A DNA stretch of 64,000 nucleotides from Ranitomeya imitator (taxonomy: Eukaryota): the NCBI RefSeq assembly GCF_032444005.1, contig NC_091285.1, positions 674,870,001 to 674,934,000 of the forward strand, written 5' to 3'. The notes beneath the pieces are model-generated. The model was not told where the DNA came from, searched no databases, and was given only the letters and a program-made list of their open reading frames with translations. Below are positions 1-64,000 of this stretch, piece after piece. The stretch's first letter is position 1. The number at the start of each line of letters is the position of its first letter. Made by a program: the position numbers and the translations under genes.

Positions 1-1163
1 CTGTGCTGTATTATTATGGGGGGCATTGTGTCCCGCTCCCCTGTGCTGTATTATTATGGGGGGCATTGTGTCCCCGCTCCCCTGTGCTGTATTATTATGG
101 GGGGCATTGTGTCCCCGCTCCCCTGTGCTGTATTATTATAGGGGCATTGTGTCCCCGCTCCCCTGTGCTGTATTATTATGGGGGGCGTTGTGTCCCCGGC
201 CCCCTGTGCTGTATTATTATGGGGGGCGTTGTGTCCCCGGCCCCCTGTGCTGTATTATTATGGGGGGCGTTGTGTCCCCGCTCCCCTGTGCTGTATTATT
301 ATGGGGGGCATTGTGTCCCCGCTCCCCTGTGCTGTATTATTATGGGGGGCATTGTGTCCCCGCTCCCCTGTGCTGTATTATTATGGGGGGCGTTGTGTCC
401 CCGCTCCCCTGTGCTGTATTATTATGGGGGGCATTGTGTCCCCTCTCCCCTGCGCTGTATTATTATGGGGGGCATTGTGTCCCCGGCCCCCTGTGCTGTA
501 TTATTATGGGGGGCATTGTGTCCCCGCTCCCCTGTGCTGTATTATTATGGGGGGCATTGTGTCCCCGCTCCCCTGTGCTGTATTATTATGGGGGGCATTG
601 TGTCCCCGCTCCCCTGTGCTGTATTATTATGGGGGGCATTGTGTCCCCGGCCCCCTGTGCTGTATTATTATGGGGGGCATTGTGTCCCCGCTCCCCTGTG
701 CTGTATTATTATGGGGGGCGTTGTGTCCCCGCTCCCCTGTGCTGTATTATTATGGGGGGCGTTGTGTCCCCGGCCCCCTGTGCTGTATTATTATGGGGGG
801 CGTTGTGTCCCCGGCCCCCTGTGCTGTATTATTATGGGGGGCGTTGTGTCCCCGCTCCCCTGTGCTGTATTATTATGGGGGGCATTGTGTCCCCGCTCCC
901 CTGTGCTGTATTATTATGGGGGGCGTTGTGTCCCCGGCCCCCTGTGCTGTATTATTATGGGGGGCGTTGTGTCCCCGGCCCCCTGTGCTGTATTATTATG
1001 GGGGGCGTTGTGTCCCCGGCCCCCTGTGCTGTATTATTATGGGGGGCGTTGTGTCCCCGGCCCCCTGTGCTGTATTATTATGGGGGGCGTTGTGTCCCCG
1101 GCCCCCTGTGCTGTATTATTATGGGGGGCGTTGTGTCCCCGGCCCCCTGTGCTGTATTATTAT
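1..1163. repeat. Minisatellite, ~41-bp unit, truncated by the window edge
   Basis: GGGGGCATTGTGTCCCCGCTCCCCTGTGCTGTATTATTATG x ~28. Confidence 0.97.
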
Positions 1164-1519
1164 GGCAGCTGTCCGTCAACGATCAATGTTATTTCTCCCA
1201 CATCATCCAGCACAGCTGGCAGCCGCTCCTCTCCTGAAATCCTCTGTGCTGCTCCTTCCCTGCTCAGCATATGTCTGGTCAGCCGGGTACAGTGATGGTG
1301 CGGAGCCGGCACAGGAGCGGGATTCTCCACCTCTCCAAGAGCCGAGGAGCTGGCACTTGGCGCTGGTGACCCGTCTGCTGCGCTTTCTCCCGACAACTGA
1401 TGATGCTGCTGCTCCGGCTCTTCTCATTGGTTGTGCCAGTGTTTATTCCACTTATTCATAGATTTCACACAGGGCAAAACATTCCACACACGGCCTGATC
1501 ACCGACAATAGCCTGGAAA

Positions 1520-2985
1520 TGGGTGATCAGTGATTATACAGGAGGAGGAGGTGAGCTGTGACATCATCTATAGTGAATGGTGGATCCTGTGTTATCTACT
1601 GTATATAGAGGTGTTTTCAGTCATTGTACAGGAGGAGGAGGTGAGCTGTGATATCACCTATTGTGAATGGGGATCCTGTGTTATCTACTGTATATAGAGG
1701 TGTTATCAGTCATTGTACAGGAGGAGGAGGTGAGCTGTGACATCACCTATTGTGAATGATGGATCTTTGTTATCTACTGTATATAGAGGTGGTTTCAGTC
1801 ATTGTACAGGAGGAGGAGGTGAGCTGTGACATCACCTATTGTGAATGATGGATCTTTGTTATCTACTGCATATAGAGGTGTTTTCAGTCATTGTACAGGA
1901 GGAGGAGGTGAGCTGTGACATCACCTATTGTGAATGATGGATCTTTGTTATCTACTGTATATAGAGGTGGTTTCAGTCATTGTACAGGAGGAGGAGGTGA
2001 GCTGTGATATCACCTATTGTGAATGGTGGATCCTGTGTTATCTACTGTATATAGAGATGTTATCAGTCATTGTACAGGAGGAGGAGGTGAGCTGTGACAT
2101 CACCTATTGTGAATGGTGGATCCTGTTATCTACTGTATATAGAGGTGTTAGCAGTCATTGTACAGGAGGAGGAGGTGAGCTGTGACATCACATATTGTGA
2201 ATGGTGGATCCTGTTATCTACTGTATATAGAGGTGTTTTCAGTCATTGTACAGGAGGAGGAGGTGAGCTGTGATATCACCTATTGTGAATGGTGGATCCT
2301 GTTATCTACTGCATATAGAGGTGTTTTCAGTCATTGTACAGGAGGAGGAGGTGAGCTGTGACATCACCTATTGTGCATGATGGATCTTTGTTATCTACTG
2401 TATATAGAGGTGTTTTCAGTCATTGTACAGGAGGAGGAGGTGAGCTGTGATATCACCTATTGTGAATGGTGGATCCTGTTATCTACTGTATTTAGAGATG
2501 TTATCAGTCATTGTACAGGAGGAGGAGGTGAGCTGTGACATCACCTATTGTGAATTGTGGATCCTGTGTTATCTACTGCATATAGAGGTGTTTTCAGTCA
2601 TTGTACAGGAGGAGGAGGTGAGCTGTGACATCACCTATTGTGAATGATGGATCCTTTGTTATCTACTGTATTTAGAGGTGTTATCAGTCATTGTACAGGG
2701 GGAGGAGGTGAGCTGTGACCTCACCTATTGTGAATGGTGGATCCTGTGTTATCTACTGTATATAGAGGTGTTATCAGTCATTGTACAGGGGGAGGAGGTG
2801 AGCTGTGATATCACCTATTGTGAATGGTGGATCCTGTGTTATCTACTGTATATAGAGGTGTTATCAGTCATTGTACAGGAGGAGGAGGTGAGCTGTGATA
2901 TCACCTATTGTGAATGGTGGATCCTGTGTCATCTACTGTATATAGAGGTGTTATCAGTCACTGTACAGGAGGGAGAGGAGGTGAG
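1520..2985. repeat. Tandem repeat, 88-90-bp unit
   Basis: TACAGGAGGAGGAGGTGAGCTGTGACATCACCTATTGTGAATGGTGGATCCTGTGTTATCTACTGTATATAGAGGTGTTATCAGTCATTG x ~16. Confidence 0.97.
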
Positions 2986-5019
2986 ATGTGATTGGTGGGT
3001 TCTCACAGTTTTGATGACTGTTCTGTATTTTCCCTGTTATTCCTGACATTTGTGGCGATTTGCGGCTTTCTTGTTAATCGGACGTCGGACCCTCTGTGAC
3101 ATGAGATCAGGACAGATCTGCTTATTATATGGGGGACACCTGCAGTCGGAGGGTCCGATAATGAACGCCTGTGTGAATAGGATACTTTCTGCAGTTAGAG
3201 GGAGAGCAGCTTTGTCTGTAGAAAAACTTGATGACGGTATAGAGCTATTATCCCAGACACTGGGGGGGTCTTATTACCTCAGGCACCCCCTACTGATCAT
3301 ATAGGAGGGTTTTGGCTTTTTTCCTCACTTGCAGTACCACTTCTCACCTCTTCTCCGTGGAATAATTCCCATAGACGGTAACACAACAGCGCCCCCAATG
3401 TGAGGGGCATTTCTGACTGCTTCATTTTGGGATTTATCAGAAAGTGAGACTATTATGGGCCCCTGTTGCTGATAAACACCGTCATGGTGCTGTGGGCACC
3501 GCGTGGAGATGAGGCATCCAGCAGATAAGATCTGTGTGTGAGGCGAAGGTTCATGTCTGGGCAGTGTCTGCCGTTACCTCACAATGTGAGGAATGTGTCT
3601 CCATGGCGGCCGGTGTAACCCGCTCTACCCGCCGCCACCGGAATGGCCAGACGTCGCCCTGTGCGGTCCCACACTGACCCAGCAGGTATTTCCAGATTAG
3701 GGCTCGTACCCTCCACCGTTTTTCAGTCCTGAAAAGTGGGACAAGTGTCATATCATTTTCATGTGATCCGATTGCAGTGAATATGAGCTTTTCCATAGAG
3801 CAATTCCTCTGTCATCTACACATAGGCCCCGGGAATTCGATTCACTAACGTCAGCGCGAGCACCATGGGAAAAGTTATAACCTCGGGGATTGATGTCACC
3901 TGACAATACAAAGGTGACATCAACCCCCCCAACTATCACCCCACTTGCCACCGCTACAGGGCAGTGGGAAGAACGAGGCCAAGTGCCAGAATTGGCGCAT
4001 CTTAGAGATGCACCTTTTCTGGGGCAGCTGAGAGCTGATGTTTAGTCTGGGAAGGGCCCTAATCTCGGTTATTATTATTATACCTAGCCTTTGCTGGTAA
4101 TTACTTATAGGTAAAGTTTTTTTATGGGGGTCCCCCATTAAAGGCTAAGTATACAGGTGTGAGCTCATATTAATAGCCTGGGAAGCTCCATGAATATTAC
4201 CCCTTCCTAGGCTATAAACATCAGCCCCCAGCCATCGGCTTTCCCTCTGCTGGTTAAAAAAATGTTTTTTTAGACAATAATTTCTTCAGTAAGCTGCACT
4301 GCACTAATTATATATGTGACTGACATCTTTATATCTATCCTATGTGTATACATCTATTCTATTCTAACCTGTCAGTGTGATCTTACTGTATGCGGCACAT
4401 GAATTGCCGCTTTTCAAAGGACACCGGTGCATAAAAAACAGAGACATCCGCATGGTGCAAGTGCCACACGTTTTTTTTTTCTTGCACCCATTGACTTGCA
4501 TTGACGAGGACAATCACTTCACTATTTTTTTCAGTCCAATTTCAGATGAGAAATAAAATCTCAGTTGAGCCAGGACTCCGAGAATAACATTGGTCAGAGC
4601 GCAGATATCTGACTGCACTCGCCCGTTTTCCTCGCAGATGAATATGAGCCCATACAGCCATACTCGGCATCCCCATCAGAGCTCACAGAATGCCTGCAAT
4701 AGCGGCCATTGGAAGTGTCTGTGGAAATGTGAGAATTCAGGACAGGAAGTGTTGTCATAGGGAAGAGCCTGTCTCTGTAGTAATAATAGCCTGAGTGTGA
4801 GCGGAGACTGATCCAGGAGCAGATGTCTGGCGCGGATTTCAGTCCGGTGAGGGGTTAATAATCTCCGGGGGCTTCTTCTGCTCGGAACATAGAAAAGAAA
4901 ATGATGTTTTATATCCGGAGTTTATGATTTTCCACAAAACATTGACTGTGATGTGATCCAGGAGCGAAAACAGAAAGCTCCTGACAGCGTCCTGTGAGGG
5001 TCCGGGGATGGGGGATCTC

Positions 5020-6155
5020 GGGTGGTACTATGGGGGCGTCTTCATATCACTGCTGGGACTATGGGGGCGTCTTCATATCACTGCCGGGACTATGGGGGCG
5101 CCGTCATATCACTGCCGGGGCTATGGGGGCGCCGTCATATCACTGCTGGTACTATGGAGGCGCCGTCATATCACTGCCGGGGCTATGGGGGCGCCGTCAT
5201 ATCACTGCTAGTACTATGGGGGCGCCGTCATATCACTGCTGGTACTATGGGGGCGCCGTCATATCACTGCTAGGACTATGGGGGCGCCGTCATATCACTG
5301 CTAGTACTATGGGGGCGCCTTCATATCACTGCTGGTACTATGGGGGCGCTGTCATATCACTGCCGGGGCTATGGGGGCGCCGTCATATCACTGTCGGGAT
5401 TATGAGGGCGCCTTCATATCACTGCCGGGGCTATGGGGGCGCCGTCATATCACTGCCGGGGCTATGGGGGCGCCGTCATATCACTGCTAGTACTATGGGG
5501 GCGCCGTCATATCACTGCTGGGACTATGGGGGCGCCGTCATATCACTGCCGGGGCTATGGGGGCGCCGTCATATCACTGCTAGTACTATGGGGGCGCCGT
5601 CATATCACTGCCGGGGCTATGGGGGCGCCGTCATATCACTGCTGGGACTATGGGGGCGCTGTCATATCACTGCCGGGGCTATGGGGGCGCCGTCATATCA
5701 CTGTCGGGATTATGAGGGCACCTTCATATCACTGCCGGGGCTATGGGGGCGCCGTCATGTCACTGCCGGGACTATGGGGGCGCCGTCATATCACTGCCGG
5801 GGCTATGGGGGCGCCGTCATATCACTGCCGGGGCTATGGGGGCGCCGTCATATCACTGCCGGGGCTATGGGGGCGCCGTCATATCACTGCCGGGGCTATG
5901 GGGGCGCCGTCATATCACTGCTAGTACTATGGGGGCGCCGTCATATCACTGCTGGGACTATGGGGGCGCCGTCATATCACTGCCGGGGCTATGGGGGCGC
6001 CGTCATATCACTGCTAGTACTATGGGGGCGCCGTCATATCACTGCCGGGGCTATGGGGGCGCCGTCATATCACTGCTGGGACTATGGGGGCGCTGTCATA
6101 TCACTGCCGGGGCTATGGGGACGCTGTCATATCACTGCCGGGTCTATGGGGGCGC
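5020..6155. repeat. Minisatellite, 31-bp unit
   Basis: GGCTATGGGGGCGCCGTCATATCACTGCCGG x ~36. Confidence 0.97.
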
Positions 6156-6369
6156 TGTCAGGGCGATGAGGAAAAACTCTTTTGGGAGAGTGGAGGGTAA
6201 TCTGGTGCTACTGCTGAGGGCTTCATAATGGCTCCCTGGTGTCACTGTGGAGTTTACACTGTAGACAATATTCGGGTCTCTCTGATGACACTGTTGATGG
6301 TACGCGATTGACAGTACTAGAGACCTCTGATGAGCCCTTACAGGGTGCCATATTTACTTTATTAAAGAC

Positions 6370-7705
6370 ACAGTTGAGGGCAGTAATGACCTCTTTTGAG
6401 GCCCTCTGTTGGCAGTGTTGAGGGCAGTAATGGCATCTTTTGAGGCCCTCTGTTGGCAGTGTTGAGGGCAGTAATGGCATTGAGGCCCTCTGTTGGCAGT
6501 GTTGAGGGCAGTAATGGCATTGAGGCCCTCTGTTGGCAGTGTTGAGGGCAGTAATGACACCTTTGAGGCCCTCTGTTGGCAGTGTTGAGGGCAGTAATGG
6601 CATCTTTTGAGGCCCTCTGTTGGCAGTGTTGAGGGCAGTAATGGCATTGAGGCCCTCTGTTGGCAGTGTTGAGGGCAGTAATGGCATTGAGGCCCTCTGT
6701 TGGCAGTGTTGAGGGCAGTAATGACATCTTTTGAGGCCCTCTGTTGGCAGTGTTGAGGGCAGTAATGGCATCTTTTGAGGCCCTCTGTTGGCAGTGTTGA
6801 GGGCAGTAATGGCATCTTTTGAGGCCCTCTGTTGGCAGTGTTGAGGGCAGTAATGGCATTGAGGCCCTCTGGTGGCAGTGTTGAGGGCAGTAATGGCATT
6901 GAGGCCCTCTGTTGGCAGTGTTGAGGGCAGTAATGGCATTGAGGCCCTCTGTTGGCAGTGTTGAGGGCAGTAATGACATCTTTTGAGGCCCTCTGTTGGC
7001 AGTGTTGAGGGCAGTAATGGCATCTTTTGAGGCCCTCTGTTGGCAGTGTTGAGGGCAGTAATGGCATTGAGGCCCTCTGTTGGCAGTGTTGAGGGCAGTA
7101 ATGACACCTTTGAGGCCCTCTGTTGGCAGTGTTGAGGGCAGTAATGACACCTTTGAGGCCCTCTGGTGGCAGTGTTGAGGGCAGTAATGACATCTTTTGA
7201 GGCCCTCTGGTGGCAGTGTTGAGGGCAGTAATGGCATCTTTTGAGGCCTTCTGGTGGCAGTGTTGAGGGCAGTAATGACACCTTTGAGGCCCTCTGTTGG
7301 CAGTGTTGAGGGCAGTAATGACACCTTTGAGGCCCTCTGGTGGCAGTGTTGAGGGCAGTAATGACATCTTTTGAGGCCCTCTGTTGGCAGTGTTGAGGGC
7401 AGTAATGACACCTTTGAGGCCCTCTGGTGGCAGTGTTGAGGGCAGTAATGGCATCTTTTGAGGCCCTCTGTTGGCAGTGTTGAGGGCAGTAATGACACCT
7501 TTGAGGCCCTCTGTTGGCAGTGTTGAGGGCAGTAATGACATTGAGGCCCTCTGTTGGCAGTGTTGAGGGCAGTAATGACACCTTTGAGGCCCTCTGATGG
7601 CAGTGTTGAGGGCAGTAATGGCATCTTTTGAGGCCCTCTGGTGGCACAGTTGAGGGCAGTAATGGCATCTTTTGAGGCCTTCTGGTGGCCCTGTTGAGGG
7701 CAGTT
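6370..7705. repeat. Minisatellite, 40-44-bp unit
   Basis: GGCAGTGTTGAGGGCAGTAATGGCAT(CTTT)TGAGGCCCTCTGTT x ~31. Confidence 0.97.
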
Positions 7706-8249
7706 TGTTGGACACTGAGACCTACCATAGTTGATACATATATAGAGAATGTTAAACAGCCACAGATAAGGTTTCTGTCTCGCTCTCAACATCTAGAATC
7801 CCACCAGTTTGCTATGACATTTTAGAAGACCCCTTTAAAGAGTCATTGATTTCTTGAATTTTGAAGATATCTGTTCCTGACTTATTAGGCCTCATCAGGG
7901 TAAGGTCTTATGTAGAACCATCATAGAGTAAGTGGGACGTCAATGTTGGTCTAATAACTGACATTCTCTGTGGGTATATGGGCGCCAGGGGAATAAAGAA
8001 CGTGTCCTGATTAGCCAAGAGGAATACCGCCATCATCTCATGCTTTACAAGGCGGATACGATTGAGGGGCTAGATAATGAAAGCCTTACATCTGGTTGGT
8101 GTTCTGGGTCACTAGGTGGATCAGAGTCTTTGGTGTGGTGAGATTCAACAGAGCAGGATAACCCAAGCAGCATATGGAACAGCAGAGCTGAATTCTCAGG
8201 TCTGCACATATGGCAGAGTGGAATAGTGAAGCTGGAAATGCAGGATGTC

Positions 8250-9175
8250 ACTTTGATGCAGTTGAGCCGAGTATGTGATCTGCACTTGTAACAGCAGAGA
8301 ATGGATTGCAGACAGGCACTTTGTTACAGCAGAACCGAGTGTGCAGATGGCAGCTTGGAACAGCAGAGCTGGATATGCAGACAGGCACCTTCATACAGCA
8401 GATCTGAGTCTGTAAATAGAACCGTGGAACAGCAGAGCCATGTATGCAGACAGGCTCCTTAATTCTGCAGAGCTGAAAATGCAGACAGCACACTGGAACA
8501 GCAGAGCCAAGTATGTGATCTGGTACCTTGTAAAAGAAGAGAAAGTGAAGCAGGCAAGCAATCGTTTACAGTATAACCGAGTGGTGTACAGACAGCAGAT
8601 TGGAACAGCAAAGCTGGGTATGCAGATAGGCACCTTAGTACAGCAGCTTCACAGGGGAGCAGAGCACATTGGAACAGCAGAGCTGGGTATGCAAATAGGC
8701 ACCTTAGTACGGCAGCTCCAGAGGGGAGCAGAGAGCACATTGGAACAGCAGAGCTGGGTATGCAAATAGGCACCTTAGTACAGCAGCTCTAGAGGGAAGC
8801 AGAGAGCACATTGGAACAGCAGAGCTTGGTATGCAAATAGGCACCTTAGTACAGCAGCTCCACAGGGGAGCAGAGAGCACATTGGAACTGCAGGGCCTGG
8901 TATACATATAGGCAACTTTACAGCAAAGCTAAGTTCGTGGACAGCACCTTGGAAGAGCAGAGTTGGATATGCAGAGAGACATTTTGTTACAGCAGAGCTA
9001 AGTGTGTGAACATAACCGTGGAAGAGCAGAGTTGGGTATGAAAATGGGAACCTTGTTACAGCAGAGCTAAGTGTGCGGATAGCACCTTGGAAAAGAAGAG
9101 CTAGGGATGCAGACATGCCCCTTGTTACAGCACAAACAAGTGTGCTGATAGAACCTTGGAACAGCACAGCTCTGA
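8250..9175. repeat. Diverged ~60-bp tandem repeat
   Basis: Recurring TTGGAACAGCAGAGCTGGGTATGCAGATAGGCACCTT. Confidence 0.85.
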
Positions 9176-9235
9176 TTGTTGAATGGAACTTGGAATAGAT
9201 TAGTCCAGCGGCTAGGTATCAGCGAGGATGACCAA

Positions 9236-9612
9236 CTACCTTAAGAGGCCTAGGAAAGTAACATCTGAGGAACATTCTGGGTTAAATTGGTAACCTGACG
9301 TGTGCAATGACAAAGGGAGCTGGACACTGGTGAAGGCAGGTGCATGGTCCGGCCCTGGAGCCAGGACAGATGGGTAACAGTTTACACTATGGCAGATCAT
9401 TGGGTAGCCGGGTCTGATTTCAATCACGATCCTCCCGAGTCAGTGTGTCTACCCCATCTCGTGTGGACTTTCTCTACTTTCCGAAAACAACCCTTGTGGG
9501 GGTCTCTTTCTACTCGGCTCATGAAAGATTCCAGCTGAGAAGTCTTGTGGCCATTGGGAGATTCAGAGATGGACGACATCCGCTCATAGTTGAGATCCGG
9601 AATGTGATCCAA
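9236..9612 (-). mobile_element. Possible decayed L1-type endonuclease fragment
   Basis: Translation YPSVLAPGPDHAPAFTSVQLPL...YQFNPECSSD loosely resembles the L1 APE end motif (SDH.P...W.FN..L.D); broken frames. Confidence 0.3.
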
Positions 9613-11019
9613 CTATGGATTTACAGTTGTCCTACAAGACATGGGGTTAAGAATGAAGGATGGCGCCATTCATAATCCGGAAGCTTCCTCTGTGTTTACA
9701 CCCTGAGATGTTACATGAGACATCTGCTCCTGGACTTACGACATCAGGCAGCTGTGCACAACTGGGACTCGGAACCATCGGCAACATCTACAAACCCTAC
9801 TTTTTAGACCAGTCCCATGACAATAAGTTGATCAGAAAGTGTTTTCCGTTCTGAGACGTCAAGCGAGCAGCTGCAATCTGTAAGTAACACTAGCAGTAAG
9901 TGTTCAATTTCCCTGCAGCGCCTCCACAGGAGAAATGAAGCATTGCACTCTGTCCATTCACATCAATAAGCCGTCTTTATACTCCATCGTAGGACAGGTC
10001 CTCCAGAGAGGGACATGTACTCTATGTAATCTCACCCTACTTGTTCCTTTTTGTAGGGTTCATTCATTTTCGCAACCTGTTGACTTTCTTGGAGACCACC
10101 ATAGCTAAACTAAAAAAAAAATGCTCCAACCTAGGGGTGAAATATCCTACAGACTGGTCCTCTTTACAAATATTCAGGGGGAGATGGGATAAAATATGGG
10201 TGGATTGGCCAAATTTACAGACCCCCCCAACTAATTATGAAAAAAGTGGAAAGTGCCTTTTAAAAATGTACGATTTTGTTTGTGAAGGCGTGTGTCCGAT
10301 TATTATTGTCTCTTTGGGAATTTCCGTGACTCATAGAGAATTCTGCAGGGACTTATTGTTATCATTTAACTGGTGGAGCGATGGGTTAATCATTAACCAT
10401 ACCAAGGGGAAAATTTAAGGTCTGGACTCTGCAATGTTTTAACATGTGGAGGAATGTGTGCACCGACACCGCGCCTTAAATCATCCGTAAGAGCGACAGA
10501 TGGAGAACGGCAAACATTCCCTAACACGAGGGGGCGATGTTACAAAAAGTGACCACATTTATCACACCGTTTTCCATTATCGCAAAAGGCCCAAACTTGG
10601 TCAAGTGTGTCCATGGTCCTACAGGTAACGCTGGGACTGTATTACTACTGGTGCACACTGGTTCACAGTCTTGGGTGAGCAGGTAGAATACAAAAGTCCT
10701 ACTAGTACACAGTCCTGCCATCACTCACTTTGCCAGTCCTACCAGTTCACACCTTCCCAGTCTTACTGGTGCAGTCAGTCCTGTAACATTTTGACAGTGT
10801 GTCACCACCTCTTATAAGCTATTGATGGATAATTTCCTGTCCTACAAGTGGACCTTGACTGGTTCTTGGACCTTAACGGTCCAACGGGTGAAAATCAAAA
10901 TAGGACTTGTGGCCCAAAATCAGGACTTTATGGCTGATCTGTAACTGGGGAGATAGTAGAGAGCAGGACGCTCGGATTGACTGCATCATTCTGACTGACT
11001 GTCTCTCATCTCTTCTCAG

Positions 11020-11158
11020 GTGCCTCACAAGGAGGCAATAACTGGAAATATTGTCAGGACTGTGGAAGATTACTCAAGGATGCAAATATGGATGATCAAT
11101 TTTACCAAACTCTGGTTCAAAATGCCAAATATGAAGAATGTCCTCACAATATTGTCAG
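11020..11158 (+). CDS. cxcl16: cxcl16-like exon: N-terminal chemokine domain with CX2C motif (139 nt, phase 1 to 2)
   Basis: tcatctcttctcag|GT GCC...ATT GTC AG|gtaaga; open frame with Cys codons at 11052, 11061 and 11139. Confidence 0.82.
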
Positions 11159-13902
11159 GTAAGACAGATGTCTATGTATACAGAGGCTCCATCCTCAGGT
11201 AGAAATCCTCCGATGTGATGGCTCATCCTATATACAGTTGTGTGAAAAAGTGTTTGCCACCTTCCTGATTTCCTATTTTGCATGTTTGTCACACTTAAAT
11301 GTTTCAGATCACCAAACCGATTTTAAATATTAGAAAAGATGACACAAGTAACCACAAACTGCAATTTTTAAATAAAGGTCTTTATTATACAGGGGAAAAG
11401 AAATCCAAACCTACAGGGCCCGGTGTGAAAAAGTGATTGCCCCCTTCCTCTTAAAACATAAATTAACTAGTTTATCACATCGTTTTGAATCTGAGTTCAA
11501 ATTCTCTAGCCACGCCCAGGCCTGATTACTGCCACATCAGTTCTCAATCAAGAAATCGCTTAAATAGAACCTGCATGACAAAGTGATGTAGACCAAAAGA
11601 TCCTCAAAAGCTAGACATCATGCCGCGATCCAAAGAATTTATGGAACAAATGAGAAACAAAGTAATTGAGATCTATCAGTCTGGAAAAAGTTATAAAGCC
11701 ATTTCTCAAGCTTTGGGACTCCAGGAAACCACAGTGAGAGCCAGTATCCACAAATGGTGAATACATGAAACAGTCCAAACCTTCCCAGGAGTGGCCGGCC
11801 AATAAAAATAACCCCAAGAGCGCAGCATCTACTCCTCCAAGAGGTCACAAAAGACCCCACAGCAACATCCAAAGAACTGAATGCCTCACTTGCTTTGGTT
11901 AAGGTCAGCGTTCATGAATCCGCCATAAGAAAGAGACTGGACAAAAATGGCCTGCATGGCAGAGTCCAAGACGAAAACCACTTTTGAGCAATAACCACAT
12001 AAAGTCTCATCTCTATTTTTCCAGAAAACATCTTGATGGTCCCCAAGACTTTTGGGAGAATACTTTGTGGACTCACAAGACAAAAGTCTTATATCTGGTG
12101 TAGAAGTAACAGCATCTCAGAAATGAACATCATACCAACAGTAAAATATGGTGGTGGTAGTGTGATGGTCTGGGACTATTTTGCTGCTTTAGGACCTGGA
12201 CGACTTGCTGTGGTAAATGGAACCATGAATTCTGCTGTCTGCCAAAGAATCCTGAAGAAGAATGTCCGGCCATCTGTTTGTGACCTCAACCTCAAGTGCA
12301 CTTGGGTTATGCAACAGGACAATGATCCAAAACACACCAGCAAGTCCACCTCTGAATGGCTTAAGAAAAACAAAATTAAGACTTTGGAGTGGCCTAGTCA
12401 AAGTCCTAAATCCGATTTGAGATGCTGGGACATGACCTTTAAAAAGGCAGTTCATGCTCGGAAACCCTCCAATGTGGCTGTATTATGACAATTCTGCAAA
12501 GATGAGTGGTCAAAATTCCTCCAGAGCGTTGTAAAAGACTCATTGCCAGTTATTGCAAATGCTTAATTGCAGTTGTTGCTACTAAGGGTGGCAGTTATTA
12601 GGTTTAGGGGGCAAACAATTTTTGACGCAGGACCCTACAGGTTTGGATCTCTTTTTCTCTTTATAATAAAGACCTTCAATTATAAACTGCATTTTGTGAT
12701 TACTTCTGTTTCTTTGTCTAATATTTACATTTGGTGATCTGAAACAGTGCGACAAACATGCAAAAGAATAGGAAATCAGGAAGGGGAAAACACTTTATCA
12801 CACAACTGTATTCTGCCGGTGAACAGGGGACACCTACAGTCTGTGCCTCTTTCTTTGCTCTCTCTGTCTTCTTAATACTTTCTTGTCTATTTTTCTCACA
12901 TTTCAGATTTGTGCTACCGAGAGGAATCTTCTGTGGAGAAAAAGGAGAATCATGGGTGGAAAAAGTCAAGGGGTGCATTAATCAGGGTGAGTTTCTCCAT
13001 CTGCTCCAGCAATAAGACTATGGATGTAGAGGAGCAAATCATCACTGATGGGCACCGATCGTCTCTGAGGAAGTTCTATCACCTCCACGAATATAATTAC
13101 TTGTCAATCTAGAACATTATTACTTTTTCAGTTGTGTGATCATAGATCGATAAATGTTTGGTCTCTTCTAATGATCTTGTTGTCCTCTTTGCAGGTAGAC
13201 AACCTTGTCTAAACCAGCCAGAAACTCCCAAAGGCTCAAACGAGAAGTTGCCCTCAACCACATCTACAGCCAAAATAGCTCTGTTTCCAGGACAGTCTAC
13301 ACAGACTTGGAAAGGAGGAACAGAGATGTCTTCAGAATCTGCTAATAAAAATCCCAGTACCTTGCAGAAAACCTTAGAGACCATCATGGGTGCCACCACC
13401 GCAGCACAAGACTTGGGTCAGAATAATGACTCACAACATGGTACGGAGTGGACAATGATAGGGGGTGGAGTGAGGGAAAAGTATTGTCTCCCTGAGGGTT
13501 GATAGGTGGTGCTTCTTCAGGTTTCTCAAAACTGGGCCAATATTATTTTTTTATCTTTGTCTAAATCCAATGCTCCATGTTCATATTTCATCCTCTTCCC
13601 TCACAGGTATTAAACAATCAGCAGAAAAAGAAGACGAGAAGAGCAAAAAGAAACAAATGATGACAGCCATTATCTTATTGATATTGATAGTCTTGGCGAT
13701 GACAGCCATCGTGACATACTTTGTTTGCCGGAAGAGGAAGGTTACCAAATGTACAACCACATACAACACCGATATAAACATGGTGTACCAACAACCACTC
13801 GTAGAAGAGCAGGAACCAGGAGGTGAAATCATTCCGACGTCATGTGTCCTAGAAGAGAAGAGCGGTCTACAAGACAATATTGCTTATGAGGTCCAGAACT
13901 GA
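11020..13902 (+). CDS. cxcl16: CXCL16-like transmembrane chemokine (5' partial): join 11020-11158, 12907-12986, 13195-13440, 13607-13902
   Basis: Four AG/GT exons splice in frame: GASQGGNNWKYCQDCGRLLKDANMDDQFYQTLVQNAKYEECPHNIV-RFVLPRGIFCGEKGESWVEKVKGCINQ-GRQPCLNQPET...(S/T-rich stalk)...-GIKQ...AIILLILIVLAMTAIVTYFVC-RKRK...YEVQN*. The exon-3 motif RFxLxxxxxCGxxxxxWVxxxxxC matches CXCL16, and the gene lies tail-to-tail with arrb2 as in the human ARRB2-MED11-CXCL16 region. Confidence 0.82.
11235..12808 (+). mobile_element. Tc1/mariner DNA transposon, full length but decayed, in a cxcl16 intron
   Basis: TA|CAGTTGTGTGAAAAAGTGTTTG...CACTTTATCACACAACTG|TA, with ~200-bp TIRs and TA TSD. The transposase starts MPRSKEF at 11620 and retains KYGGGSVMVW, QQDNDPKH and WPSQSP motifs, with frameshifts and stops. 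Confidence 0.93.
12907..12986 (+). CDS. cxcl16: cxcl16-like exon: C-terminal chemokine domain (80 nt)
   Basis: ttttcag|A TTT GTG CTA...AAT CAG G|gtgagt; contains the C...WV chemokine signature. Confidence 0.85.
13195..13440 (+). CDS. cxcl16: cxcl16-like exon: mucin-like stalk (246 nt)
   Basis: ctctttgcag|GT AGA CAA CCT TGT...CAT G|gtacgg; Ser/Thr-rich. Confidence 0.8.
13607..13902 (+). CDS. cxcl16: cxcl16-like exon: juxtamembrane, TM helix and cytoplasmic tail to stop
   Basis: cttccctcacag|GT ATT AAA; hydrophobic segment of about 21 aa followed by RKRK stop-transfer; TGA at 13900-13902. Confidence 0.8.
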
Positions 13903-13959
13903 ATGCGCTGACTTTGTCTTTTTCAAAGTTGCTTACGTTTGTGGTTTTTGCAGTTTTTT

Positions 13960-15560
13960 TTTTTCTAAGGGAACTTGGCAACCTTGACCAGAACTGTGAG
14001 ATTTCTACAGCAATCCAGATATTCAATTAAAGAAGCAGTTTCTGCCTCTACCACAGAAGGAAGTCTCAGCAAACGAAACTTGAGCTTCATTATTTTCAGC
14101 TAATCGAGTGCAACTTTATCTTTGGGGTCAATTAGGAGGAGTTGTGGACACAGAATCTTGTCCAGCACTTTGAGGGTTCTACAGCAGTCCAGATATTCAG
14201 TGAAGAAGCTCTTTCTGCCTCTACCACAGGAGGGATTCTCAGCAAACAAACCTTGAGCTCCATTTCTCTTGGGCAGTCAATTACACCTCATTTCAAAAAG
14301 GTAGTTGTGAAGGATGATTGACAACAAAACTTGACTTGTTGAGGTTTCCATAGCAGTGTAAATAATCAATGAAGCACTTTCTGCCTCTACCACAGAAGGA
14401 AGTCTCAGCAAACAAAACTTGAACTCCATTACTTCCGGCCAATCGATTCCAATTCTATTCACATGAAAGTTAGGAAGGATGATGGACACCAAATCTTGAC
14501 CAGCACTCTGAGGCTTCTACAGCAGTCCGGATGTTCAGTGAACAAGGTCTTACTGCCTCTCCTACAGCAGGAAGTCTCAGCAAACAAAACTTGAGCACTA
14601 ATTGATTCCGGCCCGTCAATTGCGACTCTATTCATAGGATAAGAATGGAACAAATAAGAGGGGTGGTAGACAACTAGTCTTGACCAGGACTTTGAAGCCA
14701 TCCAGATATTCCATATAGAAGCTCTTTCAGCCTCTACCTTAGCAGGAAATCTCAGCAAACCGAACTTGAGCTCTTCATTACCTCCAACCAATCAATTATA
14801 ACTCTATTCATAGGGAAGACAGGGCTGGGAAAAAAGAGGAGCAGTAGACACCAAATCTTACCAGCACTTTGACGTTGATACAATAGTCCAGATATTCAAT
14901 ATATAAGCTCTCACAGCCTCTACCACAGTAGGAAGTCTCAGTAAACCAAACTTGAGCTCAATTTCTTCTGGCCTTTCATTTGCAACTCTATTCATGGGTC
15001 AGTTAGGAGGGGATGTGGAAATAAAATCTTGCCCAACACCATAAGGCCACATGAATAACGCTGTCTAGATACTCAATGAAGCTATGCTCTTTCCCCCTAC
15101 CATAGCAGCAAGTCTCAGCACATTTTTTAAGTAAACCAAACGTGAGCTCGAGTTCTTCCAGCCAACAATCTGTAGCTGCATTCATAGGACGGGTCAGGGA
15201 TGAGGAGTTGTAGACACAAAACCATGACAAGCATTTTGCAATGCAAGGTTTCTACAGAAGCTATATGAAGAGCTCTTGAGTCCAGACACCCGGTGAAGCA
15301 GCTCTCCCTGTCTATATCATGGTGGGAAATGTCTACAAGACCTAACCAAAACCAAACCCGAGCACAATGACGTCTGGTCAGTTATTTTCAACTTTATTCA
15401 TAGGAATCTTAGGAGGGGTTGTAAAACAAAATTTTTATGGTTAGTGAGGTTTCTACATCAGCCACATGATCAGCTCTTCATCCAGACACCCATGGAAGCA
15501 GCTCTCTCTCTGCCTCTACCACAGCCAGAACTCTCAGCACGATCTCAAGAAAACCAAAAG
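13960..15560. repeat. Old diverged ~175-bp tandem array just after the cxcl16 stop
   Basis: TCTCAGCAAAC anchors at ~14065, 14238, 14403, 14576, 14750, 14936, 15113, with related units to ~15540. Confidence 0.85.
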
Positions 15561-15779
15561 CTGCACAGTTTTTCCTTGCCGGTAAGCTTCATAGACCCCA
15601 ATTCTGTACCCTTTCAGACAAATTAACATTTTAGAACTTCCTACTTCCAGGTAGAAAGATGTGTAAACCCCCAATGCATCGTTGATTTGGTGTCTACCAC
15701 CCATTTCGTGACAGTAGAAGACTTCTTAACTGGAGCTTTTAGAGATTGCCCAAAGAAAATGGCCGATTGTCCAATAATA

Positions 15780-16130
15780 TAGGAGTTAAGGGCTTGGTCA
15801 TGGATGATACTATGCCAAGTTTTGACCTCAGGTTTAAGTCTAGAAGAATAAAAGTTCTACCTTGAGGCCATAAAGTCCAAGGTGTCCCCTACAGTACTGA
15901 GGAGCTTGGATGGTCACCTTGGCAGAGATATGGACAAGTCCAGGCCATAGAATGACCCATGAGAAGTTTGTGATGGTTTCCAACATTTCAATGTGGACAT
16001 GAAGCAGTTGAACATTGGACCATGTCACGGACTGTCCATCTCCTATCGTGGGGATATTTGGTCTCTTAGGACTGGTCTTGGGTCATGATGATGACATTGT
16101 AGTCGCTGTCAGAACGAAACTGTCACTTCT
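15780..16130 (-). mobile_element. Possible decayed Tx1/L1 endonuclease fragment
   Basis: SDYNVII...QD and YCRGHLGLYGLK segments loosely resemble APE motifs; weak. Confidence 0.25.
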
Positions 16131-18049
16131 TGAAAAAAAAGAATGAACTTCTCAGTTTCTGAATGGATTTTCAGCCGACGAACGTCACTTTATGATCATC
16201 TGAGCGCGGACGGCTGCAAAAATTATAGGATCAGCTTTTTTATTTTTTTTTTAATCGTTAAAGTGGACCTCCGACTACCGTGGTCAGTAATTATTAGATA
16301 CGGGACTTTGATATCTCACAATTACTTTTTTTAACTGTTTTAACTTATTTTATATTTCATCTCCTGCACTGTTTGAGATTTTTCTACATGAAAACCATCA
16401 TCAAGTTGGTGTTGGTGGATCTGTTTTTTTTTTTTTTTTTTTGGGGGGGGGGGGGGGGGGTTTGTAATGGGCAAATTAGTACTTTGTGCTCCTAGTGGTG
16501 ACCTGCCCGTGTCTGGTTTCTGTCCCTTTACCCCATCCCATTTTCTTCCATAATGTATTATCGTATCATGCAGGTGTACGGAGCGGGCTCAGGAGCGGAT
16601 CCTGCTCCATACTGGGCGAGCATCGGCTGTGTGATACTGCTGGCATCGGTCTCCAGCAGCAGCGACCGGAGCTAGAGCTGATCACTGCTGTTTAAACAGG
16701 CATTTAAAGTGGTGAAATCTTGTGGTCCTTTTGTTCCGGTGCCCATAGGCCACAATGGTTATATTGGCAAGTGGGGGCATACCGGAGACCCCCATGGCTG
16801 CCATCTTGGTACTCCCGTGAAGTCTATACAAAGGGCCTCATATACTGCAATACTGGTGTACTATATGGAATCCCCCTACTAAGACTGAAAAATTAGAAAA
16901 ATAAAAAACAATTGAATATTAAAAATTTTTTTATTCTTCCCCTTTTCCAAACGGCAATAAAATAATAAATCTTGTATTGCCATTAATGTCTAATCTATCA
17001 AAATATAAAATTATTTAACCCTTACGGTAAACGCAAAATAAATTGCTTTTTTTTTTTTTTTAACCATAAAAAAAATAAAAAAAAAAAAAAAATTAGGTAT
17101 CGCCGTAAATCGCTCTGACCTGCAGAATCAGGCTACTAGGTACATTTTTTTCATATTTGGATTTTTTTTTCAGGGCGTTAAATGGTAAAATAAACGGTAT
17201 AAAAACTCAAAAAAAAAAGGAAAACAGGAAAGAAAAGTTTAGAGAGGGAAAAACAAAAGTACAAAAAAATGAAAAATTACTGGGTCCCTATGGTCCTGAT
17301 TATTAACCAGATTACTAATAACCTGTAATAATAACCTGTAATAATAACGATTATTAACCTGATAATTAATCTTGATTATCATCGTGGCCCCACAATTCAA
17401 AGCATCTGAGCTTTCATCATTGTGGACTCATATCCATTTACCGGATCATGAAAAATGACTCCTTCACAACAGTTTACCTACTTGCTGATGGTTTTCATTT
17501 TTTTATATATATATTTTTTCCTCCTTTTTGGGATTTTGTAATACATCAGAAAATGTAAATAATGACTTTTAAGACATTGGATTTTTTTTTCCACTTGTTC
17601 TTACGTTGTCAGGGTTCTGAGGCTGTGTAATCTACTTATGATGACCCCGCACAGAGACATTCATGGTGGAGGAAGGGGCTGAACCATGTTGGGTCTGGGA
17701 GCAGGAAAGGAATCTATGACCCATTGTACATATCTTCTGTTTTAAGAAGGAAATGCGATTCATGGGAAACTTTGCTAATGTCATTTGTTGTTGTTTTTTT
17801 CTTTTTTTTACATTAAAATTTAAACTTCTAATTTTCAATGCTGGGAGTTGTAGTTTCACAATAGCCGTAAAGCCACAGATTGGAGACCATTGACGTAACG
17901 AAAAAGGGAAGATGGACCCACAAAGGAAAAAAAACAGGATGTGGAATTGTGGATTAAAAAAAAAAATGCGACTCACAATATTCTGGACGGGCTTCACTGC
18001 AGTATAATGGGATGATGGTGGTGGGGGATCGTGCCACCAAGTATAAGGG

Positions 18050-20100
18050 CTTCATCGTATAGTTCCATCACTTAGTATTCTGAATATCCTCAATGTTTTA
18101 TGATCCCTGGTGGTCTAGAGGTCTGAATATTCTTTTGATCGCCTGTTATTGCAACGTTGTGGTGACCAACACAAAAAAAACGTAATTCTGGCATTTTGAT
18201 TTTTTTTCTCGTTACGCCAATTTTCCGATCGGGTTACTTCTTTTTTTTTTTATATTGATAGATCAGGCGATTCTGAACGCGGCGATGCCAAATATGAATG
18301 CCGGCCTTCTGCAGACCTCTGGCTGTGATGCCAACCCAGCGGCGCCCCGCGATCATGTGACAAGGGCACCCATGCCGGGACAAGACCTATGACTTACGTA
18401 TACGTCATGGGTCACAAGTTTTTGCACCCTTTGATTTTTCCATGCTTTTTGTTTTCCTGCACACTGATGTGACCTGTGGTTATAAATCAGCTGGGAAGAG
18501 CTCAGAAAAAGACACATAAGAGTTAGAAAACTGCTGGTTGGGCTGATATAGCGGGCTCACTGACAGATTCTCAGTTAACTCATTTTAAAGCAAGGAATAG
18601 ACAGTTCAACACTGAGACCGTAGGAGGCAAACCATGCAACATTTTGAATGAAACACAATTGAAAAAATTTGTTCTAGCCACAAATAAATGCAGTTAAGTA
18701 AAACAAAACGAGTCCCAAAGGGATGTTTTCTGATCCAAGTCGGCCCCAGTGGTTGTCAAATGTTCATGGTGATACCTGCTTATCCCTGGTGGTCCAGTGG
18801 TCTGAGAATATTCCTGGTGATATTTACTAATCTCCATTACTTTAAGATCACTTTTTGTGATGTTTCTCGGTCTCTAGTGGTCCGGTAGTCGGTGAATATT
18901 TCTGGTGATTGTTTCTGATCCCTGGTGGTCTAAATGCCCTAGAATATATATGATGTGATCTCTGGTGCTCCAGTAATTGGAAAATATTCACAGTCATGTT
19001 TCCTAAACACTTAGTGGTAAAGAGTTCTGAGGATGTTTCCTGAATCCTGGTGGTCCAGTGGTCTGAATATTTCGGGATGCGTTTCCTGATCACTGGTTGT
19101 CTAGAAGTCTGAATATTCAAGGTGATGCTTCCTGACCCCTGGTGGTCCAGTGGTCTGAAAAATTCTTGGTAATGTTTTCCAACCCCGGGTTGTCTAGTAG
19201 TTTGAATATTTCAGGTGAAGTTTCCTGATCCCTGGTGGTCCAGTGGTCTGAATTTCTTACAATGACACCTGTCTACACCAAATTATACTTGACCTCATCT
19301 TTGAGGAACTTAAATATAATTTCATATTGTCCCGCATCTCTGGTTATATGTATCCTGGTGGTCTAAATATCACTTTTGATTTGAAGTCCGACTTTCAACT
19401 AATCAAAATATTCTTAGTGGCAGCTATTGTGATCGATCCCACGGTGTGAATATCCTTACTAAATAGCCCTTGTAATCGTATACGGCCTGCTCTCTGGTGG
19501 TCCGGTGTCCTGAAAATGTCCATGGTGGTCCATGAATATGAACATACCTTATGATATATGACCTAGTTTCTAGTGCTTTAGTGTCCCCAATATGTGGTAG
19601 GTGACGTTTTCTGATCCCTGGTGGTCTAGTGGTCTGAATATTCGAGTGGACGTTTCCTGATCCCTGGTGGTCCAGTGGTCTGAATATTCGAGTGGACGTT
19701 TCCTGATCCCTGGTGGTCCAGTGGTCTGAATATTCCAGGTAATGTTTCCTTATTCCTGGTGGTCCAGTAGTCTGAATATTCGAGTGGACGTTTCCTGATC
19801 ACTGGTGGTCCAGTCGTCTGAATATTCGAGTGGACATTTCCTGATCCCTGGTGGTCTAGTGGTCTGAATATTCGAGTGGACGTTTCCTGATCCCTGGTGG
19901 TCCAGTGGTCTGAAAATTCCAGGTAATGTTTCCTTATTCCTGGTGGTCCAGTAGTCTGAATATTTGAGTGGACGTTTCCTGATCACTGGTTGTCTAGAAG
20001 TCTGAATATTCGAGGTGATGTTTCCTGATTCCTGGTAACCTAGTGGTCTAAATATTTCAGCGTCAGGTGACGTTTTCCAATCCCTGGTAGTTCAGATATC
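18050..20100. repeat. ~43-bp repeat family, dispersed then tandem (homogeneous core 19600-20030)
   Basis: TTTCCTGATCCCTGGTGGTCCAGTGGTCTGAATATTCGAGTGGACG. Confidence 0.9.
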
Positions 20101-22329
20101 CATGGATTGTGCCAAACAAGGATTTTATAGACCCGGCCTGGATAATATCACGCTCCAATTACCATGTGAGGTCTCTGATATTGAGCTGTCCCTTCTCGCT
20201 GGGGGGGGCAGGCATCTTCACTTTGCACTGATTAGCACCTCTTTGGTAATTAGGATGTACATTGTCAGTTTTCCCTTCCACCGACTGTCAGCTACGTGTT
20301 AATTACTATGTAAAGCCTCCATGTCTGCTCTCCATCAGATAACCTGCTTCAATTACCTGTTCATAGCAGGAGGTGCAGGCAGTGATCCAGTGCTACCAGC
20401 CTGTGATCTCCACTCATATCTCCAGAACAAAACACAACAGCCAGGAGGTGACGTGTTTATATAGCATAAGCTGCGCTGACATATATGGCACAATTTATAG
20501 AAACTATGGTTTTTATAGGATTAATTAGCCTCATTGGATTGCCAAGGGCTCGAGTTAGTGCATAAGTAAGGGTGACAGTGCAGGGGAGACACACAAAATA
20601 ATCAAGGAGTTTAAAAAAAAAAAGTGAACATTACTCCATTTAATTCTTTTATGGCATTCTATAGTAACCAAAGCCTCATGGGAGCCATTCTAAGAAAGCC
20701 AGAGGAAATACTAGTTCCACCACATTCTAGAATAATGGGGGAAAGAAGACGTCGTCAATGTAGCGGCCATCCCAAAGAGCATGCAAATAACTTCAGAAAC
20801 AATAAAAAAAAATAATCAATTTCTCCTACGCTCTGACAAACTGCAGAAATATTCTACCCCGCTTTACAAAATTGTGTAACATAATTGAGTGTCAGTGGAT
20901 GCTATCAATGGTGACAATGCAGGGACAAGACAAAGATGATAACCACTGAGTTAAAAAGGGAAAAAGTGGATTTTACTACATTTCCTTAATTACATCCTCT
21001 AGTCATGAAAGTTTCACAAGAACTATACTAAGAAAGCCATAGGGAATACTAGTTACGCCACATTCTTGAACAATAGGAGAAAAAACATCGTCGATGTAGC
21101 GACGATGGGAAACAAACAAAAAGCTTCAGAAACAAAATAAACCCAATAATTAATTTCTTCCACTCTCTGAAACACTACAGATGTATCCGACCATGCTTTC
21201 CAAATTTCGCAACATAGTCGAGTCTCAGTGACTTGATTTCCCAGCAATAAACGAATAATGGATATAAAAGCAAAGTTACACAGGAGGAGCTCAGAGTACA
21301 GAATCCAATGGAGGATATATGAATGAAAACAGTGGATCATTAACCATCCGCATGCTGCGTAACAAGGCAGAAAAATAAAATCCAGCATCCAAGTTTTTCC
21401 TAAGTGGTATAAATAGGTGGGGTGTAGAAGGATGATAGACCAATAAAAGCAGGAAAATGGTGCAAATCTGCATATGTTCACAGTAGGTATAGGAGGAAGT
21501 GCTAAGAAAGGGGAGAACTGGCTATACTTGTATTGAATAAAAAGAGCATAAATAGGTCTATGTACAAGTGTTATTAAAGTGCACCAAAACCCATGTACCC
21601 TACATCTGTACATGTAAAACCGTTACCCACCACTAGAGGGTGCACAGTACAGCTAGAAATGGATTTACACCAAGTCAAATTACAATCATCTTCAACTTGC
21701 GCCCTCTAGTGGAGGCCTGAATATTGCCATTAATAATGCAAGGGTGACAAGAAACAGATCCACTCACGGGTGAATGCAACTATTTTTTGTATTATTATTA
21801 TTTCTCACCCCTGTGTATTGCACATGAACGCCGCACAGATGTATTCCGGATGGACTCGCTTTTCATATGATGTCAAATTTTCCCCAGAATCAGATTATAC
21901 AAGAGCAATGACCTGATGCCTGGACCCGAAATAAACAAGAATGTTGCAGACATTTGTAAGGAAGTGAAAGTTGCAACATTTCATGTCCTGAAATATTTAC
22001 TTCCTCTTCTATTATTTATAATTACAAAAAAAAACTGTTATGGGGATACTGAACATAGTTCTTCTGAAAGGCATCCTGTCCTGTAAGTTATCAGCTCTGT
22101 CACCAGAAAATACCGCACCTCATTATCACTTTTTCCTCCTGGTAACTACATGGAAATCACTAATAAGCTGCTGTTGACGGACCTGTTTCTTCTGCTGTAT
22201 AGTATAAATCATAACCTGTTGGGATTCCAATTTCTCGGTCCTCCCCCCAACATCCATAAAGTTTAATTTTCTTAAACAGCACATCAATAACATGACCATG
22301 TATCAAGTCATCTAAAAAAATAAATATTA

Positions 22330-22640
22330 CTACATCCACATTGCTACACCACCAGAACCATCAGAAATCCAGAACTAGAGCCACCATCGGTACGTGAATT
22401 CGGCACCAGAACCATCATCCATCCATAAATACAGCATCAGAATCCTCATCAGTACATGAATATACCAGAACCACCATCAGCACACAAATACAGCACCAGA
22501 ACCATCATTTGTACATGAATACACCAAACTTACCATTGGTTTATGAATAAAGCACTAGAACAACCTTCAGTACATGAATATAACACCAGAACCACCATCA
22601 GTACATAAATACAATACCAGAACCACCAGTCGTACATAAA
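22330..22640. repeat. Diverged ~28-30-bp repeat
   Basis: ACCAGAACCACCATCAGTACATGAATAC. Confidence 0.75.
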
Positions 22641-22712
22641 TACGTCGATCAACAGGTCTCTTGACACAGGAAAAGCCTGTCGATCACCTCTAGCAGAGCT
22701 GGGAACTTTTAA

Positions 22713-23030
22713 AGGGACACTGTCACCTGAATTTGGAGGGAACAATCTTCAGCCATGGAGGCGGGGTTTTTGGGTGTTTGATTCACCCTTTCCTTACCTG
22801 CTGGCTGCATGCTGGCTGCAATATTGGATTCTCTGTCCTCCATAGTACATGCCTGCGCAAGGCAAGATTACCTTGCACAGGCATGTACTACGGAGGACAG
22901 AGAATGAACTTCAATCCAATATTGCAGCCAGCATGCAGCCAGCGGGTAAGGAAAGGGTGAATCAAACACCCAAAAACCCCGCCTCCATGGCTGAAGATTG
23001 TTCCCTCCAAATTCAGGTGACAGTGTCCCT
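22713..23030. mobile_element. Palindromic MITE with TTAA target (T2/Kolobok-like)
   Basis: TTAA|AGGGACACTGTCACCTGAATTTGGAGGG...CCCTCCAAATTCAGGTGACAGTGTCCCT|TTAA; the arms are complementary over most of the length. Confidence 0.85.
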
Positions 23031-24519
23031 TTAAGTATGTTTTCTCTGCAATGTTGGAGCCTGCAGTCGTGCATCCATACTCTGAATCACATTGCCCGCA
23101 GTTTGGGCTGCACAAGATATTTTATATGATTTAGGCACTTTAATCCGAGCTGCACAAACATTTTGTGATGTTTCAGTGAGTTATGCCAGAACTTTATGCT
23201 TTGATGAAATGGGGCCTCGCTCGCTCACGTTTCCTGCTCCTCAAGAATATCCAGAATCCGACCTGTTCTTACCTTTGCTCTGATTCATTCCCATCTGAGC
23301 TCCCACGACGCTCCGCTCATCGGGCTCCCTGCTCCTGGTTACTGTATATGGTACTCTGATGTCCTCTATAATCTGCACACGCTCCCTCTGAACTGTACAG
23401 AGCTGCAGAATATGTTGGCGCCACATAAAAATTATTATTATGAACGTGTGGCCGGGCGGCATGAAAGATCGGCAGTTGTTCAACTCTGGTCACCTGCAAC
23501 ACGAGGGATTTGAATAAAGTTTGTAAAATAGGAAATGTTCGTACCGCCATCTGTGGAATTTGGTCAGGGGTGACTGACGCTGCTTAAAGGGATCCTCTGG
23601 GCATGATGGCACTGCAGCAAAGATGGTGTCGCTTCCCACAGGTGAAGCTGGGTCCCCCAGGGCTCCCGATGTTTGGCAATGATGGTGTGGTGCCGAAAAT
23701 AATCAAAGGACACAACATTGCAGTCTCTTTACCTTGATTACTGAAGGTAGACAGTGTCAGTCCAGGGTACCAGCAACAGCTGTTGGTGTGGTCCAGCTGG
23801 CCTGGAGGCAATGATGGATCCCTCCCCAGGTGGTTTGTAAGCCTTCCCTCTCATGCTTTGTGGCGAGTTCCTTGCTGCTTGTGGCTTCTGTCAAGGTCCT
23901 GTCCTGGGACAGTAACCCATATGGTGGGCAAAGCGAGCCTTTTTACAGGGTCTCTATCACGACCCTGGCTCTGTGTATTTCTGCACCTTCGGGTGTGGGT
24001 GTGGACAGATTACTTAAAATCTCCTGTCCTTCTGTTTCTGCTGTGGGACGTGAAGTACTACACAGCCTCGGGCTCCAGGTGTCCGGTTCCTGCGCTTCAG
24101 CTCAGAGGGTGCCCGGTTACAGTTCCCCTCCAGCTCCTTTACTTCTCCCCTCTGACACTTTCTATCAATGCAACCCATCTGGTTCTCTTCTCTGTCCTGG
24201 AGCTGCAGCACCACACGTGGCTGCACAGCCCCACTCTGCTCACACTCCTCACTCCACCACTGTCTGACTCCAACTCTCAAATGCCTAACTCCTCATCCAG
24301 ACCAGAATATATATCTACTGCATATATATCTATCTCTGAATCTGAGTTCCCCCTTGTGGCCTGGAATCAGAATGTGTGCATGTATGTACTACCTGTTAAA
24401 GGGATCCCCCTTACCCCCAGGCATGACATCACCCTCCCCAAAAGGAAGGCAACATCACTGTAACAACCGGGTACCCGGGTTGTTACATATGCACACCATC
24501 CAACCAGCATTACAGACTA

Positions 24520-25480
24520 TAACCACCATACCACCCCCTTATATTCCACACTGCACCCTCCACCCTCACACACACATTTCCCCCTCTCCACAATGTACCA
24601 ATAACCACTTCCTCCTCTCCACTGTAACCCTACAGACACATACACACTGCCCCTCTCCACACTGTATTCCCCAAGCACTGCTCCTTCACACTGTACCCCT
24701 ACTCTACTTCTCCACACTAATCTCATCCCTACACACTGCCCCCTCTCCACATGGTATCCACCAAACACTGCCCCCTCTCTCCACACTGTACCCCCCCACA
24801 CACTCTGCTCCCTGCCCAACTTAAGGACCCTCCACACTGTACCCTCCATACTGTCCCCTCTCCACACTGTACCCCAATACACACTGTCCTCTCCACACTG
24901 TACCCTCCATACTGTCCCATCTGCACACTGTACTCTCCATACTGTTCCCTCTCCACACTGTACCCCCCACATACTGTTCCCTCTCCACACTGTACCCCAA
25001 TACACACTGCCCCCTCTCCACTGTCCCCTCTCCACACTGTACCCTCCATACTGTCCTCTCTCCACACTGTACCCCCAACATACTGTTCTCTCTCCACACT
25101 GTACCCCAATACACACTGCCCCCTCCATACTGTCCCCTCTCCACACTGTACCCCCCACATACTGTTCCCTCTCCACACTGTACCCCAATACACACTGCCC
25201 CCTCTCCACACTGTATTCTCCATACTGTCCCCTCTCCACACTGTACCCCCCACATACTGTTCCCTCTCCACACTGTACCCCAATACACACTGCCCATCTC
25301 AACAATGTATTCCCTACAGTTCCTTCACACTGTACCGCCCACTCTACTTCTCCACACTGTAATCTCATCCATACATGCTGTCCCCTCTCCACTGCCCCCC
25401 ACACACACTGCCCCCCCCTCTCCGCACTGTACCCCCCACTCCATACTGTCCCCTCCACACTGAATCCCCTTCAATACAGA
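24520..25480. repeat. C-rich minisatellite, ~30-35-bp units
   Basis: CCCTCTCCACACTGTACCCCCCACATACTGTT variants. Confidence 0.92.
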
Positions 25481-26629
25481 CCCTCGCTCTGTACACTCAA
25501 CCACCCCCTGGACCCCCAGTACATAGTAAATCCCTTGTATCGAGTTTGGGGCATACGTCGGCTCCTTGGTGACACCACAGAGTAATGAGGCGACGCCCCT
25601 CTCGGCCATGGCAGCATCAGCACGCTCCTAGCGTCAATCCCATTTGTGTCCTTAAGACGAGACAATAATTGCATGCAGGGAATCGGTTTGCTGAACTGGC
25701 TGCCATTTTAACAACCGTTCTCTCACCTCCTGAGGAGATGCTGGATTTACCATGAAGACCAGCGGGACAGAATTAAAATAAAACAAACTTTCGACCCCCT
25801 TTGATCTGACACCACCCCTACAACTCGCTGCCCTAGACCACCGGGGCCTAGTGGACAATACGGCCCTGTATTGTGTCACCAAAGGATCCGTTCTATGTGG
25901 AATATACAATATTCCATAATTTCCCTCGGGATCAAAGTGCATCGTATCATATATTCCATAGAGATCGTCGCCATCTGGTGGCCAATGTCATGAGCTACAA
26001 TGATGATTGACAGCAGTGAAAAGGGCCAGGACTGTCCTCTCCTTGTTCCCTGCCCTGGGTCTGCAATCGGGAGATAATCCGAGCTGGACACACCAGTAAA
26101 GATGATTGATTAAAAAGCTCTCTCGCTTCTGCCGATCATATGATGGGATCCCAAAAACAGCGGAATCCAGCTGTGCTACACCGATTAATTTCCATAGAAG
26201 TGAACGGGACTTTGGCGCAGCTCCCGAGGTGAAGACACAGCGTTCCATGATTCCTATTCACTGCTATAGGAGATACAGCTGCGATCTGCTCCTTTCACAA
26301 CCTCATCCCTGGTGGCCGGGGGTTAGCAGTTACTCTAGTTGCGACCATGAAAGACGCAGATGGGACGGTTTACACCATAGATTAATATGGCTGTTTAGTG
26401 CGAAAACCTGACCGGCCCAAAACTCATGAAGACCCCAGATCTAAGTGAGTTTGTAGCCTAGTGGTCCTAAGGTATAAACATTTCTTGTCATGCTCCCTGG
26501 TGGCCCTGTGGTCTAAATATCCCTGGTAAGGTTTCCAGATCCTTGGTCGTCCGATGGTGTATCGCACACTGGTAATGCTGGCTGAACCCTTGTATTACGA
26601 TAGTTTAAATATTGCAGGTGATCTTTTCT

Positions 26630-27660
26630 GATTCCTGGTGGTCCAGTGGTCTACAAGTATTTGGCAGTTTTCTGATTCCTGGTGGTCCAGTGGTCTACAA
26701 GTATATGGCAGTTTTCTGATCCCTGGTGGTCCAGTGGTCTACAAGTATATGGCAGTTTTCTGATCCCTGGTGGTCCAGTGGTCTACATAGATGTGGCAGT
26801 TTTCTGATTCCTGGTGGTCCAGTGGTCTACAAGTATATGGCAGTTTTCTGATTCCTGGTGGTCCAGTGGTCTACAAGTATTTGGCAGTTTTCTGATCCCT
26901 GGTGGTCCAGTGGTCTACATCAATGTGGCAGTTTTCTGATCCCTGGTGGTCCAGTGGTCTACATCAATGTGGCAGTTTTCTGATCCCTGGTGGTCCAGTG
27001 GTCTACATCAATGTGGCAGTTTTTTGATCCCTGGTGGTCCAGTGGTCTACATCAATGTGGCAGTTTTCTGATCCCTGGTGGTCCAGTGGTCTACAAGTAT
27101 ATGGCAGTTTTCTGATTCCTGGTGGTCCAGTGGTCTACAAGTATTTGGCAGTTTTCTGATCCCTGGTGGTCCAGTGGTCTACATCAATGTGGCAGTTTTC
27201 TGATCCCTGGTGGTCCAGTGGTCTACATCAATGTGGCAGTTTTCTGATCCCTGGTGGTCCAGTGGTCTACATCAATGTGGCAGTTTTCTGATTCCTGGTG
27301 GTCCAGTGGTCTACAAGTATATGGCAGTTTTCTGATTCCTGGTGGTCCAGTGGTCTACAAGTATATGGCAGTTTTCTGATCCCTGGTGGTCCAGTGGTCT
27401 ACACAGATGTGGCAGTTTTCTGACTCCTGGTGGTCCAGTGGTCTACAAGTATATGGCAGTTTTCTGATCCCTGGTGGTCCAGTGGTCTACACAGATGTGA
27501 CAGTTTTCTGACTCCTGGTGGTCCAGTGGTCTACAAGTATTTGGCAGTTTTCTGATTCCTGGTGGTCCAGTGGTCTACAAGTATTTGGCAGTTTTCTGAT
27601 ACCTGGTGGTCCAGTGGTCTACATCGATGTGACAGTTTTCCGATTCCTGGTGGCCTCCAG
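26630..27660. repeat. Minisatellite, 44-bp unit (same family as 18050-20100)
   Basis: TTTTCTGATTCCTGGTGGTCCAGTGGTCTACAAGTATTTGGCAG x ~23. Confidence 0.97.
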
Positions 27661-28489
27661 CCATGACGGGTGTAACGATCCTTAGAAACTGGTGGCCATA
27701 CTGTAAGCCTGACATTTCTTGGGCCAGATGACTTCTCTGACCACATCGAGTCCTCAGGAGCCTCTGAAGGTCACCACCATCGGCAATCTTACAGGGATTC
27801 CGTTATTAAGAAATTACCTGTTATAATCAAATTTTGTTTTTTTTTTAATTACATGTATTGTTGTAATTTTTGGCCTTTTTTTTTTTTATATATATAATAC
27901 ATTTTTTTATTTATTTTTCCAGGTTCTAAACATTAAAACATTCATCGACCCAGAGAGGGAGAATCAGGACGTTACCGGATAAGATACGCGAGTCCGCAAT
28001 GGATATTGGAGCAAGAATAACAAAAGGTTCGGCCAAAATAGATTCCGCAAGAACCGAGTCATGAAGTAAACACTTAGGTCACCTTCATTAAAATTTGTAA
28101 GAAATCCGGGGGGGTGGGGGTTAAACCTGATTGGAAGGCGGAGCTTGATTAGGACCGGTAGCCTGGGAGAGTAACCAATCCAAATGACAGGACAAGGGGG
28201 TGGGACTTCAGTCATCCAATCTACGCTGAGCTCACTCTCCCGCTGTACTACTAGGCGGCATCATCAAGCAGAAGCGCCACACGGCCTCCAGACCGGCAGT
28301 GACCCCGTCAGTGAGTAGCACAGCCGGCGCACTGACCGTACTGCCAGGATCTGAACTTATTGAGGGCTTGTATGTGTGAAAACTATCACCCACATCCACT
28401 ACACTGAGCACCGCTGTATGCACATGTATGTGCTATCTCACACCCGCACCCCACCCATCTCCTGTATAGAGGCAGGCTCACTAATGCCA

Positions 28490-28920
28490 CATCACATGGC
28501 ATGGAGGACCGTGGGGCGAGCCTTAAACCAGATATGGAGGACCATGGGGCGTGCCCTATATCACAAGGAGGACTATGGGGAATGCATTATACTATACTGA
28601 GGACAATGGGGCACATTGTACTATATGGAGGCCTATGGGGTGTGCATTATACAATATGGGGGACTATGGGGTATATTATGCTATGTGGAGGACTATGGGG
28701 TATGCATTATACTATATGGAGGACTATGGGGTATTCCTTATACAATATTGGAGGACTGTGGGGTGCATTTTACAATATTGGAGGACTGTGGGGTGCATTA
28801 CACAATATGGGGGACAGTGTGGTGCATTATGCTTTGTGGATACTATGGAGTGTGCATTATACAATATGGAGGACTGAGGTGCACATTATAATATATAGAG
28901 GACGATGGGGTGTATTATAC
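28490..28920. repeat. Diverged ~31-bp minisatellite
   Basis: GGAGGACTATGGGGTGTGCATTATACTATAT. Confidence 0.85.
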
Positions 28921-29519
28921 TAAACAAGCAACATGCTGCCTATTCATCAAGTGATTGGATTGTTTATGTGGGAACAGAAATCCTTGTTCTCCGCAGCACA
29001 TCGCCGGTGTAAACTGCTGCTGCTGCTAACATGATACTGTGTGGGGACAGATTGATCTGCTAGTGATCGTTCTGTCCCCATCATGTGTAGAGGTCAGGAA
29101 AGAAGCGTAGAATGACTACAATATTGTTGACCACTCGCTTCACAGACTAAACTCAGCTCATGTAAATACAACCGGAATGTCTCTGTGATGGTGCAACATG
29201 TGAGCATTTGGCCCCCACTTTAAACTTTTGCCCAGGGCCCCTATTTGTCTAAAACCATAAAACCGGCCCTGGCCCCGGGCCAGAGAAATGTATGATCTGT
29301 GACATTTTTTTTTTAGCGTAATCCTCATTTTAGTTTTACTTCATAAAGCAATAGTAAATGTGAAAATAACCAACTTCAAAATATATCCAGAGAAATCAGC
29401 CTCTTTCTCCTCCCGGAATGATCTCTCAGTCTCAAAATCCTTAATTCTGTCTTCAGGGAAGTCAGAACGTTACATTACCGAGATAGGAAACGACAGTTGG
29501 AGCTTGTAAAATTCTATGG

Positions 29520-31180
29520 AGGGGGAGGGGCTAGAGGCAGACAGGGGGAGGAGCTAGACACCAAGGGAAAGGAGCTAGAGGCAGACAGGGGGAGGAGCTA
29601 GAGGCCAAGGGAAAGGAGATACAGGCCAAGGGAATGGAGCTAGAGGCAAACACAAGGGGAGAAGCTACAGGCAGACAGGGGGAGAAGCTAGAGGCAGACA
29701 GGGGGAGAAGCTAGAGGCAGACAGGGGGAGAAGCTAGACACCAAGGGAAAGGAGCTAGAGACAGACAGGGGGAGGAGCAAGAGGCCAAGGAAAAGGAGCT
29801 AGAGGCAGACTGGGAGGAGCTAGAGGCAGACAGGGGAGGAGCTAAAGGCCAAGGGAAAAAGCTAGAAGCAGACAGGGGGAGAAGCTAGAGGCAGACAGGG
29901 GGAGGAGCTAGACACCAAGGGAAAGGAGCTAGAGACAGACAGGGGGAGGAGCTAGACACCAAGGGAAAGGAGCTAGAGACAGACAGGGGAGGAGCTAGAC
30001 ACCAAGGGAAAGGAGCTAGAGACAGACAGGGGGAGGAGCAAGAGGCCAAGGAAAAGGAGCTAGAGGCAGACTGGGAGGAGCTAGAGGCAAACAAGGGGAG
30101 AAGCTGGAGGCAGACAGGGGGAGGAGCTAGACACCAAGGGAAAGGAGCTAGAGGCAGACAGGGGGAGGAGCTAGAGGCCAAGGGAAAGGAGATACAGGCC
30201 AAGGGAATGGAGCTAGAGGCAAACACAAGGGGAGAAGCTACAGGCAGACAGGGGGAGAAGCTAGAGGCAGACAGGGGGAGAAGCTAGAGGCAGACAGGGG
30301 GAGAAGCTAGAGGCAGACAGGGGGAGAAGCTAGACACCAAGGGAAAGGAGCTAGAGACAGACAGGGGGAGGAGCAAGAGGCCAAGGAAAAGGAGCTAGAG
30401 GCAGACTGGGAGGAGCTAGAGGCAGACAGGGGAGGAGCTAAAGGCCAAGGGAAAAAGCTAGAAGCAGACAGGGGGAGAAGCTAGAGGCAGACAGGGGGAG
30501 GAGCTAGACACCAAGGGAAAGGAGCTAGAGACAGACAGGGGGAGGAGCTAGACACCAAGGGAAAGGAGCTAGAGACAGACAGGGGAGGAGCTAGACACCA
30601 AGGGAAAGGAGCTAGAGACAGACAGGGGGAGGAGCAAGAGGCCAAGGAAAAGGAGCTAGAGGCAGACTGGGAGGAGCTAGAGGCAAACAAGGGGAGAAGC
30701 TGGAGGCAGACAGGGGGAGGAGCTAGACACCAAGGGAAAGGAGCTAGAGGCAGACAGGGGGAGGAGCTAGAGGCCAAGGGAAAGGAGATACAGGCCAAGG
30801 GAATGGAGCTAGAGGCAAACACAAGGGGAGAAGCTACAGGCAGACAGGGGGAGAAGCTAGAGGCAGACAGGGGGAGAAGCTAGAGGCAGACAGGGGGAGG
30901 AGCTAGACACCAAGGGAAAGGAGCTAGCGACAGACAGGGGGAGGAGCTAGACACCAAGGGAAAGGAGCTAGAGACAGACAGGGGAGGAGCTAGACACCAA
31001 GGGAAAGGAGCTAGAGACAGACAGGGGAGGAGCTAGACACCAAGGGAAAGGAGCTAGAGACAGACTGGGAGGAGCTAGAGGCAAACAAGGGGAGAAGCTG
31101 GAGGCAGACAGGGGGAGGAGCTAGAGGCCAAGGGAAAAAGCTAGAAGCAGACAGGGGGAGGAGCTAGAGGCAGACAAGGC
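29520..31180. repeat. Purine-rich compound minisatellite with a ~596-bp higher-order duplication, inside inverted MITE arms
   Basis: GAGCTAGAGGCAGACAGGGGGAG and GAGCTAGACACCAAGGGAAAG units; identical ORFs at 29885 and 30481. Confidence 0.93.
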
Positions 31181-31573
31181 ATTCCTTTGTCAAATTCTAC
31201 AACAGTTAGTTCTCCATAGAACTTTATAAGCACCAACTGTCGTCTCCTGTCTCAGTAATGGGAAATCTGAAAAATCACAGAAGAAAGATGATTTTACCCC
31301 TGAATTGAGAATAAAAGATCGGTTCTGAAGGAGGAAGAAGCAGATTTCTCTTCGCCTTCTGATAGGATATACAACAAAGTTTTGTAATCCCACTTAAAAT
31401 CAATAGTAGATGTGTAAAAAAATAATTAAAAAAAAACCCACACCCACCAGAATTTCAACACAGCTTGCAGATGGAAGATTATTTTTGATTATTATTATTT
31501 TTATCCTTTTCTTTATCTCAGTTTCATGCATGTACCGTAACCAGACGCAGGAGGCGGCCGTCATTCACCAGAA

Positions 31574-31579
31574 TTTATT
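31574..31579 (-). promoter_or_regulatory. Candidate arrb2 polyadenylation signal (AATAAA on minus strand)
   Basis: tttatt on the plus strand ~1.1 kb past the stop, near the end of the unique 3' sequence; other candidates are not excluded. Confidence 0.35.
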
Positions 31580-32700
31580 GCTCCTCACCAAATATTGGTA
31601 GCAAAAACGTAAAATAAAAAATAAAAGCTTTTTTTGTAGTTTTTTGTTGTTGTTTTTCTTTAAACCTGTGGAGCTTTATCGACAAGACAGAAAGATCATT
31701 TTTACATCAGAGGACAAAAATATATTACGACTCAAAGCAGAAAAAAAAAAAAAAGTTAAAAAACCAGGAGAGGACGGGGGCGTCTGGCACTGGCCAATTG
31801 TGCGAAGGTGGTTACAGAAGGGGCTGACAGATTGGGTGCTGAGCGACGGTGTGAGCGTGTGTCGTCCCTGCCTACAGTTCTGAGACCCCAGAATCCCCCT
31901 GTGCCCCTCCTGTATCAGCAGGACTCCAAATGCCTCAGTTCCTCTCCCTCCCCCCCCCCCCCTTAAAAAAAAAAAAAAAAAATCCAGTAAAATTTCATGA
32001 TCGCGACATAAAACTGGCCCTTAAGAGGGGCCCCGGAAATTGGCCCCCAGATCCTAATAATTCACAGCTGTTAGAATAAAATTAATTAAAAAAAGAAAAC
32101 CCTGCGGAGGCCTCTAGAAAGGTGCGAGAAGGCAGTGCAGTATTGTTACCTGTGCTGTGTGCGCGTACCGGGCAGGCCACAAGGACGCTTAAGGGAAAAT
32201 ACATATTTCCTATATAAAAAAACTAAAGTAAAAAAAACTAAAATAAAAAATGTATAAAAAAAAAAATCCCAGACACAAACAACAGGTGTGAACGCGCTCG
32301 TGTAGAAAGGTTTGATCGGTCGGTATAAACGAGACGTATAGAGTGACGCAATCACATTAAATGCCGCTTATGTACGTGATTGGCAGCATGGCCTCCTCCC
32401 CACCCCCCGCCCATCCCGCGTCCTATGTACAATCGTTCCGTCGTGGCCATGCACGCTCACTGCTCCCGATGTGCAGTGACGGAGCCTACGTTGTGGCGCC
32501 ACCTGTGTCTCGGTGCCCGGCGGCGCGTGCGTTTGCTATATACATACACCTGTACGCCGCCTGCCCTCGGCCACACTCTGAGCGCGTGCGATAAATCTGT
32601 AAGAGATTCCCCCCGTTGCAGGATTTAGGGGGGCGGACCCCAGCTCATGGCAAGAGGGCGGAGCCTCCAGTGACAGGGGGTGGAGCCTCTGCACGTTCGG

Positions 32701-32797
32701 CTAGCAGTAGGCTTCGTCGTCGTCCTTGTCGTCTTTCATTCCTTTCAGCCTCAGCCGGGCAAAGTCTTCAAATACGATGTCGTCGTCCTGAGGGAAA
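32701..32797 (-). CDS. arrb2: arrb2 exon 15 coding part ([31 protein letters not shown])
   Basis: ctgtccag acceptor; AP2-binding [10 protein letters not shown] motif; TAG at 32701-32703. Confidence 0.96.
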
Positions 32798-35700
32798 CTG
32801 GACAGAAGAGCAGACAATCAGCAGCGGGCAGAAGGCATCGCTCTAGGGTACAGAACAGTGACTGGCGGTGTTACAGAACCCCCCACCAAGAATGTTATAC
32901 AGTATATGTATGTATAATAGTTTCCATGTGAAATGCATCAGTCCATAGGCTGCGCCCCTGGACAAGATATTCTCTTTCTGACCTCCCCCCCACCTTTGTA
33001 ATTCCCACAGTAAATATCGGCAGGCTCCGGCCCCCTGCGGCTATTGTAATGTAGGTCTGGCCTGCTGTGTTCCTATTGGCCTGCCCTGTGTATCTGTGTT
33101 ATATATTCTGTGTGCTGTAAATAAAGGGTGTTCTTAGACTGGAAATACGTGGGGTAGCAGTCAGCTTTTATATGCTCTCATGTAATCAAGAAATTTCAGC
33201 CAGCGTCCTTCATTCAGAATCTACATTAAAAGCAGAGTGGACTTCCTGAAACACGGGGTGGTACTGAAAGAGGTACCCCAGCTTGGTAGACCCCGTTACA
33301 GGCGGTATTTCCCCCCGAAAATAACGTGACTAAGTGGAGGCGGAGGTAGAGAAGGGTTCACTTACTTGGTTTCAAATTCTATGAGATTTGTGTCCACCGG
33401 GACGTCTGTCTGCGGGAACTCTGGGAAGCAGAAGAAACAAAGACATGGACCCATGATCAGCTCTGACAATCCAGCAAGACTCGTTATTGAGCAAGAAAAC
33501 CAGTCCGGAGCCCCCCAGGACAGAAAAACAGGAGGAAAATCTGACCAGGATGGTCCATGCAACACGTTTACAAATGTCTCCCCACCTGTAGGTGCTGGAG
33601 TACGGAGGTAATACCATGCTCTCCCCACAAAATGGCAGCAGACACAAGTAGCAGCTCAGGGCAGAGCGGCACCGGTCAGTGGAGAGTGAGAAGGGGGAGT
33701 GAACGACACTCACCGGACAGTGGAGAGTGAGCGACACTCACCGGACAGTGGGAAGCGAGAGACACTCACCGGACAGTCGAAAGAGGGTAGGGGGAGCGAG
33801 CGACACTCACCGGACAGTGGGAGGGGGGAGCGAGCGACACTCACCGGACAGTAGACAGTGGGAGGGGGGAGCGAGTGACACTCACCAGACAGTGGGAGGG
33901 GGGAGCGAGCGACACTCACCAGACAGTGGGAGGGGGGGAGCGAGCGACACTCACTGGAAAGTGGAGAGTGGGTAGGGGGAGCGAGCGACACTCTCTGGAC
34001 AGTGGGTGGGGGGGGAGGCAAACAACACTCACCAGACATGGGTGGGCTGGCCGAAGTTTGTCCTCCACCACACTGTCTGAACAGGGTTTACTACAGCCCA
34101 CCCTCCGGATGGGGAGAGAGTGTGTTTGGCACCAGCAAACACAATCACCGGACAGGGATGGCGGGGGATTTGGGAGCTTACAAACTCACCGGACAGGGGC
34201 CGCGTCGCCGTCTCAGAGGGCTTTGGATGCATCAGGACAAAAGGCAGCTCCACCGCGACATCACTGGGGGGAGACATGACGGCGATATCAGCTCTGCGCT
34301 CACCACACACCCCACCTACAATGGCCGCAGTGGCCGAGCACTCACCCTCCACGGGACACCACCAGCTTCACCTTCACCTTGTAGGAGACCAGTATTCCCA
34401 GCACCTCCTTACTGGAGCCTTCCTTCACTCTGGAAGGAAACCAGGCAGAGGTTACAAGCCTCGGTCGCATTACGACCCCCCCACCCAGCCCGGTCACCAT
34501 GCAGCGGCCGCTCACATGGTACTTGACGCCAGGTTGGTGTCCTCGTGCTTCAGCTTCCCGTCCAGGGCCAGGCCCCTCTTCTCCCGGTTGCTGGACAGCA
34601 GGGGGGTGAGAGTGTAAACTTTACAGAACGTGGAGCTGGGGGCGACCTGGTCACTGGAAAGAAATGAGAACAGTGGTCAGAGAGCACAGGGGGCCGACGA
34701 GCAGACACGGCCGGGTACGGGGGGGCCGTACTCACTCCTGCTCTATCTGAGCCACTGGGCACTTGTACTGGGCTGTGCTGAAGAGACAGATGTCAGCGTA
34801 CTGCCGGACTGGAGGGGAAACACACAAGGGTTAATAAGACCACCGCTGCCATAGTGGATACTGCCGAGACCCCCACTGAGCACCAGAATGGGGAGTGTCA
34901 ATGGTCGGCGGGGTTCTCCTACAACGGCAGACTGCGCCACGTACCGGATACCTTCACCCTCTTCACCGTCTTGCTGGTGTTGTTGGTTACGTGCACGTTC
35001 ACATTGATGGGCTCCCCGTGGTAATACAGCTGGAAAGGCACACAAGCGTTAGTGGGGGGGGGAACGGGAAATTAAACATCCCATAATGCACCGGTGCTTG
35101 CCCCTCGGTACCTCCTTATCGAGCGAGGCCTCCAGGTGCAGGGAGCGGTCGGACATCAGGAAATGCCTGGTGGTCTCTGCTACGGGCTGCGGTCCGGCCT
35201 TCTCGGGGGCGAACTGCACCTTCCTGATGACCAGACGCACGGAGTTCCTAAAGAGGAGACACAGAACGACTTGTCTGATGGCGGCAACACGACCGCTTCT
35301 GCTATTCACCGCCGCGCTTTACACAGCTGAGCTCGTTACAATGGGTCCGCTCAGAAAATTCATTTCACACATTGTGTCCTCCGCCAAAGGATTGTAAAAG
35401 TAGAAAAATATACATTTCCCCTGAAACTGGGGCTTGGGTGTATCAGCCCCAGTTACAGGGGAGACGCCGCCTCCTGGGTGGATGGTAGAGCGGTCTGCTA
35501 TGCCACCCCGTAAAGCACAGCCAGTGTAGATCGCTCCCGACCCCCCACCCTCCCCGTCTAAGCTCCCATCCTCCCCGCACGCTTATTTTTACCTTACCCC
35601 CCCCCCCCCCCCCCGACGTCCTTCATGGAAGATGCCAGGAGGAAACAATAAAAGTGATCTCCCCTGCACAGGCCGTGCCGGCAACCAGATACGTGGGCGT

Positions 35701-38700
35701 ACGACCTTCCCAGAACCGCTGACTCCACGCAGGGTCTCACCGTCCCACCCACCGCTCGTTACCTCCCTCTATAATTAAACATTTGGTGTTTTCCGTCTGG
35801 ATACAAGGCTGACTTTAGGGGGTTTTTAATTAAAGGCAAATCTCCCGGCCCCCACAATTCACCGAAGTGCTGAGAACGGGTACGAGCGGGGCTGCACCCG
35901 GGAAGGACCCCTACACAGTTATACCGGTCATGTCCCTTTAAGAGGGTTCATATAAACTTCCTCTAAATGACTGGACACCGGCGGCGGGGAGGGAAGCAGC
36001 CAGTGTTGGCGGCAGCAATGTCTACCCGTCTTCCTGTGCGACTGCGAGAGCGCGTGTCTGTGGCTAACCACTGCGGGGCGGCGCTAATGCTGTGGCCACA
36101 CAACCGCATCAATGGGGGGTCCTCAGTACCCGCTGCCGTCCTCACCGGCGACCCATTATCACCTGCAACATCTCACTTCATTTTAAAGACCCCCAAGCTA
36201 TCAGAAACTATCAGGACACCTAGACAGACACTTCTTTCCAGGGAGGTGCAATTCTATGAATTAAAAATAATTTAAAAAAAAAAAAAAAAGGTCAGAAAGA
36301 GGCTTCCTCCAGGTAAAATGCCACCTTCCCACGGCTACGTGCAGGACACCCCCGCCTTCCCACGGCCACGTACAGGACCCCCCCCACCTTCCCACGGCCA
36401 CGTACAGGACCCCCCCCCCCCTTCCCACGGCCACGTACACGACCCCCCCTTCCCACGGCCACGTACAGGACCCCCCCATGGCCACGTACAGGACCCCCCC
36501 ACCTTCCCATGGCCACGTACAGGACCCCCCGCCTTCCCACGGCCACGTACAGGACCCCCCCACGGCCACGTACAGGACCCCCCCCTTCCCACGGCCACGT
36601 ACAGGACTTCCCACGGCCACGTACAGGACTTCCCACGGCCACGTACAGGACCCCCCACGGCCACGTACAGGACCCCCCACGGCCACGTACAGGACCCCCC
36701 ACGGCCACGTACAGGACCCCCCACCTTCCCACGGCCACGACCCCCCCTTCCCACGGCCACGTACAGGACCCCCCGCCTTCCCACGGCCACGTACAGGACC
36801 CCCCCCCTTCCCACGGCCACGTACACGACCCCCCCTTCCCACGGCCACGTACAGGACCCCCCCATGGCCACGTACAGGACCCCCCCACCTTCCCATGGCC
36901 ACGTACAGGACCCCCCGCCTTCCCACGGCCACGTACAGGACCCCCCCATGGCCACGTACAGGACCCCCCGCCTTCCCATGGCCACGTACAGGACCCCCCC
37001 ACGGCCACGTACAGGACCCCCCCTTCCCACGGCCACGTACAGGACTTCCCACGGCCACGTACAGGACCTCCCACGGCCACGTACAGGACCCCCCACCTTC
37101 CCACGGCCACGTACAGGACTTCCCACGGCCACGTACAGGACTTCCCACGGCCACGTACAGGACCCCCCACGGCCACGTACAGGACCCCCCACGGCCACGT
37201 ACAGGACCCCTCACGGCCACGTACAGGACCCCCCACCTTCCCACGGCCACGACCCCCCCACTGCCACGTACAGGACCCCCCCACGGCCACGTACAGGACC
37301 CCCCCACGGCCACGTACAGGACCCCCCCACGGCCACGTACAGGACCCCCCACCTTCCCACGGCCACGTACAGGACCCCCCACCTTCCCACGGCCACGTAC
37401 AGGACCCCCCACGGCTACATGCTGGGCCCCCACTTTCCCACGTACACCGTTCTGTAGTTGCTTGGGCGCCGGCTGTAAATATGGCAGCAGTTTCCGGGCC
37501 CCACAGGACAGAGCCTATAGGGAAACACGAGCTCTCCCCAGACACGGGTGGCAGCGCTCAGTCTGCGGGGGGCGCCGCTCGCAGCGATCACAAATAACCC
37601 AGTAATTACCCTACAGATATAACCAGTAAGGAAAATGTCAGCACGTGCGTCCCTGAACGACAAATCCCTACACAGCCTGTCACGCCCAATGGAAGAAGCA
37701 CTGGCGGCCATATTGGTTGCCAGGTCCGGAGGGTTGCTGGCCGGCAGATGGGCGCACACGGGTCTGGTGGGACAGAGGATGAACACTAAAGTGGGGAAAT
37801 GTGACGTTTATCATCGTCCTCATAGGCTGAGATATCAGGTGTAGAAACCACAGGCCCAACGCTGCACTACTGCGCCGCTCAGTAAGTGTCTCCCGCCATC
37901 TGCATGCCTCAGTGGTGCAGCCTCAGTGGTGCAGCCTCAGTGGTGCAGCCTCAGTGGTGCAGCCTCAGTGGTGCAGCCTCGGGCTCCGGGCCTCCAATGT
38001 CAGTCATCTCTCTGCAGAGAAACCAGATATTAACCCCTTCATGACCCAGCCTATTTTGACCTTAATGACCTGGCCATTTTTTGCAATTCTGACCACTGTC
38101 CCTTTATCAGGTAATAATTCGGAAACGCTTCAACGGATCCTAGCGATTCGGAGATTGTTTTTTCGTGACATATTGGGCTTCATGTTAGTGGTAAATTTAG
38201 GTCAATAATTTTTGCGTTCATTTGTAAAAAAAATAAATAATCGGAGATTTGGTGAAAAATTTAGAAAATTTCGCAATTTTCAAATTTTGAATTTTTATTC
38301 TGTTAAACCAGAGAGTTATGTGACACAAGATAGTTAATAAATAACATTTCCCACATGTTTACTTTACATCAGCACAATTTTGGAAACAAATTTTTTTTTT
38401 GGTTAGGAAGTTATAAGGATTAAAAGTTGACCAGCGATTTCTAATTTTTACAACAAAATTTACCAAACCATTTTTTTTTTTTAGGGACCACCTCATATTT
38501 GAAGTCAGTTTGAAGGGTCTATATGGCTGAAAATACCCAAAAGTGACCCCATTCTAAAAACTGCACCCCTCCAGGTGCTCAAAACCACATTTAGGCTATG
38601 TGCACACATTGCAGATTCTCTGCGGATCCGCAGCGTTTATTGCGGTGCAGAAACACTGCAGATCCGCAATTGATTTACAGTACAATGTAAATCAATGAGA

Positions 38701-41700
38701 AAAAAAAAAAAATGCTGTGCACATTTTGCGGAAAATCCGCTGCGGAAACGCTGCAGTTTAAAAGAAGTAGCATGTCACTTTTTTGTGAATCTGCAGCATT
38801 CCATTATAGAAAACCGAAGAGGTAAAAACCGCAGCAAAAACGCACAAAAAAAAAAAAACACGACAAATCCGCAGGTGCGTTTTCTGCCAGGAGAGGCAGA
38901 ATCCGCACCAGAAACTCCCAAGCCTAATCCGCAACGTGTGCACATAGCCTTGTGAAAAAAAACAACTTGTTGCTAAGGCTAAAAGGAGAAAGTGGACCCC
39001 GAAAGTTGTTGTACAATTTGTCCCGAGTACACTGGTACCCCATATGTGGGGGAGAACCACTGTTTGGGCGCACGTCGGGGCTCAGAAGGGAAGGAGCGCC
39101 GTTTGACTTTTTGAACGCAAGATTGGCTGGAATCAATGGTGGCGCCATGTAGCGTTTGGAGACCCCTGATGTGCCTACACAGTGGAAACCCCCAAATTCT
39201 ATCTCCAACCCTGACCCCAACACAATCCTACCCTAACCCCAACCGTAAACATAATCCAAACCCGAAAGGAAAAAAAAAAATGGAAAAAAAATATTTTTTG
39301 CAATGAAAAGCGTCTCTTAGCGTGTGACAGCTGCCAGTCATAAAAATCCGCTATAAAAGTAAATCAAACCCCCCCTAGTTAGGGAAAAATAATAAAATAC
39401 ATACATTTTTTGCGTTACCACATTCCAAGAGCTATAATTTTTCCATATTTTGGTCCACAGAGTCATGTGAGGTCTTGTTTTTTGCGGGACGAGTTGACGT
39501 TTTTATTGGTAACATTTTTGGGCACGTGACATTTTTTGATCGCTTTTTATTCCGATTTTTGGGAGACAAAGAACAAAAACCAGCTACCGTATATACTTGA
39601 GTATAAGCCGACCCGAGTATAAGCCGACCCCCCTAATTTTGCCACAAAAAAACTGGGAAAACTTATTGACTCGAGTATAAGCCTAGGGTGGGAAATGCAG
39701 CAGCTACCGGGGAATTTCAAAAATAAAAATAGATGCTCCATACCATTCATTATTTCCCCATAGCTGTGCCATATAGTGCTCTGCACCGTTCATTATTGCC
39801 CCATAGCTGTGCCATATAGTGCTCTGCACCGTTCATTATTGTCCCATAGCTGTGCCATATAGTGCTCTGCACCGTTCATTATTGTCCCATAGCTGTGCCC
39901 CATATAGTGCTCTGCACCGTTCATTATTGCCCCATAGCTGTGCCCCATATAGTGCTCTGCACCGTTCATTATTGCCCCACAGATGCTCCATATAAATCTG
40001 TGCCATTGCTGCTGCTGCTGCTGCAATAATAATAAAAAAAAAAATAAAAAAAAAGCCATACTCACCTCTCTTGCTTGCAGCTCCCGGCGTCTCGTCCCGG
40101 CGTCTCTGCGCACTGACTGATCAGGCAGAGGGCGCCGCGCACACTATATGCGTCATCGCGCCCTCTGACCTGCACAGTCAGTGCAAGAGGACGCGAAGAC
40201 GGAGCGGCGCCGGGAAGATGGAGCGGCGCCCGGCGTGTGGAACGCAGACAGGTAAATATGACATACTTACCTAGTCCCAGCGATCCTGGGGCTTCCCCTG
40301 CCGTCCCACGATCTTCTGTGCTGCAGCCTCTTCCTCTATCAGCGGTCACCCTATGGGAGGTGGAGCCGCCTATTCATTTCTCTAATGAGCGGTCCCACGT
40401 GACTGCTGAAAAGGGGAAGAAGCTGCAGCACCCGGAGACCGTGGGACGGCAGGGACAGCGCCAGGATCGCTGGGACTAGGTAAGTATACCTCAGCGCCCT
40501 CACCCGCCGACCCTGCCGCCCACCGTGACTCGAGTATAAGCCGAGAGGGGCACTTTCAGCCCAAAAATTTGGGCTGAAAATCTCGGCTTATGCTCGAGTA
40601 TATACGGTATTCATGAATTTCTTGGGGGGGGGAGGAGGGGTGTTTATACCATTCCGCGTTTGGTAAAAGTGATAAAGCAGTTTTATTCTTCGGGTCACTA
40701 CGATTACAGCGATATACGATAAAAACTATTTTATAGAAAAAATAATTACTGTATATACACCGAGGTTTTCAGCCTTTTTTTTTTTTTATTAAGGCTAAAA
40801 GTGCCCCTCTCGGCTTATACTCCAGGCATTGTCCCAGGGGTCGGCGGGGGAGCGGCAGCTGTCACATCATACTCACCTGCTCCCGGCACAGTCTCTGCAT
40901 TTCTATTGTCCCGGCGCTGGCAGCTCTTCCTGTATTCAGCGGTCACGTGGTATCGCTCATTAAAGTAATGAGTATGGACGCGACTCCACTCCCATAGAGA
41001 TGGAGCGCATATTATTTACTTTAATGAGTGGTACCATGTGACCGCTGAACACAAGAACATGCTGACAGCGCACGCCAGTGACTATCGGAGAAGCAGGGAC
41101 TTGCAGAGAAAGCGCCAGGAGGGTGAGTATGACGGGGGAGGGTGAGCCATGTGAAATTCACCTGTCCCCGTTCCACCGCTGGCCTCTGGCTGTGACGTTC
41201 CAACAGAGGGCACGATGACATGGTTAGTGCGTGCCCTCTGCCTGAACAGTCACCAGAGACCTGAAGATACAGCGGCGCACGGCGGTGGAAAAGGTGATCA
41301 CCACAAGTGCCGGGGGCCTGAGCCAGGGGCGACTCCAGCATCTGGTACGCAGATACGAGAGGGGAGTATTTTGTATGGAGCATATTATGGGGCCCATCAT
41401 AAACTTTATGGAGCATTATATGGGGCTCATGATTCAATATGGATATTCAAACACACTTAACCTACTGATGTCTCCATTAATTTTGCTTTTATTGGTGCCT
41501 ATTTTTACTTTTGACATTTACCAGTAGCTGCTGCATTTCCCACCCTAGACTTATACTCGAGTCATTAAGTTTTCCCAGTTTTGTGTGGCAAAATTAGGGG
41601 TCTCGGCATATACTCGAGTATATATGGTATTTTTGCATCGCTATATTCTGAGAGTTATTTTTTCGCTGATGACGCTCTATGGTGGCATTTTTTTTTTTGC

Positions 41701-42751
41701 GGGACAAGATGACGTTTTCAGCAGTACCATGTTTATCTATATCCGTCTTTTTGATCGCGTGTTATTCCACTTTTTGTTTGGCGGTATGACGATAAAGCGT
41801 TGTTTTTTGCCTTGCTTTTTATTTATTTTTTTTGCGGTGTTCACTGAAGGGGTCAACTAGTGGGACAGTTTTATAGGTCGGGTCGTTACGGATGCGGCGA
41901 TACTAAATGTGTACTTTTATTGTTTTGTTTTTCTATTTACATAAAGAAATGTATTTATTGGAATTTTTTTTTCTCCTTTAAAAATAATTTTTTAAAATTC
42001 CTAAATGAACAGTTTAATATTTTTACATTGTCCCAAAATGGGACATCACTATATAGTGTCAGATCGCTGATCTGACACTTTGCACAGCACTTTATAGATC
42101 AGCGATCAGGCAGTGTAGGAGGCGTCTCAGCACCTGCTCTAGGCAGGCACGGAGAAAGCCACCTCCCTGCAGGACCAAGAAGGACACCGCAGCCATCTTG
42201 GATCCAGGGGCCTGCAGGTAGGAGACCCTCGGAATAACACGATCACATCGCGCTGTTCTGAGGGTCTCAGGGAAGCACGCAGGGAGCCCCCTCCCTGTGC
42301 GATGCTTCCCTATGCCACCGGAACGCTGCGAACATGTTTGATTGCAGTGTCCCGGGGGTTAAAGTGTTGGGATCGGTCCTTGACAACTCCTGGCTCATAG
42401 TGCCAGCTGTGATAATCAGCTGACACCTGGCCACGCTCCCCCTACTAGCCAGTCCATGGAAATGAAGTCCCAGGTCACCTAGACGGGATAGTACGTCCGA
42501 TGGCAGAAAGGGGTTAAGAAGGGGTTTACACATTTACTGCGCAGTTGTCGGGCGCCCCAGTGGGCATTACCGGGGCACAGACCATCGTCAGTGTGCAATC
42601 AGCGAGGTGACTGCATAGGACCGGCCCAGTCTCACCTTTTATGCATCTTCTCCTCCACAGATTTGGCGCAGAAGGCACGGATTTCATAATCGACACCGCA
42701 GGCCTGAAAAAGACAACAAGACGTGCAAGGGTTAACCTAATCAATCATTGA

Positions 42752-42837
<86 letters not shown>

Positions 42838-45800
42838 TTATTTTTTTTTCTTTCTTTCCTTTTTCAGAATAAAATTTATAATATTTTAATAAAATATAAA
42901 TAATGATAGTAATATAAAATATTTACTAGTAATCATAAAATAAGGAATATTAGTATAATAATAAATAATTTCAAAAATATTAAGTAAAATGTGCTATTTA
43001 GGATTCTATTTTTTCCTAGGGGTTGCGCTGTCAGTGACGTCTGCCATGACACTTGGGACCCCCATTATGTGCCGGACCCTGAATTGATGTAGATGTCACT
43101 AACGCCCCCTGGGGGTCAGGATGTAGGGGCCCGGTCACTCACCTTCCCAGTGTCCTCCGGTCCCGGCTGCAGAGTCACTGAACACGGCAAATTCTGTGGA
43201 ATCTGAGAGAGAAAAAAAAAGGAACATGACCAAAAAAGCAAAAGAAGCCCCCTGGGTAGATGAGGAGAAGAGGGTGAGGACTGACTGTGAAGTAGAAGGG
43301 GTGCGCCTGCTCCCCCAGCTTCTTGATCAGCCGCTCCTGCAGTCGGGTCAGGGGCTTCTTCTCCTCGGGTAGTGGGGGATACGCCTGGAACGTGGAGATG
43401 AACAGATCCTTCCGGAAGGACAGGCCCAAGACGTCGAGATCCTCCCGGCCATAGCGGAAGGCGCAGGTCAGGGTGACGTAGACTGCAGAGGGAGAGAAGA
43501 AGCGATGCAGGGAGAAGACCCCGACAGGCTGCAGCCCCCAACACCAGCTGATCAGGAAGTGACAGACTAACGCTCAAACTTCCCCTTTAAGGTCAGATAA
43601 GAGGAACAACTGGGGAAGTAAAGGGCCGATGGAGCAAGAGCCGCCGACACATGACCGGGGGAGGGGAGCAGTACCTTTCCGGTCCTTCAGATAATCCGTA
43701 TCCACCAGAACCACGCCGTCTACAAAACAAGACACAGGCAGGCGATGAGCGGACAGAGCCAGAGGTGTAGTGTCACACACAGGAGCGCAGCTCTGGGGTA
43801 TAATACAGGATGTAACTCAGGATCAGTAATGCATGTACACAGTGACTGCACCAGCAGAATAGTGAGTGCAGCTCTGGGGTATAATACAGGATGTAACTCA
43901 GGATCAGTAATGTAATGTATGTACACAGTGATTGCACCAGCAGAATAGTGAGTGCAGCTCTGGGGTATAATACAGGATGTAACTCAGGATCAGTAATGTA
44001 ATGTACACAGTGACTGCACCAGCAGAATAGTGAGTGCAGCTCTGGGGTATAATACAGGAGGTAACTCAGGATCAGTAATGTAATATATGTACACAGTGAC
44101 TGCACCAGCAGAATAGTGAGTGCAGCTCTGGAGTATAATACAGGAGGTAACTCAGGATCAGTAATGTAATGTATGTACACAGTGACTGCACCAGCAGAAT
44201 AGTGAGTGCAGCTCTGGGGTATAATACAGGATGTAACTCAGGATCAGTAATGTAATGTACACAGTGACTGCACCAGCAGAATAGTGAGTGCAGCTCTGGA
44301 GTATAATACAGGATGTAACTCAGGATCAGTAATGTAATGTACACAGTGACTGCACCAGCAGAATAGTGAGTGCAGCTCTGGGGTATAATACAGGATGTAA
44401 CTCAGGATCAGTAATGTAATGTATGTACACAGTGACTGCACCAGCAGAATAGTGAGTGCAGCTCTGGAGTATAATACAGGATGTAACTCAGGATCAGTAA
44501 TGTAATGTATGTACACAGTGACTGCACCAGCAGAATAGTGAGTGCAGCTCTGGGGTATAATACAGGATGTAACTCAGGATCAGTAATGTATGTACACAGT
44601 GACTGCACCAGCAGAATAGTGAGTGCAGCTCTGGGGTATAATACAGGATGTAACTCAGGATCAGTAATGTAATGTATGTACTCAGTGACTGCACCAGCAG
44701 AATAGTGAGTGCAGCTCTGGAGTATAATACAGGATGTAACTCAGGACCAGTAATGTAATGTATGTACACAGTGACTGCACCAGCAGAATAGTGAGTGCAG
44801 CTCTGGGGTATAATACAGGATGTAACTCAGGATCAGTAATGTAATGTATGTACACAGTGACTGCACCAGCAGAATAGTGAGTGCAGCTCTGGAGGATAAT
44901 ACAGGGGGTAACTCAGGATCAGTAATGTAATGTATGCACACAGTGACTGCACCAGCAGAATAGTGAGTGCAGCTCTGGGGTATAATACAGGGCAGGCTGT
45001 AACTCAGGATCAGTAATCTAATGTATGTACACAGTGACTGCACCAGCAGAATAGTGAGTGCAGCTCTGGAGTATAATACAGGATATAACTCAGGATCAGT
45101 AATGTAATGTATGTACACAGTAACCACCAGCAGAATAGTGAGTGCAGCTCTGGGGTATAATACAGGATGTAACTCAGGATCAGTAATGTAATGTATGTAC
45201 ACAGTGACTGCACCAGCAGAATAGTGAGTGCAGCTCTGGGGTATAATACAGGATCAGTAATGTAATGTATGTACACAGTGACTGCACCAGCAGAATAGTG
45301 AGTGCAGCTCTGGAGTATAATACAGGAGGTAACTCAGGATCAGTAATGTAATGTATGTACACAGTGACTGCTCCGGCAGAATAGTGAGTGCAGCTCTGGA
45401 GTATAATACAGGAGGTAACTCAGGATCAGTAATGTAATGTATGTACACAGTGACTGCACCAGTGGAATAGTGAGTGCAGCTCTGGAGTATTATACAGGAT
45501 GTAACTCAGGATCAGTAATGTAATGTATGTACACAGTGACTGCACCAGCAGAATAGTGAGTGCAGCTCTGGAGTATAATACAGGGGGTAACTCAGGATCA
45601 GTAATGTAATGTATGTACACAGTGACTGCACCAGCGGAATAGTGAGTGCAGCTCTGGAGTATTATACAGGATGTAACTCAGGATCAGTAATGTAATGTAT
45701 GTACACAGTGACTGCACCAGCAGAATAGTGAGTGCAGCTCTGGAGTATAATACAGGGGGTAACTCAGGATCAGTAATGTAATGTATGTACACAGTGACTG

Positions 45801-48800
45801 CACCAGCAGAATAGTGAGTGCAGCTCTGGAGTATAATACAGGGGGTAACTCAGGATCAGTAATGTAATGTATGTACACAGTGACTGCACCAGCAGAATAG
45901 TGAGTGCAGCTCTGGAGTATAATACAGGGGGTAACTCAGGATCAGTAATGTAATGTATGTACACAGTGACTGCAGAGAAATAGCAATTGGATCCTATTAA
46001 AACTTAACCTTTAATATATAATAGGTAATATAAAACCTGAAGTCATGCAAAAAGTGCAAAAAGATGCACCACTAAAAAAGAAAAGAAAAAGGGAAGGACA
46101 AACCTATTGAGGTGTACCCTATAAACCATACACAGAAGGAAGGGACATATACAGCAAACAAATATAAAAAATAAAAAATGACAGTACTATTTCCCTGCTA
46201 GAAACATATATACACAGGGGGATGATGTAAGTTAGTGCAGTACAAATATATCTATTAGAGATGCACAAGGTATAGCCCACACTGTTATATAAGGAGGCTT
46301 GGTACCAATTGTGCTTGTATCTAATTATAATTATACACAGTGACTGCACCAGCAGAATAGTGAGTGCAGCTCTGGAGTATAATACAGGGTGTAACTCAGG
46401 ATCAGTAATGTAATGTATGTACACAGTGACTGCACCAGCAGAATAGTGAGTGCAGCTCTGGGGTATAATACAGGATGTAACTCAGGATCAGTAATGTAAT
46501 GTATGTACACAGTGACTGCACCAGCAGAATAGTGAGTGCAGCTCTGGGGTATAATACAGGATGTAACTCAGGATCAGTAATGTAATGTATGTACACAGTG
46601 ACTGCACCAGCAGAATAGTGAGTGCAGCTCTGGGGTATAATGCATGATGTAACTCAGGATCAGTAATGTAATGTATGTACACAGTGACTGCACTAGCAGA
46701 ATAGTGAGTGCAGCTCTGGGGTATAATACAGGATCAGTAATGTATGTACACAGTGACTGCACCAGCAGAATAGTGAGTGCAGCTCTGGGGTATAATACTG
46801 GATATAACTCAGGATCAGTAATGTAATGTATGTACACAGTGACTGCATCAGCAGAATAGTGAGTGCAGCTCTGGGGTATAATACTGGATATAACTCAGGA
46901 TCAGTAATGTAATGTATGTACACAGTGACTGCACCAGCAGAATAGTGAGTGCAGCTCTGGAGTATAATACAGGATCAGTAATGTAATGTACACAGTGACT
47001 GCACCAGCAGAATAGTGAGTGCAGCTCTGGGGTATAATACAGGATCAGTAATGTATGTACACAGTGACTGCACCAGCAGAATAGTGAGTGCAGCTCTAGA
47101 GTATAATACAGGATCAGTAATGTAATGTATGTACACAGTGACTGCACCAGCAGAATAGTGAGTGCAGCTCTGGGGTATAATACATGATATATATAAAAGG
47201 TTAGGCAGCTTTCATCAGTCTCCACTTATTGGCTTTTATTTCATCACAGAAGGGCAGAATACAAAGATATAAAACCCCAATGTTGCAACTAGTGGCATAA
47301 ACATGTTCTCACCGACAGGATCCACACGATCAAGGTGATCCACAAAATCCCTCTTGCCCAGGTACACGGTCAGCTGCAAGAAGCGGGAGAACATTAGATG
47401 AATAAGCTGACTCCCTGCCAGTTGTCGCTCCCCCTGCCGTCCCCCCAGTCAGTACCACGTCCCCCCCCCCCCCCCAGTCAGTACCACGTCCCCCCCCCAG
47501 TCAGTACCACGTCCCCCCCCCAGTCAGTACCACGTCCCCCCCCCAGTCAGTACCACGTCCCCCCCCAGTCAGTACCACGTCCCCCCCCCCAGTCAGTACC
47601 ACGTCCCCCCCCCCCCAGTCAGTACCACGTCCCCCCCCCCCAGTCAGTACCACGTCCCCCCCCAGTCAGTACCACGTCCCCCCCCCAGTCAGTACCACGT
47701 CCCGCAGCTGCTTCTTGTAGACGGTGGGGCCCCGGGGCACGATGCAGCGGATCCTCTCCAGATCGGACAGGTCCATGCCTCCTTATCAGTCGCCTGCAGA
47801 CCTCTGCCTCCTCCTCAGCTGTTTACCTCGCCCTGTACCCGGGCCCACCCTGGGGAGCGCAGCACCGCAGGCCTCCGGAGATAAGGCTGCCTCTGCCTCC
47901 TCCTCAGCTGTTTACCTCGGCCCACCCTGGGGACCGCCATGGTGACTGCAACATTACCGGCTAACCCTTTCCTCGCTGGACGGTCACCGTGGAGCACTCA
48001 CCTTACAATTCGGGCTGGATTTCTTAAAAACTCTGCAAAGAAAGAAAATAAATTCAGAATTCACATTTATGTTATAGAAACCACAGACATCTGACCACTT
48101 GGTGGCGAAGCGAATGTTTTACATAGGACTGCGCCTTTTGATAGCAGAAGAGCATCCCTGCACGTCCCTTTAACGAGAACACAGGTGTCCGCAGGGTCCT
48201 ACTGTCAGTCATCTATCGGTGGGGCCCATGAGATCCCGTCTGCCGGCTCCTTAGTTACAGGATCTCTGCTGCCTGTCAGTCACTGGATCCCCTGACAGAA
48301 AACTGCCACCGCTCGGACCCGTGAGACCGTGCGCAGCCCCACGTTACACCGTGACTGCAGCTTTGGATATGACTGGAGTAGAATATGTGGTGCAACTAGA
48401 GGAAGGCAGCGACGTGACCCTTCAGAACGGGCACACGGCGCCATGAGGCGCTTCCTTCCTGACCGCACAGAAAAGAGGAAACGTGGGCGCGACATGATGG
48501 AAAGGACGTCTTAGGCCTCACTATCGCCCATAGCAACTAGAGCCACTCTGTCACTGTCCACGACAACCAATCACAGCACAGCTTTCATGACCCCAGCTAC
48601 CCAAGTAAAATGAAAGCCGCTCTGCGATTGGTTGCTCTGAACGACATTAATATCAGGATAAGAAGCGAAAACCGCCTTTTGATTGGTCACAACAGAACTA
48701 GAAAAATAAATAAACCTTTCTAATTGCAACCAATAAGAACTCAGCTTTCATTTCTGTCAACTACGCAAGTAAAATGAAAGCTGATCCGTGATTGGCTGCT

Positions 48801-51800
48801 GACAGATGTGGGTTGCACATAACCAATCACAGTGTAGCTTTCATTTTATCTGACTGCTACGAAGGACTCAAAGCTGCGTGCTGATTGGCCGATAACCTAA
48901 ATACTGAAATAGGTTTACAGCAGGTGTCAGCGGAGCAGAGAGTCTCACACATGTCCCGTTACCGGAGGAGAAGCCACAAAGATGGCGGCTAGGCCTGCCC
49001 ACCATGTCTCCCTAGCTCATTAGTGGCTACAGCACACCTGAGATGGCGCAGGCCTCCGTACTGCAGGTGGCCATCCGGCCGCGCTCTCGACACGACTGAT
49101 TCCCCTCCCCCCAGAACGCACACAGGCCCCGAGCAGCGCCGGGTGTACTAACATTCACGACGGCTAACAGGGGGACCCGACACACCCCAGAGATTAGGAT
49201 TAGTCCCCTAATCTGCAGTGGTCACAGTATACAGAGAGATTACAGAAGGAGGAAGGAGAGAAAGAGGAAGAGTCCCTGGAAGTGAGGTTACCCAAGAGGC
49301 CACAGTGTGAGGACACCACACGGCCGCACACTGATCACACCTCTCCAAGGCTTTCAGATGCCGGAGTATCGGAGTCCTGAACCATCATTTCATGCCAGAA
49401 ATGTCCCTGATGATCGAGTTTACTATAAAAACGCCAATAATCCAGAATGATGGATCTGCAGATGAGCAGACGCCTCCCGGCAATGTTCTTCACCCTTGTC
49501 CAGGCCCATCCGATAGTCAGCCATCATAACATAGTAACATAGTAACATAGTTAGTAAGGCCGAAAAAAGACATTTGTCCATCCAGTTCAGCCTATATTCC
49601 ATCATAATAAGTACCCAGATCTACGTCCTTCTACAGAACCTAATAATTGTATGATACAATATTGTTCTGCTCCAGGAAGACATCCAGGCCTCTCTTGAAC
49701 CCCTCGACTGAGTTCGCCATCACCACCTCCTCAGGCAAGCAATTCCAGATTCTCACTGCCCTAACAGTAAAGAATCCTCTTCTATGTTGGTGGAAAAACC
49801 TTCTCTCCTCCAGACGCAAAGAATGCCCCCTTGTGCCCATCACCTTCCTTGGTATAAACAGATCCTCAGCGAGATATTTGTATTGTCCCCTTATATACTT
49901 ATACATGGTTATTAGATCGCCCCTCAGTCGTCTTTTTTCTAGACTAAATAATCCTAATTTCGCTAATCTATCTGGGTATTGTAGTTCTCCCATCCCCTTT
50001 ATTAATTTTGTTGCCCTCCTTTGTACTCTCTCTAGTTCCATTATATCCTTCCTGAGCACCGGTGCCCAAAACTGGACACAGTACTCCATGTGCGGTCTAA
50101 CTAGGGATTTGTACAGAGGCAGTATAATGCTCTCATCATGTGTATCCAGACCTCTTTTAATGCACCCCATGATCCTGTTTGCCTTGGCAGCTGCTGCCTG
50201 GCACTGGCTGCTCCAGGTAAGTTTATCATTAACTAGGATCCCCAAGTCCTTCTCCCTGTCAGATTTACCCAGTGGTTTCCCGTTCAGTGTGTAATGGTGA
50301 TATTGATTCCTTCTTCCCATGTGTATAACCTTACATTTATCAATGTTAAACCTCATCTGCCACCTTTCAGCCCAAGTTTCCAACTTATCCAGATCCATCT
50401 GTAGCAGAATACTATCTTCTCTTGTATTAACTGCTTTACATAGTTTTGTATCATCTGCAAATATCGATATTTTACTGTGTAAACCTTCTACCAGATCATT
50501 AATGAATATGTTGAAGAGAACAGGTCCCAATACTGACCCCTGCGGTACCCCACTGGTCACAGCGACCCAGTTAGAGACTATACCATTTATAACCACCCTC
50601 TGCTTTCTATCACTAAGCCAGTTACTAACCCATTTACACACATTTTCCCCCAGACCAAGCATTCTCATTTTGTGTACCAACCTCTTGTGCGGCACGGTAT
50701 CAAACGCTTTGGAAAAATCGAGATATACCACGTCCAATGACTCACCGTGGTCCAGCCTATAGCTTACCTCTTCATAAAAACTGATTAGATTGGTTTGACA
50801 GGAGCGATTTCTCATAAACCCATGCTGATATGGAGTTAAACAGTTATTCTCATTGAGATAATCCAGAATAACATCCCTCAGAAACCCTTCAAATATTTTA
50901 CCAACAATAGAGGTTAGACTTACTGGCCTATAATTTCCAGGTTCACTTTTAGAGCCCTTTTTGAATATTGGCACCACATTTGCTATGCGCCAATCCTGCG
51001 GAACAGACCCTGTCGCTATAGAGTCCCTAAAAATAAGAAATAATGGTTTATCTATTACATTACTTAGTTCTCTTAGTACTCGTGGGTGTATGCCATCCGG
51101 ACCCGGAGATTTATCTATTTTAATCTTATTTAGCCGGTTTCGCACCTCTTCTTGGGTTAGATTGGTGACCCTTAATATAGGGTTTTCATTGTTTCTTGGG
51201 ATTTCACCTAGCATTTCATTTTCCACCGTGAATACCGTGGAGAAGAAGGTGTTTAATATGTTAGCTTTTTCCTCGTCATCTACAACCATTCTTTCCTCAC
51301 TATTTTTTAAGGGGCCTACATTTTCAGTTTTTATTCTTTTACTATTGATATAGTTGAAGAACAGTTTGGGATTAGTTTTACTCTCCTTAGCAATGTGCTT
51401 CTCTGTTTCCTTTTTGGCAGCTTTAATTAGTTTTTTAGATAAAGTATTTTTCTCCCTATAGTTTTTTAGAGCTTCAATGGTGCCATCCTGCTTTAGTAGT
51501 GCAAATGCTTTCTTTTTACTGTTAATTGCCTGTCTTACTTCTTTGTTTAGCCACATTGGGTTTTTCCTATTTCTAGTCCTTTTATTCCCACAAGGTGGGA
51601 TCCATCCATCGGATCAATGTCCGAGTACATCCAGGCCATGTGACCGCCGCCTTTAAGAGGCTCAGACATGACCACAGTACAGTGACAGTGGCCGAGCAGG
51701 AGAAATACACAAGGATTTAGCAGAAAATGTCGGCATGTGACCGGGATTCCAGAACTGGGGGGGATTAATATCAGCAATGACATAACACACCCCTTTAAGG

Positions 51801-54800
51801 CGCTGTATGTCGAGGCTTTAAGGCAAAGCGTCCCACAAATAATCTGCATATAAGGGAAGAGACGCGGAGACATCGACCTCTGGATGGAAAAAACACAAAG
51901 CAGACCCGAAATGAGGCCCGGGGCGAGCAGGGGGCCAGACGGGAGGCCCGGGGCGAGCAGGGGGCCAGACGGGAGGCCCGGGGCGAGCAGGGGGCCAGAC
52001 GGGAGGCCCGGGGCCAGACGGGAGGCCCGGGGCCAGACGGGAGGCCCGGGGCCAGACGGGAGGCCCGGGGCCAGACGGGAGGCCCGGGGCCAGACGGGAG
52101 GCCCGGGGCCAGACGGGAGGCCCGGGGCCAGACGGGAGGCCCGGGGCCAGACGGGAGGCCCGGGGCCAGACGGGAGGCCCGGGGCCAGACGGGAGGCCCG
52201 GGGCCAGACGGGAGGCCCGGGGCCAGACGGGAGGCCCGGGGCCTCTGGGAGAGGAGGGGATATCAGTACAGGGGATATACGGCACCGGGGGAGGAGGGGA
52301 TATCAGTACAGGGGATATACGGCACCGGGGGAGGAGGAGATATCAGTACAGGGGATATACGGCATCGGGGGAGGAGGGGATATCAGTACAGGGGATATAC
52401 GGCACCGGGGGAGGAGGAGGGGATATCAGTACAGGGGATATACGGCAGCGGGGGAGGAGGAGGGGATATCAGTACAGGGGATATACGGCAGCGGAGGAGG
52501 AGGTGATATCAGTACAGGGGATATACGGCACCGGGGGAGGAGGGGATATCAGTACAGGGGATATACGGCACCGGGGGAGGAGGAGATATCAGTACAGGGG
52601 ATATACGGCACCGGGGGAGGAGGAGATATCAGTACAGGGGATATACGGCACCGGGGGAGGAGGAGATATCTGTACAGGGGATATACGGCACCGGGGGAGG
52701 AGGGGATATCTGTACAGGGGATATACGGCACCGGGGGAGGAGGGGATATCTGTACAGGGGATATACGGCACCGGGGGAGGAGGAGATATCAGTACAGGGG
52801 ATATACGGCATCGGGGGAGGAGGGGATATCAGTACAGGGGATATACGGCACCGGGGGAGGAGGAGGGGATATCAGTACAGGGGATATACGGCAGCGGGGG
52901 AGGAGGAGGGGATATCAGTACAGGGGATATACGGCAGCGGAGGAGGAGGTGATATCAGTACAGGGGATATACGGCACCGGGGGAGGAGGGGATATCAGTA
53001 CAGGGGATATACGGCACCGGGGGAGGAGGAGATATCAGTACAGGGGATATACGGCACCGGGGGAGGAGGAGATATCAGTACAGGGGATATACGGCACCGG
53101 GGGAGGAGGAGATATCTGTACAGGGGATATACGGCACCGGGGGAGGAGGGGATATCTGTACAGGGGATATACGGCACCGGGGGAGGAGGAGATATCTGTA
53201 CAGGGGATATACGGCACCGGGGGAGGAGGGGATATACGGCACCAGGGGAGGAGGGCATATCAGTACAGGGGATATACGGCACCGGGGGAGGAGGGGATAT
53301 CAGTACAGGGGATATACGGCACCGGGGGAGGAGGGGATATCAGTACAGGGGATATACGGCACCGGGGGAGGAGGGGATATCAGTACAGGGGATATACGGC
53401 ACCGGGGGAGAAGGAGATATCAGTACAGGGGATATACGGCACCGGGGGAGGAGGAGATATCGGCACCGGGGGAGGAGGGGATATCAGTACAGGGGATATA
53501 CGGCACCGGGGGAGGAGGGGATATCAGTACAGGGGATATACGGCACCGGGGGAGGAGGGGATATCAGTACAGGGGATATACGGCACCGGGGGAGGAGGGG
53601 ATATCAGTACAGGGGATATACGGCACCGGGGGAGGAGGGGATATCAGTACAGGGGATATACGGCACCGGGGGAGGAGGGGATATCAGTACAGGGGATATA
53701 CGGCACCGGGGGAGGAGGGGATATCAGTACAGGGGATATACGGCACCGGGGGAGGAGGGGATATCTGTACAGGGGATATACGGCACCGGGGGAGGAGGGG
53801 ATATCAGTACAGGGGATATACGGCACCGGGGGAGGAGGGGATATCAGTACAGGGGATATACGGCACCGGGGGAGGAGGGGATATCAGTACAGGGGATATA
53901 CGGCACCAGGGCATATCAGTACAGGGGATATACGGCACCGGGGGAGGAGGGGATATCAGTACAGGGGATATACGGCACCGGGGGAGGAGGGGATATCAGT
54001 ACAGGGGATATACGGCACCGGGGGAGGAGGGGATATCAGTACAGGGGATATACGGCACCGGGGGAGGAGGGGATATCAGTACAGGGGATATACGGCACCG
54101 GGGGAGGAGGGGATATCAGTACAGGGGATATACGGCACCGGGGGAGAAGGAGATATCAGTACAGGGGATATATACGGCACCGGGGGAGGAGGAGATATCG
54201 GCACCGGGGGAGGAGGGGATATCAGTACAGGGGATATACGGCACCGGGGGAGGAGGGGATATCAGTACAGGGGATATACGGCACCGGGGGAGGAGGGGAT
54301 ATCAGTACAGGGGATATACGGCACCGGGGGAGGAGGAGATATCAGTACAGGGGATATACGGGACCGGGGGAGGAGGAGATATCAGTACAGGGGATATACG
54401 GGACCGGGGGAGGAGGGGATATCAGTACAGGGGATATACGGCATCGGGGGAGGAGGAGATATCAGTACAGGGGATATACGGCACCGGGGGAGGAGGGGAT
54501 ATCAGTACAGGGGATATACGGCACCGGGGGAGGAGGGGATATCAGTACAGGGGATATACGGCACCGGGGGAGGAGGAGATATCGGTATAGGGGATATACG
54601 GCACCGGGGGAGGAGGGGATATCAGTACAGGGGATATACGGCACCGGGGGATGAGGGGATATCAGTACAGGGGATATACGGCACCGGGGGAGGAGGGGAT
54701 ATCAGTACAGGGGATATACGGCACCGGGGGAGGAGGGGATATCAGTACAGGGGATATACGGCACCGGGGGAGGAGGAGATATCGGTACAGGGGATATACG

Positions 54801-57800
54801 GCACCGGGGGAGGAGGGGATATCAGTACAGGGGATATACGGCACCGGGGGATGAGGGGATATCAGTACAGGGGATATACGGCACCGGGGGAGGAGGGGAT
54901 ATCAGTACAGGGGATATACGGCACCGGGGGATGAGGGGATATCAGTACAGGGGATATACGGCACCGGGGGAGGAGGGGATATCAGTACAGGGGATATACG
55001 GCACCGGGGGAGGAGGGGATATCAGTACAGGGGATATACGGCACCGGGGGAGGAGGGGATATCAGTACAGGGGATATACGGCACCGGGGGAGGAGGGGAT
55101 ATCAGTACAGGGGATATACGGCACCGGGGGAGGAGGGGATATCAGTACAGGGGATATACGGCACCGGGGGAGGAGGGGATATCAGTACAGGGGATATACG
55201 GCACCGGGGGATGAGGGGATATCAGTACAGGGGATATACGGCACCGGGGGATGAGGGGATATCAGTACAGGGGATATACGGCACCGGGGGAGGAGGAGAT
55301 ATCAGTACAGGGGATATACGGCACCGGGGGAGGAGGGGATATCAGTACAGGGGATATACGGGACCGGGGAAGGAGGAGATATCTGTACAGGGGATATACG
55401 GCACCGGGGGAGGAGGGGATATCAGTACAGGGGATATACGGCACCGGGGGAGGAGGGGATATCAGTACAGGGGATATACGGCAGCGGAGGAGGAGGTGAT
55501 ATCAGTACAGGGGATATACGGCACCGGGGGAGGAGGGGATATCAGTACAGGGGATATACGGCACCGGGGGAGGAGGGGATATCAGTACAGGGGATATACG
55601 GCACCGGGGGAGGAGGGGATATCAGTACAGGGGATATACGGCACCGGGGGAGGAGGAGATATCAGTACAGGGGATATACGGCACCGGGGGAGGAGGGGAT
55701 ATCAGTACAGGGGATATACGGCACCGGGGGAGGAGGGGATATCAGTACAGGGGATATACGGCACCGGGGGAGGAGGAGGAGATATCAGTACAGGGGATAT
55801 ACGGCACCGGGGGAGGAGGGGATATCAGTACAGGGGATATACGGCACCGGGGGAGGAGGGGATATCAGTACAGGGGATATACGGCACCGGGGGAGGAGGA
55901 GGAGATATCAGTACAGGGGATATACGGCACCGGGGAAGGAGGAGATATCTGTACAGGGGATATACGGCACCGGGGGAGGAGGAGGGGATATACGGCACCG
56001 GGGGAGGAGGGGATATCAGTACAGGGGATATACGGCACCGGGGGAGGAGGAGGAGATATCAGTACAGGGGATATACGGCACCGGGGAAGGAGGAGGGGAT
56101 ATACGGCACCGGGGGAGGAGGGGATATCAGTACAGGGGATATACGGCACCGGGGAAGGAGGAGATATCAGTACAGGGGATATACGGCACCGGGGGAGGAG
56201 GAGGGGATATCAGTACAGGGGATATACGGCACCGGGGGAGGAGGAGATATCAGTACAGGGGATATACGGCACCGGGGGAAGAGGGGATATCAGTACAGGG
56301 GATATACGGCACCGGGGGAGGAGGAGATATCTGTACAGGGGATATACGGCACCGGGGGAGGAGGAGATATCTGTACAGGGGATATACGGCACCGGGGGAG
56401 GAGGGGATATCAGTACAGGGGATATACGGCACCGGGGGAGGAGGGGATATCAGTACAGGGGATATACGGCACCGGGGGAGGAGGAGATATCAGTACAGGG
56501 GATATACGGCACCGGGGGAGGAGGAGATATCAGTACAGGGGATATACGGCACCGGGGGAGGAGGGGATATCAGTACAGGGGATATACGGCACCGGGGGAG
56601 GAGGGGATATCAGTACAGGGGATATACGGCACCGGGGGAGGAGGGGATATCAGTACAGGGGATATACGGCACCGGGGGAGGAGGGGATATCAGTACAGGG
56701 GATATACGGCACCGGGGGAGGAGGAGATATCAGTACAGGGGATATACGGCACCGGGGGAGGAGGGGATATCAGTACAGGGGATATACGGCATCGGGGGAG
56801 GAGGAGATATCAGTACAGGGGATATACGGCACCGGGGGAGGAGGAGGGGATATCAGTACAGGGGATATACGGCACCGGGGGAGGAGGGGATATCAGTACA
56901 GGGGATATACGGCACCGGGGGAGGAGGGGATATCAGTACAGGGGATATACGGCACCGGGGGAGGAGGGGATATCAGTACAGGGGATATACGGCATCGGGG
57001 GAGGAGGAGATATCAGTACAGGGGATATACGGCACCGGGGGAGGAGGGGATATCTGTACAGGGGATATACGGCACCGGGGGAGGAGGGGATATCAGTACA
57101 GGGGATATACGGCACCGGGGGAGGAGGGGATATCAGTACAGGGGATATACGGCACCGGGGGAGGAGGAGACATCTGTACAGGGGATATACGGCACCGGGG
57201 GAGGAGGGGATATCAGTACAGGGGATATACGGCACCGGGGGAGGAGGAGACATCTGTACAGGGGATATACGGCACCGGGGGAGGAGGGGATATCAGTACA
57301 GGGGATATACGGCACCGGGGGAGGAGGAGATATCAGTACAGGGGATATACGGCACCGGGGGAGGAGGAGATATCAGTACAGGGGATATACGGCACCGGGG
57401 GAGGAGGGGATATCAGTACAGGGGATATACGGCAGCGGGGGAGGAGGAGGGGATATCAGTACAGGGGATATACGGCACCGGGGGAGGAGGAGATATCAGT
57501 ACAGGGGATATACGGCAGCGGGGGAGGAGGAGATATCAGTACAGGGGATATACGGCAGCGGGGGAGGAGGAGGGGATATCAGTACAGGGGATATACGGCA
57601 CCGGGGGAGGAGGAGATATCAGTACAGGGGATATACGGCAGCGGGGGAGGAGGAGGGGATATCAGTACAGGGGATATACGGCACCGGGGGAGGAGGAGAT
57701 ATCAGTACAGGGGATATACGGCAGCGGGGGAGGAGGAGATATCAGTACAGGGGATATACGGCAGCGGGGGAGGAGGAGGGGATATCAGTACAGGGGATAT

Positions 57801-58588
57801 ACGGCACCGGGGGAGGAGGGGATATCAGTACAGGGGATATACGGCACCGGGGGAGGAGGAGGGGATATCAGTACAGGGGATATACGGCACCGGGGGAGGA
57901 GGGGATATCAGTACAGGGGATATACGGCAGCGGGGGAGGAGGAGGGGATATCAGTACAGGGGATATACGGCACCGGGGGAGGAGGAGGGGATATCAGTAC
58001 AGGGGATATACGGCACCGGGGGAGGAGGGGATATCAGTACAGGGGATATACGGCACCGGGGGAGGAGGAGGGGATATCAGTACAGGGGATATACGGCACC
58101 GGGGGAGGAGGGGATATCAGTACAGGGGATATACGGCAGCGGGGGAGGAGGAGGGGATATCAGTACAGGGGATATACGGCACCGGGGGAGGAGGAGATAT
58201 CAGTACAGGGGATATACGGCACCGGGGGAGGAGGGGATATCAGTACAGGGGATATACGGCACCGGGGGAGGAGGAGGGGATATCAGTACAGGGGATATAC
58301 GGCACCGGGGGAGGAGGAGATATCAGTACAGGGGATATACGGCACCGGGGGAGGAGGGGATATCAGTACAGGGGATATACGGCACCGGGGGAGGAGGAGG
58401 GGATATCAGTACAGGGGATATACGGCACCGGGGGAGGAGGAGGGGATATCAGTACAGGGGATATACGGCACCGGGGGAGGAGGGGATATCAGTACAGGGG
58501 ATATACGGGACCGGGGGAGGAGGAGGTGACGGCCCGGACATTCATAAACCCCGGACAGCACTCACCGGGTTCCCGCTCTCTCCCCCAT
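32701..58588 (-). CDS. arrb2: Beta-arrestin-2, complete 15-exon CDS (408 aa): join of 58566-58588, 48002-48032, 47313-47373, 43675-43719, 43286-43482, 43143-43202, 42636-42703, 35112-35247, 34945-35029, 34736-34808, 34516-34653, 34346-34429, 34190-34263, 33366-33420, 32701-32797
   Basis: Manual splicing gives 1227 nt in frame, from [31 protein letters not shown] to [41 protein letters not shown]. All introns are GT-AG. ARRB2-type residues are present ([43 protein letters not shown]) and the ARRB1-specific LLGDLASS exon is absent. Confidence 0.97.
33366..33420 (-). CDS. arrb2: arrb2 exon 14 ([19 protein letters not shown], clathrin box, 55 nt)
   Basis: ttcccag acceptor, gtaag donor; LIEFE clathrin-box motif. 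Confidence 0.96.
33690..34196 (-). repeat. Intron-13 minisatellite (27-45-bp units) containing copies of the exon-13 5' splice site
   Basis: Plus-strand CACTCACCGGACAG recurs about 10 times; it reads CTGTCCG|GTGAGT on the gene strand. Confidence 0.88.
34190..34263 (-). CDS. arrb2: arrb2 exon 13 ([24 protein letters not shown], 74 nt)
   Basis: cccccag acceptor, gtgagt donor. Confidence 0.95.
34346..34429 (-). CDS. arrb2: arrb2 exon 12 ([28 protein letters not shown], 84 nt)
   Basis: ttccag acceptor, gtgagt donor. Confidence 0.96.
34516..34653 (-). CDS. arrb2: arrb2 exon 11 ([19 protein letters not shown]...[11 protein letters not shown], 138 nt)
   Basis: ttccag acceptor, gtgagc donor. Confidence 0.97.
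34736..34808 (-). CDS. arrb2: arrb2 exon 10 ([25 protein letters not shown], 73 nt)
   Basis: ctccag acceptor, gtgagt donor. Confidence 0.96.
34945..35029 (-). CDS. arrb2: arrb2 exon 9 ([28 protein letters not shown], 85 nt)
   Basis: ttccag acceptor, gtacgt donor. Confidence 0.96.
35112..35247 (-). CDS. arrb2: arrb2 exon 8 ([16 protein letters not shown]...LEASLDKE, 136 nt)
   Basis: In ORF 35049..35309; AG/GT boundaries. Confidence 0.97.
36320..37410. repeat. Minisatellite, 20-34-bp units, G-rich on the arrb2 sense strand (intron 7)
   Basis: CCCACGGCCACGTACAGGACCCCC(ACCTT). Confidence 0.96.
37908..37980. repeat. 14-bp tandem repeat x5
   Basis: CTCAGTGGTGCAGC. Confidence 0.9.
38593..38950. 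mobile_element. Palindromic MITE (PIF/Harbinger-like) nested in the composite
   Basis: AGGCTATGTGCACAC...GTGTGCACATAGCCT termini, with internal complementary GCGG/CCGC motifs. Confidence 0.75.
39587..40607 (+). mobile_element. Tigger/pogo-like MITE copy 1 (TA TSD) with an internal ~40-bp minisatellite
   Basis: TA|CCGTATATACTTGAGTATAAGCCG...CGGCTTATGCTCGAGTATATACGG|TA; internal CCCATAGCTGTGCCATATAGTGCTCTGCACCGTTCATTATTG repeats at ~39750-39980. Confidence 0.8.
40749..41627 (-). mobile_element. Tigger/pogo-like MITE copy 2, inverted relative to copy 1
   Basis: Its right end (gtagctgctgcatttcccaccctag...ctcgagtatatatggta) is the reverse complement of the left end of copy 1. Confidence 0.7.
42636..42703 (-). 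CDS. arrb2: arrb2 exon 7 ([23 protein letters not shown], 68 nt)
   Basis: ttttcag acceptor, gtgaga donor. Confidence 0.96.
42754..42834. repeat. (AT)n microsatellite, ~40 units, arrb2 intron 6
   Basis: Direct reading. Confidence 0.97.
43143..43202 (-). CDS. arrb2: arrb2 exon 6 ([20 protein letters not shown], 60 nt)
   Basis: ctcag acceptor, gtgagt donor. Confidence 0.97.
43286..43482 (-). CDS. arrb2: arrb2 exon 5 ([27 protein letters not shown]...HPFYFT, 197 nt)
   Basis: Conserved arrestin finger-loop sequence, AG/GT boundaries. Confidence 0.97.
43675..43719 (-). CDS. arrb2: arrb2 exon 4 ([15 protein letters not shown], 45 nt)
   Basis: ttttgtag acceptor, gtactg donor. Confidence 0.96.
43790..47185. 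repeat. ~86-bp satellite filling arrb2 intron 3, interrupted at ~45975-46330
   Basis: CAGTGACTGCACCAGCAGAATAGTGAGTGCAGCTCTGGAGTATAATACAGGATGTAACTCAGGATCAGTAATGTAATGTATGTACA. Confidence 0.97.
47313..47373 (-). CDS. arrb2: arrb2 exon 3 ([20 protein letters not shown], 61 nt)
   Basis: cttgcag acceptor, gtgaga donor, arrestin N-domain sequence. Confidence 0.96.
47425..47702. repeat. Poly-C/G minisatellite, ~20-25-bp units, arrb2 intron 2
   Basis: C(6-12)AGTCAGTACCACGT x ~12. Confidence 0.95.
48002..48032 (-). CDS. arrb2: arrb2 exon 2 ([10 protein letters not shown], 31 nt)
   Basis: ttctttgcag|A GTT TTT AAG AAA TCC AGC CCG AAT TGT AAG|gtgagt. Confidence 0.95.
49525..51596 (-). mobile_element. 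CR1-type LINE, 5'-truncated, uninterrupted RT ORF (49640-51556, 638 aa), in arrb2 intron 1
   Basis: [39 protein letters not shown] and FADD motifs; 3' tail of (GTTACTAT)n on the element strand at 49525-49552. Confidence 0.95.
51910..52245. repeat. GC-rich 19-bp minisatellite
   Basis: GGGAGGCCCGGGGCCAGAC x ~15. Confidence 0.95.
52250..58525. repeat. 6.3-kb minisatellite, 40-bp unit, at the 5' end of arrb2 intron 1
   Basis: GGGGATATCAGTACAGGGGATATACGGCACCGGGGGAGGA x ~155. Confidence 0.98.
58566..58588 (-). CDS. arrb2: arrb2 exon 1 (MGERAGTR, 23 nt coding)
   Basis: ATG GGG GAG AGA GCG GGA ACC CG|gtgagt. Confidence 0.93.
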
Positions 58589-58699
58589 GGTCACGGATCC
58601 GCCGCCTCTGGAGGCCGCGCTGTGGGTTCTCTCTCCTCTGCTTCTCCTCCCCTGACGGTTACGCGCACGGTTTCAAACAAGGCGGAGTCCCGAGTACGT

Positions 58700-58935
58700 T
58701 CCCGCCACCGTGCATCCTCATAGGCTCACACCGTGAAGGACTGGCACGCCTACTGACGTCATCAGTTCGGCGGTGACCCCGCCCTCTGAAGGTGTGTAGT
58801 GACGTCATGAAGTGCGAACACTGATGACATCTCCGTGGGGGAGACACGGAAAAGAAGCGCTGTGATTGGCTGAGCGCGGCGTGCGTGCGACTATGTAAAT
58901 ACAGTCACTGAGATCGCCTTCTGATTGGCTGACTC
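58700..58935 (-). promoter_or_regulatory. arrb2 proximal promoter: two perfect CRE palindromes, GC box, two CCAAT boxes
   Basis: TGACGTCA at 58754-58761 and 58800-58807; CCCCGCCC at 58777-58784; ATTGG at 58865 and 58924; CpG-rich, just upstream of the ATG at 58588. Confidence 0.7.
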
Positions 58936-59029
58936 TAAGCTAATACCCAAATCACATCTTCCTACTGCTCAGCTGTGCTGCACCTGTTATACGGGGCCGC
59001 CCGCGGTGTGAGCAGGGGCTGAGGTCAAC

Positions 59030-62000
59030 ACAGTGCCCCCATAACAACAGCGATACCCACAGTGCCCCCATAACAACAGCGATATCCACAGTGCCCCCAT
59101 AATAACAGCGATACCCACAGTGCCCCCATAATAACAGCGATATCCACAGTGCCCCCATAACAACAGCGATACCCACAGTGCCCCCATAACAACAGCGATA
59201 TCCACAGTGCCCCCATAATAACAGCGATACCCACAGTGCCCCCATAATAACAGCGATACCCACAGTGCCCCCATAATAACAGTGATATCCACAGTGCCCC
59301 CATAATAACAGTGATATCCACAGTGTCCCCATAATAACAGTGATATCCACAGTGCCCCCATAATAACAGTGATATCCACAGTGTCCCCATAATAACAGTG
59401 ATATCCACAGTGCCCCCATAATAACAGTGATATCCACAGTGTCCCCATAATAACAGTGATATCCACAGTGCCCCCATAATAACAGTGATATCCACAGTGT
59501 CCCCATAATAACAGTGATATCCACAGTGCCCCCATAATAACAGTGATATCCACAGTGTCCCCATAATAACAGTGATATCCACAGTGCCCCCATAATAACA
59601 GTGATATCCACAGTGTCCCCATAATAACAGTGATATCCACAGTGTCCCCATAATAACAGTGATATCCACAGTGCCCCCATAATAACAGTGATATCCACAG
59701 TGTCCCCATAATAACAGTGATATCCACAGTGCCCCCATAATAACAGTGATATCCACAGTGCCCCATAATAACAGTGATATCCACAGTGCCCCCATAATAA
59801 CAGTGATATCCACAGTGCCCCCATAATAACAGTGATATCCACAGTGTCCCCATAATAACAGTGATATCCACAGTGTCCCCATAATAACAGTGATATCCAC
59901 AGTGCCCCATAATAACAGTGATATCCACAGTGCCCCCATAATAACAGTGATATCTACAGTGTCCCCATAATAACAGTGATATCCACAGTGCCCCCATAAT
60001 AACAGTGATATCCACAGTGCCCCCATAATAACAGTGATATCCACAGTGCCCCCATAATAACAGCGATATCCACAGTGCCCCCATAATAACAGTGATATCC
60101 ACAGTGTCCCCATAATAACAGCGATATCCACAGTGCCCCCATAATAACAGTGATATCCACAGTGTCCCCATAATAACAGTGATATCCACAGTGCCCCCAT
60201 AATAACAGTGATATCCACAGTGTCCCCATAATAACAGTGATATCCACAGTGCCCCATAATAACAGTGATATCCACAGTGTCCCCATAATAACAGTGATAT
60301 CCACAGTGTCCCATAATAACAGTGATATCCACAGTGTCCCATAATAACAGCGATATCCACAGTGTCCCCATAATAACAGTGATATCCACAGTGCCCCCAT
60401 AATAACAGTGATATCCACAGTGCCCCCATAATAACAGCGATATCCACAGTGTCCCCATAATAACAGCGATATCCACAGTGTCCCCATAATAACAGCGATA
60501 TCCACAGTGCCCCATAATAACAGCGATATCCACAGTGTCCCCATAATAACAGTGATATCCACAGTGCCCCCATAATAACAGTGATATCCACAGTGTCCCC
60601 ATAATAACAGTGATATCCACAGTGTCCCATAATAACAGTGATATCCACAGTGCCCCCATAATAACAGTGATATCCACAGTGCTCCCATAATAACAGTGAT
60701 ATCCACAGTGCCCCCATAATAACAGTGATATCCACAGTGCCCCCATAATAACAGTGATATCCACAGTGCTCCCATAATAACAGTGATATCCACAGTGTCC
60801 CCATAATAACAGTGATATCCACAGTGTCCCATAATAACAGTGATATCCACAGTGCCCCCATAATAACAGTGATATCCACAGTGCTCCCATAATAACAGTG
60901 ATATCCACAGTGCCCCCATAATAACAGTGATATCCACAGTGCCCCCATAATAACAGTGATATCCACAGTGCCCCCATAATAACAGTGATATCCACAGTGT
61001 CCCATAATAACAGTGATATCCACAGTGCCCCCATAATAACAGTGATATCCACAGTGTCCCCATAATAACAGTGATATCCACAGTGCCTCATAATAACAGT
61101 GATATCCACAGTGCCCCATAATAACAGTGATATCCACAGTGCCCCCATAATAACAGTGATATCCACAGTGTCCCCATAATAACAGCGATATCCACAGTGC
61201 CCCCATAATAACAGTGATATCCACAGTGTCCCCATAATAACAGTGATATCCACAGTGTCCCCATAATAACAGTGATATCCACAGTGTCCCCATAATAACA
61301 GTGATATCCACAGTGTCCCCATAATAACAGTGATATCCACAGTGTCCCCATAATAACAGCGATATCCACAGTGCCTCCATAATAACAGTGATATCCACAG
61401 TGTCCCCATAATAACAGTGATATCCACAGTGTCCCCATAATAACAGTGATATCCACAGTGTCCCCATAATAACAGTGATATCCACAGTGCCCCCATAATA
61501 ACAGTGATATCCACAGTGCCCCATAATAACAGTGATATCCACAGTGTCCCATAATAATAGTGATATCCACAGTGCCTCCATAATAACAGTGATATCCACA
61601 GTGCCTCCATAATAACAGTGATATCCACAGTGTCCCCATAATAACAGTGATATCCACAGTGTCCCCATAATAACAGTGATATCCACAGTGCCCCATAATA
61701 ACAGTGATATCCACAGTGCCCCCATAATAACAGTGATATCCACAGTGCCCCCATAATAACAGTGATATCCACAGTGCCCCCATAATAACAGTGATATCCA
61801 CAGTGCCCCCATAATAACAGTGATATCCACAGTGTCCCCATAATAACAGTGATATCCACAGTGTCCCCATAATAACAGTGATATCCACAGTGTCCCCATA
61901 ATAACAGTGATATCCACAGTGCCCCATAATAACAGTGATATCCACAGTGTCCCCATAATAACAGCGATATCCACAGTGCCTCCATAATAACAGTGATATC

Positions 62001-64000
62001 CACAGTGTCCCCATAATAACAGTGATATCCACAGTGTCCCCATAATAACAGTGATATCCACAGTGTCTCCATAATAACAGTGATATCCACAGTGCCCCAT
62101 AATAATAGTGATATCCACAGTGTCCCCATAATAACAGTGATATCCACAGTGTCCCCATAATAACAGTGATATCCACAGTGCCCCATAATAACAGCGATAT
62201 CCACAGTGCCCCCATAATAACCGTGATATCCACAGTGCCCTCATAATAACAGTGATATCCACAGTGCCCCCATAATAATAGTGATATCCACAGTGTCCCC
62301 ATAATAACAGCGATATCCACAGTGCCCTCATAACAACAGCGATATCCACAGTGCCCCCATAACAACAGCGATATCCACAGTGCCCCCATAATAACAGTGA
62401 TATCCACAGTGCCCCCATAACAACAGATATACCCACAGTGTCCCCATAATAACAGCAATATCCACAGTGCCCCCATAATAACAGTGATATCCACAGTGCC
62501 CCCATAATAACAGTGATATCCACAGTGCCCCCATAACAACAGATATACCCACAGTGTCCCCATAATAACAGCAATATCCACAGTGCCCCCATAATAACAG
62601 TGATATCCACAGTGCCCCATAATAACAGCAATATCCACAGTGCCCCCATAATAACAGTGATATCCACAGTGCCCCCATAATAACCGTGATATCCACAGTG
62701 CCCCCCATAATAACAGTGATATCCACAGTGCCCCATAATAACAGCGATATCCACAGTGCCCCCATAATAACAGCGATATCCACAGTGCCCTCATAATAAC
62801 AGTGATATCCACAGTGCCCCCATAATAATAGTGATATCCACAGTGTCCCCATAATAACAGCGATATCCACAGTGCCCTCATAATAACAGTGATATCCACA
62901 GTGTCCCCATAATAACAGTGATATCCACAGTGCCCCCATAATAACAGTGATATCCACAGTGCCCCCATAATAACAGTGATATCCACAGTGCCCCATAATA
63001 ACAGTGATATCCACAGTGTCCCCATAATAACAGCAATATCCACAGTGTCCCCATAATAACAGCGATATCCACAGTGCCCCATAATAACAGTGATATCCAC
63101 AGTGCCCCCATAATAACAGTGATATCCACAGTGCCCCATAATAACAGTGATATCCACAGTGCCCCCATAATAACAGTGATATCCACAGTGCCCCCATAAT
63201 AACAGTGATATCCACAGTGCCCCATAATAACAGTGATATCCACAGTGCCCCCATAATAACAGTGATATCCACAGTGCCCCCATAATAACAGTGATATCCA
63301 CAGTGTCCCCATAATAACAGTGATATCCACAGTGCCCCCATAATAGTGATATCCACAGTGTCCCCATAATAACAGTGATATCCACAGTGCCCCCATAATA
63401 ACAGTGATATCCACAGTGCCCCCATAATAACAGTGATATCCACAGTGCCCCATAATAACAGTGATATCCACAGTGCCCCATAATAACAGTGATATCCACA
63501 GTGCCCCCATAATAACAGTGATATCCACAGTGCCCCCATAATAACAGTGATATCCACAGTGCCCCATAATAACAGTGATATCCACAGTGTCCCCATAATA
63601 ACAGTGATATCCACAGTGTCCCCATAATAACAGTGATATCCACAGTGCCCCATAATAACAGCGATATCCACAGTGCCCCCATAATAACCGTGATATCCAC
63701 AGTGCCCCCATAATAACAGTGATATCCACAGTGCCCCATAATAATAGTGATATCCACAGTGTCCCCATAATAACAGTGATATCCACAGTGCCCCATAATA
63801 ACAGCGATATCCACAGTGCCCCATAATAACAGTGATATCCACAGTGCCCCATAATAATAGTGATATCCACAGTGTCCCCATAATAACAGTGATATCCACA
63901 GTGTCCCCATAATAACAGTGATATCCACAGTGCCCCATAATAACAGCGATATCCACAGTGCCCCCATAATAACCGTGATATCCACAGTGCCCTCATAATA
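59030..64000. repeat. >5-kb minisatellite, 28-29-bp unit, upstream of the arrb2 promoter, truncated by the window edge
   Basis: GATATCCACAGTGCCCCCATAATAACAGT x ~170. Confidence 0.98.

Follow-up and report, generated by a model that had tools for sequence, protein, structure and literature searches.

The names and classes of chemokines follow from how far apart the first two cysteines stand, in a segment that leads into the receptor-activating N-terminus. A preliminary description of a 64-kb stretch of Ranitomeya imitator DNA (the window) had reported a membrane-tethered chemokine gene in which two residues separate these cysteines (C-Q-D-C, a CX2C spacing), and had taken it for a CXCL16 orthologue. 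The locus raises the question of whether this spacing is genuine, to which chemokine family the gene belongs, and whether the spacing is confined to this genome.

Gene Structure and Transcription

The gene and its surroundings contain the following features:

11020..11158, plus strand: exon 2; end of the signal peptide, mature N-terminus, Cys1-x-x-Cys2, N-loop, and Cys3 (AG/GT borders, translation, spliced RNA contigs)
11052..11063, plus strand: CX2C motif C-Q-D-C, codons TGT CAG GAC TGT (read directly; the same in the contigs of runs X1, X2, and X11)
11232..12811, strand not given: decayed Tc1/mariner-type transposon inside intron 2, outside the gene product
12907..12986, plus strand: exon 3; beta strands, Cys4, W-V motif, and Cys5 (translation, RNA junctions)
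13195..13440, plus strand: exon 4; Cys6 (13206-13208) and Ser/Thr/Pro-rich stalk (translation, RNA junctions)
13607..13902, plus strand: coding part of exon 5; basic juxtamembrane stretch, transmembrane helix (13657-13728), cytoplasmic tail, and stop codon (13900-13902)
13903..14407, plus strand: 3' untranslated region, minimum extent (unbroken continuation of RNA contigs)
32704..47364, minus strand: beta-arrestin gene whose C-terminus is arrb2-like, 18.8 kb downstream of the chemokine gene and convergent with it

Exons 2 to 5 are joined by one open frame, with AG ahead of each exon and GT after exons 2, 3, and 4, and the window sequence is free of N. The protein string given in the preliminary description for the spliced exons agrees with our translation, and its motif codons, its six cysteines, and its phase-1 and phase-2 introns were all recovered: the cysteine codons of the chemokine domain lie at 11052, 11061, 11139, 12932, 12974, and 13206 across exons 2 to 4, and the intron phases of the frog gene are 1, 2, 1, and 1. 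The stalk and transmembrane segment said to follow the domain are both present in exons 4 and 5. The stalk comprises 94 residues (30% serine, threonine, and proline) and reaches into exon 5. The transmembrane segment has 24 residues (the best 19-residue hydropathy window has a mean of 2.94) and is flanked by the basic stretches KKKQ and RKRK; the cytoplasmic tail has 57 residues, including one tyrosine that is invariant across nine frog proteins. The gene encodes a type-I membrane protein, in which a stalk carries the six-cysteine chemokine domain and a single transmembrane helix leads into a short tail.

Exon 1, which encodes the signal peptide, is known from an RNA contig as 154 nt 5' of exon 2, ending in ...FLILELIPQP/G. 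The ends of this exon (30 nt and 24 nt, taken from the RNA contig) were absent from the window when up to three mismatches were allowed. In relatives the gene spans 13.7-19.7 kb, which is compatible with intron 1 extending past the left edge of the window. A tblastn search with four relatives found no second chemokine copy within the window.

RNA contigs of runs X1, X2, X11, and X12 (studies P1, P5, and P6) join 11158 to 12907, 12986 to 13195, and 13440 to 13607, and all three junctions are present in these four runs from three studies. The X2 contig (1085 nt) spans exon 1 to exon 5; the X12 contig, which runs from part of exon 2 to exon 5, and the X11 contig, which corresponds to 11017-11154, both have 0 differences from the window. 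Exon 2 varies at two sites only, 11072 A>C and 11091 G>A (X1 and X2 contigs), both outside the CQDC codons. A sequencing error in these codons had been considered, and the contigs speak against it. The CX2C spacing is genuine, and transcripts carry it.

Assignment to CXCL16

We scanned the window protein against Pfam exon by exon and used its nearest relative in place of the whole spliced protein. Exon 2 by itself matched no Pfam model; exon 3 by itself matched positions 48-72 of PF20902, the CXCL16 model, with 15.8 bits (E 0.018), under the cutoff of 27 bits. The PF20902 scores of the relatives, in bits, are 31.8 for Dendrobates tinctorius (P0015), 61.7 for Ranitomeya variabilis (P0016), 39.0 for Bombina (P0027), 40.9 for Dendropsophus (P0026), 32.8 for Bufo (P0025), and 29.8 for Engystomops (P0023). 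Two of these PF20902-positive relatives carry the NCBI names CXCL16 or CXCL16-like.

The window domain is 75.6-79.5% identical to those of P0015 and P0016, with P0016 at 79.5%. The fold was modeled with AlphaFold2 on P0016:20-104, the nearest relative with the same CQDC and not the window's own protein; an exact-sequence look-up of P0016 returned no record. The model (pLDDT 79.8) has three strands and a C-terminal helix. All of its top 50 matches in the PDB are chemokines, and its five best matches in the AlphaFold DB Swiss-Prot set are the CXCL16 proteins of cow, pig, rat, mouse, and human (probability 1.00, TM by query 0.59-0.67). A sequence search of the PDB found no solved CXCL16 structure. 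The predicted fold of the nearest relative is thus that of a chemokine, nearest to CXCL16. The protein-language-model neighbours of the Bombina protein were likewise CXCL16 clusters (score 0.96).

Mammalian CXCL16 (SR-PSOX), the ligand of CXCR6, has in common with the frog gene the six-cysteine domain, the stalk, the single membrane-spanning helix, and a conserved tyrosine in a short tail, and both genes have a convergent arrestin neighbour. In contrast, mammalian CXCL16 has C-x-C where the frog gene has C-x-x-C, so that the window gene departs from the spacing that gives the family its name, and in structural alignments the sequence identity between the mammalian proteins and the frog model is about 16-27%. 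Dendrobatids also differ in having several copies.

The neighbour was recognized by arrestin motifs in minus-strand exons (Arrestin_N E 4e-4) and by beta-arrestin matches in the PDB (E 1e-27). The alignment of its C-terminal exon extends to the terminus of a beta-arrestin-2 chain; one N-domain exon scores slightly higher to beta-arrestin-1, so that the assignment to arrb2 is tentative. In human, MED11 lies between ARRB2 and CXCL16, and the mammalian neighbourhood also contains ZMYND15. A limited motif search of the window did not find MED11, an uninformative negative. Altered CXCL16 synteny in frogs has been reported in a preprint (bioRxiv 10.1101/2024.09.20.614078).

The PF20902 matches of the relatives, the predicted fold, the architecture of six-cysteine domain, stalk, transmembrane helix, and tail, and the convergent beta-arrestin neighbour support a CXCL16 identity. 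Very probably, then, the locus is an intact, transcribed member of the CXCL16 family that carries its six-cysteine domain on a stalk and has a CX2C spacing conserved in the sampled non-pipid frogs. The orthology proposed in the preliminary description stands as far as the family is concerned; because dendrobatids have several copies, the window gene is a co-orthologue.

Distribution of the CX2C Spacing in Frogs

The C-x-x-C spacing was found in ten further named frog species (nine hyloids, which represent seven families, and Bombina) and in the domains of 16 of 18 aligned relatives, usually in the form C-x-[D/E]-C; ranoid and pelobatoid frogs, salamanders, caecilians, lungfish, and sauropsids (non-mammalian amniotes) lie outside this sample. 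When the Bombina protein was used as a search query, it matched itself only. Among the sampled non-pipid frogs, CX2C is conserved in CXCL16; it is neither an error nor a private mutation. Given its presence in ten other species, what is new is an undescribed clade-wide trait and not a peculiarity of the window genome. A literature search on CX2C or CXXC spacing in chemokines, CXCL16, frogs, or amphibians found nothing relevant. As to whether the spacing had already been documented in amphibian CXCL16, no paper describing it was found, and the published Xenopus CXCL16 has CC (PMC3568907, PMC8811506). We regard CX2C as a frog-wide variant, so far undescribed, of a chemokine whose family, architecture, and likely role were already known.

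The cxcl16 genes of Xenopus (X. tropicalis; X. laevis L and S) belong to the same family and have the same architecture, and they share the QFGA and RDPP landmarks with Bombina. Their Cys2 is at +1 from Cys1, whereas it is at +3 in Ranitomeya and the other sampled frogs. Since the Xenopus protein is accepted as CXCL16 in spite of its CC, failure to conform to C-x-C also occurs in an accepted member of the family.

The distance from Cys1 to Cys3 is the same in Bombina (CX2C) and X. tropicalis (CC), with 27 residues between, which suggests that Cys2 was shifted by substitution and not by an indel. Judged by where the PF20902 matches start, Cys1 falls on profile position 12 and Cys2 on position 14 in four of the five frog proteins examined, a placement that implies the insertion of one residue; the match start of Bombina does not fit. 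Two residues do separate Cys1 and Cys2, but the "extra residue" of the preliminary description holds only as a description, and the comparison of Bombina with Xenopus points to substitution.

The chances appear evenly balanced that CX2C is ancestral and near-universal in frog CXCL16, held for about 200 million years, and a real fifth type of cysteine spacing. If so, CXCL16 would be the one chemokine orthologue group with Cys2 at +1 in Xenopus, +2 in mammals, and +3 in other frogs, with the chain length unchanged; the N-terminal geometry would be tolerant or would have co-evolved with CXCR6, and motif-based classification would be undermined.

Alternative Explanations

The window gene might be a recent dendrobatid duplicate, one among several, that no longer fills the CXCL16/CXCR6 role and serves instead, for example, as a decoy, as a scavenger receptor only, or as the ligand of another receptor. 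The odd spacing would then mark relaxed or redirected selection and not a working CXCR6 ligand. Ranitomeya does have multiple copies (among them LOC143774321, and LOC143774322 with three domains); some lack Cys1, or both Cys1 and Cys3, and one is frameshifted. The dendrobatid copies share only 70-80% identity in their chemokine domains, against 89% between exon 5 and P0003. However, distant frogs, Bombina among them, have genes that look single-copy and retain C-x-x-C with all six cysteines, so that the spacing is far older than the dendrobatid duplications, and the window copy has an intact frame, splicing, expression, and the arrestin neighbour. We consider departure from the CXCL16 role unlikely. 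The window copy was not resolved as the orthologue of any single dendrobatid copy.

It is considerably less probable that the gene is a different transmembrane chemokine, either CX3CL1-like or a frog-specific, CC-derived gene with a CXCL16-like architecture. CX3CL1 (fractalkine) is likewise tethered to the membrane on a mucin-like stalk, and its Cys1-Cys2 spacing is wider than that of CXC; CX2C is intermediate between CXC and CX3C. A profile built from the frog proteins has a weak PDB match to CCL7 (E 0.04), and CXCL16 has been reported to group with CC-type chemokines (PMC10792014). However, the relatives match PF20902 and not merely the general IL8 family, CXCL16 proteins take the first five places among the Swiss-Prot structural matches, and fractalkine comes 41st and 43rd in the PDB list. 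CX3CL1 thus differs from the frog gene in Pfam family and in structural nearest neighbour, and it has three intervening residues and four domain cysteines, whereas the frog gene has two and six. The neighbouring gene is an arrestin, in contrast to the CCL17/CCL22 neighbourhood in which human CX3CL1 is located.

That CQDC is an assembly or sequencing error, or the gene an unexpressed pseudogene, has nothing in its favor (the only gap is the position of exon 1 outside the window) and is already refuted, because RNA contigs reproduce exon 2 and the junctions (X11 exactly over exon 2, X1 and X2 with 11072 and 11091 as the sole differences), the frame stays open up to the stop in exon 5, and the same motif occurs in other species.

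Cysteine Pairing and Proposed Function

Returning to the CXCL16 assignment, cysteines have been lost in pairs among the aligned relatives: Cys1 and Cys3 in the Ranitomeya paralogue P0003, and Cys5 and Cys6, which are lost only together, in Anomaloglossus and E. coqui. Cys2 and Cys4 are retained in all of them. The joint loss in P0003 supports a Cys1-Cys3 pairing. Cys1 would then have kept its position and its disulfide with Cys3, while Cys2, the probable partner of Cys4, would have slid along the chain by substitution; Cys5 and Cys6 may form a third, family-specific disulfide. A zinc-binding or redox role for the CxxC was also considered. We rejected it, since the motif lies in the fold of a secreted chemokine and each of its two cysteines has a presumed partner cysteine. 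Zinc-ribbon-like PDB matches to the CxxC, obtained when exon 2 was searched alone, are due to chance.

CXCL16 is characterized by CXCR6 binding and ADAM10 shedding. By analogy with the mammalian protein, the frog protein may act at the cell surface, where lymphocytes bearing CXCR6 would adhere to it, and, once shed, may attract cells in soluble form. Its spacing could affect CXCR6 recognition and signaling. Frogs are reported to have kept CXCR6 (bioRxiv 10.1101/2024.09.20.614078).

With CC, CXC, and CX2C, a single orthologue group has three spacings, and the two-residue spacing, kept across nine frog families, is a natural experiment on receptor docking and signaling. The frog genes correct the impression of recent surveys that CXCL16 is mammal-only (PMC10792014), and they point to frog gene models now labeled "uncharacterized". 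Amphibian immunology would gain a defined putative ligand for tissue-resident lymphocytes of the CXCR6 type. These gains are modest, as the family, architecture, and likely role were known beforehand.

The transposon inside intron 2 has inverted repeats at 11232-11445 and 12606-12811 and retains a DDE_3 remnant at 12033-12485 (E 0.0016). Many repeat-derived RNA contigs match this region.

Gene Structure and Transcription

Exons 2 to 5 of the chemokine gene lie on the forward strand, with intron phases 1, 2, 1, and 1. When joined, they read as a 252-residue open frame after a split first codon, and the translation agrees exactly with the spliced protein given in the preliminary description.

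11020-11158, + strand, exon 2 (AG before, GT after)
11052-11063, + strand, codons TGT CAG GAC TGT (CQDC), read in exon 2
12907-12986, + strand, exon 3 (AG before, GT after)
13195-13440, + strand, exon 4 (AG before, GT after)
13607-13902, + strand, exon 5, coding part (AG before)

The codons of the six domain cysteines are located at 11052, 11061, 11139, 12932, 12974, and 13206, and the window contains 0 N. Exon 1 was not found in the window. A contig of RNA run X2 contains 154 nt of it, the end of which translates as ...FLILELIPQP|G, the signal peptide end common to all relatives. The gene spans 13.7-19.7 kb in relatives, which fits an intron 1 that extends past the left edge of the window.

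Logan contigs of public RNA runs were placed on the locus. Contigs from X1 and X2 (study P1) are spliced 11158->12907, 12986->13195, and 13440->13607 with GT..AG ends, and a single X2 contig of 1085 nt spans the sequence from the 154 nt of exon 1 to exon 5. The identical three junctions were found in contigs from X11 (study P5) and X12 (study P6), which supplies the RNA-seq junction support that had been proposed as a check. An X11 contig matched 11017-11154 with 0 differences, as did an X12 contig from part of exon 2 to exon 5. The only exon 2 variants in RNA contigs were 11072 A>C and 11091 G>A, both outside the CQDC codons. Because spliced RNA contigs reproduce both the junctions and the CQDC codons, an assembly slip or a silent pseudogene can be ruled out as the origin of CQDC; the gene is transcribed and these codons are correctly assembled.

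Intron 2 contains a decayed Tc1/mariner-type transposon (11232-12811), which is plentiful in the RNA contigs of all runs, including those from other species.

11232-11445 and 12606-12811, terminal inverted repeats of roughly 200 bp
12033-12485, DDE_3 remnant ORF

Assignment to the CXCL16 Family

Downstream of the chemokine domain, the stalk and transmembrane segment reported earlier were recovered, followed by a tail.

94 residues after the domain, stalk, 30% Ser+Thr+Pro
13657-13728, hydrophobic segment of 24 residues, KKKQ before and RKRK after
57 residues after the hydrophobic segment, tail

In an exon-by-exon Pfam scan, exon 3 alone matched positions 48-72 of the CXCL16 model PF20902 at 15.8 bits, below the cutoff, and exon 2 alone gave only chance CxxC matches. 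Relatives were collected by one exhaustive exon 2 search and two word-indexed searches, which returned full-length proteins from poison frogs and allied species (Ranitomeya variabilis LOC143774321 and LOC143774322, R. imitator, Dendrobates tinctorius, Phyllobates terribilis, and Anomaloglossus), from other hyloids (Leptodactylus, Engystomops, Eleutherodactylus, Rhinoderma, Bufo gargarizans, and Dendropsophus), and from Bombina bombina. Two of them carry the NCBI names CXCL16 or CXCL16-like. At 75.6-79.5% identity, the window domain is close to the D. tinctorius protein and to the first domain of R. variabilis, but its identity with the Bombina domain is only 38%. These values mark the source as a dendrobatid frog.

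The CXCL16 identity proposed earlier is supported by the proteins of these relatives. Six of the nine scanned exceeded the 27-bit cutoff of PF20902 (29.8 to 61.7 bits). The AlphaFold2 model was made for the domain of the closest relative, with CQDC as in the window, in place of the window's own protein (residues 20-104 of P0016, R. variabilis LOC143774322 isoform X2). A chemokine fold was predicted, with three strands and a C-terminal helix (mean pLDDT 79.8). All of the 50 best PDB matches were chemokines, and the best five Swiss-Prot models were cow, pig, rat, mouse, and human CXCL16 (probability 1.00), with CCL19, CCL25, and CCL21 ranking behind. Language-model features of the Bombina protein pointed to CXCL16 clusters (score 0.96).

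Distribution and Origin of the CX2C Spacing

The CX2C spacing is real and transcribed, as the preliminary description held, but CX2C CXCL16 is neither a new kind of molecule nor a peculiarity of the window genome, the latter because C-x-x-C occupies identical columns in 16 of the 18 relatives' domains and in window exon 2. The remaining two are domains that lost Cys1.

Motifs from Cys1 to Cys2 in the domain alignment
CQDC: window; D. tinctorius; all three R. variabilis LOC143774322 domains; Engystomops; Dendropsophus; one transcript contig
CSEC: Anomaloglossus
CPEC: Leptodactylus; Bufo; one transcript contig
CQEC / CKEC: Eleutherodactylus coqui
CREC: Rhinoderma
CEHC: Bombina

Every aligned neobatrachian has an acidic residue, Asp or Glu, at the second position between the two cysteines. 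Strict conservation of the wider Cys1-Cys2 loop with this acidic residue suggests constraint rather than drift. Bombina, like Xenopus, lies outside the neobatrachian frogs. Among the frogs compared (hyloids, Bombina, and Xenopus), parsimony would thus make CX2C the earlier condition, with CC arising later in pipids. The published frog CXCL16 cases are from Xenopus only, and both are CC (PMC3568907, PMC8811506).

Residues were counted on the Bombina and X. tropicalis sequences. In both, four residues separate the shared QFGA from Cys1, six separate Cys1 from the shared RDPP, and 27 separate Cys1 from Cys3; however, Cys2 is at +3 in Bombina (CX2C) and at +1 in Xenopus (CC). Given the equal chain length, Cys2 moved by substitution, not by insertion or deletion. 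The extra residue postulated earlier therefore does not apply between these two frogs; it is implied relative to the mammal-based PF20902 model. In four of the five frog proteins checked, the match starts imply profile positions 12 and 14 for Cys1 and Cys2, respectively, so that one inserted residue would be needed between the frog cysteines, as judged from match coordinates and not a printed alignment. The match start in Bombina disagrees with a one-residue insertion.

Cysteine Losses and Paralogs

Natural cysteine losses among the aligned relatives served as a test of disulfide pairing. Phe replaces both Cys1 and Cys3 in R. variabilis LOC143774321 (P0003), Gly replaces Cys1 only in its R. 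imitator counterpart (P0001), whose stalk is in a shifted frame, and Cys5 and Cys6 are jointly absent in Anomaloglossus and E. coqui. Cys2 and Cys4 are kept in all aligned relatives. These losses fit the pairs Cys1-Cys3, Cys2-Cys4, and Cys5-Cys6; with Cys1 paired to Cys3, the leading cysteine in CX2C would be the true Cys1. The stalk, transmembrane helix, and tail of P0003 are ~89% identical to window exon 5, despite the loss of Cys1 and Cys3.

Dendrobatids have more than one CXCL16-type copy; a second was not found within the window. In the maximum likelihood tree, the window domain clusters with D. tinctorius and with the two Ranitomeya loci (support 82/90), and the tree does not resolve which dendrobatid copy matches it. 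The window gene, assigned earlier as a CXCL16 orthologue, is better described as a co-orthologue of CXCL16.

In the P0016 gene model, three complete chemokine domains of CXCL16 type follow one another, all carrying CQDC; at each join, a stalk segment runs into an exon 2-like start (GVSQG). Either the annotation read through a tandem triplication of the exon or gene, or the multi-domain chemokine is real.

Proposed Function and Earlier Descriptions

By analogy with mammalian CXCL16, reportedly described by Matloubian in 2000 and in later work, the frog protein displayed on the cell surface may act as an adhesion ligand for CXCR6-bearing lymphocytes, and juxtamembrane cleavage would release it as a soluble attractant. 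The tail would likewise bear a tyrosine motif; its Tyr is invariant in nine frog proteins. CXCR6 is retained in frogs, with a DRF motif, according to a preprint that does not discuss the ligand cysteines (bioRxiv 10.1101/2024.09.20.614078).

The preliminary description had made novelty depend on CX2C not being documented as the amphibian standard; in the literature searched, no description of this spacing in chemokines or CXCL16 of frogs or amphibians was found. CX2C is apparently an undescribed, real, and clade-wide variant of a known chemokine. The frog sequences are already public, mostly labelled "uncharacterized protein". A 2024 survey places CXCL16 among mammal-only chemokines (PMC10792014), whereas reports of Xenopus CXCL16 go back to 2012 and the frog proteins described above pass PF20902.

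Neighboring Sequence

The chemokine gene faces a convergently oriented beta-arrestin gene, whose short exons lie far apart.

32704 to at least 47364, - strand, beta-arrestin gene

The alignment of its final exon runs to the terminus of a beta-arrestin-2 chain, and its C-terminus ends in ...C-stop, which we take to be the arrb2 form; the N-domain exon scored marginally higher to beta-arrestin-1. The paralog is likely arrb2. MED11, looked for by motif matching only, was not found in the window; CXCL16 synteny is altered in frogs according to the same preprint (bioRxiv 10.1101/2024.09.20.614078).

Long minisatellite arrays make up a large share of the window; their periods range from 19 to 258 bp, and many have >90% unit identity.

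1-10000, 19000-31200, 33680-37410, 43780-47700, and 51900-64000, minisatellite arrays
52247-58523, 40-bp unit, 6.3 kb
59029-64000, 29-bp unit, 5 kb
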